Positions 1-64,000 of a stretch of 64,000 bases of DNA are shown here, one piece after another. How positions within the stretch are numbered: the stretch's first letter is position 1; the number at the start of each line of letters is the position of its first letter. The notes below the pieces were generated by a model that was not told the origin of the DNA, did no database searches, and saw only the letters and a list, made by a program, of their open reading frames with translations. The stretch comes from an uncultured Flavobacteriales bacterium (GTDB lineage Bacteria > Bacteroidota > Bacteroidia > Flavobacteriales > UBA1820), in NCBI GenBank assembly GCA_938023515.1, contig CALJDR010000022.1, forward strand, positions 27,226 through 91,225. Reading direction: 5' to 3'. The translations under genes and the position numbers were made by a program.

Positions 1-2451
1 CGCAACGCGGTGGATAAAGAGAACGTGGAACTGCCTTCCGGCAGCATCGAAGGCAATACGATGGAGCTTTCTATCCGCACGATGGGCCTGATGACCACTG
101 CTCAGGAATTCAATAACCTGATCATCAAAGAAAGCGGGGGTAATATCGTGCGGTTCAGCGATGTGGGCTATGCCGAGGTGTCGCCGGAGGACCTGCGCAG
201 TATCCTGAAAAAGAACGGGGAGCCGATGGTTATCGACGTGATTGTTCCCCAGCCCGGCGCCAACCATATCGAGATCGCCGAGGAAGCCTACCGGCGTATC
301 GAACAGATCAAGAAAGACCTTCCGGAGGACGTTACGGTAGAAATGATGTACGACAACACGCGTTTCATCCGGGCCTCTATTAACGAAGTGCGCAATACCC
401 TGTACGAGGCGCTGGTGTTGGTGATTCTCATTATTTTCCTCTTCCTACGGGACTGGCGGGTCACTCTGATCCCCTGCGTAGTGATCCCGATATCCCTGGT
501 CGGGGCGTTCTTTGTGATGTATCTGGCGGGATTTTCCATCAACGTGCTCACGATGCTGGCCATCGTACTGGCGGTGGGGCTGGTGGTGGACGACGCTATC
601 GTGATGACCGAGAATATTTATGTCAAGATAGAGGAGGGGATGGATCCTAAAACGGCCGGGATCGAAGGCTCCCGGGAGATATTCTTCGCGGTAGTATCGA
701 CCACGATCACCCTGATATCGGTCTTTCTGCCCATCGTGTTCATGGAGGGCATGACCGGCCGACTGTTCAAGGAGTTCAGTATCGTTATCGCCGGGGCGGT
801 GGCTATTTCCGCTTTTGCAGCGCTTACCTTCACCCCGATGCTGGCTACCAAATTGCTAAAAAAGCACGATAACAAGAACTGGTTCTACCGCAAGACGGAG
901 CCCTTTTTCGTGGGAATGAACCGCCTGTACGAGCGCAGCTTGGATGCATTCCTCCGGCGCCGGATATGGGCGCTTCCTATTGTGGGCGTGCTGTTTGTCC
1001 TCACCTGGTTTTTCTGGACGCATATCCCGGCCGAACTGGCCCCGATGGAAGACCGTTCGATGGTGTCGGTCAATATGCGCGGCCCGGAAGGCAGTACGTT
1101 CGAGTTTATCCGGGACTATGCCGACCGTATTGCCTATATCGCCGATTCGATCGCGCCGGAGCGGCAGTCGCTCATGGCCCGTTCATCGAGCGGGAGCGGT
1201 TCCATCAACGTGATACTGCCCGATATTGCCGACCGTGAACGCTCGCAGATGGAGATCGCCGAACAGCTCTCCGCTGCTGTGCGGGGCGAGACCCAGGCGC
1301 GGGCTTTCGTGCAGCAGCAATCGACTTTCGGCGGCCGCCGCGGGGGGATGCCCATCCAGTACGTGCTCCAGACCACGAGCCTGGACAGCCTGCAAAAATA
1401 CCTGCCGGTGTTCATGGACAAGGTCAACGCCAGCCCGGTGTTCCAGATGGCCGACGTCAACCTGAAATTTACCAAACCGGAGGCGCATATCGAGATCGAC
1501 CGCGACAAAGCGACCCTTCTGGGGGTGAGCACCCGCAATATCGCCCAGACCTTGCAGTATGCCCTGTCGGGCCAGCGGGTCGGCTATTTCTACATGAACG
1601 GCAAACAATACCAGATACTGGGCGAGATCAACCGCCAACAGCGCAACAAACCGATCGATTTGAAATCCATCTACGTGCGCAGCGACCGAGGGGATATGAT
1701 ACAGCTCGATAACTTAGTGACGATCAAGGAGGCGGTCGCACCCCCGCAGTTGTACCGCTACAACCGCTTCGTGGCGGCTACCGTTTCCAGCGGTCTGGCC
1801 AAAGGCTATACGATCGGGGACGGGCTGGACGAGATGGATCGTATAGCGGCGGAAACGCTCGGCGACTCGTTCCGCACGGCCCTCTCCGGAGAATCCAAGG
1901 AATTCCGGGAGAGTTCGTCGAGCCTGATGTTCGCCATGGTGCTGGCCCTTGTCATGATCTATCTGGTGCTGGCCGCCCAGTTCGAGAGTTTCAAAGACCC
2001 GCTGGTGGTGATGTTCACCGTGCCGCTGGCTATTGCGGGCGCGTTGGCGTTCATGTATTTCGGCGGCATCACGATGAATATTTTCAGCCAGATCGGTATC
2101 ATTATGCTCATCGGGCTGGTGGCCAAGAATGGTATTTTGATCGTCGAATTCGCTAACCAGCGCCAACAGGCCGGCATGTCCATCGGGGAGGCGATCCGGG
2201 TGGCTTCCGTGCAGCGCCTGCGCCCGATCCTGATGACCAGCGCCTCCACGATATTGGGGCTCGTGCCGCTGGTGGTCGCTTCCGGCGAGGGGGCCAACGG
2301 GCGTATCGCGATGGGCGTAGCCGTAGTAGGCGGTATGTTAGTGTCTACCCTGTTGACACTGTTCATCGTGCCGGCTATGTACAGTTTTATCTCGACCGAC
2401 CGCAAGAAGAAACTGCTAAAAAATTATTCGGCTGACGCCGTAAAAGCATGA
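1..2451 (+). CDS. RND (AcrB/HAE1-type) efflux permease, 5'-truncated at window edge
   Basis: The frame is open from nt 1. The product exceeds 813 aa, has many TM blocks and carries AcrB-family strings (VVDDAIVMTENI, LVAKNGILIVEFANQ, RLRPILMTS). Its stop overlaps the next start (ATGA at 2448-2451). Confidence 0.9.
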   Translation, partial: RNAVDKENVELPSGSIEGNTMELSIRTMGLMTTAQEFNNLIIKESGGNIVRFSDVGYAEVSPEDLRSILKKNGEPMVIDVIVPQPGANHIEIAEEAYRRIEQIKKDLPEDVTVEMMYDNTRFIRASINEVRNTLYEALVLVILIIFLFLRDWRVTLIPCVVIPISLVGAFFVMYLAGFSINVLTMLAIVLAVGLVVDDAIVMTENIYVKIEEGMDPKTAGIEGSREIFFAVVSTTITLISVFLPIVFMEGMTGRLFKEFSIVIAGAVAISAFAALTFTPMLATKLLKKHDNKNWFYRKTEPFFVGMNRLYERSLDAFLRRRIWALPIVGVLFVLTWFFWTHIPAELAPMEDRSMVSVNMRGPEGSTFEFIRDYADRIAYIADSIAPERQSLMARSSSGSGSINVILPDIADRERSQMEIAEQLSAAVRGETQARAFVQQQSTFGGRRGGMPIQYVLQTTSLDSLQKYLPVFMDKVNASPVFQMADVNLKFTKPEAHIEIDRDKATLLGVSTRNIAQTLQYALSGQRVGYFYMNGKQYQILGEINRQQRNKPIDLKSIYVRSDRGDMIQLDNLVTIKEAVAPPQLYRYNRFVAATVSSGLAKGYTIGDGLDEMDRIAAETLGDSFRTALSGESKEFRESSSSLMFAMVLALVMIYLVLAAQFESFKDPLVVMFTVPLAIAGALAFMYFGGITMNIFSQIGIIMLIGLVAKNGILIVEFANQRQQAGMSIGEAIRVASVQRLRPILMTSASTILGLVPLVVASGEGANGRIAMGVAVVGGMLVSTLLTLFIVPAMYSFISTDRKKKLLKNYSADAVKA

Positions 2452-3806
2452 AGAGTACGGATATGAAAAAATACAGTGCGATGGCGGCAGTCGCCTTTTT
2501 GGCCGCCTTTCCCGGGTATGCCCAGACACAGGTGTACGACCTGAAAGAATGTGTGGAAAAAGGCCTTCGGGACAATTATTCCATCCGGATCGTCCGGGGC
2601 GAAGAGCAAGTGGCCAAAAACAATGCCATCATCGGGAATGCGGGCTACCTGCCTACGCTGGATTTCAGTGGCGGGGGCAGCGGCAGCGTCAACAACAACC
2701 GGAATCGGGCGGCTGCGGACGGGACGATAGACTCGTCGCATGGGGTGACCTCCGAAACGGCCAACGCCGGGCTGACCCTCAACTGGACGGTCTTCGACGG
2801 GCTGGGTATCCAGGCCCAGTACGCCCGGTTGAAGGAGCTCGAGATCATGGGCGAACTCGGCACCCGGATGGCGGTCGAGGATTTTATCGCGGATATTTCC
2901 AGCGAATATTACAATCTGATCCGCCAGCAGACACGCCTTGCCAACCTCCGCTCTTCGCTCGACCTCTCCCGCGAGCGGCTGCGTATCGTCGAGGTGAACT
3001 ACGCTACCGGATCGATGTCCGGACTCGATCTGAAACAAGCCCAGGTCGATTTCAATGCGGACAGTTCGAAAGTGATCAACCAATTGGAGGTCGTGCATGC
3101 CTCCCGCATCCGCCTGAACCGGCTGATGGCTGCCGGAAACGTTGAGGACCCCATTCATGTAAAGGATTCGCTGATCACTCCCGATGTCTCTCTGGACGAG
3201 CGGGAATTGTGGGAAAGCACCCTTTCGTCCAACGTGTCCCTGCAGATGGCCCAGAAAAACCTGTATCTTTCCGAACTGGACCTGAAAAAAGCACGCAGCC
3301 GGAATTATCCCTACGTCAAACTGAATGCCGGGTACGGCTATACCTCCACGTGGAACGGAACCGGAGCAACGGACCTGCAACAGCGTTTGGGCCTTAATTA
3401 CGGGGTGACGGTCGGCATCAATATTTTCGACGGAATGAACCGCCGCCGCGAACAGCGCAACGCCCGCATCCAGATCGACAACCAACAGCTCCGGGTAGAG
3501 GATACCGAACTGGGCCTGAGGGCCGATATGAGCAATCTGTGGATGGCCTACCGCAACAATATCGACCTGTGGAAGCTCGAAAAAGAGAATGTGGTAGTAG
3601 CCGAAGAGAACTATTCCATTGCGATGGACCGTTACAAACTGGGCGACCTTTCCGGTATCGAACTCCGTGAGGCGCAGAACAGCCTGCTGGAAGCCGAAGA
3701 GCGCCTTTCTATCGCCGAATACTCCATTAAAATATGCGAAATATCGCTGCTCCAGCTCAGCGGTTTGATTATCCAGTACATGTACCCTGAAAACTCGCAG
3801 GTATAA
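2448..3806 (+). CDS. TolC-family outer-membrane efflux protein, partner of the RND pump
   Basis: 452 aa with a signal peptide (AAFPGYAQ). The two-repeat OEP architecture shows typical LDLSRERL / LREAQNSLLEAE coiled segments. It is translationally coupled to the RND gene. Confidence 0.85.
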   Translation: MKSTDMKKYSAMAAVAFLAAFPGYAQTQVYDLKECVEKGLRDNYSIRIVRGEEQVAKNNAIIGNAGYLPTLDFSGGGSGSVNNNRNRAAADGTIDSSHGVTSETANAGLTLNWTVFDGLGIQAQYARLKELEIMGELGTRMAVEDFIADISSEYYNLIRQQTRLANLRSSLDLSRERLRIVEVNYATGSMSGLDLKQAQVDFNADSSKVINQLEVVHASRIRLNRLMAAGNVEDPIHVKDSLITPDVSLDERELWESTLSSNVSLQMAQKNLYLSELDLKKARSRNYPYVKLNAGYGYTSTWNGTGATDLQQRLGLNYGVTVGINIFDGMNRRREQRNARIQIDNQQLRVEDTELGLRADMSNLWMAYRNNIDLWKLEKENVVVAEENYSIAMDRYKLGDLSGIELREAQNSLLEAEERLSIAEYSIKICEISLLQLSGLIIQYMYPENSQV

Positions 3807-4075
3807 TTTTAATGGCGACCGGGGGAGGGCAGGAAAATGTAAAAAACGCTAATCGAACAAAATATAAAATCCCGCCCCCGGCGCTTGTCTGACAACACAC
3901 ATATGTCCTTGTTTCTTCGGTGTAAAGATATAAAAAATCATATATATATGCTTTTTATTAACTTTTAAATTATCAGAATTGTTCTTTATTTCCGGTTTTT
4001 CTGCATCGGGAAGGGGGCGATGCTTTTCAGATATGCTCTTGAGGTCTTTGTGGGGCCAATCGAGCTTGCGAAAAA

Positions 4076-4417
4076 ATGTTTTATCTTACATATAAGTGCC
4101 CGCACAAAAATAAAGGTACATATATGACAAGATTGGACAAAGTAACCGTATACCTCACCGCCTCCAATGGGCGGGAAGAGGCGGTTACCCTCGAAAACAA
4201 CGCTGACAAGTATTATTCTTTTGCCGAAGCGCTCAAAAAGGCTCGTGCCCGCCGGAAGATTTCCCAATCCCAATTGGCACAGCTTTGCGGGTTTGCTTCC
4301 CCTACTTATGTGTCGCGCATCGAACAGGGGCTGATCAATCCCAGCCAAAAAACCATGCAGCGTATTCTGGAGGCATTGGGATATCGTTTAGGCTATGTAG
4401 TCGAACCCAGAGAATAA
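4076..4417 (+). CDS. XRE-family helix-turn-helix transcriptional regulator
   Basis: The C-terminal HTH_3 signature is KISQSQLAQLCGFASPTYVSRIEQGLINPS. The true start may be the ATG at 4124 (MTRLDKV...). Confidence 0.6.
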   Translation: MFYLTYKCPHKNKGTYMTRLDKVTVYLTASNGREEAVTLENNADKYYSFAEALKKARARRKISQSQLAQLCGFASPTYVSRIEQGLINPSQKTMQRILEALGYRLGYVVEPRE

Positions 4418-4447
4418 CCATTCAGATAGTATCTATATTCTAAAACT

Positions 4448-5443
4448 ATGAAAAACATCCAAATGCGATTTCTTGCCTTTTTTGCAATCGCCTGCTTTGT
4501 TTTCCTGGCGGCCTGCTCCTGCAGTAAACACGACCTCGACCCGCGGTATGTGACGACCGATTATTCAATGGCGAACAACTGGCTGGTTAATCCCCAGGGG
4601 AGTGGCTCTAAGGCGGTGGATGTCTTTTATCTCTATCCGACCACCTATTCCGGCGCGGAAAATTCCTGTCCTGTTTCCGATGCGGGAATGCGGGCCGGTG
4701 CGACAAAAAACCGCCAGTCCAATGCTTCTGTATACGAACAGACGGCCAATCTGTATATGCCGTTCTACAGGCAGATGAGTGCCTCTTATGTCCTTACCCT
4801 GCCGGAGGCGGAACACGATAAAGCAATGCGGGAAATCCCGGCCGTGGATGGCCTGGAAGCATTCAAGTACTATATCGAGCATTACAACGGCGGGCGGCCC
4901 TTCCTGCTGGCCGGACACTCGCAGGGGTCCAATACCCTGCTGTACGTCATCGAATACCTGAAAGAAAAACCCGAACTGATGGAGCGCTTTATCGCTGCAT
5001 ATATCATCGGCTATTCCGTAACGCCGGACTTTTTGCAGAAGAATCCCCATGTTTCGTTCGCGCAAGGGCGCACAGACCAGAAGGTACTTATATCCTGGAA
5101 TACCGAATCGCCGGGACTGACGGTGCCCAATCCGGTCGTTACCCCGGGGGCGCTGGCTATCAATCCGATCACCTGGACTACGGGAGAAGCCTATGCCGGT
5201 GCGGATCAAAGCTTGGGTGCGCGCCTGGAGGAGAACGGCGGGTTCATAGACCGCCCCCATTTTGCCGATGCACAAGTGGATCGCGGGCGAGGCGTAGTGG
5301 TATGTTCGACGGTCGATCCGGAAGATTATCGGATACCCATTGCGATATTCCCGCTGGGAGTGCTGCACGGTTGTGATTACCCGTTTTATTATTACGATTT
5401 GCAACAGAACGTGGCCGACCGGGTGGCGGCGTATTTCCAATAG
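4448..5443 (+). CDS. DUF3089-like alpha/beta-hydrolase lipoprotein
   Basis: It has a lipoprotein signal (FLAACSC) and a nucleophile-elbow GHSQGS in a fold-consistent position. The antisense 291-aa ORF is judged spurious. Confidence 0.7.
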   Translation: MKNIQMRFLAFFAIACFVFLAACSCSKHDLDPRYVTTDYSMANNWLVNPQGSGSKAVDVFYLYPTTYSGAENSCPVSDAGMRAGATKNRQSNASVYEQTANLYMPFYRQMSASYVLTLPEAEHDKAMREIPAVDGLEAFKYYIEHYNGGRPFLLAGHSQGSNTLLYVIEYLKEKPELMERFIAAYIIGYSVTPDFLQKNPHVSFAQGRTDQKVLISWNTESPGLTVPNPVVTPGALAINPITWTTGEAYAGADQSLGARLEENGGFIDRPHFADAQVDRGRGVVVCSTVDPEDYRIPIAIFPLGVLHGCDYPFYYYDLQQNVADRVAAYFQ

Positions 5444-5690
5444 AATCCCGTAGCTGACCGACTAAAGGAATTCACATTTCGCGCGTATTTTTCCGCTACT
5501 CTATATTCGTTGCATGAAAAATTGCTGAGCGAAGCGTTGCACATTTGACGCTTTTGATCGTCCGGGAAAAATAATGTTTAAAAAAACAATAAGTAGGTAT
5601 AGGCTATTAAAATTCTTTTAATGATTTGTTCCTTTTTTGATAATGAGATTAAAAAACAGACGATATTTGTCCGTCAAAACCTATACAATC

Positions 5691-6734
5691 ATGAAAAAAA
5701 TAGCACTGCTTTTTATCGGGCTTCTCTTGATTGTGGCGTCCTGTCATCCGCCGAAAGACAATCAAAAAACCCTTTTATGGAAAATTTCGGGGAACGGTTT
5801 GCAAAAACCATCCTATTTATTCGGGACATGGAACGGAGACACGCAGTTGAGGAATCGGTCCTTTTTGGACAGTATTCCGTTCTTTTATGAAACCCTCGAT
5901 TCGGCCGAAGTGTTTGCCGGTACGCAGGTGAATATAAAAGAGGCAATGGATAGTAGCAGCATCGAATTCCGGAAAAACCTTTCCAAAGAGTTCCTAATGC
6001 CGGGGGATACGTTGTTCAAAGACCTGTTGGATGAAGAGCAGATCGCGAAGCTGGATATTTTTCTTCGGAGAAAATTAAATGGGAGGATGACATCGGCCCG
6101 CATAAATCTAAAGCCGTCCGCCGCCTTTTTTTTATGGCCCAGAATATGGTGGAAATGAAGGTGCGGAAAAATACCAAAAAAAGCTGAATGAATTGGATGC
6201 CTCCGATAGTTTGTACACAAAAAAAAGAGAACAATTGCTGGCGGAAGTAGATATAATGGATCGGTATCTGCAAAAGTATTCCTACACCCATCAAAAAAAG
6301 TGGTGGGATTGGATGAACTGGCCGGGTGTGACATAAATGTCCTGTTCCAAAGCGGGAAAACCTTGAAAGAGGAGGCGGATTCCTTGATGTCTTTTATAAC
6401 TAATTATGATTCTGCAAATTACATGGAATCGATGGAAGAACAGATCGCCGATCTGCGGAAAGCTTACCGGGGACAGGATATATTTAAGGTCTATGAAGAG
6501 AAAGGCAAACAATTGCAAAAATTGAACGATCTGAATCCGGGCGATTCTTTGGCCTTGGAAAAATTGATGAAGGGGGTTTTGACTGACCGCAATTATAATT
6601 GGATGAAGATCATTCCGGGCATAATAAAAGAAAAATCTACTTTTATTGCCGTGGGCGCCGTCCATTTGGGCGGGGAAGAAGGGTTGATCAACTTGCTGAA
6701 AAAAGAAGGCTATACGATGGAGCCCATCAATTAA
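5691..6734 (+). pseudogene. TraB/GumN-family protein gene interrupted by three -1 frameshifts in homopolymer runs
   Basis: The N-terminal piece (LLWKISG..SYLFGTWNG) and C-terminal piece (FIAVGAVHLGGEEGLINLLKKEGY) are both GumN-like. The middle is readable only by shifting frame at T8 (6126-6133), A7 (6176-6182) and A7 (6293-6299), which yields VDIMDRYLQKYSYTHQKK-VVGLDE. Confidence 0.7.
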
Positions 6735-6848
6735 AAATCTGACAGATCACGGGAGTTAATCCCGGGATTGTTGTTTTTTTGGCAAGTTTGGATGTCCGAC
6801 CGCATTAAATGGTTACTTTTGTAAAAACCATTTTGAAACTACATATTC

Positions 6849-8138
6849 ATGAAAAGAAAACTGATGTTTTTTCTGGCCCTTGTATTGGGCCTGACGTTTG
6901 CCGCATCGGCCCAGACGGGTCAAAAAAGCGGAGAAAGCGATGCTTACACCATCATCACAAACCCGGGAGAGAATGCTTCGAAAGAAGTCCGTATCAATTG
7001 GCATACCGACTTGGGAACCAGGAAAAGCTATTGCATCTATACCAAGCGCAGCGATACGCAATGGAAAAATGCAAAAAAGGTTAAAGCGAAACAGCACTTA
7101 TGTACGGTTTACGACAGCTTGTACTCTAAAAAAGCCTCGGGTGAAAATTTTTATGAAGAGGCCCGTTTCCTGCGGTGTACCGTTGCGTTGAACCGCCTCG
7201 AACCGGCTACTGAGTATATGTACCGGGTCGGATCGGAAGAAATGAGCGAAGTCCATTATTTTAAGACGGCACCCGAATCAGGGTCGTGGACAGCCGGGAT
7301 CATTTCCGATTTCCATTCGTACACGCCGCTCCCCAAACGGCTGGAGGCAGCGATGGATATGGTAGAGACGCTGGAAGGCCGTAACGGGAAGGATTTTGAT
7401 TTTATGCTGCACGCAGGGGATATCTGTGCGTGGGGCGGCAGTTATTCCTTCTGGAAACGTCTGTATGCCGAGCCTTATTTTTCAAAATATATGTGGGCGG
7501 GAGTCAATGGCAACCACGATAATATGGACCGCCAGTCCGCCAAATTGTCGAACCAGTACTTCCGGTTTGCGAATAACAATCCCGAGAACGGTTATAAGGG
7601 AGAAGAGGGCGTTTGCTATTATTTCAAATACAACGATGCCCTGTTCATTATGCTCAATAACGAAAATATGCGCAGTGCAGAAGGTTTGGCGGAAGCCCAG
7701 GAATGGGTCAAAAAAGTGATTCAATCCAATCCGGCCAAGTATATCATCGTGATGGAACACTACCAATGGTTCTTGGGCGACAATGGAAAAGCTTCGCAAT
7801 ATGCCCGCTGGAAAGAATTATTCGACGAGTATGGCGTGGATTTGGCAATCGCTGGGAACAATCACATCTATGCGCGCACCAATGCCATATATCAGGATAA
7901 GGAAACCGACGGGACAAAAGGAACCGTCTACTTGCAGACCCCCTCTTCGGATAACGAGCGCGGACGGGATTTGGGGGAATGGACAGACAATACCGATTTG
8001 ATCAAATACAGATGGACAGAAGGCGCCCGTACAGTAGGGGCCCTGATCATGGATGCAGATAATGATAAACTGCATTTGACGCTGTACGACCGCAACGGCA
8101 ATGTAATCGACGAGGTATCGGTGTTGGCTAAGAGATAA
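6849..8138 (+). CDS. Secreted calcineurin-like metallophosphoesterase (purple-acid-phosphatase-like)
   Basis: It has a signal peptide and an N-terminal PAP-type beta domain (VRINWHTD...YMYRVGS). The metallophosphatase motifs GDICAWGG, GNHD and GNNH are present. Confidence 0.8.
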   Translation: MKRKLMFFLALVLGLTFAASAQTGQKSGESDAYTIITNPGENASKEVRINWHTDLGTRKSYCIYTKRSDTQWKNAKKVKAKQHLCTVYDSLYSKKASGENFYEEARFLRCTVALNRLEPATEYMYRVGSEEMSEVHYFKTAPESGSWTAGIISDFHSYTPLPKRLEAAMDMVETLEGRNGKDFDFMLHAGDICAWGGSYSFWKRLYAEPYFSKYMWAGVNGNHDNMDRQSAKLSNQYFRFANNNPENGYKGEEGVCYYFKYNDALFIMLNNENMRSAEGLAEAQEWVKKVIQSNPAKYIIVMEHYQWFLGDNGKASQYARWKELFDEYGVDLAIAGNNHIYARTNAIYQDKETDGTKGTVYLQTPSSDNERGRDLGEWTDNTDLIKYRWTEGARTVGALIMDADNDKLHLTLYDRNGNVIDEVSVLAKR

Positions 8139-8159
8139 AAATACATTAACTGAAAAACG

Positions 8160-8188
8160 AAAGCCCTCACAGTACTGTGAGGGCTTTT
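8160..8188. terminator. Bidirectional rho-independent terminator
   Basis: AAAGCCCTCACA-GTAC-TGTGAGGGCTTT forms a 12-bp stem. It is followed by TTTT on the + strand and by TCGTTTTTC on the - strand. It sits between the phosphoesterase stop and the tRNA 3' end. Confidence 0.7.
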
Positions 8189-8192
8189 CTTG

Positions 8193-8266
8193 TGACCCCG
8201 GAAGGATTCAAACCTTCAACCTTCAGAGCCGTAATCTGATGCTCTATTCAGTTAAGCTACGGGGCC
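8193..8266 (-). tRNA. tRNA-Arg (anticodon ACG)
   Basis: The reverse complement folds by hand into a 74-nt cloverleaf. It has acceptor GGCCCCG/CGGGGTC, D arm GCTT..GAGC, anticodon stem TCAGA/TCTGA with loop TTACGGC, T arm GAAGG-TTTGAAT-CCTTC and discriminator A. No CCA is encoded. Confidence 0.9.
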
Positions 8267-8287
8267 GGCTTTGTCGTAAGACGGATG

Positions 8288-8295
8288 CAAATGTA
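8288..8295 (-). promoter_or_regulatory. Candidate Bacteroidetes -7 box (TACATTTG) for the tRNA-Arg gene
   Basis: It matches TAnnTTTG and lies 21 nt upstream of the tRNA 5' end. Confidence 0.35.
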
Positions 8296-8450
8296 CCGTG
8301 AAAAAATCTTTTGTGCAAATTTTGCGGCCAAATTTTAGGAACGGAATCGCTTAGCCCATTTAATCAGAATAATAGTCTTGCCATTTTAGGCCTATTGTTC
8401 TCATATTTGCTGGTCGGGGGAAAATTTACAATGGCCCCGATATTTCTTTC

Positions 8451-9743
8451 CTAAAATTCGAGTTCGAATACAGTACCTTCGGTGGAAGGTATTATGCGGA
8501 TATTTCCCTCATGACGACGTAGGATTTGGCGGGAAATGCTTAGTCCGATTCCCGAGCCCCCTTCTTTTGTAGTAAAGAACGGCACGAATATTTGCTGAGC
8601 AGTTTCATCGGGTATTCCGGGGCCGTTATCGGCTATGGTTATCAGAATTTTTCCGGTGCGGCCTTTTTTGGCCGTGATATCTATTTTTCCACCTGCCGTA
8701 TTTCCTAAAGCTTCCATCGAGTTTTTGACCAGGTTCATCAATACCTGGGTCAGTAATTTTTCATCCCCATAACCTGTCAATTGGTCTGGTTCTATATATG
8801 TGGTAATGGAAACTTTTTCGCTCGGATTCAATTGAAGGATGCGTTCCAACAGGGAAGAAACGGGGAAAAGAGCCATTTGCGGGTCAGGGATGCGGGTGAT
8901 TTTCCGGTACGAGTCCACGAAAGAAACGAGCGCCTTTCCGGTCGAACTGATCGTTTCCAATCCTTTCCGCAAATCGGTATCTTCTTCCCTTACCAATCCG
9001 GTCAGTGTGTCCGAGAGGGAGGTGATGGGGGTAATGCTGTTCATGATCTCGTGCGTCAGTACCCGGATAAGGCGTATCCAGGATTGTATTTCTTTTTCAT
9101 CGAGTTCTCCTCGTATATCCGATAAGGCCAGGATGCGAAGATCTTTGCCCTTGACCTCTACTTCGGATATAGTGACCGAAAGATCGGCGATACCTCTTTC
9201 ATTGTTTATCTGGCATTGTAGATGGCCGCCTGTGGGAGCGGAAAGAAGCCTGTCGGGGAAATTTTCGTCGAAACTTTTCAATTGGCGCAGATGCGTTAGC
9301 CGTTCTGCGCCGCCGAATAGTTTGAGGGCTGCACTGTTCACCTGATAAACCCTTCCATCGTAATCTGCGATAATTACGCCTGTGGATACGCTTTCCAGGA
9401 TTAGTTCGTAGAATCTTTCCCGTTCGGTTATTTCTGCCTTGGTTTTGGCCATGATATCCTTTATACGGTTTAGTGCTGCATTGAAGAGCATCTCGCTGGT
9501 CGAACCGTTTTGTTCGGAAAATTTGAAATTAAAATCGTCATTTTCCAGCGAATTGAACATAAAGGTCACTTTGTGCAAGTCTTTCCGGTGCAGCCATATA
9601 CCGCGTATGGTAAATATAAGGGAGAGAAAAAGGAGTATGATCGCGGTCGTATACCATTCGGCGGCGAGACAAAATCCCCCTATCCCTGCATATATTACGG
9701 CGGCGAGAATGGAGATGGCCAGATTGTGGGAAGAAATTTTCAC
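8451..9743 (-). CDS. Two-component sensor histidine kinase (NtrB-like partner of the sigma-54 activator)
   Basis: It has an H-box LTHEIMNSITPI, N-box NLVKNSMEA, G1 DNGPGIP and G2 GGSGIGLSISRQIL, with two N-terminal TM segments. The ORF is open to 9839, but that stretch overlaps the upstream gene by 83 nt. GTG at 9743 is the first plausible start after the regulator stop. Confidence 0.85.
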   Translation of the reverse strand: MKISSHNLAISILAAVIYAGIGGFCLAAEWYTTAIILLFLSLIFTIRGIWLHRKDLHKVTFMFNSLENDDFNFKFSEQNGSTSEMLFNAALNRIKDIMAKTKAEITERERFYELILESVSTGVIIADYDGRVYQVNSAALKLFGGAERLTHLRQLKSFDENFPDRLLSAPTGGHLQCQINNERGIADLSVTISEVEVKGKDLRILALSDIRGELDEKEIQSWIRLIRVLTHEIMNSITPITSLSDTLTGLVREEDTDLRKGLETISSTGKALVSFVDSYRKITRIPDPQMALFPVSSLLERILQLNPSEKVSITTYIEPDQLTGYGDEKLLTQVLMNLVKNSMEALGNTAGGKIDITAKKGRTGKILITIADNGPGIPDETAQQIFVPFFTTKEGGSGIGLSISRQILRRHEGNIRIIPSTEGTVFELEF

Positions 9744-9756
9744 GATTCGCAGGGGA

Positions 9757-11115
9757 TCAGAGACCGTATTTTTTGATCTTGTTGTACAAGGTTTGGCGGC
9801 TGACGCCCAGGTGAGAGGCAACCAACGAAAGATTTCCACCGTGGGATTCCATGGCGTTTTTTATCATTTCCCGCTCCATATCCTCGAGTGTAGCATTGCG
9901 TAATACCCCCGCGGGGGCTGGCATTACCGGAGCTAACAACAGGCTTTCAGGTCCTATTTCCGGTTTTTCGGTCATGATGACGGCTTTCTCCATCGTGTGT
10001 TGCAGTTCCCGGATATTTCCCGGGAATGGATATCCGGCGAGCAGAGAGGCTGCCTTTTCTCCGATAGAGAGCCCTGGTTTTGCGTATTTTACAGCATATT
10101 TATCGGTAAAGATACGGGCCAGGGGCAGGATGTCTTCTTTCCTTTCCCGTAGAGGGGGGATATCTATGTGTATCGTATTTATGCGGTATAGTAGGTCTTC
10201 CCTGAAAAGTCCCTGCGTTACCATTTGCGGGAGGTTTCGGTTGGTGGCGCTGATCAGGCGGATGTCCACATCCTGGGGCGTATTGCTTCCCACCCGGACG
10301 ATGCGGCGGCTTTGGAGCGCAGTGAGGAGTTTCCCCTGCAGAAAATAGGAAATATTGCCTATTTCATCCAGGAAAAGGCTTCCTTTGTCGGCTACTTCAA
10401 ATTTTCCGGCGCGGTCTGCTTTCGCATCGGTGAAGGCGCCTTTCACATGTCCGAAAAGCTCGCTTTCGAAAAGGGTTTCGGGTAGGCTCCCCAGGTCGAC
10501 GGAAACGAAGAGTTCTTCGTTCCTTCGGGAGAGGCGGTGTATCTCACGGGCCAGCATTTCTTTCCCGGTACCGTTTTCTCCCGTTATCAGGATATTGGCA
10601 TCGGTCGAAGCTACTTTGCCCACCAGGTTTCGCAGATAGGACATTGGCTGGCTTTCTCCCCAAAACATAGGATTGGAATCATCAAGTTCTTTCCGGATCT
10701 CTTTCAGATGCTTGACCTGACGCTGCTGGTTGCGCAGGTTGTAAGCATTCTGCAATGTGGCTATCAGCCGGTCGTTTTCCCAAGGTTTGACCACGAAATC
10801 CGTCGCCCCATCTTTTATTGCCCGCACAGCCAGATCGATGTCTCCATAGGCAGTAAAAAGCACCACTTGTACGTCGGGGCGCATTTTTTTTATTTCGGAT
10901 AGCCAGAAAAGCCCTTCGTTGCCATTGTTTATGCCGGAAGAAAAATTCATGTCCAACAAAACCACGTCGGGATTGTGTTCCTGCAAGGCTGAATGAATTT
11001 GCGTGGGGGAATTTACCAGGACGGTTTTTTCAAAATACTGCTTCAAAAGCAATTCTAAAGCGGTGAGGATAGATCGATTGTCGTCGACGACTAATATTTT
11101 CCCCTGTTTTTTCAT
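9757..11115 (-). CDS. Sigma-54-dependent response regulator (NtrC family: receiver + AAA+ + Fis-type HTH)
   Basis: The receiver begins KILVVDDN. The AAA+ domain has Walker A GENGTGKE and the sigma-54 contact loop GAFTDA. The C-terminal HTH is SRQTLYNKIKKYGL. The ATG at 11115 (MKKQGK) is preferred over the TTG at 11142. Confidence 0.9.
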   Translation of the reverse strand: MKKQGKILVVDDNRSILTALELLLKQYFEKTVLVNSPTQIHSALQEHNPDVVLLDMNFSSGINNGNEGLFWLSEIKKMRPDVQVVLFTAYGDIDLAVRAIKDGATDFVVKPWENDRLIATLQNAYNLRNQQRQVKHLKEIRKELDDSNPMFWGESQPMSYLRNLVGKVASTDANILITGENGTGKEMLAREIHRLSRRNEELFVSVDLGSLPETLFESELFGHVKGAFTDAKADRAGKFEVADKGSLFLDEIGNISYFLQGKLLTALQSRRIVRVGSNTPQDVDIRLISATNRNLPQMVTQGLFREDLLYRINTIHIDIPPLRERKEDILPLARIFTDKYAVKYAKPGLSIGEKAASLLAGYPFPGNIRELQHTMEKAVIMTEKPEIGPESLLLAPVMPAPAGVLRNATLEDMEREMIKNAMESHGGNLSLVASHLGVSRQTLYNKIKKYGL

Positions 11116-11139
11116 GCCGTGATGATAAATTATTCCCCT

Positions 11140-11147
11140 CAAAGGTA
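11140..11147 (-). promoter_or_regulatory. Candidate -7 box (TACCTTTG) for the response-regulator/kinase operon
   Basis: It matches TAnnTTTG on the minus strand, 24 nt upstream of the ATG at 11115. Confidence 0.35.
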
Positions 11148-11174
11148 TTCAAAAAATGGACGAAGAAGGATAAA

Positions 11175-11212
11175 TGTCTAAAAAATTTACAGAAGTGTCT
11201 AAAAAATGGACA
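11175..11212. promoter_or_regulatory. Paired 17-bp palindromic sites, candidate enhancer (UAS) for the adjacent NtrC-type activator
   Basis: The sites are TGTCTAAAAAATTTACA (11175-11191) and TGTCTAAAAAATGGACA (11196-11212). Their starts are 21 bp apart, and TGTC/GACA are inverted half-sites. A near-identical pair occurs at 49455-49492. Confidence 0.55.
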
Positions 11213-11276
11213 GTAATGTGTCTTTGGTTTTGGATTAATTTATTGTAAATCATTTATTTGTGGTTTTGGCATGCTT

Positions 11277-11292
11277 TTGGCACGTTTCAGTA
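11277..11292 (+). promoter_or_regulatory. Sigma-54 (-24/-12) promoter of the efflux operon
   Basis: TGGCATGCTTTTGGCA compared with the consensus TGGCAC-N5-TTGC has GG and GC at canonical spacing. It ends 33 nt upstream of the ATG at 11326 and sits about 65 bp downstream of the paired sites. Confidence 0.65.
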
Positions 11293-11325
11293 TAGAATAA
11301 AAACAATTCAAAACAGGAAAAGATT

Positions 11326-12699
11326 ATGCCAGAAAAGATGAAAAGATTGTTATTGCTTTTGTGCGTACTCGGGATATCTTCTGGGGCGGCGGTGGCGCAA
11401 CAAACGGATGGTCATATCTGGTCGCTCGAAGACTGCATGGCCTATGCGGTAGAGAACAGCACAAAGGTGAAAAAACAGGAGTACACAAATGACAGCTACC
11501 GCCACATACGCCGTTCGGCCGTGGCGGATATGCTGCCTTCGCTGTCTGCTTCGGCCAGCGGCCAGTTGACTACCGGACGCGGGATCGACCCGGGCACAAA
11601 TACGTATTCCACCATATCGAATTTCGGCAATTCGTACGGAGTCTATGCTTCGCTACCGGTCTTTAATGGATTTGCCCTTATTAATAAGGTTATAGAGACC
11701 CGGATGCAGATGCGTTCGGGCCAGTCAGAACTACAACGGATAAAGGACGACATCTGTCTGGGCATTGTAGGGGCTTATTATGATGCGGTGTATTATCGCC
11801 AGGCGATGGGCATTGCGCGGGATAAACTGGAAAGGAGCCGGCAGAACGTATACAAAACAAAAAAAATGGAAGAACTGGGCCTGCGAAGCGAAGCGGATGT
11901 GGCCCAGATGAATGCGGCGTTGGTAGCGGATAATTTTCTTTTGGTGCAGCAGGAAAATTCTTACGTCCGGGCGATGATGTCGCTGAAAGACTATATGAAT
12001 TTCCCGACGGAAGATTCCTTGGCGATAGATACGTTGATGAGTGAGAAGTTGACGATCCTGGAAGAATCCCCCGACCGTATCTATGAAAAAGCTTTGGCTA
12101 CCAATCCGACCGTACTTCGTTCGACCTATCAGATGGAGGTCCAAAAAGCAAAGTATTCACAGGCAAAAGGGCGCATGCTCCCCAGCCTTTCCCTTTCGGG
12201 TGGGTACAGTACCAATTATTATACAAACCTTACGGGAGACCGTTCCAAAGTGCGGCCATTCAACACCCAGTTGGACCAGAACAAGGGCGGATCCCTGACG
12301 CTTTCCCTGTCCATCCCGATATTTTCCGGACTTTCCCGCCGTACTACCCTGGCTACCGCCCGCAACAATATGCGGATCGCCGAGCAGGAAAACGAGGAAA
12401 CCCGGCGGGAATTGCGCAATGCGATCGATAAGGCGGTGCTGGAACGCAATTCGCAGGCAAAGCAATACTATCTGGCCCGCCAGCAGGTGGAATCGGATGC
12501 GCTGGCTTACAAGGCTTTTCAGCGGCGGTATGAAGAAGGGCTGGCCTCTTCGCTGGATGTGCGTACCAGTGCCAATACGCTGATGGATTCGCAGCTGAAA
12601 GAACTGAGAGCTTATTTGTACTATCTGTTATATAGTTGTACGGTGGATTATTATAACGGGATCCCGTTGATATCTCCGGAAAAACTGGCTTCACTTTGA
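11326..12699 (+). CDS. TolC-family outer-membrane efflux protein
   Basis: 457 aa with a signal peptide (GAAVAQQ) and OEP repeat structure. It is the first gene of a same-strand operon with an adaptor and ABC components. Confidence 0.85.
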   Translation: MPEKMKRLLLLLCVLGISSGAAVAQQTDGHIWSLEDCMAYAVENSTKVKKQEYTNDSYRHIRRSAVADMLPSLSASASGQLTTGRGIDPGTNTYSTISNFGNSYGVYASLPVFNGFALINKVIETRMQMRSGQSELQRIKDDICLGIVGAYYDAVYYRQAMGIARDKLERSRQNVYKTKKMEELGLRSEADVAQMNAALVADNFLLVQQENSYVRAMMSLKDYMNFPTEDSLAIDTLMSEKLTILEESPDRIYEKALATNPTVLRSTYQMEVQKAKYSQAKGRMLPSLSLSGGYSTNYYTNLTGDRSKVRPFNTQLDQNKGGSLTLSLSIPIFSGLSRRTTLATARNNMRIAEQENEETRRELRNAIDKAVLERNSQAKQYYLARQQVESDALAYKAFQRRYEEGLASSLDVRTSANTLMDSQLKELRAYLYYLLYSCTVDYYNGIPLISPEKLASL

Positions 12700-12727
12700 T
12701 TGAAAACGAAAAGAAAAAAACGATAAA

Positions 12728-13975
12728 ATGGACAAAGTAATAGAAAAGAAAAAAAGGCTGAATAAAAAACACGTGCCATATATCCTGGGCGGATTGTTCC
12801 TGATTTTAGTGTTGTGGCTGGTTTTTTCAGATCATTCCTCTACGTTGCGTGCAGATAAGAATGCGATCGCCATCGGCGAAGCGGTATATGGGGATTTCAA
12901 TGACTATATCCGCATCACAGGGCAGGTGCAACCCATCACTACCGTCCAACTCAGTCCGCTCGAAGACGGAGTGGTCGATGAAATCCTCATCGAGGAAGGG
13001 GCCCGGGTAAAAAAAGGCGATGTGATCATCCGTCTGAGCAATCCGACCCTTACCCTGTCGATCCTCGACGGAGAGTCGATGTTGGCCGAAAAACAGAATT
13101 CGCTGCGCAATACGGAAATGAACATCGAACAGGAGAAACTTTCCATGCAGCAAAACTTGTTGGAGGCAACGTTGGGCGTGGAGCGTACCCGTCGTAAATA
13201 CGAGCAAAACGGCGAACTGTATAAGGAAAAACTGATCGCCCGGGAAGAATACCTGCAATCCAAAGAGGATTACGAACTGTCCCTGCAGAAGAAGGCTCTG
13301 TTGCTCGAACGGAGGGAGAGGGATTCCCTGTATCGGGTAGATCAATTGGCTAAATTGAGGGAGAGCCTGGGCAATATGACCAAAAACATGGAACTCACCC
13401 GCCAGCGGATGGAAAACCTGAATGTCAAATCCCCGATAGACGGCGAACTCGGCCTGTTGGATGCTGTACGCGGCCAGTCGGTGGGCCGGGGCCAGAAGAT
13501 AGGGCAGATAAACGATTTGTCCGACTATATGGTCCTGGCGATGATAGACGAACATTATATCGACAAAGTGACTACGCACCTCGATGCCTCTTTTGAACGG
13601 CAGGGCGCCCGGTATCCGTTAGAAACAAGGAAAGTATATCCCGAAGTGCGAGAAAGTAAATTTCGCACGGACTTGATATTTTCCGGGGAGCGTCCGGAAA
13701 ATATACGGTTGGGGCAGACTTATTATATAGACCTGCAATTGGGTGAGTCGTCCCAAGCCGTAATGATTCCCCGAGGGTCGTTCTACCAGGCAACCGGCGG
13801 GAATTGGGTGTATGTGGTTTCTCCCGAAGGAGATAAAGCTTACAAGCGGGCTATAAAAATAGGGAGGCAGAATCCTCAGTATTACGAGGTGACCGAAGGG
13901 CTTTCGGCCGGAGAGAGGGTTATTACGTCTTCATATGATTCTTATGGCGGCAACGAAGTATTGGTGCTGAAATAA
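12728..13975 (+). CDS. HlyD/MacA-type periplasmic adaptor (membrane fusion protein)
   Basis: It has an N-terminal TM anchor, a lipoyl-like segment (GDVIIRLSNP), a long coiled-coil and a C-terminal beta-barrel (GERVITSS). Confidence 0.85.
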   Translation: MDKVIEKKKRLNKKHVPYILGGLFLILVLWLVFSDHSSTLRADKNAIAIGEAVYGDFNDYIRITGQVQPITTVQLSPLEDGVVDEILIEEGARVKKGDVIIRLSNPTLTLSILDGESMLAEKQNSLRNTEMNIEQEKLSMQQNLLEATLGVERTRRKYEQNGELYKEKLIAREEYLQSKEDYELSLQKKALLLERRERDSLYRVDQLAKLRESLGNMTKNMELTRQRMENLNVKSPIDGELGLLDAVRGQSVGRGQKIGQINDLSDYMVLAMIDEHYIDKVTTHLDASFERQGARYPLETRKVYPEVRESKFRTDLIFSGERPENIRLGQTYYIDLQLGESSQAVMIPRGSFYQATGGNWVYVVSPEGDKAYKRAIKIGRQNPQYYEVTEGLSAGERVITSSYDSYGGNEVLVLK

Positions 13976-13994
13976 AACACCTTTTTACCATACT

Positions 13995-16346
13995 ATGAAG
14001 CAATTCGTTTATACGGTTCGGTATCTGCTGGCTAATAAAGCGGGTAACTTGGTCAAAATAGTATCCCTTACTTTGGGCCTGGCGCTGGGATTGGTGATAT
14101 TTTCCCAGGTGGCTTTCGAGCGGTCCTATGAGAAATTCTATCCGGATGCGGAGCGGATATGCCGGATACGTATGGAGTACCTGGATCTTCAACAGGGCAA
14201 AGCAGGGGAAAAAGAAGGGCCGCAGGATTCTTATGCGGATGGTTATTATATTTTTCACCCGGCGGCACAGGCTTTGGTGGACAATGTGCCCGAGGTCGAA
14301 GCCGGTACGGTGGTGGAAATGACCGGGAAATCCGATCTTTTCCGGCAGGACGGAGCCCGGTTCCCCGGAAACGCGATCCTGCGGACCGATTCCTCTTTCT
14401 TCAAGTTTTTCCAAATAGAGGTCATCAGCGGCGATCCGGGCAGGGATATGGTACAGAATACGGTCTACCTGTCGCAGGGATTGGCCCGGCGGGTATTCGG
14501 GGCAACGGATCCGGTCGGACAAGTTTTGCATAACAGCAATAAGGAAGCCTATACGGTTGCCGGAGTGTATAAAGATTTGCCTCGGAATACCCACTTGGAA
14601 GCCGATGCGATCCTCCCGCCCTCCACAGGGGGAAAAGAATGGAAAGGTTACCAGGGATATCATGGCTACGTGCGTCTGGCACAGGGTGCCGATCCCGAAG
14701 AGGTCGCCGGCAAATTCGCTATGGCACTCGATCGTTCGGGCGTGCTGAAAGAGATCCAGGACCGTTCGAAAACGAAAGTCGTATTTACTCTCGATCCTTT
14801 GATAGAAAGCCATATGGCGGTGCCAGGGGTATCGTCCCGGAATATACTGCTGGCGGTACTGGGCTTTTGCCTGCTTTTGGCTGCGGTGCTGAACTATGTG
14901 CTTGTGTCGGTATCTTCGCTTTCTGCACGCAGTCGAACGTTGGCCGTACATAAATGCAATGGAGCCCGCTCGTGGGATGTCTTCCGGATGTTCATGTACG
15001 AGACGGGAATTTTGACCGTGGTTTCATGCCTGCTGGCAATACTGTTGATAGCCGGCGGCCGGCAGTGGATACAAACCGTAACGGGGCAGCCCTTATTTGC
15101 TCTCTTTTCTTTGGGAAATCTCTGGGTGGCCGCAATCGTCCTGTTGTGTGTATGGTTGGTTGCAGGGGTGATACCCGGGATCGTTTTCTCATCGGTGGGC
15201 GTGATGTCCGCATTCCGCAGCAATGTTTCTTCCGGGCGGATGCGGTGGAAGACGCTGCTGCTTTTCCTCCAATTCACGGCGGCTACATTCTTGTTGGCGT
15301 TCCTTTTGATCATTATCCGTCAGTACGATTTCATGCTTACCCGGGATATGGGCTACAGGTATGAAAACCTGGTGTATATCGAAACTGCGCATATGTCCCG
15401 CCAACAGGCGGCTACAATTAAGGAAGAGCTCAAAAAGCTCCCGTGTGTCGAAGGGGTTTCCGTTATCGGGCTTTCCACGCCGCTGGACTCCGGCCTGGGT
15501 TGGGAGTTTTACGACGACTCCGGGGAAAACAGGGTGCTGTGGGCCGATATCGAATATGCCGACGAGGATTATCTGGATGTGATGGGAATCGAGCTGTTGG
15601 CCGGTAAGAATTTCGAGCCGGGGAGCCCTCAAAACCATTTGTTGCTCAATGAATCGGCCGTACGGAAAATCGGATGGACAGACAATCCGGTCGGAAAAAC
15701 CCTTGAAAACTATTACGTGGTGGACGGCGTGGTAAAGGATTTCCAGATAGGTACGCTGCATGCCGGGCAGGGAGCCCGTCCGGTGGTGATTTCCAGCGCT
15801 TTCTGGAGTGGAGTGGGCTATATCATGGTCGAACTGTCGCAAGTGAATGCCGCTGCGATCGAACAGGTACGGGAGGCAACCAATAAGGTAGTGCCGGATA
15901 AAATATTCAATATTGTTTCCTATAAGGAGGAACTGGGAAGCCGTTATCGCCAGGAGCTCCTGTTCCGCGACAGCGTAGGGGCCGTATCCCTTTTCACGGT
16001 ATTCATTACGTTGATGGGCCTTATCGGGTATATCGGTTACGAGATGCACCGTCGCCGCAAAGAGATTGCCCTGCGCAAGATCAACGGGGCGACGTTAAAG
16101 GATGTATTGTCCCGGGTTACGATGGGGATAGGGTTTATTTCCTTTTTAGGGGTTTTATTGGGACTTTGTGGGACCTACTATGCGGCGGGGGTATGGCTCA
16201 CCCGGTTCGAGTATAGGGCTCCGGTTTCCCCGTGGCTGTTTGTGGCTTGCGGTTTGACTGTATTGGCGGTCATTGCCGCCACTGTGGTCCTGAAAGCCTG
16301 GAAATCGGCAAATGAAAATCCTGTAAAGGCGATTAAATCGGAATAA
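13995..16346 (+). CDS. MacB-like ABC transporter permease (double FtsX domain, about 780 aa)
   Basis: There are two MacB-periplasmic-core/FtsX modules. The conserved C-terminal FtsX helix block is RRKEIALRKINGATLKDV, and the protein ends NPVKAIKSE. Confidence 0.85.
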   Translation: MKQFVYTVRYLLANKAGNLVKIVSLTLGLALGLVIFSQVAFERSYEKFYPDAERICRIRMEYLDLQQGKAGEKEGPQDSYADGYYIFHPAAQALVDNVPEVEAGTVVEMTGKSDLFRQDGARFPGNAILRTDSSFFKFFQIEVISGDPGRDMVQNTVYLSQGLARRVFGATDPVGQVLHNSNKEAYTVAGVYKDLPRNTHLEADAILPPSTGGKEWKGYQGYHGYVRLAQGADPEEVAGKFAMALDRSGVLKEIQDRSKTKVVFTLDPLIESHMAVPGVSSRNILLAVLGFCLLLAAVLNYVLVSVSSLSARSRTLAVHKCNGARSWDVFRMFMYETGILTVVSCLLAILLIAGGRQWIQTVTGQPLFALFSLGNLWVAAIVLLCVWLVAGVIPGIVFSSVGVMSAFRSNVSSGRMRWKTLLLFLQFTAATFLLAFLLIIIRQYDFMLTRDMGYRYENLVYIETAHMSRQQAATIKEELKKLPCVEGVSVIGLSTPLDSGLGWEFYDDSGENRVLWADIEYADEDYLDVMGIELLAGKNFEPGSPQNHLLLNESAVRKIGWTDNPVGKTLENYYVVDGVVKDFQIGTLHAGQGARPVVISSAFWSGVGYIMVELSQVNAAAIEQVREATNKVVPDKIFNIVSYKEELGSRYRQELLFRDSVGAVSLFTVFITLMGLIGYIGYEMHRRRKEIALRKINGATLKDVLSRVTMGIGFISFLGVLLGLCGTYYAAGVWLTRFEYRAPVSPWLFVACGLTVLAVIAATVVLKAWKSANENPVKAIKSE

Positions 16347-16368
16347 TACATATTATAATCACTATATC

Positions 16369-18768
16369 ATGAAGCAATTTATTTACACGCTCAGGTACCT
16401 GGCAAAGGCGAAGAGTACCAACCTGATCAAGGTCCTGTCCCTTACCTTGGGGTTGGCCCTGGGGCTGGTGATCTTTTCCCAGGTAGCTTTCGAAAGGTCA
16501 TACGATTCTTTCTTCAAAGATTCGGACCGACTTTACCGGGTGAAAGCCCAGTTTATCGACCATAATCAACCGGAGGAAAACGCCGCTTCGGACGATTCCG
16601 GCGGAAAAGGGGACGGAACGGTTACTTATTATGGGGTGTTCTATCCTACGGTACAGACGATGTTGGACAATTTTCCCGAAGTGGAGGACGGCGCTACGAT
16701 CTCCTATCTTACCGGCACCGACCGGCGGAACTATTACCGGGAGGACGGGATGGAGGAGTTTCAGTCCAACCTGGTCTATGCCGATTCGTCCTTTTTCCGG
16801 GTGATGGGCCTGGAAGTGCTCCGGGGCGATCCGGCGAAAGACTTTGTCGAGCCGCTGAAGGTGTTCATTTCCGATGATTTCGCCAAGCGGTTTTTCGGCG
16901 GTCAGGACCCTATAGGGAAGGCCCTTTACAACAACAATAAATACGGCTATGTCGTGGCGGGGGTATTCAAGAAACTGCCCTATAATTCCCATCTGGATTT
17001 CGATGTGATCATGTCCAGGGCTACTCCGTCGGCCACCTGGGGTAGGGGAGACAACTATTTCGGATATGTCCGGCTGAAACCGGGCGCCGATCCGGAAGCG
17101 GTACAGAGTAAATTTGCCGACTATATCCGTCAAAGCGGAGTACTCAAAGCTGCCGAGGATAGAGGATATGAGTTCAAATATACCTTAGAACCTATAACCG
17201 AGGGGCATATCGGGCAGGAGGACGTAAAGGATAAAACCCTGTTGCTTTCCGTGGTGGGGTTGTGCCTGCTGCTGACGTCCGTACTGAACTATGTGCTCAT
17301 ATCGGTGTCCACGCTCTCTTCGCGCAGCCGGACGCTGGCTGTCTATAAATGCAATGGGGCCAAGCCGGGGGATATATTCCGGATGTTCATGTACGAAACG
17401 GCGGTGCTGACCCTTGTATCTACCGCCCTGGCCGCATTGTTGATATTTGTCTTCCGGGGAAGGGTGGAAATGCTCGCCGGACAGCCGGTTTCGGCCTTGT
17501 TCGCCGTTTCCAACCTTTGGATGGCAGGAGTGGTGTTGCTGGTAGTCTGGATCGTGGCAGGCGTGATACCCGGTTGGGTTTTCTCCCGGGTGAGCGTGAT
17601 GAAGGCCTTCCGGTCTACCTCTTCTGCCGGGAGAATGTGGTGGAAGAGTATCCTGTTGTTCCTACAGTTGGTGGCGGCTTCTTTTATCCTGACGTTCCTG
17701 GCGGTGATCATCCGGCAGTACAGCTATATGACGACTAAGGATCTGGGATATAAATACGAGAACGTGGTTTATATATGGACCCTTTTCACCAATCTGGATG
17801 AACAGCAAACCCATACGGTGCGGGATGAGGTGAAAAAACTACCGTTCGTAGAGAACGTATCTCTGGTAGGGCATGCGATGCCTCTGTTTAATTTTTACGG
17901 GCAGGCACGGATACCTAATGAAAACCAGGAAACGATATTTACTCCTTATATCGAGAGAGCCGATGAAAATTACCTGGACGTGCTGGGGATCAAACTCGAA
18001 GCCGGGGAAAATCTGGCTCCCGACTCTCCTATGGAGCAGGTGCTTATCAACCAGGAGGCTGTCCGTCAGTTAGGATGGCTGGACAATCCTATCGGCCAAA
18101 CCCTCGGCCAGACACCGCTTACAGTACGGGGTGTGGTAGGGGACTTCCATATCGGCAGCGTGCTTGAAAATCCCGTTCCGCAGCCAGTGATGATCATGCA
18201 ACTGATGAAACCGACCGAAAACAATCCGTTTGTGGTGGCGTACATCATGATGCGTTTTACCGAAGTGACACCCAAAAACATTGCCCAGCTGCAACAGGCG
18301 GTAGCCCGGGTATTGCCCGATAAGATTGTGAAAATAAAAACGTACAAAGAAGAGTTGCTCAGTCAATACCAAAAGGAATTGATGACCCGCGACAGTATCG
18401 GAGTGACGGCTATTTTTACCGCGCTTATTACCCTGATGGGCCTGATCGGTTATATCAGCTACGAGATGCGTCGCCGCCGAAAGGAAATAGCCCTGCGCAA
18501 AGTCAATGGGGCAACAGTGAAAGAAATACTGGTATTGATCCTATTGAATATATCCGTCGTATCTGTGGCAGGAGTAGCATTTGGTTTGGCTGCGGCATAT
18601 TATATGGGCGGTAAATGGCTGATCAATTTCCCGGACAAGCTCCCGTTTTCCCCGTGGCTGTTCGCAGGGTGTGCACTGGCTATTTGGGTAGTTATCGCGC
18701 TGGTGGTGATCCTGCAGTCCTGGAGCGCCGCGCGGGAAAATCCGGTTAAATCGCTCAAATCCGAATAA
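16369..18768 (+). CDS. MacB-like ABC transporter permease, tandem paralog
   Basis: The first ~45 aa are nearly identical to the previous gene (LSLTLGLALGLVIFSQVAFERSY). It shares the same architecture and C-terminus (RRKEIALRKVNGATVKEI ... NPVKSLKSE). Confidence 0.85.
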   Translation: MKQFIYTLRYLAKAKSTNLIKVLSLTLGLALGLVIFSQVAFERSYDSFFKDSDRLYRVKAQFIDHNQPEENAASDDSGGKGDGTVTYYGVFYPTVQTMLDNFPEVEDGATISYLTGTDRRNYYREDGMEEFQSNLVYADSSFFRVMGLEVLRGDPAKDFVEPLKVFISDDFAKRFFGGQDPIGKALYNNNKYGYVVAGVFKKLPYNSHLDFDVIMSRATPSATWGRGDNYFGYVRLKPGADPEAVQSKFADYIRQSGVLKAAEDRGYEFKYTLEPITEGHIGQEDVKDKTLLLSVVGLCLLLTSVLNYVLISVSTLSSRSRTLAVYKCNGAKPGDIFRMFMYETAVLTLVSTALAALLIFVFRGRVEMLAGQPVSALFAVSNLWMAGVVLLVVWIVAGVIPGWVFSRVSVMKAFRSTSSAGRMWWKSILLFLQLVAASFILTFLAVIIRQYSYMTTKDLGYKYENVVYIWTLFTNLDEQQTHTVRDEVKKLPFVENVSLVGHAMPLFNFYGQARIPNENQETIFTPYIERADENYLDVLGIKLEAGENLAPDSPMEQVLINQEAVRQLGWLDNPIGQTLGQTPLTVRGVVGDFHIGSVLENPVPQPVMIMQLMKPTENNPFVVAYIMMRFTEVTPKNIAQLQQAVARVLPDKIVKIKTYKEELLSQYQKELMTRDSIGVTAIFTALITLMGLIGYISYEMRRRRKEIALRKVNGATVKEILVLILLNISVVSVAGVAFGLAAAYYMGGKWLINFPDKLPFSPWLFAGCALAIWVVIALVVILQSWSAARENPVKSLKSE

Positions 18769-18796
18769 AATATAAAATCATAAAAAACAAACGACA

Positions 18797-19477
18797 ATGA
18801 TTAAAATAGAAAACCTTTCGAAAAGTTTCCGCACGGAAGAAATAGAAACCATCGCACTGGACAAGGTATCCATCGAAGTGAAAGATGGGGAATTCGTAGC
18901 CATCATGGGCCCTTCGGGGTGCGGGAAATCCACCCTGCTCAATATCCTGGGATTGCTCGACAATCCGACGGGCGGAAAATATTACTTCATGGATAAAGAG
19001 GTGGGCGGCCTGAAAGAAAAAGACCGTACCAATTTCCGCAAGGGAAATATCGGTTTCGTATTCCAGAGCTTCAACCTGATCGACGAGCTCAACGTATACG
19101 AAAATGTCGAGCTCCCGCTGATCTATCTCAAGATAAAAGCCTCCGATCGCAAAAAGAAAGTGATGGATATTCTTAAACGCATGGGGGTATCCCATCGGGC
19201 CAGCCATTTCCCCCAGCAGCTTTCCGGAGGACAGCAGCAGCGTGTGGCCATTGCCCGTGCGGTAGTCGCAGGGCCGAAACTCATCCTGGCGGACGAGCCG
19301 ACCGGTAACCTCGACTCCAAGAACGGAGAGGAGGTAATGGCGCTTCTGTCCGAGCTCAACCGCGAAGGAACCACGATCGTGATGGTGACGCACTCCCAGC
19401 ACGATGCTTCGATCGCACACCGCGTGATCAACCTATTCGACGGCCATGTGGTGGCCCAGGTGAATGATATGTTATAG
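18797..19477 (+). CDS. ABC transporter ATP-binding protein (MacB/LolD-type)
   Basis: It has Walker A GPSGCGKST, signature LSGGQQQRVAIARA, Walker B LILADEPTGNLD and the H-loop in VTHS. Confidence 0.92.
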   Translation: MIKIENLSKSFRTEEIETIALDKVSIEVKDGEFVAIMGPSGCGKSTLLNILGLLDNPTGGKYYFMDKEVGGLKEKDRTNFRKGNIGFVFQSFNLIDELNVYENVELPLIYLKIKASDRKKKVMDILKRMGVSHRASHFPQQLSGGQQQRVAIARAVVAGPKLILADEPTGNLDSKNGEEVMALLSELNREGTTIVMVTHSQHDASIAHRVINLFDGHVVAQVNDML

Positions 19478-19504
19478 TGACTGGATTGTTTATTGTTACT
19501 TTTG

Positions 19505-19539
19505 TACCGCGGGGGGATTTATTCCTCTCGCGGTATTTT
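19505..19539 (+). terminator. Rho-independent terminator after the ABC operon
   Basis: TACCGCGGGGGG-loop-CCTCTCGCGGTA forms a stem, including G-U pairs, followed by TTTT. Confidence 0.55.
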
Positions 19540-19588
19540 AGTTGGCAACCGCTATGAATTGTTTAGCAGGTCGCCGTATGGGGAAAAC

Positions 19589-19625
19589 AAAAAGGCCGCC
19601 GGGAAATTTCCCGGCGGCCTTTTTT
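19589..19625. terminator. Bidirectional rho-independent terminator between convergent genes
   Basis: AAAAAGGCCGCCGGGAAA/TTTCCCGGCGGCCTTTTT is a perfect GC-rich palindrome flanked by A and T runs. It lies 15 nt beyond the GH20 stop. Confidence 0.75.
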
Positions 19626-19639
19626 ATAAAGAGGATTGC

Positions 19640-22192
19640 TTAGTCTGCTTTGTACTGCGAGGCTACGCTCTTTTTGCCGAAACCGATGGTCACGGCTTTC
19701 ACGTTGGTCCCTTCCACCGGAACGGGGGCCGTCCAAACGGCCGATTTTTCCGAAGGAGCGGAGCCGTCCGTGGTGTAATGTACCGAAGTGCCGGGCACGG
19801 AATTGGTCATATAGAGCATACCGTCTTTGATCTCGATACCGGGGGAAGCTATACGGAAGTTGATGCCTTCTTTTTCCCAGAACGGCATTTCCTTGCGGGC
19901 GATCTTGGTCAGGTAAGCGCCCAGTTCGCGGTTGTAGGCGGCATCGCGCGCCTGTGCCCCTGCGATCAGCGACCAGTCGGGAACAGCATCCCAGGCTCTT
20001 TCGGCCAGACCGACGATCTTGGGGAAGATGTAGTATTGCATCATCTTCTCGCCCTTGATGGTTTCGCTCCAAAGCTGGCCCTGGATCCCACGGATATGCT
20101 TCTTGCCCTCTGCCGTCAGGGCTTCCTTGCGGGTGCCGTTGGCCTTGAAGGGAGCTTTATCCCAATCCAATGCGGCACCGTTCAGGCCGATACGGACAGA
20201 GCGGTATACGTCGTAGGGGAGAATATCGTACGAATTGCGTTCGTTCACCCAGCCGCCCCAGTAGAGTCCGGGCTCTTCGGCATGTTTGTTGGGGGCAAAG
20301 TCGAAATAAAGGTTGGGGGCATTGCTCAGGATGATGTCGACTCCGGCATTGGCCAGGTGGTACGGCATCTCCTCGCCGCCCCATTCGCCCACCGTATCCC
20401 AGCAATAAGCCGTAAAGCCGGCTTTCTGGAATTTGGGGTTGATAGCGCCTTTCTTGGTGGCAATCTCCATCCATCCGTAGAACTGGATACCTTTGTCGTC
20501 GAGTATCTTTTTCAGGCGTTCGGTATAGTAGTCGCGCAGATCGGCTGTAGAAGCTACTTTTCCGCTGGCGATCAGCTCATGGCAATTCGGGGAGCCCAGC
20601 CAGGAACCGCGGGGCACTTCGTCCCCTCCGGTTTGGAGGGCAACCAGCGGCACGCCGGCTTCTTGGTACATGGCCTGAAGTTCGGTCACTACCTTGTCCA
20701 TAAAGCGATATACGCCTTCATTGGCCACGCACATTACGTTGTCCTGAAAGGCCTGGGGAGAAGAGTATTTGGAAGTATCGGCCGGGTCGTGCAGCAAGTA
20801 CTCGGTGGCCTTTTCCATATCGGAATCTTTGTATTTCTCGTAGCGGTGCTTCATCGAGTAGATAGCGGCACGGGCGTGTCCCGGGGTTTCGATCTCGGGA
20901 ATAACTTCGATGTGCAGCTTCTGTGCGTATTTGAGCAGATCGATGAACTGCTGGCGGGTGAAATAGCCGTTACCGTAGGAGGTGGGGTCGTCGGCAAACG
21001 GGCCGGAACCGTAAGAGGGATGGAGCATATCCTTTTCGTCCAGCGTATGACCGCGGCGGGCGCCGAAGGTGGTGAGTTCCGGAATGCCGGGTATCTCCAG
21101 GCGCCATGCTTCGTCGTCGTTGAAATGGAAATGGAAGCGGTTCAGCTTGTAGTAAGCCATCATATCGAGCAAGCGCTCGACAGCTTCTACAGTCTGGAAA
21201 TTGCGGGCAATATCCAGGTGCATACCACGGTATTCGAGGTCCGGATAGTCGCTTATCACGACTCCGGGGGTCTTTATGGGCAGGTCCGAAGAGCCCAGGA
21301 TGCTGCGCAGGGTCTGGATACCGTAGAAGACACCGGCCGGCGAAGCGCCTGTAATGGTAGCTCCCTGCGGAGCGAGGGTCAGGTTGTAGCTTTCGCTGTT
21401 TTTCCAGGCGGCGGATTTGTCCACGGCCAGGTTGATGCGGTAGGCGCTGCTGTCGGATGCGATCTCGGCGCCGAAGTCGCTCTTCAGTTTTTCAGTCAGG
21501 AACGCCGATTCGTTTTCGAGGCCTTCCCCGGCGGATACCGCCACTTTCTTCCCGATAGTTACCGTATCGGCCGTTTCCGCCCCTTGTTTTACGGTCGGGA
21601 TGATATCGAGCGATTTAAGGGGAATGTCCAGCACGAGGTCTTTATCCTGATTGTACTGGAACTGGCCGTAAGGGTAGGGGTATTTATCCCATTTGTTACG
21701 CAGAGCAGAAGTGGCTGGGTCGAACGGGGCTACTTTCACCGGGTCCATTTTCTGGGGGGTGAGTTCCTTGCCCTGGTCGTCGCACGGTACGAAGTACATG
21801 CCCAGCGGCGCTTCTATCTCCTTGCTGGAGGAGCCACGGAAGAGGATAGTCACTTTCAGCGAATCCCCGGGAGCCAGCGTCTCGAAATATTCGGTGGGGT
21901 ATAGACGATAGAAATCGGCGATAACTTTTTCGGCCTTCACCTGCGAGGAGTCCGAATGCAGGGGAACGCGCGGGAACTGGTTGTAATACATCACCCATTT
22001 GTTGTCCAACGGCTTGTCCGAAGTGTTGTAAATGGTGAAAACCGTTTTGTAATAGGCGCTGTCAGGCCCCTGCATATTGCCTTCCATGGCCCAGGAGACT
22101 TCTACAGGCGCCTTTTCCACGCCCTGCTTTTTGGCGGAGCATCCCAGGGCCAGTGCGGCCGCTATGGATAATAAGAATAGTCTTTTAAGCAT
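19640..22192 (-). CDS. GH20 beta-N-acetylhexosaminidase lipoprotein
   Basis: It has a lipoprotein signal (ALALGCSA), the GH20 catalytic region (RFHFHFNDDEAWRLE, LQTGGDEV) and a C-terminal chitobiase-type domain. The 803-aa ORF on the opposite strand is rejected. Confidence 0.9.
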   Translation of the reverse strand: MLKRLFLLSIAAALALGCSAKKQGVEKAPVEVSWAMEGNMQGPDSAYYKTVFTIYNTSDKPLDNKWVMYYNQFPRVPLHSDSSQVKAEKVIADFYRLYPTEYFETLAPGDSLKVTILFRGSSSKEIEAPLGMYFVPCDDQGKELTPQKMDPVKVAPFDPATSALRNKWDKYPYPYGQFQYNQDKDLVLDIPLKSLDIIPTVKQGAETADTVTIGKKVAVSAGEGLENESAFLTEKLKSDFGAEIASDSSAYRINLAVDKSAAWKNSESYNLTLAPQGATITGASPAGVFYGIQTLRSILGSSDLPIKTPGVVISDYPDLEYRGMHLDIARNFQTVEAVERLLDMMAYYKLNRFHFHFNDDEAWRLEIPGIPELTTFGARRGHTLDEKDMLHPSYGSGPFADDPTSYGNGYFTRQQFIDLLKYAQKLHIEVIPEIETPGHARAAIYSMKHRYEKYKDSDMEKATEYLLHDPADTSKYSSPQAFQDNVMCVANEGVYRFMDKVVTELQAMYQEAGVPLVALQTGGDEVPRGSWLGSPNCHELIASGKVASTADLRDYYTERLKKILDDKGIQFYGWMEIATKKGAINPKFQKAGFTAYCWDTVGEWGGEEMPYHLANAGVDIILSNAPNLYFDFAPNKHAEEPGLYWGGWVNERNSYDILPYDVYRSVRIGLNGAALDWDKAPFKANGTRKEALTAEGKKHIRGIQGQLWSETIKGEKMMQYYIFPKIVGLAERAWDAVPDWSLIAGAQARDAAYNRELGAYLTKIARKEMPFWEKEGINFRIASPGIEIKDGMLYMTNSVPGTSVHYTTDGSAPSEKSAVWTAPVPVEGTNVKAVTIGFGKKSVASQYKAD

Positions 22193-22205
22193 AGATAATA
22201 TGATT

Positions 22206-23594
22206 TTATGTTAAATATATTTTCTTGTTTGCCTCATCCACCCGCATCAGGTCCGGGTAGTTGTCTTTCAGCACGCCGATCAGCTCGGGAGCCAGGCGTA
22301 CGGCCCGTTCGAACATCTCCATACAATGCTCTTTATCTCCCATAGCGCAGTACAGGGCGCAAAGATGGTAAAACACCTCGTGTGCCTCCGGGAAAAGCGT
22401 CCGGGTGGATTTCAGGATGTCCAGCGATTGCTTGGGCATACCGCGCTGGTAGAAAAAGTAAGCCAGGTCCAGATAGTCCTCCGCATTGCTTTCCGGATGG
22501 TCTATCACTTGGTTGAGGTGGGTCAGGGCATCCTCGAAGAGCTCCAGTGCCTCTTCGATTTCCCAGCACAGGCGCAGACAGTCGATGTCGTAGCTGTCGG
22601 CCGCCATTCCCTGCCGGATATAATCCAATGCCTGTTTTTTGAATCCGGCGTCGAAATGTACGGCCGCCAGCCCGTACCATCCGCGGGAAAGCTGCGGGTC
22701 GTAATGTACGGCTTTGAGGAAAAATTCGCAGGCGTTGTCGAAGTCCTCCAGTGTCTGGTAGTTCTCCGCGATGCGCATATAAGGATAAGGGTCTTCCGTA
22801 TGTTTGGCCAGAAGGAGTTCTTTGAGCGTTTCGATGACCTTTGCCGGTTCTTCGCGTTGCTCGTACAGGTCGGCCAGGTCGTAATAAGCCAGCGTACGTT
22901 CGGGGTCTATCGATATAGCGTACCCGAAGGCCCGGATAGCCGGATCCCATTTTTCATCCCGGCAATAGAAGACTCCCAGTTGGTGCCAGGCATCCGCATT
23001 GTAGGGGTCGGCGTCGATCAGCCGGTTGAAGAACCGTACGGCCTGTTCATGGTTCTGGCTGTAAGCGTAGATATCCGCCAGACGCGCGATGGCTTCGGTA
23101 TCCGCAGGGTTGGACAGTACCGCCTTCTGGAAATATTTGGCTGCCAGCCCGAGGTTGCCGACGGCGGCGTATTCCTCGCCCAGCAACACATTGATCTGGA
23201 AATAATCGTCATAGTCCGGGTATGCGGCCAGGAAACATTCGATTGCATCTTTCGGATTCTTGATGGCAGAAAAGTACATCCCTTTGGCTACCAGGTATTC
23301 AGGATTGCTGCCGGACAGAACTTCAAGCCTGTCCAACAATTCACCGGCCCGCTCGGTATTTCCATCGTAAATGAAGGCTTCAGCGCATATCAGGCTCAGT
23401 TCCGGGGAAGAGGTGTAGGTGTCCATCGCCATGGCAGCGGCGATACCAGCCTTTTCATACTGCATATTCTGCAGATAATAATCGATGATATCTTCCCAGG
23501 AGGAAGAATCGAAAAAATCGGCCGAACCGTCTTTCAGCATGGTCTCGAAACGGGAGATGAGCTCCGTTTTATCTTCTCTTGGGTTCAGGAACAT
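22206..23594 (-). CDS. TPR-repeat protein
   Basis: It has multiple 34-aa TPR-like units (AxxYFxKAxxxxP patterns) and no signal peptide. It ends 13 nt upstream of the GH20 start, so the two are probably co-transcribed. Confidence 0.75.
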   Translation of the reverse strand: MFLNPREDKTELISRFETMLKDGSADFFDSSSWEDIIDYYLQNMQYEKAGIAAAMAMDTYTSSPELSLICAEAFIYDGNTERAGELLDRLEVLSGSNPEYLVAKGMYFSAIKNPKDAIECFLAAYPDYDDYFQINVLLGEEYAAVGNLGLAAKYFQKAVLSNPADTEAIARLADIYAYSQNHEQAVRFFNRLIDADPYNADAWHQLGVFYCRDEKWDPAIRAFGYAISIDPERTLAYYDLADLYEQREEPAKVIETLKELLLAKHTEDPYPYMRIAENYQTLEDFDNACEFFLKAVHYDPQLSRGWYGLAAVHFDAGFKKQALDYIRQGMAADSYDIDCLRLCWEIEEALELFEDALTHLNQVIDHPESNAEDYLDLAYFFYQRGMPKQSLDILKSTRTLFPEAHEVFYHLCALYCAMGDKEHCMEMFERAVRLAPELIGVLKDNYPDLMRVDEANKKIYLT

Positions 23595-23713
23595 AATCTG
23601 TCTGTGCTCGTTGTCGAGCGTAAAGTTACTAAAAAGGACACGCCGGAAAACAAGCCCGCCGTATTATTTATCAACAATGGTATGATGTGTGAAAATTAGA
23701 TTGTCAGCGGGGC

Positions 23714-25057
23714 TTAGTCGTCCGAATCCGTTTTTCGCTCACCCACGATCGTCAGGGCTATTTGCCGGATGCGTTTGCGGTCGATGGCGACCACAGTGAA
23801 TAAGTAATCGCCGAAGGGTATTTCTTCGCCTTTTTTGGGGAAGGAACCGCTCATTTCCAGCAGGAAACCCGCCAAGGTGTCGGCCTCCCCCTTGTTTTCT
23901 TCGAACAATTCTTCGTCCGAGTCCTCGAAATCCATAGCCCGGTAAAAGTCTTTGAGCGCTATATTGCCTTCGAACAGGAAATGCGTATCGTCCTTGCGGG
24001 TATAAGCCGTTTCCTCTTCGTCGAATTCATCCGAGATGCTGCCTACGATCTCTTCGAGGATGTCGTCCAGAGAGATGATGCCCGAGGTGCCTCCATATTC
24101 GTCCACTACGATGGCCATATGGATCTTTTTTTCCTGGAAGTCTACCAGGATGTCGTCGATCTTCCTGTTTTCGGGGACGAAAAAAGGTTCCCGGAGCAGG
24201 GCCTGCCAGGCAAAATCGTTTTTGTCCAGATGGGCGAGCAAGTCCTTGATATACAACACCCCTATGATATGATCCGGGTCTTCGTGATAGACCGGGATGC
24301 GGGAATAGCCTTGTTTGACGATCTGGCGTTTCAGCCGGTCGAATGGGCAGTCGTCCGGTACGGAGAATAGGTCGGTACGCGGGGTCATGACCTGTTTGGC
24401 CTCGGTTTTGCCGAACGATACGATACCTTCGAGGATGCGTTTTTCATCCTCTTCGCTCAGTTCGTCGTTGCTCATTTCCAGAGCCTGGGACAGGTTGTCC
24501 ACCGAGAGGGTGGATTTAGCTTTGTGGGCGAGCAGTTTTTCCAGTCCGCGGTTCAGCAGGATGAAGGGCGCGCTGAATATTCGTGTCAGACTTACGGTGA
24601 CTGTCATCGGGGCCGCTGCGAAACGACTGAAGGATTTGTAATTGCCCGTAGCATAGACTTTGGGCAGCACTTCGCCGAAAAGCAATAGCAAAAATGTGGT
24701 GAGCGCTACCGATACGACTACCCGCAGGATGCCGTTCTCTATCACCACATAGTGGCGCAGCAGGTATTCGAATATCAGGACGATGCCTATGTTGACGAAA
24801 TTATTGACGATCAGAATGGTGGCCAGCAGGCGTTCGGGTTTGGCCAGCAGGCGGGCCGCCCCTTCTTCGGACGAACTTTTGGAGTTGCGGAACCCTTCGA
24901 TGTCCGATTTGGACAAGGAAAAGAACGCCGTTTCCGACCCGGACATCAGGGCGGAGATCATGAACAACAAAATAAGGATAAGGATATAAGCAATGGCGTG
25001 AAAATCGAAGTTTTCAGCGAAAAGGAGCAGCGGACTGCAATACGGGTCAGGATCCAA
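23714..25057 (-). CDS. CNNM/DUF21-CBS-CorC hemolysin-family membrane protein (GldE-like)
   Basis: The N-terminal DUF21 TM region contains SGSETAFFSL. It is followed by tandem CBS domains and a C-terminal CorC_HlyC-like domain. Confidence 0.8.
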   Translation of the reverse strand: MDPDPYCSPLLLFAENFDFHAIAYILILILLFMISALMSGSETAFFSLSKSDIEGFRNSKSSSEEGAARLLAKPERLLATILIVNNFVNIGIVLIFEYLLRHYVVIENGILRVVVSVALTTFLLLLFGEVLPKVYATGNYKSFSRFAAAPMTVTVSLTRIFSAPFILLNRGLEKLLAHKAKSTLSVDNLSQALEMSNDELSEEDEKRILEGIVSFGKTEAKQVMTPRTDLFSVPDDCPFDRLKRQIVKQGYSRIPVYHEDPDHIIGVLYIKDLLAHLDKNDFAWQALLREPFFVPENRKIDDILVDFQEKKIHMAIVVDEYGGTSGIISLDDILEEIVGSISDEFDEEETAYTRKDDTHFLFEGNIALKDFYRAMDFEDSDEELFEENKGEADTLAGFLLEMSGSFPKKGEEIPFGDYLFTVVAIDRKRIRQIALTIVGERKTDSDD

Positions 25058-25276
25058 ATCTGTACGGTTTAGTTAATAAGGGAAACCTCGGTTCGGACGG
25101 GTTTCGGACTTTCCGACAAAGGTAAGAAAAGTAAGATGCCTGCGCAAATATTTTGGGGATAGATGGTTAAATAATCGCGGCGATAGAAAAAACGGCTCTT
25201 TTTTAAGGGAAAAAACGCGAAAAAATCCTTAATTTCGCCCATTCTTAAGCGGGCCTTATATAGGCAGGATAAAGTT

Positions 25277-28200
25277 ATGGAAAACAAAAAGTTCAAAGAG
25301 TACAAAGGATTGGACCTGGTGGCCGTAGCCGGCGAGGAACTGGGATATTGGGACCGGAACGAGATATTCGAAAAATCCGTTTCGCAGCGCGACGGTGCGC
25401 CCTCTTTCGTGTTTTTCGAAGGGCCGCCTTCGGCCAACGGGATGCCGGGCATCCACCATGTGATGGCCCGTACGATCAAAGATATTTTCTGCCGCTACAA
25501 GACCCTCAGGGGTTATCAGGTGCACCGCAAGGCCGGATGGGATACCCACGGGCTGCCGGTGGAACTGGGGGTGGAAAAAGAACTCGGTATTACCAAAGAA
25601 GATATCGGCAAGAAGATCTCCGTAGAGGAGTACAACGACTATTGCCGCAAGGTAGTGATGCGCTATACAGACAAATGGAACGAACTCACCCGCCGCATCG
25701 GTTACTGGGTGGATATGGAACATCCGTACATCACGTACAAATCGAAATACATGGAGACCGTATGGTGGCTCCTTTCGCAGATATATGACAAAGGCCTGCT
25801 GTACAAGGGCTATACGATCCAGCCGTATTCCCCCAAGGCGGGGACGGGGCTTTCCAGCCACGAGCTGAACCAGCCCGGCTGTTACCGCGACGTGTCCGAT
25901 ACGACCATCACTTCGCAGTTCAAGGCGGTGAAGGATACGCTGCCTGAGGCTTTCCGCAAAGAGGGGGATGTCTATTTCCTGGCGTGGACTACCACCCCAT
26001 GGACGCTCCCGTCCAACACGGCGCTGGCCGTGGGAGACAAGATAGACTACGTCATTGTCCGCACGTTCAACCAGTACACCTTTGCCCCGCAGCACGTGAT
26101 CCTGGCTAAGGAACTCGTCCCGGTGGTTTTCGCCGGAAAATTCTTCGAAGCGGCGGACGATGCTGATTTTGAAAACTATAAGCCCGAAGATAAAAAGATC
26201 CCTTACCGGATAGAAGGGGAACTGAAAGGAAAAGACCTCGTAGGGTCCCGGTACGAGCAACTGATGCCGCTGGTACAGCCATACGAGCACGCAGAACAGG
26301 CTTTCCGGGTGATATCCGGGGATTATGTGACCATTTCGGACGGTACGGGTATCGTGCATATCGCCCCGACTTTCGGTGCGGACGACGCCCGGGTAGCCAA
26401 AGAGGCTGGTATCCCGCCGATGCTGGTGCTGGACAAGGCGGGTAATCCCGTTCCGCTGGTCGATCTCCAGGGCCGCTTTATCGAAGGTTTGGGAAAATAC
26501 GCCGGTATGTATGTGAAAAACGCGTACTACGAGGACGGTCAGGAACCCGAGAAAAGCCTCGACGTGCAGATCACGATCCAGCTCAAGGAGGAGAACAAAG
26601 CCTTCTCTGCGGCTAAACATACCCACTCATACCCGCATTGCTGGCGTACGGACAAACCGGTGCTGTACTACCCGCTCGATTCGTGGTTCATCAAGATCCC
26701 CGAAGTGCGTGAACGGATGAGCGAACTGAACGAAACGATCAAATGGAAACCGGCTTCCACCGGCACGGGCCGTTTCGGCAACTGGCTGGCTTCGGCCAAC
26801 GACTGGAACCTCTCTCGTTCGCGTTACTGGGGCATACCGCTGCCCATCTGGCGCACGGAAGATAAGCGGGAGGAAAAGATTATCGGCTCCGCGGCACAAC
26901 TGAAAGAAGAGATCGCCAAATCGATCAAAGCGGGCCTGATGACCGAAGACCCGTTCCCGGACTTTGTGCCCGGTGATATGAGTGAGACGAACTATGAGAA
27001 CATCGATTTCCACAAGCACCTGGTGGATAAGATCGTCCTGGTGTCCGACAGCGGGAAACCGATGCGGCGCGAGGCCGACCTGATCGACGTGTGGTTCGAT
27101 TCGGGCTCGATGCCCTTTGCCCAGTGGCACTATCCGTTCGAGAACGCCGAACTGATCGATTCCGGAGAGAGTTTCCCGGCCGATTTCATCGCCGAAGGCG
27201 TCGACCAGACCCGCGGGTGGTTCTATACCCTGCATGCCATCGCCACGATGGTCAAAGATTCGGTGGCTTACAAAAATGTGATGTCCAACGGGTTGGTACT
27301 CGACAAGAACGGACAGAAGATGTCCAAACGCCTGGGCAATGCCGTCGATCCGTTCGAGACGATCGACAAATACGGTTCCGATGCCGTGCGGTGGTACATG
27401 ATCTCCAACGCACAGCCGTGGGACAACCTGAAGTTCGATCTGGAGGGTATCGAAGAAGTGCGCCGCAAGTTCTTCGGAACGCTGTACAATACGTATTCGT
27501 TCTTCGCGCTATACGCCAATCTGGACGGTTTCGCGTATGCCGAAGCGGATATCGACTATAAAGACCGCCCGGAAATAGACCGGTGGATCCTTTCCGAACT
27601 CAATACGCTGGTGAAAGAGGTAGAGGCGGCTTTAGATGATTACGAACCGACCAAAGCGGCCCGTCTGATCCAGTATTTCGTGGGCGAGAACCTGTCCAAC
27701 TGGTTCGTACGCCTTTCGCGTCGCCGCTACTGGAAGTCGGGCGACGACCGGGACAAACTGTCGGCCTACCAGACACTTTATACCTGCCTGGAAACGGTGT
27801 CGGTGCTCATGAGCCCGATCGCGCCGTTCTTTGCCGACCGCCTGTTCCGCGACCTGAACGCCGTAACCGGCCGGGATAAGAGTCTGTCGGTGCATTTGGC
27901 CGATTTCCCGGCGTACGATGCTTCACGGGTGGACAAGGAACTGGAACGCCGGATGGAACTGGCCCAGAAGATTTGTTCGATGGGACTTTCGCTGCGCAAA
28001 CGGTGCAAGATACGGGTGCGTCAGCCGCTGGCCAAGATTATGATCCCCTGCCTGTCCGACGATTTCAGCCGGCAGATACGGGCCGTGGAGGGACTTATCC
28101 TTTCCGAGCTGAACATCAAGCAGATCGATTTGCTGTCCGATTCTTCAATGTTCGTCAAACAGATAAAGCCGGACTTTAAGAAGATGGGGCCGAAATACGG

Positions 28201-28675
28201 CAAGGATATGAAGGCAGTGGCCGCCCGTATCCAGGCGATGACCCAAGAGGAGATCGCGACGCTCGAATCGGCCGGAATCCTGAAAGTGGACGTGGACGGA
28301 CGGCAGTTCGAGGTAGCGACTGACCAGGTGGAAATAACCACGCAGGACGTGGAAGGCAGCGTGGTGGCTTCCGAGGACGGTATCACGGTGGCGTTGGATA
28401 TCACGATCGACGAAAAGCTCCGCAATGAGGGCATCGCCCGGGAAGTGGTGAACCGTATCCAGAATATGCGCAAGGAACAGGGCCTGAACGTAGGCGACCG
28501 CATCGGTATATTAATTAACGCTGCGAACAGCGTAAAATTAGCGATTGAGCAGAATATTGATTATATTTGCTTGGAAACGCTGTCGGACAGCCTGGCCTTT
28601 ACCGATTCTGCGGAAGGCGAAACGGTGGAGTTCGACGATGTAAAACTGAGTATTAACATTCTAAAGCACGTGTAG
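25277..28675 (+). CDS. ileS: Isoleucine--tRNA ligase (long form, 1132 aa)
   Basis: The class-I HIGH-type motif is PGIHHVMAR and the KMSKS motif is KMSKRLGN. A CP1 editing insertion is present and the length is typical of the family. Confidence 0.97.
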   Translation: MENKKFKEYKGLDLVAVAGEELGYWDRNEIFEKSVSQRDGAPSFVFFEGPPSANGMPGIHHVMARTIKDIFCRYKTLRGYQVHRKAGWDTHGLPVELGVEKELGITKEDIGKKISVEEYNDYCRKVVMRYTDKWNELTRRIGYWVDMEHPYITYKSKYMETVWWLLSQIYDKGLLYKGYTIQPYSPKAGTGLSSHELNQPGCYRDVSDTTITSQFKAVKDTLPEAFRKEGDVYFLAWTTTPWTLPSNTALAVGDKIDYVIVRTFNQYTFAPQHVILAKELVPVVFAGKFFEAADDADFENYKPEDKKIPYRIEGELKGKDLVGSRYEQLMPLVQPYEHAEQAFRVISGDYVTISDGTGIVHIAPTFGADDARVAKEAGIPPMLVLDKAGNPVPLVDLQGRFIEGLGKYAGMYVKNAYYEDGQEPEKSLDVQITIQLKEENKAFSAAKHTHSYPHCWRTDKPVLYYPLDSWFIKIPEVRERMSELNETIKWKPASTGTGRFGNWLASANDWNLSRSRYWGIPLPIWRTEDKREEKIIGSAAQLKEEIAKSIKAGLMTEDPFPDFVPGDMSETNYENIDFHKHLVDKIVLVSDSGKPMRREADLIDVWFDSGSMPFAQWHYPFENAELIDSGESFPADFIAEGVDQTRGWFYTLHAIATMVKDSVAYKNVMSNGLVLDKNGQKMSKRLGNAVDPFETIDKYGSDAVRWYMISNAQPWDNLKFDLEGIEEVRRKFFGTLYNTYSFFALYANLDGFAYAEADIDYKDRPEIDRWILSELNTLVKEVEAALDDYEPTKAARLIQYFVGENLSNWFVRLSRRRYWKSGDDRDKLSAYQTLYTCLETVSVLMSPIAPFFADRLFRDLNAVTGRDKSLSVHLADFPAYDASRVDKELERRMELAQKICSMGLSLRKRCKIRVRQPLAKIMIPCLSDDFSRQIRAVEGLILSELNIKQIDLLSDSSMFVKQIKPDFKKMGPKYGKDMKAVAARIQAMTQEEIATLESAGILKVDVDGRQFEVATDQVEITTQDVEGSVVASEDGITVALDITIDEKLRNEGIAREVVNRIQNMRKEQGLNVGDRIGILINAANSVKLAIEQNIDYICLETLSDSLAFTDSAEGETVEFDDVKLSINILKHV

Positions 28676-28678
28676 GCT

Positions 28679-29065
28679 ATGGAGACAAGTGAGAAAAAGG
28701 ATCGTTATTCGGATGCCGAACTGGAAGAGTTCAAGGCTCTGATACTCGAGAAGATAGCTAAGGCCGAAAGAGACTTGGAGATCATACGGGGCACTTATCT
28801 GAACCATGCCGGCAACGGTACGGAGGATACTTCGCCCACATTCAAGCCTTTCGAAGAAGGGTCGGAAACGATGTCCAAAGAAGCAAATGCACAACTTGCT
28901 GCCCGCCAGGAAAAATTTATCCGCGATTTGCGGAACGCCTTGGTGCGGATCGAGAACAAGACATATGGAATATGCCGGGTGACCGGCAAACTCATATCCA
29001 GGGAGCGGCTGTTGGCCGTGCCCCATGCTACCCTGTCGATCGAGGCAAAAAAACAACGTTTGTAA
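28679..29065 (+). CDS. DksA/TraR-family protein (Cys-poor Bacteroidetes type)
   Basis: It has a coiled-coil N-terminus and the C-terminal YGICRVTGKLISRERLLAVPHATLSIEAK. It starts 4 nt after the ileS stop. Confidence 0.8.
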   Translation: METSEKKDRYSDAELEEFKALILEKIAKAERDLEIIRGTYLNHAGNGTEDTSPTFKPFEEGSETMSKEANAQLAARQEKFIRDLRNALVRIENKTYGICRVTGKLISRERLLAVPHATLSIEAKKQRL

Positions 29066-29093
29066 GATTTCAGGCGTGGATAACAACTCGAAG

Positions 29094-29125
29094 AAAAGCT
29101 TCTGTCATTGGGCAGAAGCTTTTTT
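29094..29125 (+). terminator. Rho-independent terminator after ileS-dksA
   Basis: AAAAGCTTCTG-8 nt-CAGAAGCTTTT forms the stem, running into a T run. Confidence 0.65.
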
Positions 29126-29179
29126 GTGAAAATTTCCTGTACGGAAGCCCTTTCGTTTGCGGGGGATGCAAATTGTTTC

Positions 29180-29187
29180 TATTTTTG
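29180..29187 (+). promoter_or_regulatory. Candidate -7 box (TATTTTTG)
   Basis: It matches TAnnTTTG and ends 22 nt upstream of the ATG at 29210. Confidence 0.35.
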
Positions 29188-29209
29188 TGATTCAGCAACA
29201 AGATAAGTT

Positions 29210-30667
29210 ATGAAAAAAAGATTAGGTGTTTTATTGGCAATGCTCCCGTTGCTTGTGTTCTTTTCGTGTTCCAAAGGCGGAGGAAAAGACCAGCATTTCG
29301 GCATTACGTCTTCTACTACGATTTCCCTTACGGCGGATGATACGTACGCGGAGATAGATATAAAGTCTAATGTCGACTGGGCAATCACGGGCGGAGTGGC
29401 TTGGTGTATGCCGGATGTGATCCGGGGCAACGGCGACCGCAAAGTAAAATTGAAGATACAGCCTAAAACGACTTCCGGATCCCGTGAGGTTACATTGACT
29501 GTGGGTTCTTTCCTGGGTACCGTGGATATTTATGTGGAACAGTCCGGCCCGGAGATGGGATATGCCGAAGGTGCTTACAAAGCGGCCGAAACAAACCGGC
29601 AGACCGATCCGGTGAATATCGTTATCATGGGAGATGGATTTACTGCGGCAGATATGGCGCGGGGAGGCGCTTACGACCAGGCGATGGACCGTGCCCGCGA
29701 GGCGTTTTTCGATATAGAACCGTTCAAATCATACCGCAATTATTTCAACGTGTATTATGTATATGCGGAAAGTGCCGAGCGGGGGGCTACCTACGGTTGG
29801 GGATATGACGGTTCGACCAAGGCTACTTTTTCTTTTACAGAGCGGAATACGGCATTCAAAGCTACGTTCTCGACGTCGGCCAATTCTACGGCTACTTCCT
29901 GCAATTACCAGAAAGTGTTCAATTATGCCCGTAAAATACCGGCCATTAAAGAAGGTGCCGATATCGTGCTGAAGCCCGACGGCAATATCCAGAGCGGTGC
30001 TATTGCGGATGTCAATAATGTGATAAACAAAACGCTGGTCATTTTGGTGATCAACGATACCCGTTATGCAGGTACGTGTGTGATGTATCCTACGGGGGCG
30101 GCTATCGGCATGTGTCCGATGTCTACCGCTGCGGGCAATATGAGTTTTGAGGCAACCTTGCGCCATGAAGCGGGCGGACATGGATTCGGGAAATTTACCG
30201 ACGAGTATATTTATTCTGAAACAGCTATCCCCCAAACGTCTACTGACGGAGGATATAGTCTCAATACTTTGCAGCAGTGGCAGGGGCTGGGATATTATAT
30301 GAATATGTCGGCCGTCAAAACGAAAACCGGCGCACCTGCGGTATGGCAGCCTTTCCTGGACAATGCAGCTATTTATCCGGAGGTCGGCTTCTTTGAAGGA
30401 GGTTGTACCTATGCACTGGGTATATGGCGTGCGGAAAGCAACAGCATCATGAACGATAACGTTCCTTATTTCAACGGACCGCAGCGGTATTTTATCTATA
30501 ACCGGATAAAAACGATAGCTGGGGAAGCGCCCACTTGGGCCGATTTCCGTACGCGCGATGTACAGGCTACACCTTCCCAGCTGAACGCTTTCGCAGCGAT
30601 GGCCAAGGCAAGCGAATCCCAATTCATCCCATTGGGCCGGCCTATTATGATGGATATGCCGTTATAA
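29210..30667 (+). CDS. Lipoprotein with N-terminal BACON-like domain and M64 (IgA-peptidase-like) metallopeptidase domain
   Basis: It has a lipoprotein signal (VFFSCS) and a BACON-like segment (SNVDWAITGGVAWC...REVTLTV). The M64-like blocks are VINDTRYAGT, HEAGGHGFGKFTDEY and FFEGGCTYALGIWRAE. Confidence 0.7.
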   Translation: MKKRLGVLLAMLPLLVFFSCSKGGGKDQHFGITSSTTISLTADDTYAEIDIKSNVDWAITGGVAWCMPDVIRGNGDRKVKLKIQPKTTSGSREVTLTVGSFLGTVDIYVEQSGPEMGYAEGAYKAAETNRQTDPVNIVIMGDGFTAADMARGGAYDQAMDRAREAFFDIEPFKSYRNYFNVYYVYAESAERGATYGWGYDGSTKATFSFTERNTAFKATFSTSANSTATSCNYQKVFNYARKIPAIKEGADIVLKPDGNIQSGAIADVNNVINKTLVILVINDTRYAGTCVMYPTGAAIGMCPMSTAAGNMSFEATLRHEAGGHGFGKFTDEYIYSETAIPQTSTDGGYSLNTLQQWQGLGYYMNMSAVKTKTGAPAVWQPFLDNAAIYPEVGFFEGGCTYALGIWRAESNSIMNDNVPYFNGPQRYFIYNRIKTIAGEAPTWADFRTRDVQATPSQLNAFAAMAKASESQFIPLGRPIMMDMPL

Positions 30668-30690
30668 CACTTTTGTTCCTAACGACGCAG

Positions 30691-30730
30691 GAGACTCTTT
30701 TGCAGCGGATATTCCCCGCAAAAGAGTCTT
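30691..30730 (+). terminator. Terminator-like hairpin after the M64 gene
   Basis: GAGACTCTTTTGC-14 nt-GCAAAAGAGTCTT forms a 13-bp stem, but no clear T run follows. Confidence 0.4.
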
Positions 30731-30766
30731 CCTCGTATTCATAAATAACACTAAAAACGATAAGAT

Positions 30767-32533
30767 ATGGGACAATTCTTTAAAATGTTCTTCGCAGCCC
30801 TGCTGGCCGGGGTGGTGTTGATGATCCTGCCTTTCCTGATGTTTATCGGGTTCGTTTCGGTGCTGTCCAGTTTCGGAGAGCAGCCTGAAGTGACGGTCAA
30901 ACCCTCCAGTACGCTGGTAATCGATCTGAGCGTGCCTATCATGGACAAAGCAGTGGAAGATCCGATGGCCATTTTCACTTCGTTCTCTTCGATGACGGGG
31001 AATGTGTCGATGCCTATCAGCCTGCGGGAGCTTACCGAGGCTATCGCCTATGCAGCCGAAGATGAAAATATCGAGGGCATATCGCTCACCGGCGAGGGGT
31101 TCGGCGGGGGTATGGCGCAACTGGTGGCCGTACGCAAGGCGTTGGATGAATTCAAGGAGTCGGGTAAGTACGTGACGGCCTATGCCAACCTGTATAGTCA
31201 GGGCGATTATATCGCCAAGAGTGTGGCCGACAATATATTCCTCAATCCCAACGGCACGGTCGACCTGAAAGGGCTTTCGATGACCAATATGTTCTTCAAA
31301 GGTTTTGAGGAAAAATACGGCATCGGGGTGCAGGTGTTCCGCACCGGAAAATTCAAAAGCGCGGTTGAACCGTTCCTGTTGGATAAAATGAGTCCGGAAA
31401 ACCGCCGGCAGAGCCTTGAGCTTATTACTACAATATGGGATACGCTGTCCTCGGCCGTGGCTGTCGCCCGGGAATATACCCGCGCGCAGGTGGACAACAT
31501 CGCTTCCGGCCGGCTTGGGTTTACGGCCACCGGAGCGTTGGATTGCGGACTGGTGGACAGCCTGATGTATGCCGGGCAGTACGATGATTTCCTGGATAGC
31601 CTCGGCGGGAAAAACCGGATCAAATATGCTGAGTACGCCCGATACCTCTCTATGAAGTCCAAGGCTAAAGCCGAAGACCGGATCGCTGTGATCTATGCGC
31701 AGGGGGATATCGTATACGGCAAAGGCAAAGCGACCGAGATCAGCGAGGACGCTATGCGCAAAGCCCTGAAGAAAGCCAAGGACGACGACCGGGTGAAAGC
31801 GGTCGTGCTGAGGGTGAACTCGCCCGGCGGGGTGTCCATTACGGCGGATAATATCTGGAAGATGGTCGAAGACCTCAAAGCGGAAAAACCCGTCGTCGTT
31901 TCGATGGGCAACTATGCCGCTTCGGGTGGCTATTACATATCCTGCGGGGCTAATTATATCTTTGCCGAACCGACGACCATCACCGGATCCATCGGAGTGT
32001 TTGCCTATATCCCCAATGTGGAAAAATTAGCCAATAAGAACGGTATCACGACCGATGAGGTGTCCATCTATCCCAATTCGGCCGACCCGACCTTCCTTAC
32101 CCCGGTAAGCGACGGTTTGGGCAAGATCATCCAGAAAAGCATCGAGGGGACTTATGCCCAGTTCGTAGGCCGGGTGGCCGAAGGCCGCCATATGGCAACT
32201 GCATCGGTGGATTCCATTGCGCAGGGCCGCGTATGGAGCGGTATTTCCGCCCTGAAGCTCGGACTGGTGGACGAGATCGGGGGGATCGGCAGTGCGGTCG
32301 AGAAGGCTGCCGAGTTAGCAGGAACGGAAGATTATTCGGTGACGGAATACAGTCGTACCCCTTCGTCCTTCGAACAGTTCATGACTATATTGAACAGCTC
32401 CTCCGATATGAAGGTGCGCTCCCTGATCGGGGACGATATGTTCGAGATGTACAGTGCGGCCCGCCGGGCGTCCGAATCGGACAAACCGGTCGTAATGTCG
32501 CGTTTGCCATACGGGATGCGGATAAATATGTAG
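30767..32533 (+). CDS. sppA: Signal peptide peptidase SppA, 67K type
   Basis: It has an N-terminal TM segment and duplicated S49 domains (VLRVNSPGGVSITADNIW, SMGNYAASGGYYISC, GRVWSG). Confidence 0.9.
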   Translation: MGQFFKMFFAALLAGVVLMILPFLMFIGFVSVLSSFGEQPEVTVKPSSTLVIDLSVPIMDKAVEDPMAIFTSFSSMTGNVSMPISLRELTEAIAYAAEDENIEGISLTGEGFGGGMAQLVAVRKALDEFKESGKYVTAYANLYSQGDYIAKSVADNIFLNPNGTVDLKGLSMTNMFFKGFEEKYGIGVQVFRTGKFKSAVEPFLLDKMSPENRRQSLELITTIWDTLSSAVAVAREYTRAQVDNIASGRLGFTATGALDCGLVDSLMYAGQYDDFLDSLGGKNRIKYAEYARYLSMKSKAKAEDRIAVIYAQGDIVYGKGKATEISEDAMRKALKKAKDDDRVKAVVLRVNSPGGVSITADNIWKMVEDLKAEKPVVVSMGNYAASGGYYISCGANYIFAEPTTITGSIGVFAYIPNVEKLANKNGITTDEVSIYPNSADPTFLTPVSDGLGKIIQKSIEGTYAQFVGRVAEGRHMATASVDSIAQGRVWSGISALKLGLVDEIGGIGSAVEKAAELAGTEDYSVTEYSRTPSSFEQFMTILNSSSDMKVRSLIGDDMFEMYSAARRASESDKPVVMSRLPYGMRINM

Positions 32534-32630
32534 TTGTTTAAATGTTTGATATAAAGGGTGTTATTCGAAAGAGTACCGCCCTTTTTTCGTTATTTTACAT
32601 AAAAAACAGTTATATGCCGGTAAAATGACG

Positions 32631-32638
32631 TACCTTTG
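32631..32638 (+). promoter_or_regulatory. Candidate -7 box (TACCTTTG) giving a long leader for the helicase gene
   Basis: It matches TAnnTTTG and lies 166 nt upstream of the ATG at 32805. Confidence 0.3.
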
Positions 32639-32804
32639 CACCGCATTTAAGCAATCGTTCCTTTACCTGTAATATTTGCATATTATCAGCCGGCGGCGAT
32701 CAATGGCCGCGAAGTAAAAGACAATGTGATGAAAACCCGTTTTGTGCGGGCGAATGCTCGGATCCGTTTTCCGAAGAAAAACGGCAAAATAATAAGCAAA
32801 TATT

Positions 32805-34055
32805 ATGTTATTTGAAGATTTGAAACTTTCTGCGCCCGTACTCAGGGCGCTGACGGATGCGGGCTACCAGACCCCCACTCCTATTCAGGAACAAGCCATT
32901 CCTTTGGTATTAGACGGACGCGACCTGCTGGGCAGCGCCCAGACAGGCACCGGCAAAACTGCCGCGTTCGCCCTGCCTATCGTCGAACTTTTAAGTGAAG
33001 AGCGTCCTTCCGGCAAACGTCCGATACGGGCGTTGGTGCTTACTCCTACCCGCGAACTCGCCGGGCAGATATCCGACAATTTCCGGATGTATGCCAAATA
33101 TACCGGCCTGCGCGAGACTGTGGTGTACGGCGGGGTGTCACAGTTCAACCAGACCCGCGAATTGGGCCGGGGGGTAGACATACTCATCGCCACTCCGGGG
33201 CGCCTGCTGGACTTGATGAACCAGGGTTTTGTAAACCTGCGCAATGTTGAATTCCTGGTGCTGGACGAGGCCGACCGTATGCTCGACATGGGCTTTATCC
33301 ACGACATCCGCAAGATCATGGCCCAGGTGCCCGAAGACCGGCAGACGCTGTTCTTCTCGGCCACCATGCCGCCCAATATCTGCGCGCTGGCTTCGGATAT
33401 CCTTTCCGATCCCGAGCGGGTAGAGGTCAGCCCCGAATCCTCGACGGTGGATACAGTCGAGCAAAAAGTGTATTTCGTCGAAAAAGGCAATAAGAAGTCT
33501 CTGCTGCTTTCCCTGCTGGAAGACCCGGATATGGACTCCGTACTGGTCTTTTCGCGGACTAAGCATGGGGCGGACCGCCTGGCCCAGATACTTTCCCGCT
33601 CCGGGATAAAGTGCGATTCCATCCACGGAGACAAGAGCCAGAACGCCCGTCAACGTGCCTTGGATAATTTCAAGAGCCACCACAACCGGGTGCTGATCGC
33701 GACCGATATTGCCGCCCGGGGTATCGATGTGGACAACCTGTCGTATGTCGTGAATTACGACTTGCCGGCCGATTCCGAATCCTATGTACACCGTATAGGC
33801 CGTACAGGCCGCGCGGGGCGTGAAGGGATTTCGGTATCGTTCTGCGACGAAAGCGAGCTCGGATACCTGAAAGATATCAAGAAGCTGATCGGCCGTTCTA
33901 TCGAAGTGGTGGACGACCAGCCTTTCCACTGCCCGGAGTACGCTTTTGCGGCCGAACGCGCCTCGCAGGCGCAGCAGCCCAAAGTAGCCTCCAAAGGAGG
34001 TAATAAGGCCAAACGTTTTTTCCGCCGGGGCTTCTCGGGCCGTAAGGCAGTATAA
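32805..34055 (+). CDS. rhlE: DEAD-box ATP-dependent RNA helicase (RhlE-like)
   Basis: It has a Q-motif region, [26 protein letters not shown] and [10 protein letters not shown], plus a basic C-terminal tail. Confidence 0.9.
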
Positions 34056-34145
34056 GGAAAAACAGGAGGAAATCTCTATCCCTTGTCGGTAAAAGAACCG
34101 GGCCCTTTTCGGGAAATCGGTATCTTTGCGGACAAGGGATTTTTT

Positions 34146-35015
34146 ATGCAGTATATCGAAGCAAAATCCATATTGTCCAAACTCCGGCAGGCCGACGGCC
34201 TGTTCGGCATTACCTACAATATGAACCTCTACCGGGGATGCCAACACGGGTGTATCTACTGCGATACCCGCAGCGATTGCTACGGGATAGGGGACATCTC
34301 GAAAATATCGGTCAAGCGCAATGCGCTGGAACTCCTCGAGCGGGAACTCCGCGCCAAGCGGGGCCGGAAAGGCACGATCGGCACCGGCTCGATGAACGAC
34401 CCTTATATGCCTGCCGAAGAAAAAACCGGGATCGTGCGCGAGGCCTTGGCCCGGATAGCCACGTCGCGTTTTCCGGTGCATGTCATCACGAAAGGGACGC
34501 TCATTACGCGGGATGCGGATATTCTGCAGGATATATCAGCGGTATATGCGGCGGTCAGTTTTACGGTGACATGCGCGGACGATGCGCAGGCCCGGATACT
34601 CGAACCGGGGGCTCCGCCTTCGTCCGCCCGGTTCAAGGCGATGGAAACACTGGCCTCCCGGGGTATTTATACAGGGATAACGCTCATGCCACTGCTCCCT
34701 TTTCTGACCGATACGGTGGAAAATGTGCGGGAAATACTCCGCCGGGCCAAAGACAGCGGCGCGTACTATGTACTGCCGATGTTCGGGACGACCCTGCGCG
34801 CCGGTTCGCGGGATTATTTCTACCGGGCGCTGGAAAAACAGTTTCCGGGAATGAAAGAGCGGTATGTATCGACATTCGGCAGCCGCTACGAGTGCCGGAG
34901 CGATAATTATAAAGTGCTGTCCGAAATGTTTTACGGGGAGTGCCGGCAGTTGGGGCTCCAGACCCGCATGGAGTTTTACCCGGGAGCACCGCAAGCTCAG
35001 ATGTCACTGTTCTGA
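34146..35015 (+). CDS. Radical SAM protein (SPL/DNA-photolyase-like family)
   Basis: The cluster motif is CQHGCIYC (CxxxCxxC). The ATG at 34146 is preferred over the TTG at 34083. Confidence 0.75.
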   Translation: MQYIEAKSILSKLRQADGLFGITYNMNLYRGCQHGCIYCDTRSDCYGIGDISKISVKRNALELLERELRAKRGRKGTIGTGSMNDPYMPAEEKTGIVREALARIATSRFPVHVITKGTLITRDADILQDISAVYAAVSFTVTCADDAQARILEPGAPPSSARFKAMETLASRGIYTGITLMPLLPFLTDTVENVREILRRAKDSGAYYVLPMFGTTLRAGSRDYFYRALEKQFPGMKERYVSTFGSRYECRSDNYKVLSEMFYGECRQLGLQTRMEFYPGAPQAQMSLF

Positions 35016-35030
35016 AACGGTACGACTATA

Positions 35031-35062
35031 AAAAAGCCCGCTCTGTAAAGAGCGGGCTTTTT
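35031..35062. terminator. Bidirectional rho-independent terminator
   Basis: AAAAAGCCCGCTCT-GTAA-AGAGCGGGCTTTTT sits between convergent genes. Confidence 0.75.
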
Positions 35063-35078
35063 GCGGATTTATATCGGG

Positions 35079-36290
35079 CTATTCGCCAAGCAGGCTTTTC
35101 AGCCGCAGCCCTACCGGGTCCTTTTCCGGGTTGTATCCTCCCTGGCGGATCAGGATCTTGCCGTCGGGCGATACGAGGATCTGGGAAGGGTACAGGCTGA
35201 TGCCGTATAGCACGTTCACCGATCCAGGGCCCTGAGGGGTTTCGTACATATTGACCTGATGCCAGGTCAGGCCGTCTTCTTTTACCGCTTTACGCCAGGC
35301 TGCATCGTCGCGGTCGAGTGCCAGGGAGATCATCACGAAGTTTTCCCGGTCTTTGTATTTTTCGTACAGCGGCACCATGAATTTGTTCGCCTCGCGGCAA
35401 GGACCGCACCATGAGCCCCAGAAATCCAGCAGGACGTATTTTCCGCGGAAATCGGACAGCGTTATTTTCTGCCCGTCGATGCCGGTAAGGGTGAAGTCCG
35501 GAGCATCTACGCCGGCCTTTATCCCTTCGTTGTTCTTTTTCCAGGCTTTGGACATGGCCAGAATGTCCCCCATTTTTTTGCCGGCGGGCGTCTGTTTGGC
35601 TTTATCGCCGAGCAGGCCGAATAGTTCTTCGCGGTGTTTGTCGCCGTAACTCCCCTTTACCCCACTCAGCACGTAAGCCGAAAAAGGGTCGTCCGGATAG
35701 CGACGGATATACTCGTCCATCAACTGGTAGGATTTTTCGACCACCGCCCAGGTCTGATTGTTCAGTTCTTTGATCGTTTTGATCAGGGAGTCCATTTCAG
35801 GGCCTTTGGACATCGCATGGGTAGCTTTTTCCACGGCAAACAGGGAGTCCGAATAGATGCAGGCCTCTGCGTAGATCTTGTCCAGGGAATCGAAGTAGGT
35901 CCGGTGGCGGTAATCGTCGTAGATGCCTCCGCTTACCTGTAGGGCACCCAACTGGAAAAGGTCGCCTTTTACGGTGATCTTGTCCGAAGGGTTCAAGCAT
36001 AAACGGTATACTTCGGAGCTACGGACGTCGTCTATCACCTTTCCGGCGGGAAGGTAATAAAGTACTCCTTCGCAGGTGTAGGGCACTGTGATGCTACCTT
36101 CGGCGCGGCCATTGCGGGTGGCGGTGATCGTGTCGATGCGGCTCCCTTCCGGGTCGGCCCGCAAAAGGACCGAATCGCCTTTTTTGAGGTTTTTCAATCG
36201 CAAATCGACCGTTACGGGCTGCTGAGCTGCCGCTTCGAAGGCGAAAAGTCCTGCCAACAGGGACAGGAAAAGGGCTTTGTTCTGTTTCAT
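35079..36290 (-). CDS. TlpA-like thiol:disulfide oxidoreductase (thioredoxin fold, long N-terminal domain)
   Basis: It has a signal peptide. The C-terminal thioredoxin domain contains DFWGSWCGPCREA. Confidence 0.8.
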   Translation of the reverse strand: MKQNKALFLSLLAGLFAFEAAAQQPVTVDLRLKNLKKGDSVLLRADPEGSRIDTITATRNGRAEGSITVPYTCEGVLYYLPAGKVIDDVRSSEVYRLCLNPSDKITVKGDLFQLGALQVSGGIYDDYRHRTYFDSLDKIYAEACIYSDSLFAVEKATHAMSKGPEMDSLIKTIKELNNQTWAVVEKSYQLMDEYIRRYPDDPFSAYVLSGVKGSYGDKHREELFGLLGDKAKQTPAGKKMGDILAMSKAWKKNNEGIKAGVDAPDFTLTGIDGQKITLSDFRGKYVLLDFWGSWCGPCREANKFMVPLYEKYKDRENFVMISLALDRDDAAWRKAVKEDGLTWHQVNMYETPQGPGSVNVLYGISLYPSQILVSPDGKILIRQGGYNPEKDPVGLRLKSLLGE

Positions 36291-36368
36291 TTTTTAAACG
36301 GATAGGTTTTATGCATAAGACCCCGCCGAAAGGGGAATAGTTTCAAATAGTATAGAAAAAACGCGCGG

Positions 36369-36959
36369 TTACCGGCGCTTTTCGAGTTCTTTTAGGTATT
36401 CTTCCGCCGTGAGTTCCAATTCCTGGTACCAGTCCTTCCCGAAACGCCGGATAAGAGGCTCCCTTAGGAACTTATATACCGGGACCTTCAGTTTCCGGCC
36501 CAATACACAGGCATCCCGGCAAACGTCCCACCGGTTGTAGTTCAGGGCGGTGAAGGACATGATCCGACTGAGCCGGACGGGATACAGGTGGCACGAGACG
36601 GGTTTTTTGAACGAGATATGGCCATCCGCATAAGCTTTTTCGATGGCGCAGGTGGCCGCGCCGCCCGGTTCGTACACCAGGTAGGCGCACTCTTTTCCTC
36701 CCGCCAGCGGGGTGGATGGCAGGTGATCGTACGGGTCGTTCACCCAGGTGCCCTGCAGGCGTACGGCTTCGATACCCTCGGGACGCATGTAAGGTTTTAC
36801 CCGGGGATAGATTTCCTCCAGGATGGCTTTTTCGTTCTCATCTACCGGGGCCCCGCTGTCGCCTGCCACGCAGCATGCGCCTTTGCATTTGGCCAGGTCG
36901 CATACGAACGATTCGAGCAGCAGGTCGTCCGATACCAGTGTATCCTTGATCTGTAGCAT
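36369..36959 (-). CDS. Cys-rich DUF3109-like protein
   Basis: The N-terminus reads FVCDLAKCKGACCVAGDSGAP, and further conserved Cys residues follow (ECAYL, ATCAIE, VSCHLYPVR). Confidence 0.65.
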   Translation of the reverse strand: MLQIKDTLVSDDLLLESFVCDLAKCKGACCVAGDSGAPVDENEKAILEEIYPRVKPYMRPEGIEAVRLQGTWVNDPYDHLPSTPLAGGKECAYLVYEPGGAATCAIEKAYADGHISFKKPVSCHLYPVRLSRIMSFTALNYNRWDVCRDACVLGRKLKVPVYKFLREPLIRRFGKDWYQELELTAEEYLKELEKRR

Positions 36960-37054
36960 GGATACAAAAATAGTTTTTTTAGCCTTTTTTTAGGGTATTT
37001 TCACGGGATAATCTCTAAATTTGTCAAAATGACTAAATCCGGTCTTACAGAGCG

Positions 37055-37456
37055 ATGAAAGTAGTAAAAACAGCTATACTGGCCGCCGTATTTTTCTGCG
37101 CGGCTTCCTTGTCCGCCCAGAATATGGGCATGGTGACCGTCAAGGCCGACCCCCGGATCGAGCACTTGCTCCGCCTGAGGGTGGAAAACAATAGCGACGG
37201 GCGCCGGGTGGACGGGTATGTGATACAGATCTATTACGGCCGGCTTCAAAAAGCCCGGGATGTCATGACCGCTTTCCAGGAGAGCTATCCTTTCGAATAT
37301 TCGGAGATCGAATACGATACGCCCGACTATAAGGTATTCGTGGGAGCTTATCTGACCGAGGCACAGGCGCGGGAAGCCTTATCCCTGCTCAAGCAAAACC
37401 CGGATTATTCGGGGGCTTTCGTGCGTCCGAAAAAGATAACCGTTTACGACGACTGA
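37055..37456 (+). CDS. SPOR-domain protein
   Basis: It has a signal peptide and a SPOR-like beta-alpha-beta repeat (GYVIQIYYG ... YKVFVGAYLTEAQAREAL). Confidence 0.65.
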   Translation: MKVVKTAILAAVFFCAASLSAQNMGMVTVKADPRIEHLLRLRVENNSDGRRVDGYVIQIYYGRLQKARDVMTAFQESYPFEYSEIEYDTPDYKVFVGAYLTEAQAREALSLLKQNPDYSGAFVRPKKITVYDD

Positions 37457-37470
37457 TATTTTTTGTAAAA

Positions 37471-38901
37471 ATGATACGCAGCACAGGCATGAGATTGATC
37501 GCCGGATTATTTGTTGCGGTGTTTGTCGCACTGCCCGGGCTTTTGCATGCCCAAAAGGTACAGTTCGAGCGTTTCGTAATGCCTTCGGGGCTGCGGGTAT
37601 TGGTGCATAGCGACGACCGTTCGCCGGTCGTGTCGGTAGGGTTGATGTATAGGACGGGACTGAATGACGAACCGAGTACGCTGGCCGGCATAAACGCCGT
37701 TGTGGCGGCTATGAGCACCGAATCTTCGGCCCATTTATCTCCCGGGCAGTATCGGTCGATCATGGGGACGTACGGCGGGAAGAGTACCGTCGACGTGAGT
37801 TACGACGTGACGTTCTTCTGCGATAGTTTTTCTTCCAATATGCTCAAAGGGGCTATTTGGCTGGCTGCGGAAAAGGCTTACGGTTTTCGGGAGGATACGG
37901 TTGCTTTTGCCCAGGTAGCCGCAAAAGTGGCCGGCGAAGCATCCGTCCGGCAGCGCCGTACCGGCGACCGGGAAGAAAAAGCCTTATACGATATGGTACG
38001 CACCGTGAATCTGCGGCTGGTGCCGGAAGTGGCTACCCTGGACAGCGGGATCACGATGACGGCTGCCAAGGCTTACGAAAAATTGTATTTCAATCCAAAA
38101 AAGGCGGTTTTGGCCATCAGCGGCGATGTGAACGTCGATTCCGTCCGCCGGTATGTGGTGGAAATGTTTTCCCTGCTTCCGCCCGATACGCTGAAAGTGA
38201 ACTTGAAACCCACTTTATTCTCTGTCCGGAAACCGGCTGCCGATACGGTGGTGCTTTCCGGCGGGAAGGCCGTGGATGTGGGCAGCGGGATATTGGCGGT
38301 AGGAGGGTATGATAAGCATATCGATACGCTATATATCCCTCAACCGAACGAATCCGTTATTTTCGCCTGGCAGATACCCCCGTATAGCGATCCTCAGTTC
38401 GAGGTGTTCGATTTTATCAGTACGGTGCTCTGCGCTTCGAGCGGTTCCAGATTGGACAAGGCGTTGGTGGAAGAGGAAGGATTGGCTACATCGGTGCAGC
38501 CGTTTATCCTGCCGATGGAGCGGGCCTCCGTTTTTGCCTTTAAGGTAGACCTGCGGCCAGGAGTGAAGATTTCCCAGGCCGAGGCAGTCGTCCACCGGGA
38601 GCTCGAGCGGATGCGGAATTTCAATATCACGGCCGGAGAACTGAAAAAGGCGGTCAACGCTACGCAGATGTCTCAATGGCAGTACATATCTTCCAATGAA
38701 GGGATGGTGCGCAATATGGCCCTTACCGAATTGCTGTACGGGGATGCGGCGGTATTCAACTCGCGGATGGAAAAGCTATCCACGATCACCCAGGAAGATG
38801 TCCGTATAGTGATGCGGCGTTTTTTCCGCACCGATAATATGAAAACGATCTATGAACTTCCCTCCTCGCGCAGGGAACAATCTTCCGCAGGTTCGAAATG
38901 A
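37471..38901 (+). CDS. M16 (pitrilysin)-family peptidase-like protein lacking the HxxEH zinc motif
   Basis: The M16 N- and C-domain layout is present (LRVLVHSDDRSPVVSVGLMYRTG). AVVAA (37696-37710) stands where HxxEH is expected. Confidence 0.75.
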   Translation: MIRSTGMRLIAGLFVAVFVALPGLLHAQKVQFERFVMPSGLRVLVHSDDRSPVVSVGLMYRTGLNDEPSTLAGINAVVAAMSTESSAHLSPGQYRSIMGTYGGKSTVDVSYDVTFFCDSFSSNMLKGAIWLAAEKAYGFREDTVAFAQVAAKVAGEASVRQRRTGDREEKALYDMVRTVNLRLVPEVATLDSGITMTAAKAYEKLYFNPKKAVLAISGDVNVDSVRRYVVEMFSLLPPDTLKVNLKPTLFSVRKPAADTVVLSGGKAVDVGSGILAVGGYDKHIDTLYIPQPNESVIFAWQIPPYSDPQFEVFDFISTVLCASSGSRLDKALVEEEGLATSVQPFILPMERASVFAFKVDLRPGVKISQAEAVVHRELERMRNFNITAGELKKAVNATQMSQWQYISSNEGMVRNMALTELLYGDAAVFNSRMEKLSTITQEDVRIVMRRFFRTDNMKTIYELPSSRREQSSAGSK

Positions 38902-41426
38902 CAAAATGTATCCGCACGGTACTGGCGGCCCTCGCCATTCTCGGTGCTGTGGTATTTTGTACCGCAGGCCCTTCGGGAGTTTTGTCCGGCGGAGGTAGAG
39001 GGGTTATGCCCGATTCCCTGATGGTGCGCAGGGCGCTGGATGCGATCCTTGCGCCGGCGGGTGCCGATTCGGCGTCCACGAAGGAAGATACTGTAGTGGT
39101 CCGGGATACGTTTTCTGTGCTCACAGATAGCCTTGTGATAATGTCTGCCGTAAAAGATACAGTCATAGCCGACAGTATCGATGCAGCCGCAGCCAGGGAA
39201 GATACGATAGCAGAGGAGTATCAATTATCCCAAGAGATGCGTGATTCGCTGCATAAAAGGGATGTGGCCATCAAGGCGGCGATGGAGTTCCTGTCCGGGG
39301 TCCAACAGCCGGAGGTTCGCGTGGGGGAAAAAGGGATATCCGACACTCTTTTTGCGGCTGATTCCTACCAGGCGCGGATATACGACAGTCTTCCCGAGCC
39401 GACGCAACCTCCATACGTCAATATCGGACACCCGGTGCGTTTTACCCTGAACAATGGGCTGAAGGTGATCGTTTATACGGACGATACGATGCCTATCGTG
39501 ACTTTTTACATCGGGATACTGAACCGTTCGGTGTTCGAGAAGGACAAGAAAGGGGTTTCGGACCTGACAGCCAATATGCTGCTGGCCGGCGTACAGAACC
39601 GCACGAAAGCACAGATCACGGATTCGCTGGCCAATATGGGCAGTGTTTTCCGGATGAACCGCAGTAGTTTTTATGTTTCGGGGCTCAAAAAATACGCCCG
39701 CGCCAATTTTAACCTGTTTGCCGATGTCGTATTAAGGCCTTCGTTCCCGCTGCAGGAGTTCTTTACCGAAAAAAAGGCCATGAAGGATGCCTATACGCTG
39801 GACGATTCCCGCCCCGAGGTGATATTCAACCGGGTGTACCGGGCATTGGCCCTTTCCGGGAAAGTCCCTACGGGGGAATTCATTTCCGAAAACTCGATCG
39901 ACCGGATATCGCTCAACGATTGCCAGGAATATTACAGTACGTACTGGCGGCCGAACAATGCGGTATTGTTAGTGATGGGCGACATTACTGCCGATCAGGT
40001 GCGGATGATGGTCAATGCCCGGTTCCGTACGTGGGCCTCCGCCGACATCCCTAAGAGCAAAATATCGGTAGTGAACGATTTGCCGGCCACGGCGATCAAT
40101 TTTATCCACGATCCTTCGGCCCGCGATTGCCGGATCATCATGTCCAATATTGCGGAATTCGATTATAATTCGCCGGATGTATTTCCGGCTATGTTTATCA
40201 ACCACCTGATGGGGGGAGACTTATTGGCTAATATCCGGGCTACATTGCAGGCGGGGGGGTATATGGGCGACCAATTTTCCCTTTCCCCAGACCCTCTGGG
40301 TGGATATATGTACCTTTCGACCCGGACTTCCAACCTGAATGCCGTGCGCACGATTGCCGAAAAGACCGCCCAGCTTCAACGGATACGGACTGTGCCTTTG
40401 GATGAAAAAGAGCTCTCCGACCTCAAACAGTATCTCACAGGAAAGATCGCCCTTTCGTTCGAAGACCGCAATGCGTTGGGTAGCTATGGGGTGGCTATGG
40501 AAGACGGCACGGTGAAAAAAGATTTTCTGGAAGACATTCTCAAGCAGATCAACTCGGTTTCGGCCGAAGACATTATGCGGGTTGCCCAGAAATATATCAA
40601 ACCTTCACAGTTCCGTATCGTGATGTATGGAGATGCCCGGAAAGTGGTTCCGCCGTTGGAACTGGCCGGTTATTATAATATCTCTTTTTACGATAAATAT
40701 GCAGTCCGGGTGGCGCGTCCGTCCCTTTCCCAGCCCATTACGGACAGTATTGCGGCGATCGATGTAATCGGCAAATACTTTGAAGCTATGGGCGGCAGGC
40801 ATAAGATGAGTTCGGTAAAAACCCTTCGCCAGAATTACGAGATCATGATCGGGGATAAGACCTTTAAGGCACAGACTTTGTCCAGTCTTCCCTGCAACCA
40901 TCAGGAGCAGATACTCTATGACGGGCAGGTATACCTGAAAAAGACTTTCAACGGCAATATGGGCTATACCAAAATAGAGAATACCACGGTCAATTTGTCG
41001 GCCGACGCGGTGGAGAAACAGCGCCTGGATCGTTCGATATTCCCGCTGCTCGACTATCAGAAAAAGAGTTTCGCAGCGGAACTGGACAGTATCGTGCCGG
41101 TCAACGGACATTTTACGTACCGCCTGCGGGTAACGATGCCCAGCGGTAGCCTCCAGAATTATTATATATCCATGGATGACTATATGGTGCTCCGTATAGA
41201 AAATGTGGCGGCTCCTGCAGTCAAAGAATTCGATGAAAAGGGCGTGTTGACGAAATACGTCCCCGAGAAGATCGGCTCTTATTCCGATTTTGGGAATTAT
41301 AAGGAAGTAAGCGGGTTGAAATATCCTTTCTCTACCGAAGTGAAAGACGCTGACGGAGGGCGGATCATTTGGCGAACCTTATCCGTCGATCCGAATGTTT
41401 CCATCCCGGCCAAAATGTTCCGATAA
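38898..41426 (+). CDS. Large M16-family peptidase-like protein, also lacking HxxEH, with N- and C-terminal extensions
   Basis: It overlaps the previous stop by 4 nt. The M16 core begins LKVIVYTDDTMPIVTFYIG, and DLTAN (39561-39575) replaces HxxEH. It has a low-complexity N-terminus of about 170 aa and an extra C-terminal domain of about 250 aa. Confidence 0.7.
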   Translation: MTKCIRTVLAALAILGAVVFCTAGPSGVLSGGGRGVMPDSLMVRRALDAILAPAGADSASTKEDTVVVRDTFSVLTDSLVIMSAVKDTVIADSIDAAAAREDTIAEEYQLSQEMRDSLHKRDVAIKAAMEFLSGVQQPEVRVGEKGISDTLFAADSYQARIYDSLPEPTQPPYVNIGHPVRFTLNNGLKVIVYTDDTMPIVTFYIGILNRSVFEKDKKGVSDLTANMLLAGVQNRTKAQITDSLANMGSVFRMNRSSFYVSGLKKYARANFNLFADVVLRPSFPLQEFFTEKKAMKDAYTLDDSRPEVIFNRVYRALALSGKVPTGEFISENSIDRISLNDCQEYYSTYWRPNNAVLLVMGDITADQVRMMVNARFRTWASADIPKSKISVVNDLPATAINFIHDPSARDCRIIMSNIAEFDYNSPDVFPAMFINHLMGGDLLANIRATLQAGGYMGDQFSLSPDPLGGYMYLSTRTSNLNAVRTIAEKTAQLQRIRTVPLDEKELSDLKQYLTGKIALSFEDRNALGSYGVAMEDGTVKKDFLEDILKQINSVSAEDIMRVAQKYIKPSQFRIVMYGDARKVVPPLELAGYYNISFYDKYAVRVARPSLSQPITDSIAAIDVIGKYFEAMGGRHKMSSVKTLRQNYEIMIGDKTFKAQTLSSLPCNHQEQILYDGQVYLKKTFNGNMGYTKIENTTVNLSADAVEKQRLDRSIFPLLDYQKKSFAAELDSIVPVNGHFTYRLRVTMPSGSLQNYYISMDDYMVLRIENVAAPAVKEFDEKGVLTKYVPEKIGSYSDFGNYKEVSGLKYPFSTEVKDADGGRIIWRTLSVDPNVSIPAKMFR

Positions 41427-41430
41427 AAGG

Positions 41431-41934
41431 TTACCAGCCGGCACGGGAGCCCATTTCTATCGCTTCCAGGTTTTCTATTTTTCCGCTGTCTATGGTAAAG
41501 CGGAGCATGGTCCGCACTTTGTGGAAACCATACGTCCCGGCCGCGCCCGGATTGAAGTGCATACATCCCAGGCGGCGGTCCATCATCACTTTCAGAATAT
41601 GGGAATGCCCGCAGACGAACAGGGCGGGAGGGGCGGCGAACAATTCTTCCTGCACGCTGCGGTCGTAATGACCCGGATATCCGCCGATGTGTTTGAGCAG
41701 TACTTCCACCCCTTCCTCTACGAAGCGGAGCCTTTCGGGGAATGCGGCCCGTATTTCGCCACCGTCGATATTCCCGTATACGGCGCGTAGCGGGGCGATA
41801 TTCGCCAGTTTTTCCGCTACGGTCATGGAGCCTATATCCCCGGCGTGCCATATCTGGTCGGCCTGGCGGGCGTATTTCAGGATGGATTCGTCCACGGCGC
41901 TGTGGGTATCGGAGAGCAGGAGTATCTTTTTCAT
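41431..41934 (-). CDS. YfcE/MJ0936-type metallophosphoesterase
   Basis: It carries the motifs LLLSDTHS, HAGDIGS, GNID and CGHSH. Confidence 0.8.
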   Translation of the reverse strand: MKKILLLSDTHSAVDESILKYARQADQIWHAGDIGSMTVAEKLANIAPLRAVYGNIDGGEIRAAFPERLRFVEEGVEVLLKHIGGYPGHYDRSVQEELFAAPPALFVCGHSHILKVMMDRRLGCMHFNPGAAGTYGFHKVRTMLRFTIDSGKIENLEAIEMGSRAGW

Positions 41935-42021
41935 GGGGTAAAGTTACCGGTTTTCCGGTTTTTTTGTCCTTTCGGGAGGCGTTTTATTGCCTCCCGCTTG
42001 CTTTCCCTCTGTTAACATGCG

Positions 42022-42029
42022 TATCTTTG
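42022..42029 (+). promoter_or_regulatory. Candidate -7 box (TATCTTTG) for queA-coaBC
   Basis: It matches TAnnTTTG and ends 43 nt upstream of the ATG at 42073. Confidence 0.35.
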
Positions 42030-42072
42030 CGCACCGAAACGTACCAGGTAAACAATCCGATAAACAGATAGA

Positions 42073-43122
42073 ATGAAATTATCCAACTTCGATTTTAATC
42101 TTCCGCCCGAACTGCTGGCGGAATACCCCACAGAGAACCGCGACGAGGCCCGGCTGATGGTCATCCACCGCGACAACGGACAGATAGAGCATCGCCAGTT
42201 CAAGGACCTGATAGAATATTTCGAGGACGGGGATACCATGATCATCAACAACACCAAGGTCTTCCCGGCCCGTATGTACGGCAACAAGGAAAAGACCGGT
42301 GCTACGATAGAAGTATTCCTGCTGCGCGAACTCAATGCCGAACAGCGTCTGTGGGATGTGATCGTAGACCCGGCCCGCAAGATCCGTATCGGCAACAAGC
42401 TTTTTTTCGGCGACGACGATTCGCTGGTGGCCGAGGTGATAGACAATACTACTTCGAGGGGGCGTACCCTTCGCTTTTTGTTCGACGGTTCGTACGACGA
42501 GTTCCGCGAAAAACTCCTGTCCCTGGGCGAAACCCCGCTGCCCAAATACATCAAACGCAAAGTGGAGCCGATGGACGAGGAATACTACCAGACGATCTAT
42601 GCCAAGAACGAAGGTGCGGTGGCCGCTCCCACGGCCGGGCTGCATTTTTCCAAACTCCTGATGAAGCGTTTGGAGATCAAAGGAATAAATTTTCCGGAGA
42701 TCACCCTTCACGTCGGGTTGGGTACGTTCAATCCGGTGGAGGTGGAAGACCTCTCCAAACATAAGATGGATTCCGAGCAGGTGATCATCTCTCAGCAGGC
42801 CTGCGATGTGGTCAATGCGGCTATCGATGCCAAAAAGAAAGTGTGCGCTATCGGTACGACGTGTATGCGGGCGATCGAAAGTTCCATTTCGTCGGACAGG
42901 CATCTCAATCCGTTCAACAGCTGGACCAATAAATTCATCTTCCCTCCGTACGAATTCTCGATCGCCAATTGCATGGTGACCAATTTCCATACCCCGCGCT
43001 CGACCCTGCTGATGATGATATCGGCATTCATGGGCCATGAACTGATGATGGAGGCCTACCACAAGGCAGTGGAAGAAAAATATAAATTCTACTCGTACGG
43101 TGACGCGATGCTGATCTTGTAA
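42073..43122 (+). CDS. queA: S-adenosylmethionine:tRNA ribosyltransferase-isomerase
   Basis: The N-terminus [25 protein letters not shown] is characteristic. Further family strings are AAPTAGLHF and HVGLGTF, and the length is as expected. Confidence 0.95.
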
Positions 43123-44309
43123 TGCTGGAAGGAAAGCACATATTGCTCGGGGTTACCGGCAGTATCGCCGCATATAAAGCCGCTTACCTGGTGCGCCTGC
43201 TGAGAAAACGAGGCGCCGAAGTGCAGGTGGTGATGACCCCGTCCGCAAAAGATTTCATTACGCCTGTCACTTTGTCGGCGCTCAGCGGGCGGCCGGTGCT
43301 CAGCGAATTTTTCCAAATGACCGACGGCACCTGGAACAGCCATGTGGAACTCGGCCTGTGGGCCGATGCGATGCTCGTAGCCCCGGCTACCGCCGCTACG
43401 ATCGGTAAAATGGCTGCGGGAGTGGCGGATAACCTGCTGGTTACGTGCTACCTTTCGTGCAAGGCCCCGGTGGCCCTCGCTCCGGCGATGGACTTGGATA
43501 TGTATCGTCATCCCTCTACCCAAAACAACCTCGGCGTTCTGCGCTCTTACGGTACGACGGTTATCGAACCGGCGGCCGGGGAACTGGCCAGCGGCCTTTC
43601 CGGAAAAGGCCGTATGGAGGAACCGGAACGCATCTTGGCATATGTCGATGCGCTGCTGGAAGGGAATAAGGATTTCGCCGGTAAAAAAGTGCTGGTCACG
43701 GCAGGCCCTACCTACGAAAAGATAGACCCTGTGCGGTTCATCGGCAACTATTCTTCGGGAAAGATGGGTTTTGCCCTGGCAGAAGAATTCGCCTCGAGGG
43801 GAGCTGAAGTAACTCTTATCGCCGGACCGGTATCTTTGCCCACCCCGGTAGGCAATATCCGCCGGGTGGATGTGGAATCAGCCGGACAGATGTACACGGC
43901 AGCGATAGAGGCTTTCCCGGCAATGGATATGGCGGTCTTGTCGGCGGCGGTGGCGGACTTCACGCCGGAAGCGGCCGGCGACAGGAAGCTGAAACGGCAG
44001 GAGGGATTGTCCCTCGGGCTGCGGCCTACACAGGATATTGCGGCGGCTTTAGGAGTTATGAAAAGGAATGACCAGATGCTGGTCGGCTTTGCACTCGAAA
44101 CTCACGATGAAAAGGAACATGCCCGGGAAAAACTCCGGCGGAAAAATCTCGATATGATCGTGCTTAATTCGCTGGGCGATGCGGGAGCCGGATTTTCGTG
44201 CGACACAAACAAAGTAACCTTACTGAAAGCCGATGGCAGTGAAAAGGTTTATCCGCTCAAAAGCAAACGGGATGTGGCGCGGGATATAGCCGACAATATG
44301 GTTTTGTAA
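43122..44309 (+). CDS. coaBC: Bifunctional phosphopantothenoylcysteine decarboxylase / phosphopantothenate-cysteine ligase
   Basis: The N-terminal flavoprotein domain reads LLGVTGSIAAYKA. The C-terminal DFP domain reads VTAGPTYEKIDPVRFIGNYSSGKMG. Its start overlaps the queA stop by 1 nt. Confidence 0.95.
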   Translation: MLEGKHILLGVTGSIAAYKAAYLVRLLRKRGAEVQVVMTPSAKDFITPVTLSALSGRPVLSEFFQMTDGTWNSHVELGLWADAMLVAPATAATIGKMAAGVADNLLVTCYLSCKAPVALAPAMDLDMYRHPSTQNNLGVLRSYGTTVIEPAAGELASGLSGKGRMEEPERILAYVDALLEGNKDFAGKKVLVTAGPTYEKIDPVRFIGNYSSGKMGFALAEEFASRGAEVTLIAGPVSLPTPVGNIRRVDVESAGQMYTAAIEAFPAMDMAVLSAAVADFTPEAAGDRKLKRQEGLSLGLRPTQDIAAALGVMKRNDQMLVGFALETHDEKEHAREKLRRKNLDMIVLNSLGDAGAGFSCDTNKVTLLKADGSEKVYPLKSKRDVARDIADNMVL

Positions 44310-44324
44310 TTCGTGCAAAGATAT

Positions 44325-44361
44325 AAAGAGCGGGCGGTTTATAACAAACCGCCCGCTCTTT
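44325..44361 (+). terminator. Rho-independent terminator after coaBC
   Basis: AAAGAGCGGGCGGTTT-5 nt-AAACCGCCCGCTCTTT forms a 16-bp stem. Confidence 0.7.
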
Positions 44362-44477
44362 GTCATATAGGGAGTGGAAAAGTGTACATGGAGCAAACGG
44401 TTTAGGCAGCTATTGTTGCCCTTGGGATGTGGTTTCCCCCAGTTCGATAGAAATCAAAAAGGGAAAGGATCAATTAA

Positions 44478-44630
44478 TCGTTATATTTGTATAATACAAG
44501 ATGCGCCTCAGTATAATTCAAAGCAAGCTTTGATTCTATATTCGGTTTTCGTTATATTTTCATAATACAGGATGCGCCTCGGCCATTTCCAAACAAGTTT
44601 GAATGGCGCTCGGCTTTCACTATATTTGCC
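44478..44630. repeat. Imperfect tandem repeat, about 70-bp unit, about 2.2 copies, each unit beginning with a -7-box-like TATATTT(G/T)
   Basis: Unit 1 starts at 44478 and unit 2 at 44549, with 30 of the first 34 nt identical (TCGTTATATTTgtATAATACAaGATGCGCCTCaG). A third partial unit starts near 44617. Each full unit contains an imperfect hairpin (TCAAAGC-AA-GCTTTGA; GCCATT..CAAAC-AA-GTTTG..AATGGC). Confidence 0.6.
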
Positions 44631-44650
44631 TGCATGAAAATCCGGCGTTA

Positions 44651-45118
44651 GTGAACCTGAAAATATATATTCTGTGCATTTTAGGGGGGTGCATATGTTC
44701 CTGTGGGGAAACTGCGCATAGGGCAAAGGCGGGTTTTTACCGGCAAAAGGCCGCTTTTTGTTATGCCGTGGAGCATACCAGGGCCAATACCGACAGTACT
44801 TATATACCCGATTATACCCGGGCGGTCGCCAGTGCCGAAGCGGCTATCCAATGCTGTCCGTACAGCGCCGCGCTTTATATAGAAAAAGCGGCCCTGCAAT
44901 GGCCCGAGGGGGATTACTCCGGTGCATTGGACACCTATAAGCGCCTTGTGGGGCTGGATACGGCGGATGTCCGGTACAAAGGGGTGGCGCATATTCCGTA
45001 TTCCGATTTTTACCGGGCAATAGGGGCTTTTTACGATAGCTTGGGGGTGCGCGATTCCGCCGAAACCTATTACGCAAAAAGCGCCGCCTGGGATAGCCGT
45101 CACGGCCGCCAGCACTGA
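44651..45118 (+). CDS. Hypothetical small lipoprotein with TPR-like C-terminal half
   Basis: A GTG start gives VNLKIYILCILGGCICSCGE, a lipobox-like signal. A TATATTTG box at 44621-44628 lies 22 nt upstream. The gene competes with an antisense 144-aa ORF and no family was recognised. Confidence 0.4.
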   Translation: MNLKIYILCILGGCICSCGETAHRAKAGFYRQKAAFCYAVEHTRANTDSTYIPDYTRAVASAEAAIQCCPYSAALYIEKAALQWPEGDYSGALDTYKRLVGLDTADVRYKGVAHIPYSDFYRAIGAFYDSLGVRDSAETYYAKSAAWDSRHGRQH

Positions 45119-45255
45119 CTCGCCGTCATTTTTCCGGGTTTTTACTTCTGTCTGAAAGGGTTACGATAGCAGGAAAACTTCTTTTTTCGGGGCTTTTTGT
45201 CTACGAAATACCGTCGTTTGTCGAAAAAATGTCGGGTCTTGCCGGATATTCGGCA

Positions 45256-45274
45256 AATTTGTATAGTACAAATT
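45256..45274. promoter_or_regulatory. Perfect 8-3-8 palindrome, candidate operator upstream of nagB
   Basis: AATTTGTA-TAG-TACAAATT lies 45 nt upstream of the ATG at 45319. Confidence 0.35.
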
Positions 45275-45318
45275 CTATTACTAAACGAACCATTCATTAC
45301 AAAAATAAGATTGCACAA

Positions 45319-46089
45319 ATGGCACAGGAAAAAATGAAACTTGCAGTTTATCCCGACCAGCAGGCCGGTTCGGTAGCTATCGCCAAAGAGATAGCATCCA
45401 TTATAAAGGAAAAGAATGCCAAAGGACAGGCTGCCGTATTGGGCTTGGCTACCGGTAGCTCGCCGCTGAAGGTCTATGCCGAACTGATCCGTATGCACAA
45501 GGAAGAGGGATTGTCGTTCAAGAACGTGAAGACCTTCAACCTGGATGAATACTACGGGCTGACCAAGGATAACGACCAGAGTTATTGGTACTTTATGCAC
45601 CACAACCTGTTCGACCATGTGGATATCCCGGCCGAAAACGTGCATATCCCGGACGGTACCGTGCCGATGGACAAAGTGGCAAAATGGTGCGAAGACTACG
45701 AAAAAGCGATCGATGCGGCCGGCGGACTGGACTTCCAATTGCTGGGTATCGGCCGTACGGGCCACATCGGATTTAACGAGCCGCCTTCCGACCCCCAGTC
45801 TAAGACCCGCATGATCCACCTGCACGATATCACCAAGAAGGATGCCGCCCCGGCTTTCGGCGGGTTCGAGAACGTGCCTTCCTCGGCCATTACGATGGGC
45901 GTAGGGACGATCATGAAAGCCAAACGTATCGTGATGATGGCTTGGGGAGCCAACAAGGCCGATATCATCCAGCGTACGGTGGAGGGTGAAATGTCCGACG
46001 ACGTACCTGCTACCTACCTCCAGGCGCATAAAAATTGCCTGGTCGTGCTCGACGAGCCGGCTGCTGCCAAACTGCAGTCCAAAAAATAA
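45319..46089 (+). CDS. nagB: Glucosamine-6-phosphate deaminase
   Basis: It carries NagB-family blocks LGLATGSSP, FNLDEYYGL and LLGIGRTGHIGFNEP. The start is ATG at 45319 or 45334, and the upstream part of the 286-aa ORF is not NagB-like. Confidence 0.85.
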   Translation: MAQEKMKLAVYPDQQAGSVAIAKEIASIIKEKNAKGQAAVLGLATGSSPLKVYAELIRMHKEEGLSFKNVKTFNLDEYYGLTKDNDQSYWYFMHHNLFDHVDIPAENVHIPDGTVPMDKVAKWCEDYEKAIDAAGGLDFQLLGIGRTGHIGFNEPPSDPQSKTRMIHLHDITKKDAAPAFGGFENVPSSAITMGVGTIMKAKRIVMMAWGANKADIIQRTVEGEMSDDVPATYLQAHKNCLVVLDEPAAAKLQSKK

Positions 46090-46116
46090 CCCGGAAACGG
46101 ACCAAAAAAGAAAACT

Positions 46117-48039
46117 ATGATAACCCACAAAGAAGTAGGAAGATGGGAGGATGTGCGTTTCGAGAAACTGCACACCGAGATCTTCCAGAATTCGGCCATC
46201 GCTTCGGTGGCAGTGGCCGAAGAAATCGCTTCGATCATCCGCGACCGCAATGCCAAAGGGCAGCCCGCCGTATTGGGCCTGGCTACCGGCAGTTCGCCGA
46301 TGCGCGTTTATTCGGAGCTTATCCGTATGCATAAGGAAGAAGGGCTTTCGTTTGCCAACGTAGTGACGTTCAATCTGGACGAATACTACGGACTGGCTCG
46401 CGACAATGCCCAGAGCTATTGGACTTTCATGCACGAACACCTGTTCGACCATATCGATATCCTGCCGGAGAACATCAACATTCCCGATGGCAATGTCCCC
46501 CTGGACCGTATCGAGCAGTACTGTGCCGACTACGACATGAAGATCAAATCGTACGGAGGCCTCGATTTCCAGATACTGGGTATCGGCCGTACGGGCCATA
46601 TCGGCTTCAATGAACCGGGTTCGCACATCAATTCCGGCACCCGGATGATCACCTTGGACCATCTGACGCGTTCCGACGCTTCGAAGGATTTCCACGGGCT
46701 GGAGAATGTGCCTAAACGCGCCATTACGATGGGTGTGGGTACGATCCTGAAAGCCCGCCGCGTCGTTCTTCTGGCCTGGGGTAACAAAAAAGCGGAGATC
46801 ATCAAGCGTACGGTAGAGGGCGAAATGTCCTCCGAAGTGCCTGCTACTTATTTGCAGACCCACAAAAATTGCACGGTTATCCTGGACGAAGCCGCTTCGG
46901 AAGACCTGACCTGCATCAAGACCCCCTGGGTGGTAGGTCCTTGTATCTGGGACGAAGCGATGCAGCGCAAAGGGATCGTCTGGCTTTCGGCTCAGGTGAA
47001 AAAACCGATCCTTAAGCTGACTGACCGCGATTACAACGACAATTTCATGTCGTCGCTGCTGGCCCAGGAAGGATCTGCGTACAAACTGAACATCAAGATG
47101 TTCAATATTCTCCAGCACACCATCACCGGATGGCCCGGCGGAAAACCCAATGCGGACGATTCCGCACGGCCCGAACGCGCTGTGCCGGCCCGCAAACGAG
47201 TGCTCATCTTTTCGCCGCACCCGGACGATGCGGTGATCGGTATGGGCGGAACGATCCGTCGCCTGGTGGAGCAGGGACATGAAGTCCATCTGGCTATCCA
47301 GACTTCGGGTTGCAATTCGGTGAGCGACTCCGAAGCGCGCCGGTTCATCGAATTTGCCGAGAATTTTTATGAATACCAGAGCGGGGAAGAAGCCCCGGAT
47401 AAAGTGTTCAAAAGCGTGGTGAACGTGCTGGGCAACAAGGCCGAAGGCGACCGCGATTCACTGGCTATCCGCCGGGCTAAGGCACTGATCCGCCGCGGAG
47501 AGACGCTGGCTTCCACCCGTTTTATGGGCTTGGACGATTTGAACGTCCATTTCCTGGACCTGCCGTTCTACGAAACGGGTTCGGTGAAAAAACAGTCCGT
47601 AGGCAAGAAGGATGTGGCTGTTATGGAGGAAATGATCCAGCAGATAAAACCACACCAGATATTCGCCGCCGGCGATTTGACCGATCCGCACGGCACGCAG
47701 AAGATCAGCCTCGACCTGCTGTTTTCGGTCATCGCCAAGCTGAAAGGCCAGAAGTTCATGAAGGACTGCTGGGTATGGCTGTACCGAGGGGCATGGAGCG
47801 AATGGTCTATCGAGGATATCGAAATGGCCGTTCCCCTTTCGCCGGACGAATTGCTGTTGAAAAAACGCGCGATTTTCTTCCACGAATCCCAGAAGAACGA
47901 TACTGCCTATCTGGGAGAAGATCCGCGCGATTTCTGGCAACGGGCCGAAGACCGTAATAAGGGTACGGCGGAAACGTACCACAAGCTCGGTTTCTCGGAT
48001 TACGAGGCGATGGAAGCATTCAGCCGCTACCGGTTTTAA
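46117..48039 (+). CDS. Fusion protein: NagB-like deaminase domain + LmbE/PIG-L-type N-deacetylase domain
   Basis: The N-terminal ~260 aa are paralogous to the previous gene (LGLATGSSP, FNLDEYYGL, ILGIGRTGHIGFNEP). The C-terminal part carries the PIG-L signature VLIFSPHPDDAVIGMGGT plus later TDPHGTQ. Confidence 0.85.
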   Translation: MITHKEVGRWEDVRFEKLHTEIFQNSAIASVAVAEEIASIIRDRNAKGQPAVLGLATGSSPMRVYSELIRMHKEEGLSFANVVTFNLDEYYGLARDNAQSYWTFMHEHLFDHIDILPENINIPDGNVPLDRIEQYCADYDMKIKSYGGLDFQILGIGRTGHIGFNEPGSHINSGTRMITLDHLTRSDASKDFHGLENVPKRAITMGVGTILKARRVVLLAWGNKKAEIIKRTVEGEMSSEVPATYLQTHKNCTVILDEAASEDLTCIKTPWVVGPCIWDEAMQRKGIVWLSAQVKKPILKLTDRDYNDNFMSSLLAQEGSAYKLNIKMFNILQHTITGWPGGKPNADDSARPERAVPARKRVLIFSPHPDDAVIGMGGTIRRLVEQGHEVHLAIQTSGCNSVSDSEARRFIEFAENFYEYQSGEEAPDKVFKSVVNVLGNKAEGDRDSLAIRRAKALIRRGETLASTRFMGLDDLNVHFLDLPFYETGSVKKQSVGKKDVAVMEEMIQQIKPHQIFAAGDLTDPHGTQKISLDLLFSVIAKLKGQKFMKDCWVWLYRGAWSEWSIEDIEMAVPLSPDELLLKKRAIFFHESQKNDTAYLGEDPRDFWQRAEDRNKGTAETYHKLGFSDYEAMEAFSRYRF

Positions 48040-48055
48040 TATTTAATCTCATCGG

Positions 48056-48098
48056 CGTCCGGGCGCTCCTTTTTACGGAGCGCCCGGATGCTTTTTTT
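48056..48098 (+). terminator. Rho-independent terminator after the nagB pair
   Basis: CGTCCGGGCGCTCC-7 nt-GGAGCGCCCGGATG is followed by CTTTTTTT. Confidence 0.75.
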
Positions 48099-48236
48099 GT
48101 TTTTACACTTGCCTGTTTAATGCTTTTGCTATACATTAACACCGGGGATTCCATTCGACGGGGCCAATGGAAAACTTTTTGCTGGAAAACGTTCCGGAGA
48201 TATTTCAGGCCTTGAAATAATTTGAAAAATCGGGTT

Positions 48237-49070
48237 ATGGAGAAGAAAGGTTTTTGTTGGAGCCATGTGGTGGCGTTTTGTCTCTGTTTTCTTTTTGCAC
48301 CTGTGTGTTATGCGCAGGAACAGGAAGAGAATGCATTGATATGTATAGAAAAAGCGAAAGAAGGTGATCCGGCGGCACAACATGTTTTGGCGTGTTGTTA
48401 TGCCAATGGGAATGAGCTCCCCCAGGATATTGCGCAGGCGGTGTATTGGTGGCGCAAGTCGGCCGAACAAGGATATGCTCCCGGACAATACAATCTGGGC
48501 GTTTGTTACGAGAGAGGAGAGGGGGTTCCCCAAAATGCCAAGAAGGCTGTACGTTTGTACCGTAAATCGGCCGAGCAGGGGTATCCTAAGGCGCAATACA
48601 ATCTGGCGATCTGTTATGCCAATGGGAATGGGGTACCACGGGACCTTGGCCAAGCGGCACTTTGGTATGTGGAGGCGGCCAGTCGGGGTATGGTGGAGGC
48701 GCAGCATAATCTGGGAATATGTTATATGGAGGGGAGGGGGTTCGCTCCAAATCCCGAGCTGGCGGTGTATTGGTGGCGCCTGGCAGGCGAACAGGGAGAT
48801 GCCAAGGCTCAATGCAATTTGGGCATTTGCTATATGGTCGGCGCTGGAGTGGAAAAAGATGTTGACCAGGCAGTGTCTTGGTGGCGCAAGGCGGCGGATC
48901 AGGGCCTGGCGGAGGCGCAATATAATATGGGTATTACTTATGAGAATGGGGATGGAGTAGACAAGGACATCAGCGAGGCGGTTCGTTGGTATCGTAAGTC
49001 GGCGGATCAGGGGTATGTAAAAGCGCAAGTGGCACTTTCCCGTCTTGAAAGGACACCTCAGGAAGAATAA
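48237..49070 (+). CDS. Sel1-repeat (SLR) protein, secreted
   Basis: It has a signal peptide (FAPVCYAQ) followed by about 7 consecutive Sel1 repeats (AQxNLGxCYxxGxGVxxDxxxAVxWYRKSAEQG). Confidence 0.85.
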   Translation: MEKKGFCWSHVVAFCLCFLFAPVCYAQEQEENALICIEKAKEGDPAAQHVLACCYANGNELPQDIAQAVYWWRKSAEQGYAPGQYNLGVCYERGEGVPQNAKKAVRLYRKSAEQGYPKAQYNLAICYANGNGVPRDLGQAALWYVEAASRGMVEAQHNLGICYMEGRGFAPNPELAVYWWRLAGEQGDAKAQCNLGICYMVGAGVEKDVDQAVSWWRKAADQGLAEAQYNMGITYENGDGVDKDISEAVRWYRKSADQGYVKAQVALSRLERTPQEE

Positions 49071-49200
49071 GAGCTTCGGGAAAGGTTTCTCTGGTTGGAA
49101 TACATGGTGTCAGAGAGTCTAAAAGAAGTGGGATAATCTGCGAACGGCAGTGTGTTGCATCTGAATAAATTATTAATCGATAACTTAAAAACAAATAGAA

Positions 49201-49380
49201 ATGGACAATGTAGAAAAGGTATTTTCGACAATCAAATCGAGCGCCGAACCGCTCAACGCCGGTAAAGTGGTAGAATTGTCCGGTTTGGATCGCAAAGAAG
49301 TAGACAAAGCGATGGCGAAACTGAAAGCCGAAGGCAAAATAGAATCGCCCAAGCGCTGTTACTGGCAGGCGGCTAAATAA
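49201..49380 (+). CDS. Small (59 aa) winged-helix-like protein, absent from the supplied ORF track
   Basis: Hand translation gives MDNVEKVFSTIKSSAEPLNAGKVVELSGLDRKEVDKAMAKLKAEGKIESPKRCYWQAAK. It resembles short wHTH proteins (xGxxELxxxxGLxKKEVDKAxKxLKxEGKI) and is followed by a strong terminator. Confidence 0.55.
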   Translation: MDNVEKVFSTIKSSAEPLNAGKVVELSGLDRKEVDKAMAKLKAEGKIESPKRCYWQAAK

Positions 49381-49409
49381 GCTGTTCGTGCTCTTCAAAG
49401 CAAGTGAAA

Positions 49410-49443
49410 CGCCCCGATGAAAACTTCATCGGGGCGCTTTTTT
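49410..49443 (+). terminator. Rho-independent terminator after the 59-aa ORF
   Basis: CGCCCCGATGA-loop-TCATCGGGGCG is followed by CTTTTTT. Confidence 0.7.
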
Positions 49444-49454
49444 AAGAGGGATAA

Positions 49455-49492
49455 TGTCTAAAAATTGTACAATATTGTCTGAAAAATGGACA
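49455..49492. promoter_or_regulatory. Second pair of 17-bp TGTC-N9-(G/T)ACA sites, candidate UAS of the same activator
   Basis: The sites are TGTCTAAAAATTGTACA (49455-49471) and TGTCTGAAAAATGGACA (49476-49492), with starts 21 bp apart. The order is the same as at 11175-11212: the distal site ends TACA and the proximal site ends GACA. Confidence 0.5.
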
Positions 49493-49545
49493 TTTTTCGG
49501 GCGGACGTGAAAATTACTGATTTGGTAGTCAGAATATTATTAGGC

Positions 49546-49561
49546 TGGCATGTTTTTTGTA
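49546..49561 (+). promoter_or_regulatory. Sigma-54-like -24/-12 element (imperfect -12)
   Basis: TGGCATGTTTTTTGTA has the -24 TGGCA and correct spacing, but the -12 dinucleotide is GT rather than GC. It lies about 54 bp downstream of the paired sites and 110 nt upstream of the ATG at 49671. Confidence 0.4.
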
Positions 49562-49638
49562 TTTTGTAAAAAGGCAAAACAGGAGAGGAAAAGGTGTAAC
49601 TTTTTTCTTCCCTCGATAGTCTAATACTGAAACATAGA

Positions 49639-49646
49639 TATATTTG
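49639..49646 (+). promoter_or_regulatory. Candidate housekeeping -7 box (TATATTTG) proximal to the DUF4932-like gene
   Basis: It matches TAnnTTTG and ends 24 nt upstream of the ATG at 49671. Confidence 0.35.
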
Positions 49647-49670
49647 TCTAAACAATAAAACGGTTGTATT

Positions 49671-51110
49671 ATGAAAAAATGGTTGTTTTTATGGGTTTGC
49701 CTGTTGCCGATAGCGGGAGTGTGTGCCAAAGAAAAGGCTGCTGTCGGTGCGAAGGTCGATGAGCGGGTAGAGTTATTGAGCATCGTGTTCCGTCTGGCTG
49801 GTGCGCAGGAATATATGGCGAACGATGCCAAAGCCTACGTGGCCGACATCGAAAAATGGTTCGGGCCCTACAAGCAGGCTGCCCTTGTACAGTATGCGAA
49901 AAAGGTGCGCAGCCAATCCGGGATCGGCTACGATGCGGTGGCCCGGATGGCGGTACACCTGGAAGGGGAGGGCGGCAAGTATCGCCTGCCAAAAAACACC
50001 CTTGCTTCGTTGTGTGGCGATAGTCGGTGGAATAAAAAGAATGCCCAACAGTTTGTACGGCTGCTGAATGATTTTTATAAAAAGACCCGTTTTGACAAGT
50101 TCTTTAAAGAACATGAAGGCTGGTATAAGCAGATGACCGACCGATTCGACAATCAGATCGATTTCAACCGAGACTGGTACCCGGCATTCTACGGCGAACG
50201 CCCGGAAGGCGATTACCGCGTTATCCTGGGTTGTTCCAACGGACCCAGCAATTACGGTCCTTCTGTCGTTTCGGACGATGGCAAGAAAACGGTATATGCC
50301 GTTATGGGTTGTTGGGGATTCGATGCAGATACGGATTTGCCGGATTTTTCGACGGCTGTTTACGCCGCGACATTGATCCACGAGTTCAACCATTCGTTCG
50401 TCAACCACCTGATGGAAGAGGATGGTAATAAATCCCGTATGGAAGAAGCAGGTAAGAAAGTCATTACGGCGCTGAAGGACGAAATGTCGTCCCAGGCCTA
50501 TCCCCAGTGGTCTACGGTTTTCAACGAAGCGATCGTGCGTGCGGCCGTAGTGCGTTATATGCGCGACAACGGCTCTTCGCAGCAGGAGATAGACCAGGAG
50601 ATACGGACGCAGTGCAGCCGGTATTTCCTGTGGACGGCTGGGCTGGACAGTCTGTTGGGCGTGTATTCCGCCAATCGGGATAAATACCCGTCGCTGCGGA
50701 GTTTTTACCCGCGCATTATCGAGTTCTTCGACTCTGTGGGAGTGCATATCGATGAAATGAAAGCGGATTACCTGGCGCTTTGCCCGAAAGTGGTGAGCAT
50801 TTCACCCGATTTGAACGGCCGGGACGACGTAGACCCTTCGATCACGGAGCTAAAGGTTGTTTTCGACCGCCCTATCTTGGTTAACGCGCGCAATGCAGCA
50901 GGATTGATGGGGATAGACGGGTTGACGCATCCTTCAGGGGGGCGTAAAGACCGGGGAGAGGCCGAAGAAGAGTCGGATCATATGGTTTATTCCCTGAAAC
51001 TCAAACCGGATACCGAGTATGGTTTTACAGTGATCGGTTTCGCGGCGGCAACTAAAGAGGGATACCGCATCCAACCGCAGACCGTAAAGTTTAAGACCCG
51101 GAAAGAATAA
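49671..51110 (+). CDS. Secreted DUF4932-like protein with HExxH motif (putative zinc metalloprotease) and C-terminal Ig-like domain
   Basis: It has a signal peptide and the N-terminal block VDERVELLSIVFRLAG. The LIHEFNHSF HExxH motif lies at 50379-50393. The C-terminal ~120 aa look like a beta-sandwich. Confidence 0.7.
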   Translation: MKKWLFLWVCLLPIAGVCAKEKAAVGAKVDERVELLSIVFRLAGAQEYMANDAKAYVADIEKWFGPYKQAALVQYAKKVRSQSGIGYDAVARMAVHLEGEGGKYRLPKNTLASLCGDSRWNKKNAQQFVRLLNDFYKKTRFDKFFKEHEGWYKQMTDRFDNQIDFNRDWYPAFYGERPEGDYRVILGCSNGPSNYGPSVVSDDGKKTVYAVMGCWGFDADTDLPDFSTAVYAATLIHEFNHSFVNHLMEEDGNKSRMEEAGKKVITALKDEMSSQAYPQWSTVFNEAIVRAAVVRYMRDNGSSQQEIDQEIRTQCSRYFLWTAGLDSLLGVYSANRDKYPSLRSFYPRIIEFFDSVGVHIDEMKADYLALCPKVVSISPDLNGRDDVDPSITELKVVFDRPILVNARNAAGLMGIDGLTHPSGGRKDRGEAEEESDHMVYSLKLKPDTEYGFTVIGFAAATKEGYRIQPQTVKFKTRKE

Positions 51111-51123
51111 TTGCTGTCGAAAT

Positions 51124-51161
51124 AAAAAATCCGGAAAGGGAATTCCCTTTCCGGATTTTTT
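51124..51161. terminator. Bidirectional rho-independent terminator
   Basis: AAAAAATCCGGAAAGGG-AATT-CCCTTTCCGGATTTTTT sits between convergent genes. Confidence 0.75.
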
Positions 51162-51174
51162 ATGTCTTGTCCTT

Positions 51175-52041
51175 TTATTTTTCCAAAAATGCGGTCATTT
51201 CCTTTCTCAAGGCGTCGCTTCCGGCGACCAACGGCAGCCTTACGGCGTCCGAACACAGGGCCGCGATGCTCATGGCGGTCTTGATGCCGGCGGGGTTTCC
51301 CTCCCGGAACAGCAGGGCCATGAAGTCCAGGTATTTGTAATGGAGCCCCAGAGCCCGCATCGCGCGTCCCCGCATGGCGTCGCGGATCATGTCCGAAGTG
51401 TCCTTTGGGAAGAGGTTGGCCATTACGCTTATCACGCCTTGTGCTCCCATCAGGGTGGCGGGAACGCCCAAGGCGTCGTCGCCGGCGAAGACAGCAAATT
51501 CTTCCGGCCTGTCTTTGATCAGTTGCATCAGTTGGGGCATCGAACCTGAAGATTCCTTGATCCCGGCAATATTCCCGAATTTCCGCGCCAATTTCAGGGC
51601 TGTTTCCGGCTCCATGTTTACTCCCGTGCGGGCCGGGATGTTGTAAAGGATCACCGGAATGGGGCTCGCCTGAGCAATGGCGGCAAAGTGTTGGTATATG
51701 CCTTCCTGTGTAGGCCGGTTATAGTACGGCACGACCGAAAGGATAGCGGAGAATGCGCCGAGGTCTTCTTTGCGTAAAAAATGCACTACCTCCGCGGTGC
51801 TGTTGCCCCCGACGCCCAATACCAAAGGGACGCGGCCTTTGGCGGCGGTTACGACGCAATTGACGATCTGTTGTTTTTCTTCCTGGGACAAGGTCGCGGT
51901 TTCGGCCGTGGTACCCAGTACGATGATGAATTCCGCCCGCCCTTTGATGATGTTGTTTACGGTTCTGTCCAAGGCAGGAAAATCCACCTGTCCTTGCGAA
52001 GTAAACGGAGTAATAAGGGCTACGCCCGTTCCGGTAAGCAT
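51175..52041 (-). CDS. dapA: 4-hydroxy-tetrahydrodipicolinate synthase
   Basis: It carries GVALITPF and VLGTTAETATLS. A YNIPARTG-type block is also present, and the protein is 288 aa. Confidence 0.95.
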   Translation of the reverse strand: MLTGTGVALITPFTSQGQVDFPALDRTVNNIIKGRAEFIIVLGTTAETATLSQEEKQQIVNCVVTAAKGRVPLVLGVGGNSTAEVVHFLRKEDLGAFSAILSVVPYYNRPTQEGIYQHFAAIAQASPIPVILYNIPARTGVNMEPETALKLARKFGNIAGIKESSGSMPQLMQLIKDRPEEFAVFAGDDALGVPATLMGAQGVISVMANLFPKDTSDMIRDAMRGRAMRALGLHYKYLDFMALLFREGNPAGIKTAMSIAALCSDAVRLPLVAGSDALRKEMTAFLEK

Positions 52042-52059
52042 TTTTTCGGTCTTATCTGT

Positions 52060-52599
52060 TTATTTTCGGTTGATTTTACCCAAGCAGTCCAGCAGGCTGG
52101 CGAACGCTTCGGGGTTTTCGGGCCCGTCGGCGGGCATCGAGAACATGAAGTCGAACAGGTCTTCGTCTTTGTTGATCCCGATCTTGAATCCGGCTTTTGA
52201 TCCCCGGTCGATCTTTCCGGCTTTCGATCCGGTCGAAAGGCTCATGTCTATCAGGATGTCGAACGGTTTTTGAATGAAAGAGGATGCAGCGCCGTCCTTT
52301 ATCCGCCCGAAGAGCGAAAAATCCTTCGAGGTGCAAGGGATGTAAGGGATTTCCAGCGGGGGGAGCGTGCTTTTCTGCTTGTCCAGTCCCAGGATGGCCA
52401 GCGGGATATTAAAAGGTTTTACGGCCCGGAGGAAACCTTTGAGCAGGTCCCGGGAATGTTCGTTCTGCGCATCGAAAAGGATGCCGGCAGACCGGATGGC
52501 GGAAAGCCCTTCCGGGGCCGTTTTCCCCTTGGCCGGGGACTCCGGGCGATGCGCAGGGCGCTCCTCCTGCGAAGCTTCGAATTTTATATCGTCTATCAT
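52060..52599 (-). CDS. Hypothetical protein, co-oriented with and 18 nt upstream of dapA
   Basis: 179-aa ORF with coding-like composition. A TAATTTTG box (52623-52630, minus strand) lies 23 nt upstream. No family was recognised with confidence. Confidence 0.55.
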   Translation of the reverse strand: MIDDIKFEASQEERPAHRPESPAKGKTAPEGLSAIRSAGILFDAQNEHSRDLLKGFLRAVKPFNIPLAILGLDKQKSTLPPLEIPYIPCTSKDFSLFGRIKDGAASSFIQKPFDILIDMSLSTGSKAGKIDRGSKAGFKIGINKDEDLFDFMFSMPADGPENPEAFASLLDCLGKINRK

Positions 52600-52622
52600 C
52601 GGATTTTTGCGGATATTACATT

Positions 52623-52640
52623 CAAAATTAGTTATTTTTG
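52623..52640. promoter_or_regulatory. Back-to-back divergent -7 boxes
   Basis: CAAAATTA (reverse complement TAATTTTG, minus strand) and TATTTTTG (52633-52640, plus strand) serve the divergent genes starting at 52599 and 52672. Confidence 0.35.
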
Positions 52641-52671
52641 CCTATTCCAAATATCACAATACCATAAAAGG

Positions 52672-53445
52672 ATGTTAAATAATAAAGTAGCCTCTCTGAC
52701 AGCCGTTTTGGTTGCCGTTTTCCTTTTGGGCGGGTGCTCGGACTCCCGTTACAAAGTGGAAAAGATCACGGCCCGGCATATCGAAGTATCGCCCGGAGTG
52801 CCCGAAGACCCCCGGATCGCGCAATTTTTAGAACCCTACCGGGACAGCCTGTCCGCTCAGTTGGACCAGGTGATATCGTACAGCCCCGAATTTCTGGCCA
52901 AGAACGACCGAAACGGCACTTTGGGAGCGTGGCTTTCCGATCTGAGTATCGTCCAGGTCGGCAATTACTTGGCGCAAAAAGGGATCAAAGAGCCGATAGA
53001 CGTAGCGCTGTTCAACGCCGGCGGAGTGCGCACTTCACTGCCCCAGGGGGATCTGAAGCGCAGTTTCGTGTACGAGATCATGCCTTTTGAAAATACGTAT
53101 GTACTGGTAAAACTCAAGGGCGAGCAGATGCAGGAGATGTTCCGTTATCTGGCCGACTATGTATCCCGTGGTACTTTCCACCCGCTGGGGGGTATGTGCC
53201 TGACGATACAGGGCGGCGGGAGCGATCTTTCGGCGGTGATCGGCGGAAAAAAATTCGACCCTCGAAAAGAATACAACGTCCTTACGACAGACTTTTTGCT
53301 CAAAGGCGGGGACAATATGAACTTTTTCGCCCAGAATCAGGGCGTGCTCGAAACTGGGCTGAAAATGCGCGAGTCCATCATGGATTTTCTTGCCGTCACC
53401 GATACGATAACGATACCAAAAGACCTCAGATATGAAATCAAGTAG
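52672..53445 (+). CDS. 5'-nucleotidase C-terminal (substrate-binding) domain lipoprotein
   Basis: It has a lipoprotein signal (FLLGGCSD) and UshA C-domain-like blocks (GAWLSDL, NAGGVR, DFLLKGGDNM). The 5' part of the 391-aa track ORF is an antisense extension. Confidence 0.8.
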   Translation: MLNNKVASLTAVLVAVFLLGGCSDSRYKVEKITARHIEVSPGVPEDPRIAQFLEPYRDSLSAQLDQVISYSPEFLAKNDRNGTLGAWLSDLSIVQVGNYLAQKGIKEPIDVALFNAGGVRTSLPQGDLKRSFVYEIMPFENTYVLVKLKGEQMQEMFRYLADYVSRGTFHPLGGMCLTIQGGGSDLSAVIGGKKFDPRKEYNVLTTDFLLKGGDNMNFFAQNQGVLETGLKMRESIMDFLAVTDTITIPKDLRYEIK

Positions 53446-54295
53446 GATCATCCAACTTTCGGTGGCCGCCATAATAGTGGTAGCTGCCGGTGTCACCGTT
53501 TTCGAAGGGGGATTCGGCCACGGGGAGAAGACCATCACGATACTGCACACCAACGATACGCACAGCCAGATATTCCCCATCGCGGACGACAAGGGCAAAT
53601 GGGCTGGTTATGGCGGGTATGCCAAGCGGGCTTACCTGATCAACGAAATCCGGGACAAGGACCACGGCGTATTGCTGTTCGATTCGGGCGACTTCAGCCA
53701 GGGAACGCCCTATTTCAATTTCTTCAAGGGCAATATAGAAGTGGATGCTATGGGGCAGATGGGCTACAATGCCGCTACTCTGGGCAACCACGAGTTCGAT
53801 AACGGGGTGGCCGAGCTGGCGCGCCGGGCCGACCGGGCGAAATTTCCCCTGCTGTCCGCCAATTACGGCTTTGGCGGCTCCCCGATGGAAGGAAAGACTT
53901 TGCCGTTCAAGATATTTGACGTCAAGGGAGTAAAAGTAGGCGTATTCGGCCTGACGGTCAACGTACAGGGAATGGTCGAGGCCGACCACACGAAAGGAGC
54001 GGTTTATAAAGACCCGATCGCATCCGCCCAATGGGCGGCCGACACCCTTCGTTCGTTGGGGGTCGATGTGGTAGTGGCTCTCTCGCATCTGGGGGAACAT
54101 ACGACACCTTATTATGTAGGCGACGATTCGCTGGCGGCCAAAACGTCGGGCATCGACCTGATATTGGGCGGACATTCGCATACCGACGGTATCAGTACTG
54201 TCCCGAACAAGATCGGCGAAAATGTCACGATTATCCAGGAAGCCAGCCAGGGGCGCCTTTTGGGCCGTATCGATATCACCGTAAAGAAGCGGTAG
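53432..54295 (+). CDS. 5'-nucleotidase N-terminal metallophosphatase domain protein
   Basis: It carries ILHTNDTHS, DSGDFSQGTPYFN, GNHEFDNG and GGHSH. It overlaps the previous gene by 14 nt. Confidence 0.85.
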   Translation: MKSSRIIQLSVAAIIVVAAGVTVFEGGFGHGEKTITILHTNDTHSQIFPIADDKGKWAGYGGYAKRAYLINEIRDKDHGVLLFDSGDFSQGTPYFNFFKGNIEVDAMGQMGYNAATLGNHEFDNGVAELARRADRAKFPLLSANYGFGGSPMEGKTLPFKIFDVKGVKVGVFGLTVNVQGMVEADHTKGAVYKDPIASAQWAADTLRSLGVDVVVALSHLGEHTTPYYVGDDSLAAKTSGIDLILGGHSHTDGISTVPNKIGENVTIIQEASQGRLLGRIDITVKKR

Positions 54296-54305
54296 GAGGC
54301 CGGGA

Positions 54306-55217
54306 ATGACGGGAAAGAATAAAAAAGTGGATATAGGAGCCTGGGCTTATGCCCTTCGCCTGCGTACGTTACCGCTATCTTCGGCCGGTACGGTAATGGC
54401 GGCGGGGATCGCGGGTAGTATGGGAGTGTTCCGGTGGAGCATTTTCCTGCTTATGTTCTTTACGGCCAACCTACTTCAGATACTCTCCAACATGGCCAAC
54501 GATTACGGGGACTATGTCAAGGGTACGGACGGGCAGTCGCGGATAGGCCCCCGGCGGGCATTGGCCTCCGGGAGGATCACGGCCGGGGCCTTTGTCAAAG
54601 GGATGCTCGTGGTATGCCTGCTGACTATGGTCACAGGGTTGGCCCTGGTGCTGGTGTCTTTCGGGCTGAAGGGGATCGGCTATGTGCTGTTGTTCCTCCT
54701 GCTGGGGGCAGCGAGTATCGTGGCGGCGGTAAAATATACCGTAGGGCGGAAGGCCTATGGTTACCATGGCTTAGGCGAAGTTTTCGTATTCCTGTTCTTC
54801 GGGATAGTAGCCGTGACAGGGGGACTTTTCCTCTATACGGCGCGGCTGGATATGCTTTCGCTACTGCCGGCGTCGGCTATCGGTCTGCTGTCTGCCGGGG
54901 TACTCAACCTGAACAATATGCGGGATGCGGATGGCGACCGTCAGGCGGGTAAGCATACCCTTGCGTCCCGGATGTCCCTGGGTGCGGGGAAAGCGTTCCA
55001 GTGTGCGATGGTCACCTTGGCGATGGTATTGGTGGTAGCCTATATGGGGATGACCTATCATGCCTCCCTGTGGTACCTCCCGGCGGCATTGTGTCTGATA
55101 AATGTACCGCTTACACTCCAGATAAGGGAACGGATCGATGCCGACCGATTGCTCAAAGTCCTTTCGGTAAGTACTCTGGCAATGGCAGCGGTCTTTTCTA
55201 TTGTGCTGAATGTGTGA
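54306..55217 (+). CDS. menA: 1,4-dihydroxy-2-naphthoate polyprenyltransferase (UbiA superfamily)
   Basis: It has about 8-9 TM helices, the Asp-rich motif NDYGDYVKGTD and a second motif NNMRDADGD. Confidence 0.85.
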   Translation: MTGKNKKVDIGAWAYALRLRTLPLSSAGTVMAAGIAGSMGVFRWSIFLLMFFTANLLQILSNMANDYGDYVKGTDGQSRIGPRRALASGRITAGAFVKGMLVVCLLTMVTGLALVLVSFGLKGIGYVLLFLLLGAASIVAAVKYTVGRKAYGYHGLGEVFVFLFFGIVAVTGGLFLYTARLDMLSLLPASAIGLLSAGVLNLNNMRDADGDRQAGKHTLASRMSLGAGKAFQCAMVTLAMVLVVAYMGMTYHASLWYLPAALCLINVPLTLQIRERIDADRLLKVLSVSTLAMAAVFSIVLNV

Positions 55218-55221
55218 TCTT

Positions 55222-55953
55222 CTAAATGTGCAGGACGTTTGCGATGTCCCAGAACGCAGTGATCTGGGAAAGCCCGCAGGCGATATCCGGGAAGGTAGCT
55301 TTGTCCGGATTGAGGGCTGAAAGGATATACATGTCTGTTTGTCCGGCATAGCATCCGGTGAGCCGGATCACAGGTTCTGTTTCTTTCAATACGATGAGCA
55401 TCAGGCGCTTTTCGGCATCCTTCAGGCTTTTCAAGGTACTTTCCGGGCAATGGGTTATCTGAAGGTATTCCCCTTGGTGGTATCCGGGATGGAGACTGTC
55501 GTCGGTGATCTTTACCAATGCGTCGTCCTTGTGGCGCAGGAAGTGTTTTTCGAGCATGAACCAGCGGGTGGGCAGGGAATTCTCCTGCCGGAAGAAAAAT
55601 TCCGAAGCGCTTTCGAATATCCTTACCGGGACTTTTGCCTGGTAAAAGTCGGCAGGCGCATTGTAGTACGGATGCGGTTCGGCCACCGCCGACATATTTG
55701 CCGTATGGGGCTCGTCGATGTAAATGCTGCCGTGTCCGCATACCAGCCAGTTGAGGTTTAGGGCGGGGTACTTTTTGGCAACCTTGCACAGGGTGCCGGT
55801 ATTCATCCCTTTATCGGCCGAGCGGAAATATCCGTTCCCCAGATCGAGCATCTTTTCTATTTCGCGGTTGCTGGATAGGCCTGTCATCCGGCAGAAGGCC
55901 AAAAGCCTTCCCTTGGGTGTGTCCGTATCTATTTCCGTAAAATCCCTGGACAT
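55222..55953 (-). CDS. CI/LexA-like protein: N-terminal HTH plus degenerate S24-peptidase-like C-terminal domain
   Basis: The N-terminus reads RLLAFCRMTGLSSNREIEKMLDLGNGYF (HTH-like). The C-terminus reads VKITDDSLHPGYHQGEYLQI (compare GDSMxPxxxxGD) and PVIRL where TVKRL is expected. Confidence 0.5.
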   Translation of the reverse strand: MSRDFTEIDTDTPKGRLLAFCRMTGLSSNREIEKMLDLGNGYFRSADKGMNTGTLCKVAKKYPALNLNWLVCGHGSIYIDEPHTANMSAVAEPHPYYNAPADFYQAKVPVRIFESASEFFFRQENSLPTRWFMLEKHFLRHKDDALVKITDDSLHPGYHQGEYLQITHCPESTLKSLKDAEKRLMLIVLKETEPVIRLTGCYAGQTDMYILSALNPDKATFPDIACGLSQITAFWDIANVLHI

Positions 55954-56062
55954 AATGTTCGTTGATGGTCTGGCACCAAATGTAAGAAATAATTTGCAAC
56001 TCGAGCCTTAACAACAAGCAAGGGCAGACCAAATATTTTTGTTCTTTATGTCCTTCTTGATG

Positions 56063-56070
56063 TATATTTG
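56063..56070 (+). promoter_or_regulatory. Candidate -7 box (TATATTTG) for nadK
   Basis: It matches TAnnTTTG and ends 29 nt upstream of the ATG at 56100. Confidence 0.4.
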
Positions 56071-56099
56071 CCGTATTACGAACTTTTTAATCGTACCAG

Positions 56100-56969
56100 A
56101 TGAAGATAGCCTTATTCGGAGCCAAGATAAAAAAGAACAACGAAGGTTGGTTGCGGGATGTGTTCGAGTCGATGCTGCTGCATGGGGCCGAACTGTATTT
56201 TCACACCGACACCCTCGAATATATGCGGTCGATAGACATCCCGGTCCCGGCGCATGCCGGCCGGTATGACGATGTGCTGCCAGCCGATACTGATTATATG
56301 GTAACCTTGGGCGGCGACGGCACGATACTACGGGCCGGGCAGTTGGCCTATAAAAGCAATGTGCCTATTATCGGGGTGAATATGGGGAATTTAGGCTTTT
56401 TAGCGGCCGTTTCCCGGGAACGCATCCGGGAGGCGATGGATGTACTTTTCAGCGGGGATATGGTTTTCGAGGAAAAAATATTGCTGCGGGTGGACAGTCC
56501 GGGAATGACCGAGCCCCGGATGGTCATCAACGAAGCGGTGGTCAGTCGGAAGGATTCTTCGTCCATGATCACGATCCGGGCCCATGTCAACGGCCGTTTG
56601 CTGGGGGTTTACCGGGCGGACGGACTGATCGTTTCCACCCCGACCGGCTCAACCGGTTATTCACTCAGTTGCGGGGGGCCTATCGTATCTACCGATTCGT
56701 CTACGGTAGTCCTTACACCGGTGGCCCCGCATAATCTCAATGTGCGTCCTATGGTATTCCGGGACGATGTTAAAGTTTTTCTAAAGGTCGACGGGCGGGA
56801 AGACCAATACCTGCTTTCCCTTGATTCATGTTTCCTGCCGATGAACTGGGATGACACCGTATCGATATGTAAGTCTGGATACACCCTGAGGATAGCCAAG
56901 CTTCCGGATTCCGATTTTTTCCGCACGCTGAAAGAAAAACTCGGCTGGGGCAGCGACGGCCGCGAATGA
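56100..56969 (+). CDS. nadK: NAD(+) kinase
   Basis: It carries the GGDGTILRA motif and NMGNLGFL, and has the expected length. Confidence 0.9.
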   Translation: MKIALFGAKIKKNNEGWLRDVFESMLLHGAELYFHTDTLEYMRSIDIPVPAHAGRYDDVLPADTDYMVTLGGDGTILRAGQLAYKSNVPIIGVNMGNLGFLAAVSRERIREAMDVLFSGDMVFEEKILLRVDSPGMTEPRMVINEAVVSRKDSSSMITIRAHVNGRLLGVYRADGLIVSTPTGSTGYSLSCGGPIVSTDSSTVVLTPVAPHNLNVRPMVFRDDVKVFLKVDGREDQYLLSLDSCFLPMNWDDTVSICKSGYTLRIAKLPDSDFFRTLKEKLGWGSDGRE

Positions 56970-57037
56970 AAAGGGCCTACGAGGATTTTTTAGTAAATCA
57001 TTAAACATATTAGGCCTTTACGCTTGCAACAAATTCG

Positions 57038-57045
57038 TATATTTG
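57038..57045 (+). promoter_or_regulatory. Candidate -7 box (TATATTTG) for uppS-bamA-skp
   Basis: It matches TAnnTTTG and ends 63 nt upstream of the ATG at 57109. It overlaps the TTG that opens the track ORF, which argues for the ATG start. Confidence 0.35.
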
Positions 57046-57108
57046 CCTGTTTTATATTCGTCAGCGGATAGCTATAAGGCTTTCCCGGCGGATGTTTCAC
57101 ATGTTTTT

Positions 57109-57861
57109 ATGATAACGGAAAAAGATATAGACCCTTGTAAGTTGCCGGCGCACGTGGCTGTGATCATGGACGGGAACGGACGTTGGGCGAAAAAACGCGG
57201 ATTTATGAGGGTTCTGGGCCACCGTAAAGGGGTGGATGCGGTGCGCCGTACCATCGAGGCTTCCAGAAAGATGGGCATAAAGTATCTGACCCTTTATGCT
57301 TTTTCCGATGAAAATTGGCAGCGCCCCAGGGTGGAAGTAGAGGCCTTGATGGATTTGCTTATGTCCAACCTGAAAGTGGAGTTGCCCAGTTTTATGAAGA
57401 ATGGGATACGCCTGAACAGTATAGGAGAGGTTTCCCGCCTGCCGGAAGGCCCTGCCCGGGAATTGGAATACTGCATGAAAGAAACGGCCGGCAATAAGGA
57501 TATGATTCTCACCCTGGCATTGAGTTATGGCTCGCAGGAGGAACTGAAGTGCTGTATGCGCCGTATCGCTCAGGAAGTGGCGGAAGGGATGTTAAAGCCC
57601 GAAGATATAAACCGGGATACGATAGAATCCCATCTTTATACGTCCGGAATGCCTGCAGTGGACTTGGTGATACGTACCAGCGGGGAGATGCGCCTGAGCA
57701 ATTTCATGCTTTGGCAGGCCGCTTATGCGGAATTCTATTTCACCCCGGTATTGTGGCCCGATTTTTCGGAAGAGGATTTTTTGCAGGCTATCCGGGAATA
57801 TGGCCAGCGTGAACGGCGTTTCGGGCTTATAAGCGAACAAGTGACATGTGATAAAAAATAA
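57109..57861 (+). CDS. uppS: Isoprenyl transferase (undecaprenyl-diphosphate synthase)
   Basis: It carries HVAVIMDGNGRWAKKRG, LTLYAFSDENWQRP and IRTSGEMRLSNFMLWQAAYAEF. Confidence 0.93.
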   Translation: MITEKDIDPCKLPAHVAVIMDGNGRWAKKRGFMRVLGHRKGVDAVRRTIEASRKMGIKYLTLYAFSDENWQRPRVEVEALMDLLMSNLKVELPSFMKNGIRLNSIGEVSRLPEGPARELEYCMKETAGNKDMILTLALSYGSQEELKCCMRRIAQEVAEGMLKPEDINRDTIESHLYTSGMPAVDLVIRTSGEMRLSNFMLWQAAYAEFYFTPVLWPDFSEEDFLQAIREYGQRERRFGLISEQVTCDKK

Positions 57862-60382
57862 GGACCCTAATACAATCCATATAAAAGTGAAAAAATTCTA
57901 TACGGTAGTTCTTACATTTGTCGTTTCGGCGTTTTCTATGTCCCTTTCTGCGCAAACGGCAGGAGATATCGCCGACGGGATGTATACGATAGCCGATGTG
58001 AAGGTTACAGGAAACTCCCTCTACGATGCCGATATTATTATGCATGAAACCGGGCTTATCGTCGGAACCCAGATCCGTATTCCGGGAGAACAGGTAAGCG
58101 CTGCTGTCCGCCGGCTTTGGGGACACGGTGTTTTTGATAATATAGAAGTATATGTGGATCATGTCGAAGGGGATAAGGTGTACCTGGAAATAGAAGTAAA
58201 AGAACGTACGCCGATCACCCGTATCCGCTACGAAGGTGTGAGCCGGACGATGCAGGAGGACTTGATAAAGGACCTTAATATGGCTGTTAACCAGAAGGTA
58301 AGCGAAGATCTGATCCAATCCGTAAAGAACTATATCAAAAAACGGTATGTGAAAAGAGGGTTCCTTTCGGCGGATGTCAAAGTAGAAGTGTTGGAGGATA
58401 CGCTCCGCAAAGATGGGGGCGCATTTGTCAAAGTCGTGCTCGACAAGGGGGAAAGGGTCCGTATAAACAGTATAAATTTTTCCGGCAATGAGGTGCTTTC
58501 AGGCGATAAGCTTCGCAAATCCATGAAAGAAACCAAGCAGATCAAGCATCTGAATATCTTTAAACAGTCGAAGATGGTGGAGGATGACTATGAGGAGGAT
58601 TTGAAAAAAATAGTAGAGAAATATAAGTCGTTAGGTTTCCGGGATGCACGTGTCGTTTCGGATACCATTACATGGAATAAAGGGGATAATACCCTGGATG
58701 TTGATATCCATGTGGATGAAGGGAATAAATACCATTATCGTACTATCAAATTCCTGGGCAACAGCAAATTTACCACCGAACAGTTGCAGACTATCCTTGG
58801 CGTTAAGGAGGGGGATGTGTATAATGGAGAGCTGCTGGCCAAACGTTTGAGCGGTTCCAAGGACGGCCGCGATATACAGAGCCTGTATATGGACAACGGG
58901 TATCTTTTTGCCCAGATAATGCCGGTGGAGGTAAGTGCGGAAAGGGACTCGATCGATCTGGAAATACGTATCATCGAATACGACAAGGCCTATATTAATC
59001 GGATAGGAGTGAAGGGGAATACGCGTACGTTCGACAATATCGTTTACCGTGAACTTACGACCAAACCGGGGGACTTGTTCTCGAAGACTTCTATCATGCA
59101 GAGCCAGCAGCGTATCGGCGCGCTCGGGTTTTTCGATGCGGAAAATATCGGTATCGACCCCAAACCCAATCCTTCCAATATGACCGTAGACATAGATTAT
59201 ACGGTGGTGGAAAAGAACTCTTCGCAGATAGAACTGCAAGGCGGTTGGGGCGGAGGCTCGTTCATCGGGACGGTCGGGCTTTCGTTCAATAACTTTTCCA
59301 TGAAGAACCTGTTTAATAAAAAAGCATGGAAGCCACTCCCAATGGGACAGGGGCAGACCCTTTCTATTCGTTTTCAGGCTGCGCAAGGCTATACTTCTTA
59401 TCAATTAGGATTTACGGAACCCTGGATCGGAGGCCGTCGCCCGCTTTCGATATCTACCTCGTTTTACTATACTAAACAGGAAGCTTATAACTATTATACG
59501 AATGAAAGATTGAAAGGAAGCCTGAACATTTATGGAGGAGGAATATCGTTGGGCAAGAGGCTCAACTGGCCGGACAATTATTTCGTAGCCTCGGTAGGAA
59601 TAAATTACAGCCGGTACGACTGGAAAGATTATAACTGGGGGGTATATCAGGAGAACTTTAATAACGGTGTATCGAACAACCTGAACCTTGCTTTGGGTAT
59701 TTCCCGCCGTTCGGCAGGTTCCAATCCTGTATATCCGACATATGGCTCCGATATCTCCTTCAATGTCTTTTTGACCCCTCCGTATTCGCTTTTCAACGGC
59801 AGGGATTACAGCGATCCGAAGCTTACGGACGTAAAACGCTTCGAATGGCTGGAATACTATAAATTCAAAGCAAAAGTGACTTGGTACAACAATATTGCAG
59901 CTAAGTTAGTGTTGGTGACCAATGCCGAATTCGGGTATATGGGCATGTATAATCATAAGGTGGGGCTCGGTCCGTTCGAGCGTTTCCTGATGGGAGGTAG
60001 CGGGATGTCGCAATACCAGTATTATGGCAGCGAGATCATATCACTACGTGGTTACAAGGACAACACGATCGCTTCGAGCAAATCCGCGATAAATGAGGGA
60101 GACCCGATTTACAATAAATTCACCGTTGAACTCCGCTATCCGGTCACGCTCTCCCAGAACACGAGCATTTTTGGCTTGATATTCGCTGAAGGCGGTAATA
60201 CGTACGCGGACCTCAAATCTTACAATCCTTTCAAACTCCACCGTTCGGCAGGTGCCGGAGTGCGTATTTTCATGCCAATGTTTGGTATGTTAGGGTTCGA
60301 TTTCGGTTACGGTTTCGATCCTATGCCGGGGGAAAAGAAAGGTTGGCAGTTCCATTTCAGTTTGGGGCAGCAGATGTTCTGA
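57848..60382 (+). CDS. bamA: Outer-membrane protein assembly factor BamA
   Basis: It has a signal peptide, five POTRA-like repeats and a C-terminal Omp85 barrel ending in a GWQFHFSLGQQMF aromatic terminus. It overlaps uppS by 14 nt. Confidence 0.9.
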   Translation: MIKNKDPNTIHIKVKKFYTVVLTFVVSAFSMSLSAQTAGDIADGMYTIADVKVTGNSLYDADIIMHETGLIVGTQIRIPGEQVSAAVRRLWGHGVFDNIEVYVDHVEGDKVYLEIEVKERTPITRIRYEGVSRTMQEDLIKDLNMAVNQKVSEDLIQSVKNYIKKRYVKRGFLSADVKVEVLEDTLRKDGGAFVKVVLDKGERVRINSINFSGNEVLSGDKLRKSMKETKQIKHLNIFKQSKMVEDDYEEDLKKIVEKYKSLGFRDARVVSDTITWNKGDNTLDVDIHVDEGNKYHYRTIKFLGNSKFTTEQLQTILGVKEGDVYNGELLAKRLSGSKDGRDIQSLYMDNGYLFAQIMPVEVSAERDSIDLEIRIIEYDKAYINRIGVKGNTRTFDNIVYRELTTKPGDLFSKTSIMQSQQRIGALGFFDAENIGIDPKPNPSNMTVDIDYTVVEKNSSQIELQGGWGGGSFIGTVGLSFNNFSMKNLFNKKAWKPLPMGQGQTLSIRFQAAQGYTSYQLGFTEPWIGGRRPLSISTSFYYTKQEAYNYYTNERLKGSLNIYGGGISLGKRLNWPDNYFVASVGINYSRYDWKDYNWGVYQENFNNGVSNNLNLALGISRRSAGSNPVYPTYGSDISFNVFLTPPYSLFNGRDYSDPKLTDVKRFEWLEYYKFKAKVTWYNNIAAKLVLVTNAEFGYMGMYNHKVGLGPFERFLMGGSGMSQYQYYGSEIISLRGYKDNTIASSKSAINEGDPIYNKFTVELRYPVTLSQNTSIFGLIFAEGGNTYADLKSYNPFKLHRSAGAGVRIFMPMFGMLGFDFGYGFDPMPGEKKGWQFHFSLGQQMF

Positions 60383-60571
60383 TAATCTTAAAAACATGTT
60401 AAAGCTATTTTGGCTTGTTCCTTCGATGGTAATTAATATTATATTGCAGGCAGGCAAAACGGGAAGAATGTGTTTTGTATTTGAATAAAAATTCGGATAT
60501 TAGCACCACTGTTCGCAGTGAAAAGAGAATAGAAAATTAAAAGAATGACAGCTCAAAAAACAATCAAAAAA

Positions 60572-61081
60572 ATGAAAGCAGTTAAAGTATTATTTTTAGC
60601 GGCTGTTTTACTGATGGGAGTAAACACGGCTATGGCTCAGTCCAAAATAGGACATGTAGATATTGCTACGCTTATTTCCCTGATGCCGGAAAAGAAAAAG
60701 GCCGATACTCAGTTGGAAACCATGAGCAAAGGTTTCCAGGAAGACTACGAGAAAATGGCTACGGAGTATCAGAACCTGGCTCAGAAATACCAGAATGAAG
60801 CATCCAAGCAGAGCGAGGCAATGAACCAGACCCGTGCAAAAGAACTTCAGGACCGCGAACAGCGTTTGCAGGTGTTCTATCAGGCTGCCCAGCAAGACCT
60901 TCAGAAAAAGGAAAATGAACTTCTTCAGCCGATCCTGCAAAAAGTACAGGATGCCATCAATGCAGTGGCCAAAGAAAAAGGCCTTAGCTACGTGCTCAAC
61001 GGCTCCAATGGCGTTATCCTTTATGACGGTGGCGGTTTTGACTTGCTGCCCGACGTAAAGAAAAAATTAGGCCTTCAGTAA
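60572..61081 (+). CDS. skp: OmpH/Skp-family periplasmic chaperone
   Basis: It has a signal peptide (NTAMAQ) and a Gln/Glu/Lys-rich coiled body. The position directly after bamA is typical. The start is ATG at 60572 or 60545. Confidence 0.8.
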   Translation: MKAVKVLFLAAVLLMGVNTAMAQSKIGHVDIATLISLMPEKKKADTQLETMSKGFQEDYEKMATEYQNLAQKYQNEASKQSEAMNQTRAKELQDREQRLQVFYQAAQQDLQKKENELLQPILQKVQDAINAVAKEKGLSYVLNGSNGVILYDGGGFDLLPDVKKKLGLQ

Positions 61082-61121
61082 TAACTTACCCGCGGTTTTT
61101 CGCAGGTTTGATAACAAGGGC

Positions 61122-61173
61122 TGTCCCATAAAAAGAGCCGGAACGATTTCGTTCCGGCTCTTTTTATGGGACA
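61122..61173. terminator. Bidirectional terminator with a 24-bp stem
   Basis: TGTCCCATAAAAAGAGCCGGAACG-ATTT-CGTTCCGGCTCTTTTTATGGGACA sits between convergent skp and suf genes. Confidence 0.75.
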
Positions 61174-61198
61174 ATTTTTCTCTTCGAGAAGGAAGGAT

Positions 61199-61525
61199 TT
61201 ACAAAAAACCTAACTGGAGTTTTGCCTCGTCGCTCATCATATCTTTGTCCCATGCAGGGTCGAAAGTTACCTCTACTTTGACGCTGTTGACTTCCTCCAT
61301 CGCTTTTATCTTGGATTCGATCTCTTCCGGCAGGGATTCTATCATCGGGCAGTTCGGCGTGGTCATCGTCATGACGACTTTTACATCCCCTTTGCCCGAT
61401 ATTTCGATATTGTATATCAGGCCCAGTTCGTACACGTCCACCGGAATCTCGGGGTCGTATACCGTGTGAAGGACATCGATCACCCGATCCGTAAGTGCTT
61501 CTTTTTGTTTATCATCCATTTTCAT
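61199..61525 (-). CDS. DUF59/SufT-like Fe-S cluster assembly protein
   Basis: It carries DPEIPVDVYELGLIY and TMTTPNCPM. It is the last gene of the suf cluster. Confidence 0.8.
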   Translation of the reverse strand: MKMDDKQKEALTDRVIDVLHTVYDPEIPVDVYELGLIYNIEISGKGDVKVVMTMTTPNCPMIESLPEEIESKIKAMEEVNSVKVEVTFDPAWDKDMMSDEAKLQLGFL

Positions 61526-61556
61526 GTTCTTGCAGTGCGTTTTTCCGATTGTGTTT

Positions 61557-61985
61557 TTATTTTTTCATGCCACCCAGGGCCGCCGCGTAGTATTTCATCT
61601 GACGGATCATTTCGTAAAGCCCGTTGGCCCGCGTAGGGGAAAGGTGGGAGGACAAACCGATCCGGTCAATGAACGAGAGGTCGGCTGCGGCTATGTCTAC
61701 CGGTTTCTGTCCGGACAATACTTTAATAAGCAGGGATATGATCCCTTTGGTGATGATCGCGTCCGAGTCTGCGGTGAATACGACATCCCCTTCCCTGTCC
61801 TGTTCGGCAGCCAGCCATACCTGGGATTGGCAGCCCCGGATAAGGTGCTGTTCGTCTTTGTATTTGCTGTCGATAAGGGGAAGGGATTTTCCCAGGTCGA
61901 TCAGGTAGGCGTATTTGTCCACCCATTCGTCGAACATGGAAAAGTCTTCCTCGATCTGCGCTATATTTTCTTCTATGGTTTTCAT
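61557..61985 (-). CDS. sufE: SufE-like sulfur acceptor
   Basis: It carries the IRGCQSQVWL motif, is 142 aa long and sits adjacent to sufS. Confidence 0.85.
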   Translation of the reverse strand: MKTIEENIAQIEEDFSMFDEWVDKYAYLIDLGKSLPLIDSKYKDEQHLIRGCQSQVWLAAEQDREGDVVFTADSDAIITKGIISLLIKVLSGQKPVDIAAADLSFIDRIGLSSHLSPTRANGLYEMIRQMKYYAAALGGMKK

Positions 61986-62003
61986 TGTTCGAAATACGAT
62001 ATA

Positions 62004-63236
62004 TTAACCCAAAAGCATCTTTCGGGCTTTTTGGGTGGCTTCGTACAACCGGTCGATGTCTTCGAACGTATTGTAAACAGCCAAAGATGCCCGTACCGTC
62101 CCCGGGATACTGTAGCGGTCCATCAGGGGTTCGGCGCAATGATGCCCCGTGCGGACGGCCACCCCTTGGTTGTCCAGCAGGGTGCCGATGTCTGTGGGAT
62201 GTGCACCTTTGATCCCGAAAGAGAAGGCACCCGATTTTTGCGGGGCCTGTCCGTATATTTCGACCCCATCGATTTGGCTCATCCGCTCGGTCATGTAGTC
62301 CATCAGTTCCTTTTCGTGGGCGGCTATTTTGTCCATTCCCACCGAATTCATGAAATCGATGGCCGCGCCGAGCGCGATGGCTCCCTCGATATTGGGAGTT
62401 CCGGCTTCGAATTTGAACGGGATGTCGGCGTAAGTCGTATGATCGAAGGTCACGCGGCCTATCATTTCCCCGCCGCCTTGGTAAACAGGCAGTTCCCGGA
62501 GCAGTTTTTCACGGCCCCATAATACACCGATTCCTGTAGGGGCGTACATTTTATGGCCGGAGAATACGTAGTAATCGCATCCGATCTCCTGCACATCCAC
62601 CTTCAGGTGGGGGGCTGCCTGTGCGCCGTCCACTAAAACGACCGCGCCGGCCTTGTGGGCCAGGGAAACGATCTCCCGGACGGGGTTGACGGTGCCCAGT
62701 ACGTTGGATACGTAGGTGATGGCTACTATACGTGTTTTACCGGTGGAAAGCAGTTTTTCGTATGCCTCCAGGTCGAGGGTTCCGTCGTCCTTTACCGGAA
62801 TGACTTTAAGGATGGCTCCGCTCTGTTGGCAGGCTATCTGCCAGGGAACGATATTGGAATGGTGCTCCATTTCGGAGACGATGATCTCGTCGCCCGGCTT
62901 GAGCAATTTGGCATATCCGGAAGCCACCAGGTTGATGGATTCGGTCGTCCCGCGGGTGAAGATGATCTCTTTGGCCGAAGGAGCGTCGATGAAGGCGCGC
63001 ACCTTTTCACGGGCTACTTCCATCGCATCCGTGGCCCGCTGGGAGAGCGTATGGACGCCCCGGTGTACGTTGGCGTTCAGGCGGCGGTAGTAATCGTCTA
63101 CAGCCCGGAGTACCTCTTCGGGTTTCTGGGTGGTGGCGCCGTTGTCCAGATATACCAAAGGGTATTTCCCGATATGCTGTTCGAGCACTGGGAACCGTTT
63201 GCGTATATCCAGAATATCCTCCGTATCCTTTTTCAT
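62004..63236 (-). CDS. sufS: Cysteine desulfurase, SufS subfamily
   Basis: It has the PLP-lysine block FSGHKMYAPTGIG, the active-site loop RTGHHCAEP and the N-terminal LDNGATTQKP. Confidence 0.93.
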   Translation of the reverse strand: MKKDTEDILDIRKRFPVLEQHIGKYPLVYLDNGATTQKPEEVLRAVDDYYRRLNANVHRGVHTLSQRATDAMEVAREKVRAFIDAPSAKEIIFTRGTTESINLVASGYAKLLKPGDEIIVSEMEHHSNIVPWQIACQQSGAILKVIPVKDDGTLDLEAYEKLLSTGKTRIVAITYVSNVLGTVNPVREIVSLAHKAGAVVLVDGAQAAPHLKVDVQEIGCDYYVFSGHKMYAPTGIGVLWGREKLLRELPVYQGGGEMIGRVTFDHTTYADIPFKFEAGTPNIEGAIALGAAIDFMNSVGMDKIAAHEKELMDYMTERMSQIDGVEIYGQAPQKSGAFSFGIKGAHPTDIGTLLDNQGVAVRTGHHCAEPLMDRYSIPGTVRASLAVYNTFEDIDRLYEATQKARKMLLG

Positions 63237-63273
63237 AAGAACAAAGTTACTAAAAACCCCTGGAAAGAGCCAT

Positions 63274-64000
63274 TTATCCCAGGCGTTGCGAGATGATTTT
63301 TTCTATCGCCCGATTGAGCCAGTCTATGCGGATACCGGCCAATGCTTCGTCCATAAAGGAACGGATGAGCATCCTGCGGGCTGTCTGGTAGGGGATACCC
63401 CGGCTGCGCATATAGAAAAGGGCTGTCTGGTCCAATTGGCCGATAGTTGCTCCGTGGGAACAGCGCACGTCGTCCGCATAAATCTCCAATTGAGGGTCGG
63501 TTTCGATACGGGCCGAGGAAGACAGCAGGATATTGTTGTTCTTTTGGTAGGCCTGGATCTTCTGGGCATCCTTTTCGACGATGATCTTGCCGTCGAATAC
63601 GGCTTTGGACTGCCCGTCCGCCACGTATTTGAATGTCTGGTAGCTCTGTCCCAGCGGTTTTTTATGGTACAGGCGGATGTGGTTTTTCACCTGTTCGGCG
63701 CCTTGAGGCATCGCCGCCCCGAAGAGGGAGGTATGGGTGCTTTGGTGGCAGTCCAGCGTATAGGTGTTCTCGGAACTTCCGCCCAACACGATGGTCGAGA
63801 GTTCCAAGGTACTCAGGTCGTGCTGTACGGTCCGGTATTCCGTATCCGCTCCCTCCGGAATGATCCGGATATGGTTCAGCCGCGACTTTTCCCCTAACAG
63901 GACGTCGAACCGACTGTGGGCGCCGCCTGTGAGTATCTCCACCAGGGTCAGTTCTTCACCGGCGGGCACTTCGAGGGCGGTCTCCGATTCGCCTTGCTGC
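63274..64000 (-). CDS. sufD: Fe-S cluster assembly protein SufD, N-terminus beyond window edge
   Basis: It carries the conserved IYADDVRCSHGATIGQLD and ALFYMRSRGI blocks. The frame stays open past 63969 (a GTG, not a start) to nt 64000. Confidence 0.85.
   Translation of the reverse strand, partial: QQGESETALEVPAGEELTLVEILTGGAHSRFDVLLGEKSRLNHIRIIPEGADTEYRTVQHDLSTLELSTIVLGGSSENTYTLDCHQSTHTSLFGAAMPQGAEQVKNHIRLYHKKPLGQSYQTFKYVADGQSKAVFDGKIIVEKDAQKIQAYQKNNNILLSSSARIETDPQLEIYADDVRCSHGATIGQLDQTALFYMRSRGIPYQTARRMLIRSFMDEALAGIRIDWLNRAIEKIISQRLG

Follow-up and report, generated by a model that had tools for sequence, protein, structure and literature searches.

What switches on the efflux operon that starts at position 11326, and is it the regulator encoded next to it? 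The two lie back to back in the window, i.e. the whole 64-kb stretch of DNA analyzed here, which stems from an uncultured Flavobacteriales bacterium. The original prediction read the DNA between them as a sigma-54 control region with paired activator sites. On comparing sequences we consider it probable, at roughly 0.8, that 11140-11325 is a divergent control region in which a sigma-54-type efflux promoter is activated by the adjacent regulator via dyad sites. From the sequence we infer sigma-54 dependence, the protein that would bind the sites, DNA looping, the structure of the operon and the signal; adjacency and co-occurrence suggest the pairing of regulator and sites.

Genes on both sides of the control region

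The leftward operon had been claimed to encode an activator with a GAFTDA-bearing AAA+ domain and a Fis-type HTH, together with a histidine kinase, and Pfam searches bear this out. The regulator has the domain set of the NtrC type (Response_reg 2e-20, Sigma54_activat 6e-66, HTH_8 5e-17); its start is at 11115 instead of 11142 as in the mechanical ORF. In activators of this kind the GAFTGA loop contacts sigma-54. The regulator carries a Gly to Asp change in this loop but retains its Phe-Thr core: GAFTDA is also found in 64 of 80 orthologs, while 13 have GSFTDA and one has GAFTGA. None of the named NCBIfam equivalogs fits, since every score is below its cut-off: PrsR (PEP-CTERM) is best with 381 bits against 503, followed by AtoC (355 against 714), NtrC (330 against 559) and ZraR (323 against 760). 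The best full-length relatives of solved structure are Aquifex aeolicus NtrC4 (PDB 4l4u, E 2e-87) and NtrC1 (1ny5, E 1e-82), which share the REC, AAA+ and HTH architecture but are distant in sequence and belong to another phylum.

The kinase likely starts with a GTG at 9743, 13 nt past the stop codon of the regulator gene. At the N-terminus, a few residues of loop connect two membrane helices, and PAS, DHp and HATPase domains come next; there is no periplasmic domain, so that the signal would be sensed within the membrane, in the cytoplasm via PAS or through a partner protein. This N-terminal architecture is common to 17 orthologs. Upstream of the regulator gene, TACCTTTG matches TAnnTTTG, the consensus −7 box of Bacteroidetes primary-sigma promoters, and by this match is the probable promoter of the regulator–kinase operon; CAAAGNTA is kept at the equivalent place in orthologous regions. 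Sigma-70 promoter scans are unsuited to Bacteroidetes promoters and hence were not used for them.

The rightward genes have the composition of a MacB-type (type VII) tripartite ABC efflux system, with permease, ATPase, HlyD and TolC components in one operon. Gaps between the genes measure 19–28 nt and the one strong terminator stands at the end, before a convergent gene for a GH20 hexosaminidase; the five genes probably form one operon read as a single transcript. E. coli MacAB-TolC and the DarBCD darobactin exporter likewise combine an ATPase, a MacB_PCD/FtsX permease, an HlyD-type adaptor and a TolC-type channel. In contrast to these, the permeases here are duplicated (∼790 aa), separate from the ATPase and present as two paralogs per operon, and no NCBIfam equivalog scores anywhere near its cut-off. 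We know of no description of sigma-54 regulation of MacAB. All features are listed in Table 1.

Table 1. Positions of genes and of observed or predicted control elements in the window
Feature	Position	Strand	Basis and remarks
Sensor histidine kinase	8451..9743	-	Pfam PAS, HATPase_c; hydropathy; start context
NtrC-family response regulator/enhancer-binding protein, 452 aa	9757..11115	-	REC, AAA+ sigma-54 interaction, Fis-type HTH (Pfam)
−7 box TACCTTTG (plus strand: CAAAGGTA)	11140..11147	-	Matches TAnnTTTG
Putative upstream activating site A, TGTCTAAAAAATTTACA	11175..11191	+	Sequence; centre ∼−110 from predicted start
Putative upstream activating site B, TGTCTAAAAAATGGACA	11196..11212	+	Sequence; centre ∼−89
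IHF-consensus-like element AATCATTTATTTG	11248..11260	+	One mismatch from WATCARNNNNTTR
Sigma-54-type −24/−12 promoter TGGCATGCTTTTGGCA	11267..11282	+	GG 11268-11269, GC 11280-11281
Predicted transcription start	11292..11294	+	Canonical sigma-54 geometry, 11–13 nt after C at −12
TolC-like outer-membrane channel, first gene	11326..12699	+	Pfam OEP
HlyD/MacA-type periplasmic adaptor	12728..13975	+	Pfam HlyD_3, HlyD_D23; NCBIfam DarC similarity, below cut-off
Duplicated MacB_PCD/FtsX permease, 783 aa	13995..16346	+	Pfam; ADOP-like, below cut-off
Second duplicated MacB_PCD/FtsX permease, 799 aa	16369..18768	+	Pfam; NCBIfam
ABC ATPase, last gene	18797..19477	+	Pfam ABC_tran
Intrinsic terminator closing the operon	19504..19536	+	14-bp stem
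Second module, site A′ TGTCTAAAAATTGTACA	49455..49471	+	
Second module, site B′ TGTCTGAAAAATGGACA	49476..49492	+	21 bp after A′
Second module, IHF-like element AGTCAGAATATTA	49527..49539	+	One mismatch from WATCARNNNNTTR; offset −19
Second module, −24/−12-like element TGGCATGTTTTTTGTA	49546..49561	+	T for C at −12; 91 bp after A′ start
DUF4932 protein	49671..51110	+	Pfam; signal peptide; invariant HEFNHSF motif

A sigma-54-type promoter and two upstream dyads

The element TGGCATGCTTTTGGCA carries GG and GC at exactly the 10-nt distance of a sigma-54 promoter, and departs from TGGCAC-N5-TTGC in two places, with T for C at −21 and G for T at −14. Its canonical spacing had been predicted correctly, but its coordinates had not: they are 11267-11282 and not 11277-11292. 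With the element misplaced by 10 nt, the distances derived from it were likewise wrong, as it starts 54 nt (not about 65 bp) after site B and ends 43 nt (not 33 nt) before the ATG at 11326. Taken alone, the −24/−12 pattern is not enriched in the window, where 38 matches with up to two mismatches compare with 52 expected; the significance of the element therefore comes from position and conservation rather than from the match itself. Sigma-54-dependent transcription would start near 11293 and give a leader of ∼33 nt. This leader has no stable structure (−0.4 kcal/mol, no better than shuffles). An Rfam search of the window returned only a tRNA, with no RNA element in the leader of the efflux operon or of the DUF4932 gene described below, and no rpoN gene lies within these 64 kb. 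Typical −24/−12 sigma-54 promoters have been reported in Bacteroidetes (PMC9723704).

The predicted positions of the 17-bp sites A and B and the 21 bp between their starts agree with the window sequence; with two helical turns between them, they sit on the same side of the helix. Of the inverted TGTC and GACA half-sites that had been claimed, site B shows a perfect TGTC-N9-GACA dyad but site A only an imperfect one (TGTC...TACA). The family consensus of these dyads is TGTCWA-W5-TWKACA. Matches to the 17-mer with up to three mismatches occur four times in the window (0.13 expected), and exact TGTC-N9-GACA also occurs four times (0.54 expected). The enhancer of an NtrC-family activator should have two dyads on one helical face, 80–150 bp 5′ of the promoter, and sites A and B, centred near −110 and −89, have this layout. 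Also, an 11-mer of site B, AAAAAATGGAC, occurs again at 11152-11162, in the stretch that separates site A from the −7 box; this extra half-site is not kept in the closest relative (L001).

Between the putative enhancer and the promoter, an IHF-consensus-like element (WATCAANNNNTTR, matched with one mismatch at 11248-11260) was found. In E. coli, IHF sites have the core consensus WATCARNNNNTTR; a DNA-bending protein may bind AATCATTTATTTG. To our knowledge no IHF is known in Bacteroidia, and a literature search on an IHF-type protein returned nothing relevant.

Conservation of the arrangement in orthologous loci

As a test of the prediction it had been proposed to see whether orthologous regions keep the TGTC-N9-GACA sites, and a lack of conservation had been named as a refutation. 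We ran this test on 63 regions, with the −24 element as the anchor of the alignment, and found the sites conserved. Offsets were searched element by element; these searches replaced an ungapped column-information profile, which was blurred by shifts of 1–2 bp. A perfect TGTM-N9-KACA is present at site A in 45 of the 63 regions, at −92/−93 from −24 (shuffles: 0.1%), and site B is found with at most one mismatch in 47, at −69 to −72 (shuffles: 2.3%). Clades differ in the A–B spacing, which is 21, 22 or 23 bp, and the distance from enhancer to promoter is fixed within 1–2 bp across orders. The sigma-54 element itself is kept at a fixed distance to both gene and enhancer. For the IHF-like element, the consensus (that of E. 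coli, applied to a Bacteroidia host) is perfect in 14 of the 63 regions against 0.4% expected, mostly at −19/−20 from −24, and matched within one mismatch in 36 against 8.6% expected.

The divergent layout of regulator–kinase and TolC-HlyD-MacB genes is present in ∼58 of 80 regulator-ortholog loci, with synteny from Alistipes, Odoribacter, Muribaculaceae, Phocaeicola and Prolixibacteraceae, and nearly all syntenic loci retrieved via the regulator contain the sites. The regulator proteins are only 55–66% identical between families that share this arrangement. Scanning ∼1 Mb for the composite of a site and a promoter at 85–99 bp yielded 58 instances, compared to 3–9 in shuffles, and almost all of them lie in the intergenic place where the module was expected.

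The module tracks the target operon and not the regulator gene. Locus L019 has 3.5 kb between regulator and efflux operon, and the operon still carries the module; a second copy of the module in the window is 38 kb away. These observations bear on whether the sites chiefly serve the regulator–kinase operon itself, by repression or activation, with the efflux operon affected only secondarily. Autoregulation had been raised as a possibility with the −7 box at 11140-11147, about 30 nt from site A; the box is where it was predicted, and site A begins 27 nt upstream of it, beside the expected −33 region. The repeat of AAAAAATGGAC at 11152-11162 also fits such a role. However, regulator genes that do not adjoin an efflux operon (L006, L008, L013, L015, L017, L020 and others) have no site upstream, and modules without a neighbouring regulator occur in L019, in the second window copy and in most of the metagenome instances described below. 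Furthermore, the extra half-site is missing in L001. Autoregulation as the main role is thus left unsupported and very improbable.

A second module upstream of a DUF4932 gene

The second module lies upstream of a gene for a DUF4932 protein, a putative secreted HEXXH zinc metallopeptidase judged by its motif and signal peptide, and the gene is predicted to be a second target of the regulator, acting in trans. The closest relative (L001) has the GT at −13/−12 of this module in its efflux promoter as well. Among the DUF4932 loci, the two nearest ones, L081 and L082 (88% and 82% identical), have a degenerate form of the module, and more distant DUF4932 homologs, to which an ECF-type promoter is common, lack it. 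Because of this decay among relatives, regulation of DUF4932 would be lineage-specific at best, and we do not claim the gene as a conserved member of the regulon. Its leader contains a moderate hairpin (z = −2.3), which lacks a U-tract and is therefore not a terminator.

Two arrangements of ∼105 bp within one 64-kb window could in principle be copies of a repeated or mobile intergenic element, or could resemble each other by chance. What the two copies have in common, however, are the functional blocks alone, i.e. sites and promoter, whereas their 54-bp spacers are unrelated. Single-site matches are expected at 0.13 per window, and the arrangement is kept across families in spite of the divergence of their regulators. 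Conservation, metagenome targets and unrelated spacers effectively refute a repeat element, which we rejected; the chance that either explanation holds is close to nil.

Metagenome instances and promoter consensus

A metagenome scan required two sites and a GGCA only, with no condition on genes and none on the −12 half. It returned 82 composite instances, ten of which have no downstream ORF or one that is cut short. The 72 readable downstream ORFs encode MacB/FtsX permeases (51), TolC proteins (15), ABC ATPases (5) and one unrelated protein: with hardly an exception, the composite precedes genes of MacB-type efflux systems. On several contigs the module occurs more than once, which indicates a regulon, and from these sequences we predict several MacB-type operons per genome under its control in other Bacteroidales. 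The IHF-like element was observed at −19/−20 in 18 of 52 distinct metagenome modules and is missing from many.

A position matrix of 83 distinct promoters shows G at −25, −24 and −13 in 100% of cases. In the metagenome modules the G at −13 is invariant though it was unselected. Of the 83, 54% have G at −14 and just 62% have C at −12, and the −12 element usually reads TGGCA, not TTGCA. Should TGGCA-N7-TGGCA then be taken for the direct-repeat site of another protein, with the efflux operon transcribed from a primary-sigma promoter? This non-canonical −12 half would be accounted for, TTTATTTG at ∼11252-11259 is one mismatch from TAnnTTTG, and no rpoN is seen in the window. Yet the invariant guanines stand at sigma-54 spacing in all 83 promoters, including a metagenome set in which the −12 half had not been selected, and no TAnnTTTG is conserved on the plus strand of the aligned regions. 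In addition, activating the sigma-54 holoenzyme is the only known role of the divergent gene product. We regard a primary-sigma origin of the transcript as highly unlikely.

A regulator ortholog (58–64% identity) is present in 20 of 80 metagenome loci; none was found in the retrieved stretch of the other 60. A module without a regulator gene in so many stretches would be expected if the dyads were operators of another factor, a repressor or a second activator, while the adjacent enhancer-binding protein used another specific site or none, and TGT-N11-ACA dyads are a generic type of HTH target. The geometry argues otherwise: a distance between sites and promoter that is fixed within 1–2 bp fits an enhancer working on one face of the helix but not a repressor of the divergent promoter, and 80–120 bp upstream of the predicted start is a poor position for a repressor. 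Moreover, syntenic loci retrieved via the regulator nearly all have the sites, and sites in trans, far from the regulator gene, are what a regulon would produce. Another factor at the dyads is therefore unlikely, if slightly less so than autoregulation as the main role or a primary-sigma promoter of the efflux operon.

Proposed mechanism and relation to known systems

In the mechanism that we favor, a Bacteroidetes-type primary-sigma promoter (TAnnTTTG) would drive the regulator–kinase operon leftward, and the sigma-54 promoter at 11267-11282 would drive the five-gene transcript rightward to its end at 19504-19536. Sigma-54 RNA polymerase would wait at the promoter as a closed complex. Dimers of the phosphorylated NtrC-family regulator would occupy both 17-bp dyads and form an AAA+ ring, which would contact the polymerase by looping ∼55 bp of AT-rich DNA, possibly aided by a bending protein at WATCAR-N4-TTR, and ATP hydrolysis would then open the promoter. 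The same regulator would act in trans on the module at 49455-49561.

This scheme resembles the NtrC and NifA systems, for example glnAp2 and nifH, the latter with a UAS of the form TGT-N10-ACA and an IHF site. Common to both are an AAA+ activator of the two-component or NifA type, TGT...ACA dyads that precede a GG-N10-GC promoter by ∼80–130 bp, a pair of sites on one helix face and an IHF-consensus-like element between enhancer and promoter. In contrast, the dyad found here is TGT-N11-ACA (17 bp) instead of TGT-N10-ACA, the host belongs to the Bacteroidia, the target is efflux instead of nitrogen metabolism, most −12 elements read TGGCA and the L1 loop is GAFTDA. Separately from this comparison, several features count against the main reading: the non-canonical −12 element, the GT of the second module, GAFTDA in place of GAFTGA, the missing enrichment of the −24/−12 pattern by itself, a window devoid of rpoN and the decay of the second module among relatives.

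A 2025 in-silico survey (PMC12316311), in the part considered here, found sigma-54 promoters enriched upstream of COG0577 FtsX permeases in Bacteroidia, and so ties such promoters to FtsX/MacB-type ABC permeases in the same class of bacteria. That part of the survey scores promoters only and names neither activator nor operator, whereas the present analysis defines an activator family, a 17-bp dyad, a fixed geometry and a multi-operon regulon. The main text of Francke et al. 2011 (PMC3162934) does not mention Bacteroid- names, efflux or FtsX. The original prediction knew of no description of the motif, and literature searches found no account of the operator or of the two-component system; the one related work is the survey of promoters cited above. 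It is an ordinary kind of switch, conserved across Bacteroidia, with an operator sequence that apparently was not recorded before.

Firmicute Bce modules (BceRS-BceAB) consist of an OmpR-family regulator, a BceB-type permease and an intramembrane-sensing kinase. The system described here is similar in that an FtsX-family ABC transporter lies beside a two-component system whose kinase spans the membrane with two helices and has next to no loop outside the cell. It differs by its sigma-54 activator in place of an OmpR-type regulator, by its duplicated MacB_PCD/FtsX permeases with HlyD and TolC partners, and by the cytoplasmic PAS domain of the kinase. Regulator and permease type led us to reject membership in the Bce-like modules; at most it is an analogue. 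A kinase without periplasmic domain and a predicted regulon that, in gut Bacteroidales, comprises little besides paralogous MacB-type permease operons make a sigma-54-based analogue conceivable: the transporters or a membrane perturbation would report substrate load to the kinase, and one activator would set the level of an efflux battery and, in the source bacterium, of a secreted HEXXH peptidase. We put this forward as a speculative idea that is more likely wrong than right by a wide margin. If true, it would describe a dedicated defence circuit of dominant gut commensals against antimicrobial peptides or toxic amphiphiles, with an IHF-like bending site in a phylum in which IHF is uncharacterised.

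As the mechanism is textbook, the conceptual gain is small. The analysis provides a testable operator, TGTCWA-W5-TWKACA paired at 21–23 bp and placed 92 bp upstream of −24, for an uncharacterised and very widespread family of sigma-54 activators of Bacteroidia. Knowing the switch would allow reporter constructs, inducer screens and regulon prediction from sequence alone. The predicted regulon is made up of MacB-type efflux operons, of which one genome often has several, in groups abundant in the human gut such as Alistipes, Odoribacter, Phocaeicola and Muribaculaceae. MacB-type pumps are candidate resistance factors against peptides of host or microbial origin, bile and drugs.

Control region between the regulator and efflux operons

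Reading the sequence directly from 10900 to 11500, we found both 17-bp dyads (sites A and B) where the original prediction had placed them, with starts 21 bp apart, as well as its -7 box for the two-component system (TCS) on the minus strand. The TAnnTTTG box of the regulator operon is conserved in the orthologous regions. The expected -24/-12 element is present with GG and GC at the canonical sigma-54 spacing, but it lies 10 bases to the left of the coordinates first proposed: 54 nt separate it from site B and 43 nt from the ATG at 11326, in place of about 65 bp and 33 nt. In the window the 17-mer occurs four times at up to three mismatches (0.13 expected) and exact TGTC-N9-GACA also four times (0.54 expected); the sigma-54 pattern alone showed no enrichment (38 matches vs 52 expected). 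A copy of the right half of site B, AAAAAATGGAC, is found at 11152-11162, flanked by site A and the -7 box of the TCS; it is not conserved in L001, the closest relative, and may be a remnant or weak half-site.

Features of the two modules and the neighboring genes (window positions)
Feature	Position	Strand	Sequence	Remarks
Kinase	8451-9743	-		Pfam: PAS/HATPase
Regulator	9757-11115	-		Pfam: REC, AAA+ sigma-54-interaction, HTH_8; true ATG 11115
-7 box of TCS	11140-11147	-	CAAAGGTA	minus strand reads TACCTTTG
Site A	11175-11191		TGTCTAAAAAATTTACA	
Site B	11196-11212		TGTCTAAAAAATGGACA	
IHF-like element, first module	11248-11260		AATCATTTATTTG	match to E. coli consensus
-24/-12 element	11267-11282		TGGCATGCTTTTGGCA	GG 11268-11269, GC 11280-11281
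Efflux operon	11326-19477	+		Pfam: TolC, HlyD, two duplicated MacB_PCD/FtsX permeases, ABC ATPase
Terminator	19504-19536			14-bp stem, 3′ of efflux operon
17-mers, second module	49455-49471, 49476-49492			
IHF-like element, second module	49527-49539		AGTCAGAATATTA	match to E. coli consensus
Second -24/-12-like element	49546-49561		TGGCATGTTTTTTGTA	starts 91 bp after first 17-mer (49455)
ECF-type promoter	49595-49600, 49619-49624		TGTAAC, GTCTAA	18-nt gap
DUF4932 gene	49671-51110			Pfam

Conservation across regulator loci

We retrieved 80 loci with relatives of the regulator (54-90% identity). About 58 of them keep TolC-HlyD-(ATPase)-MacB genes divergent from the regulator; they belong to Alistipes, Odoribacter, Culturomica, Muribaculaceae, Phocaeicola/Bacteroides and Prolixibacteraceae. 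Two loci labelled Eggerthellaceae and Acutalibacteraceae (L005 and L011) are of the Bacteroidales type and near-identical to L009 and L010; their contigs are probably mis-binned in their assemblies. For footprinting, 63 regions were aligned on the -24 element, with shuffles as control. A lack of conserved TGTC-N9-GACA sites in orthologous regions had been named beforehand as a refuting result, and the sites are conserved: site A fits TGTM-N9-KACA perfectly in 45/63 regions and with at most one mismatch in 57/63 (shuffles 0.1% and 1.8%), nearly always at -92/-93 relative to the -24 element. Site B is found with up to one mismatch in 47/63 regions vs 2.3% in shuffles; A and B are spaced by 21 bp in relatives of the window, by 22 bp in Phocaeicola and by 23 bp in Prolixibacteraceae. 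The pooled site matrix reads T-G-T-(C/A)-(A/T)-A-W5-T-(T/A)-(G/T)-A-C-A. In about 1 Mb there are 58 occurrences of the composite of one site and the promoter (3-9 in shuffles), and at L019 the efflux operon retains the module even though 3.5 kb separate it from the regulator gene. Autoregulation had been considered possible at the outset, and an improbable rival reading is that the sites serve autoregulation only; among the 80 loci, regulator genes that lack an adjoining efflux operon carry no upstream site, a result that speaks against autoregulation as a conserved feature.

Earlier work has documented typical -24/-12 promoters in Bacteroidetes (PMC9723704). Our matrix of 83 distinct promoters reads T-26 G-25 G-24 C-23 A-22 Y-21 ... 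T-15 (G>T)-14 G-13 -12 A-11, with an invariant G at -13 and a weakly conserved C at -12 (C 62%, A 19%, T 15%). Since G exceeds T at -14, the -12 half is mostly TGGCA and not TTGCA, in the window (11278-11282) as in the related promoters. Transcription from a primary-sigma promoter is an improbable rival reading. An IHF-like match to the E. coli core consensus WATCARNNNNTTR, in most cases with its start 19-20 nt ahead of the -24 element, is perfect in 14/63 regions and within one mismatch in 36/63 (expected 0.4% and 8.6%); the two copies in the window each deviate from it at one position. It is perhaps a candidate site for a DNA-bending protein.

Regulator, kinase and efflux operon

Pfam searches upheld the original gene calls for regulator, kinase and efflux operon. 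Against NCBIfam equivalogs the regulator reached no cut-off (PrsR, AtoC, NtrC and ZraR all scored well under theirs); among solved structures it is best matched by Aquifex NtrC4 and NtrC1. The sigma-54-contacting L1 loop is GAFTDA in the window protein and in 64/80 orthologs, and GSFTDA in 13/80 (together 77/80), with the canonical GAFTGA in only 1/80. Binding of the dyads by a protein other than this regulator is an unlikely alternative. In the kinase, two membrane helices with a linker of a few residues between them precede a cytoplasmic PAS domain, as in 17 orthologs, and there is no periplasmic sensor. It is conceivable, but in our view rather doubtful, that the system is a sigma-54 counterpart of the transporter-coupled sensing of Bce-type modules. 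Gaps between genes of the efflux operon are 19-28 nt, and the gene that follows it is convergent and encodes a GH20 hexosaminidase. A tRNA gene (8193-8266, minus strand) is located directly downstream of the kinase gene. An RND efflux system at 10-3806, with an AcrB-family pump cut by the window edge and an OEP channel, lacks the module.

A second module upstream of a DUF4932 gene

Two of the four 17-mer matches in the window, again 21 bp apart, belong to a second module between a terminator and the DUF4932 gene. Chance or a repeat element is a very improbable source of such a pair. The two modules have no more than sites and promoter in common and their spacers are unrelated, which is the signature of regulatory motifs and not that of a repeat element.

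In the loci encoding DUF4932 proteins 88% and 82% identical (L081 and L082) the module is degenerate, and among the DUF4932 loci examined it is absent upstream of more distant homologs. A GTAAC-N17/18-GTCTAA-like ECF-sigma-type promoter is common to all six upstream regions examined, module-less ones included. The gene thus seems to carry tandem ECF-type and sigma-54 promoters here, and because of this distribution the predicted sigma-54 control is lineage-specific, added over an older promoter. A leader hairpin at 49580-49614 (GGAGAGGAAAAGG...CUUUUUUCUUCCCUC) overlaps the ECF-type -35 box and is followed by no U-tract; the whole leader folds with -21.9 kcal/mol (z = -2.3). The signal peptide, a HEFNHSF motif invariant across 12 diverse homologs and an invariant glutamate (Glu286) 45 residues past it suggest that the DUF4932 proteins, an uncharacterised family, are secreted zinc metallopeptidases; sequence searches gave no PDB relative.

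Metagenome scan

The query TGTCT-N8-KACA-N4-TGTCT-N8-GACA-N50-58-GGCA, which placed no demand on the genes nearby, matched at least 118 metagenome stretches; among the matches listed, we analysed 80 loci with 82 instances (52 distinct sequences). Within this set the first downstream ORF is a MacB/FtsX permease in 51/82 instances, TolC in 15 and an ABC ATPase in 5; in 10 it is missing or cut short, and one instance, a low-complexity chance hit, precedes an unrelated protein. Also among these listed matches, different permease genes on one contig are in some cases preceded by two or three modules (OGEN01000006.1, with L106 twice and L113), a regulator ortholog is present in 20/80 loci, the sites have TGTCTAAT-N-ATTAGACA, a perfect palindrome, as their consensus, and a -12 element in which G at -13 is invariant emerged though not part of the query. 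These results are strong evidence for a predicted trans-acting regulon devoted to MacB-type efflux.

Three gut metagenome loci (L121, L128 and L161) carry the dyad pair plus TGGCACGCTGTTTGCA, a second TGGCATGCTATTTGC about 110 nt later and, about 90 nt past it, a GGGAGCA...TGCTCCC-TTTT terminator, with no long ORF between. This unit may encode a small RNA or a micropeptide that depends on sigma-54 and belongs to the same regulon.

Proposed mechanism

A classical sigma-54/enhancer switch best explains the control region, with a probability of roughly 80%; the rival readings, namely another protein on the dyads, primary-sigma transcription, sites for autoregulation alone, and a repeat or chance, are improbable even taken together. 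The sequence elements, with their geometry, conservation and association with genes, are shown directly, whereas we infer that transcription depends on sigma-54, which protein binds, that the DNA loops and what the signal is. Sigma-54 holoenzyme would wait at 11267-11282, and the phosphorylated regulator would bind the two dyads (centres about -110 and -89) on one helix face, oligomerise and loop the AT-rich DNA in between, perhaps aided by a protein that bends it. The promoter would then open, and a transcript starting near 11293 would run to the terminator at 19504-19536.

For Bacteroidia, a 2025 in-silico survey had already connected FtsX permeases of COG0577 with sigma-54 promoters (PMC12316311). 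In a literature search of incomplete coverage, neither the operator of the activator nor the fixed geometry of the enhancer nor the TCS was found described, which is no evidence of absence. The result is solid and useful for regulon prediction in gut microbes, but mechanistically unsurprising.
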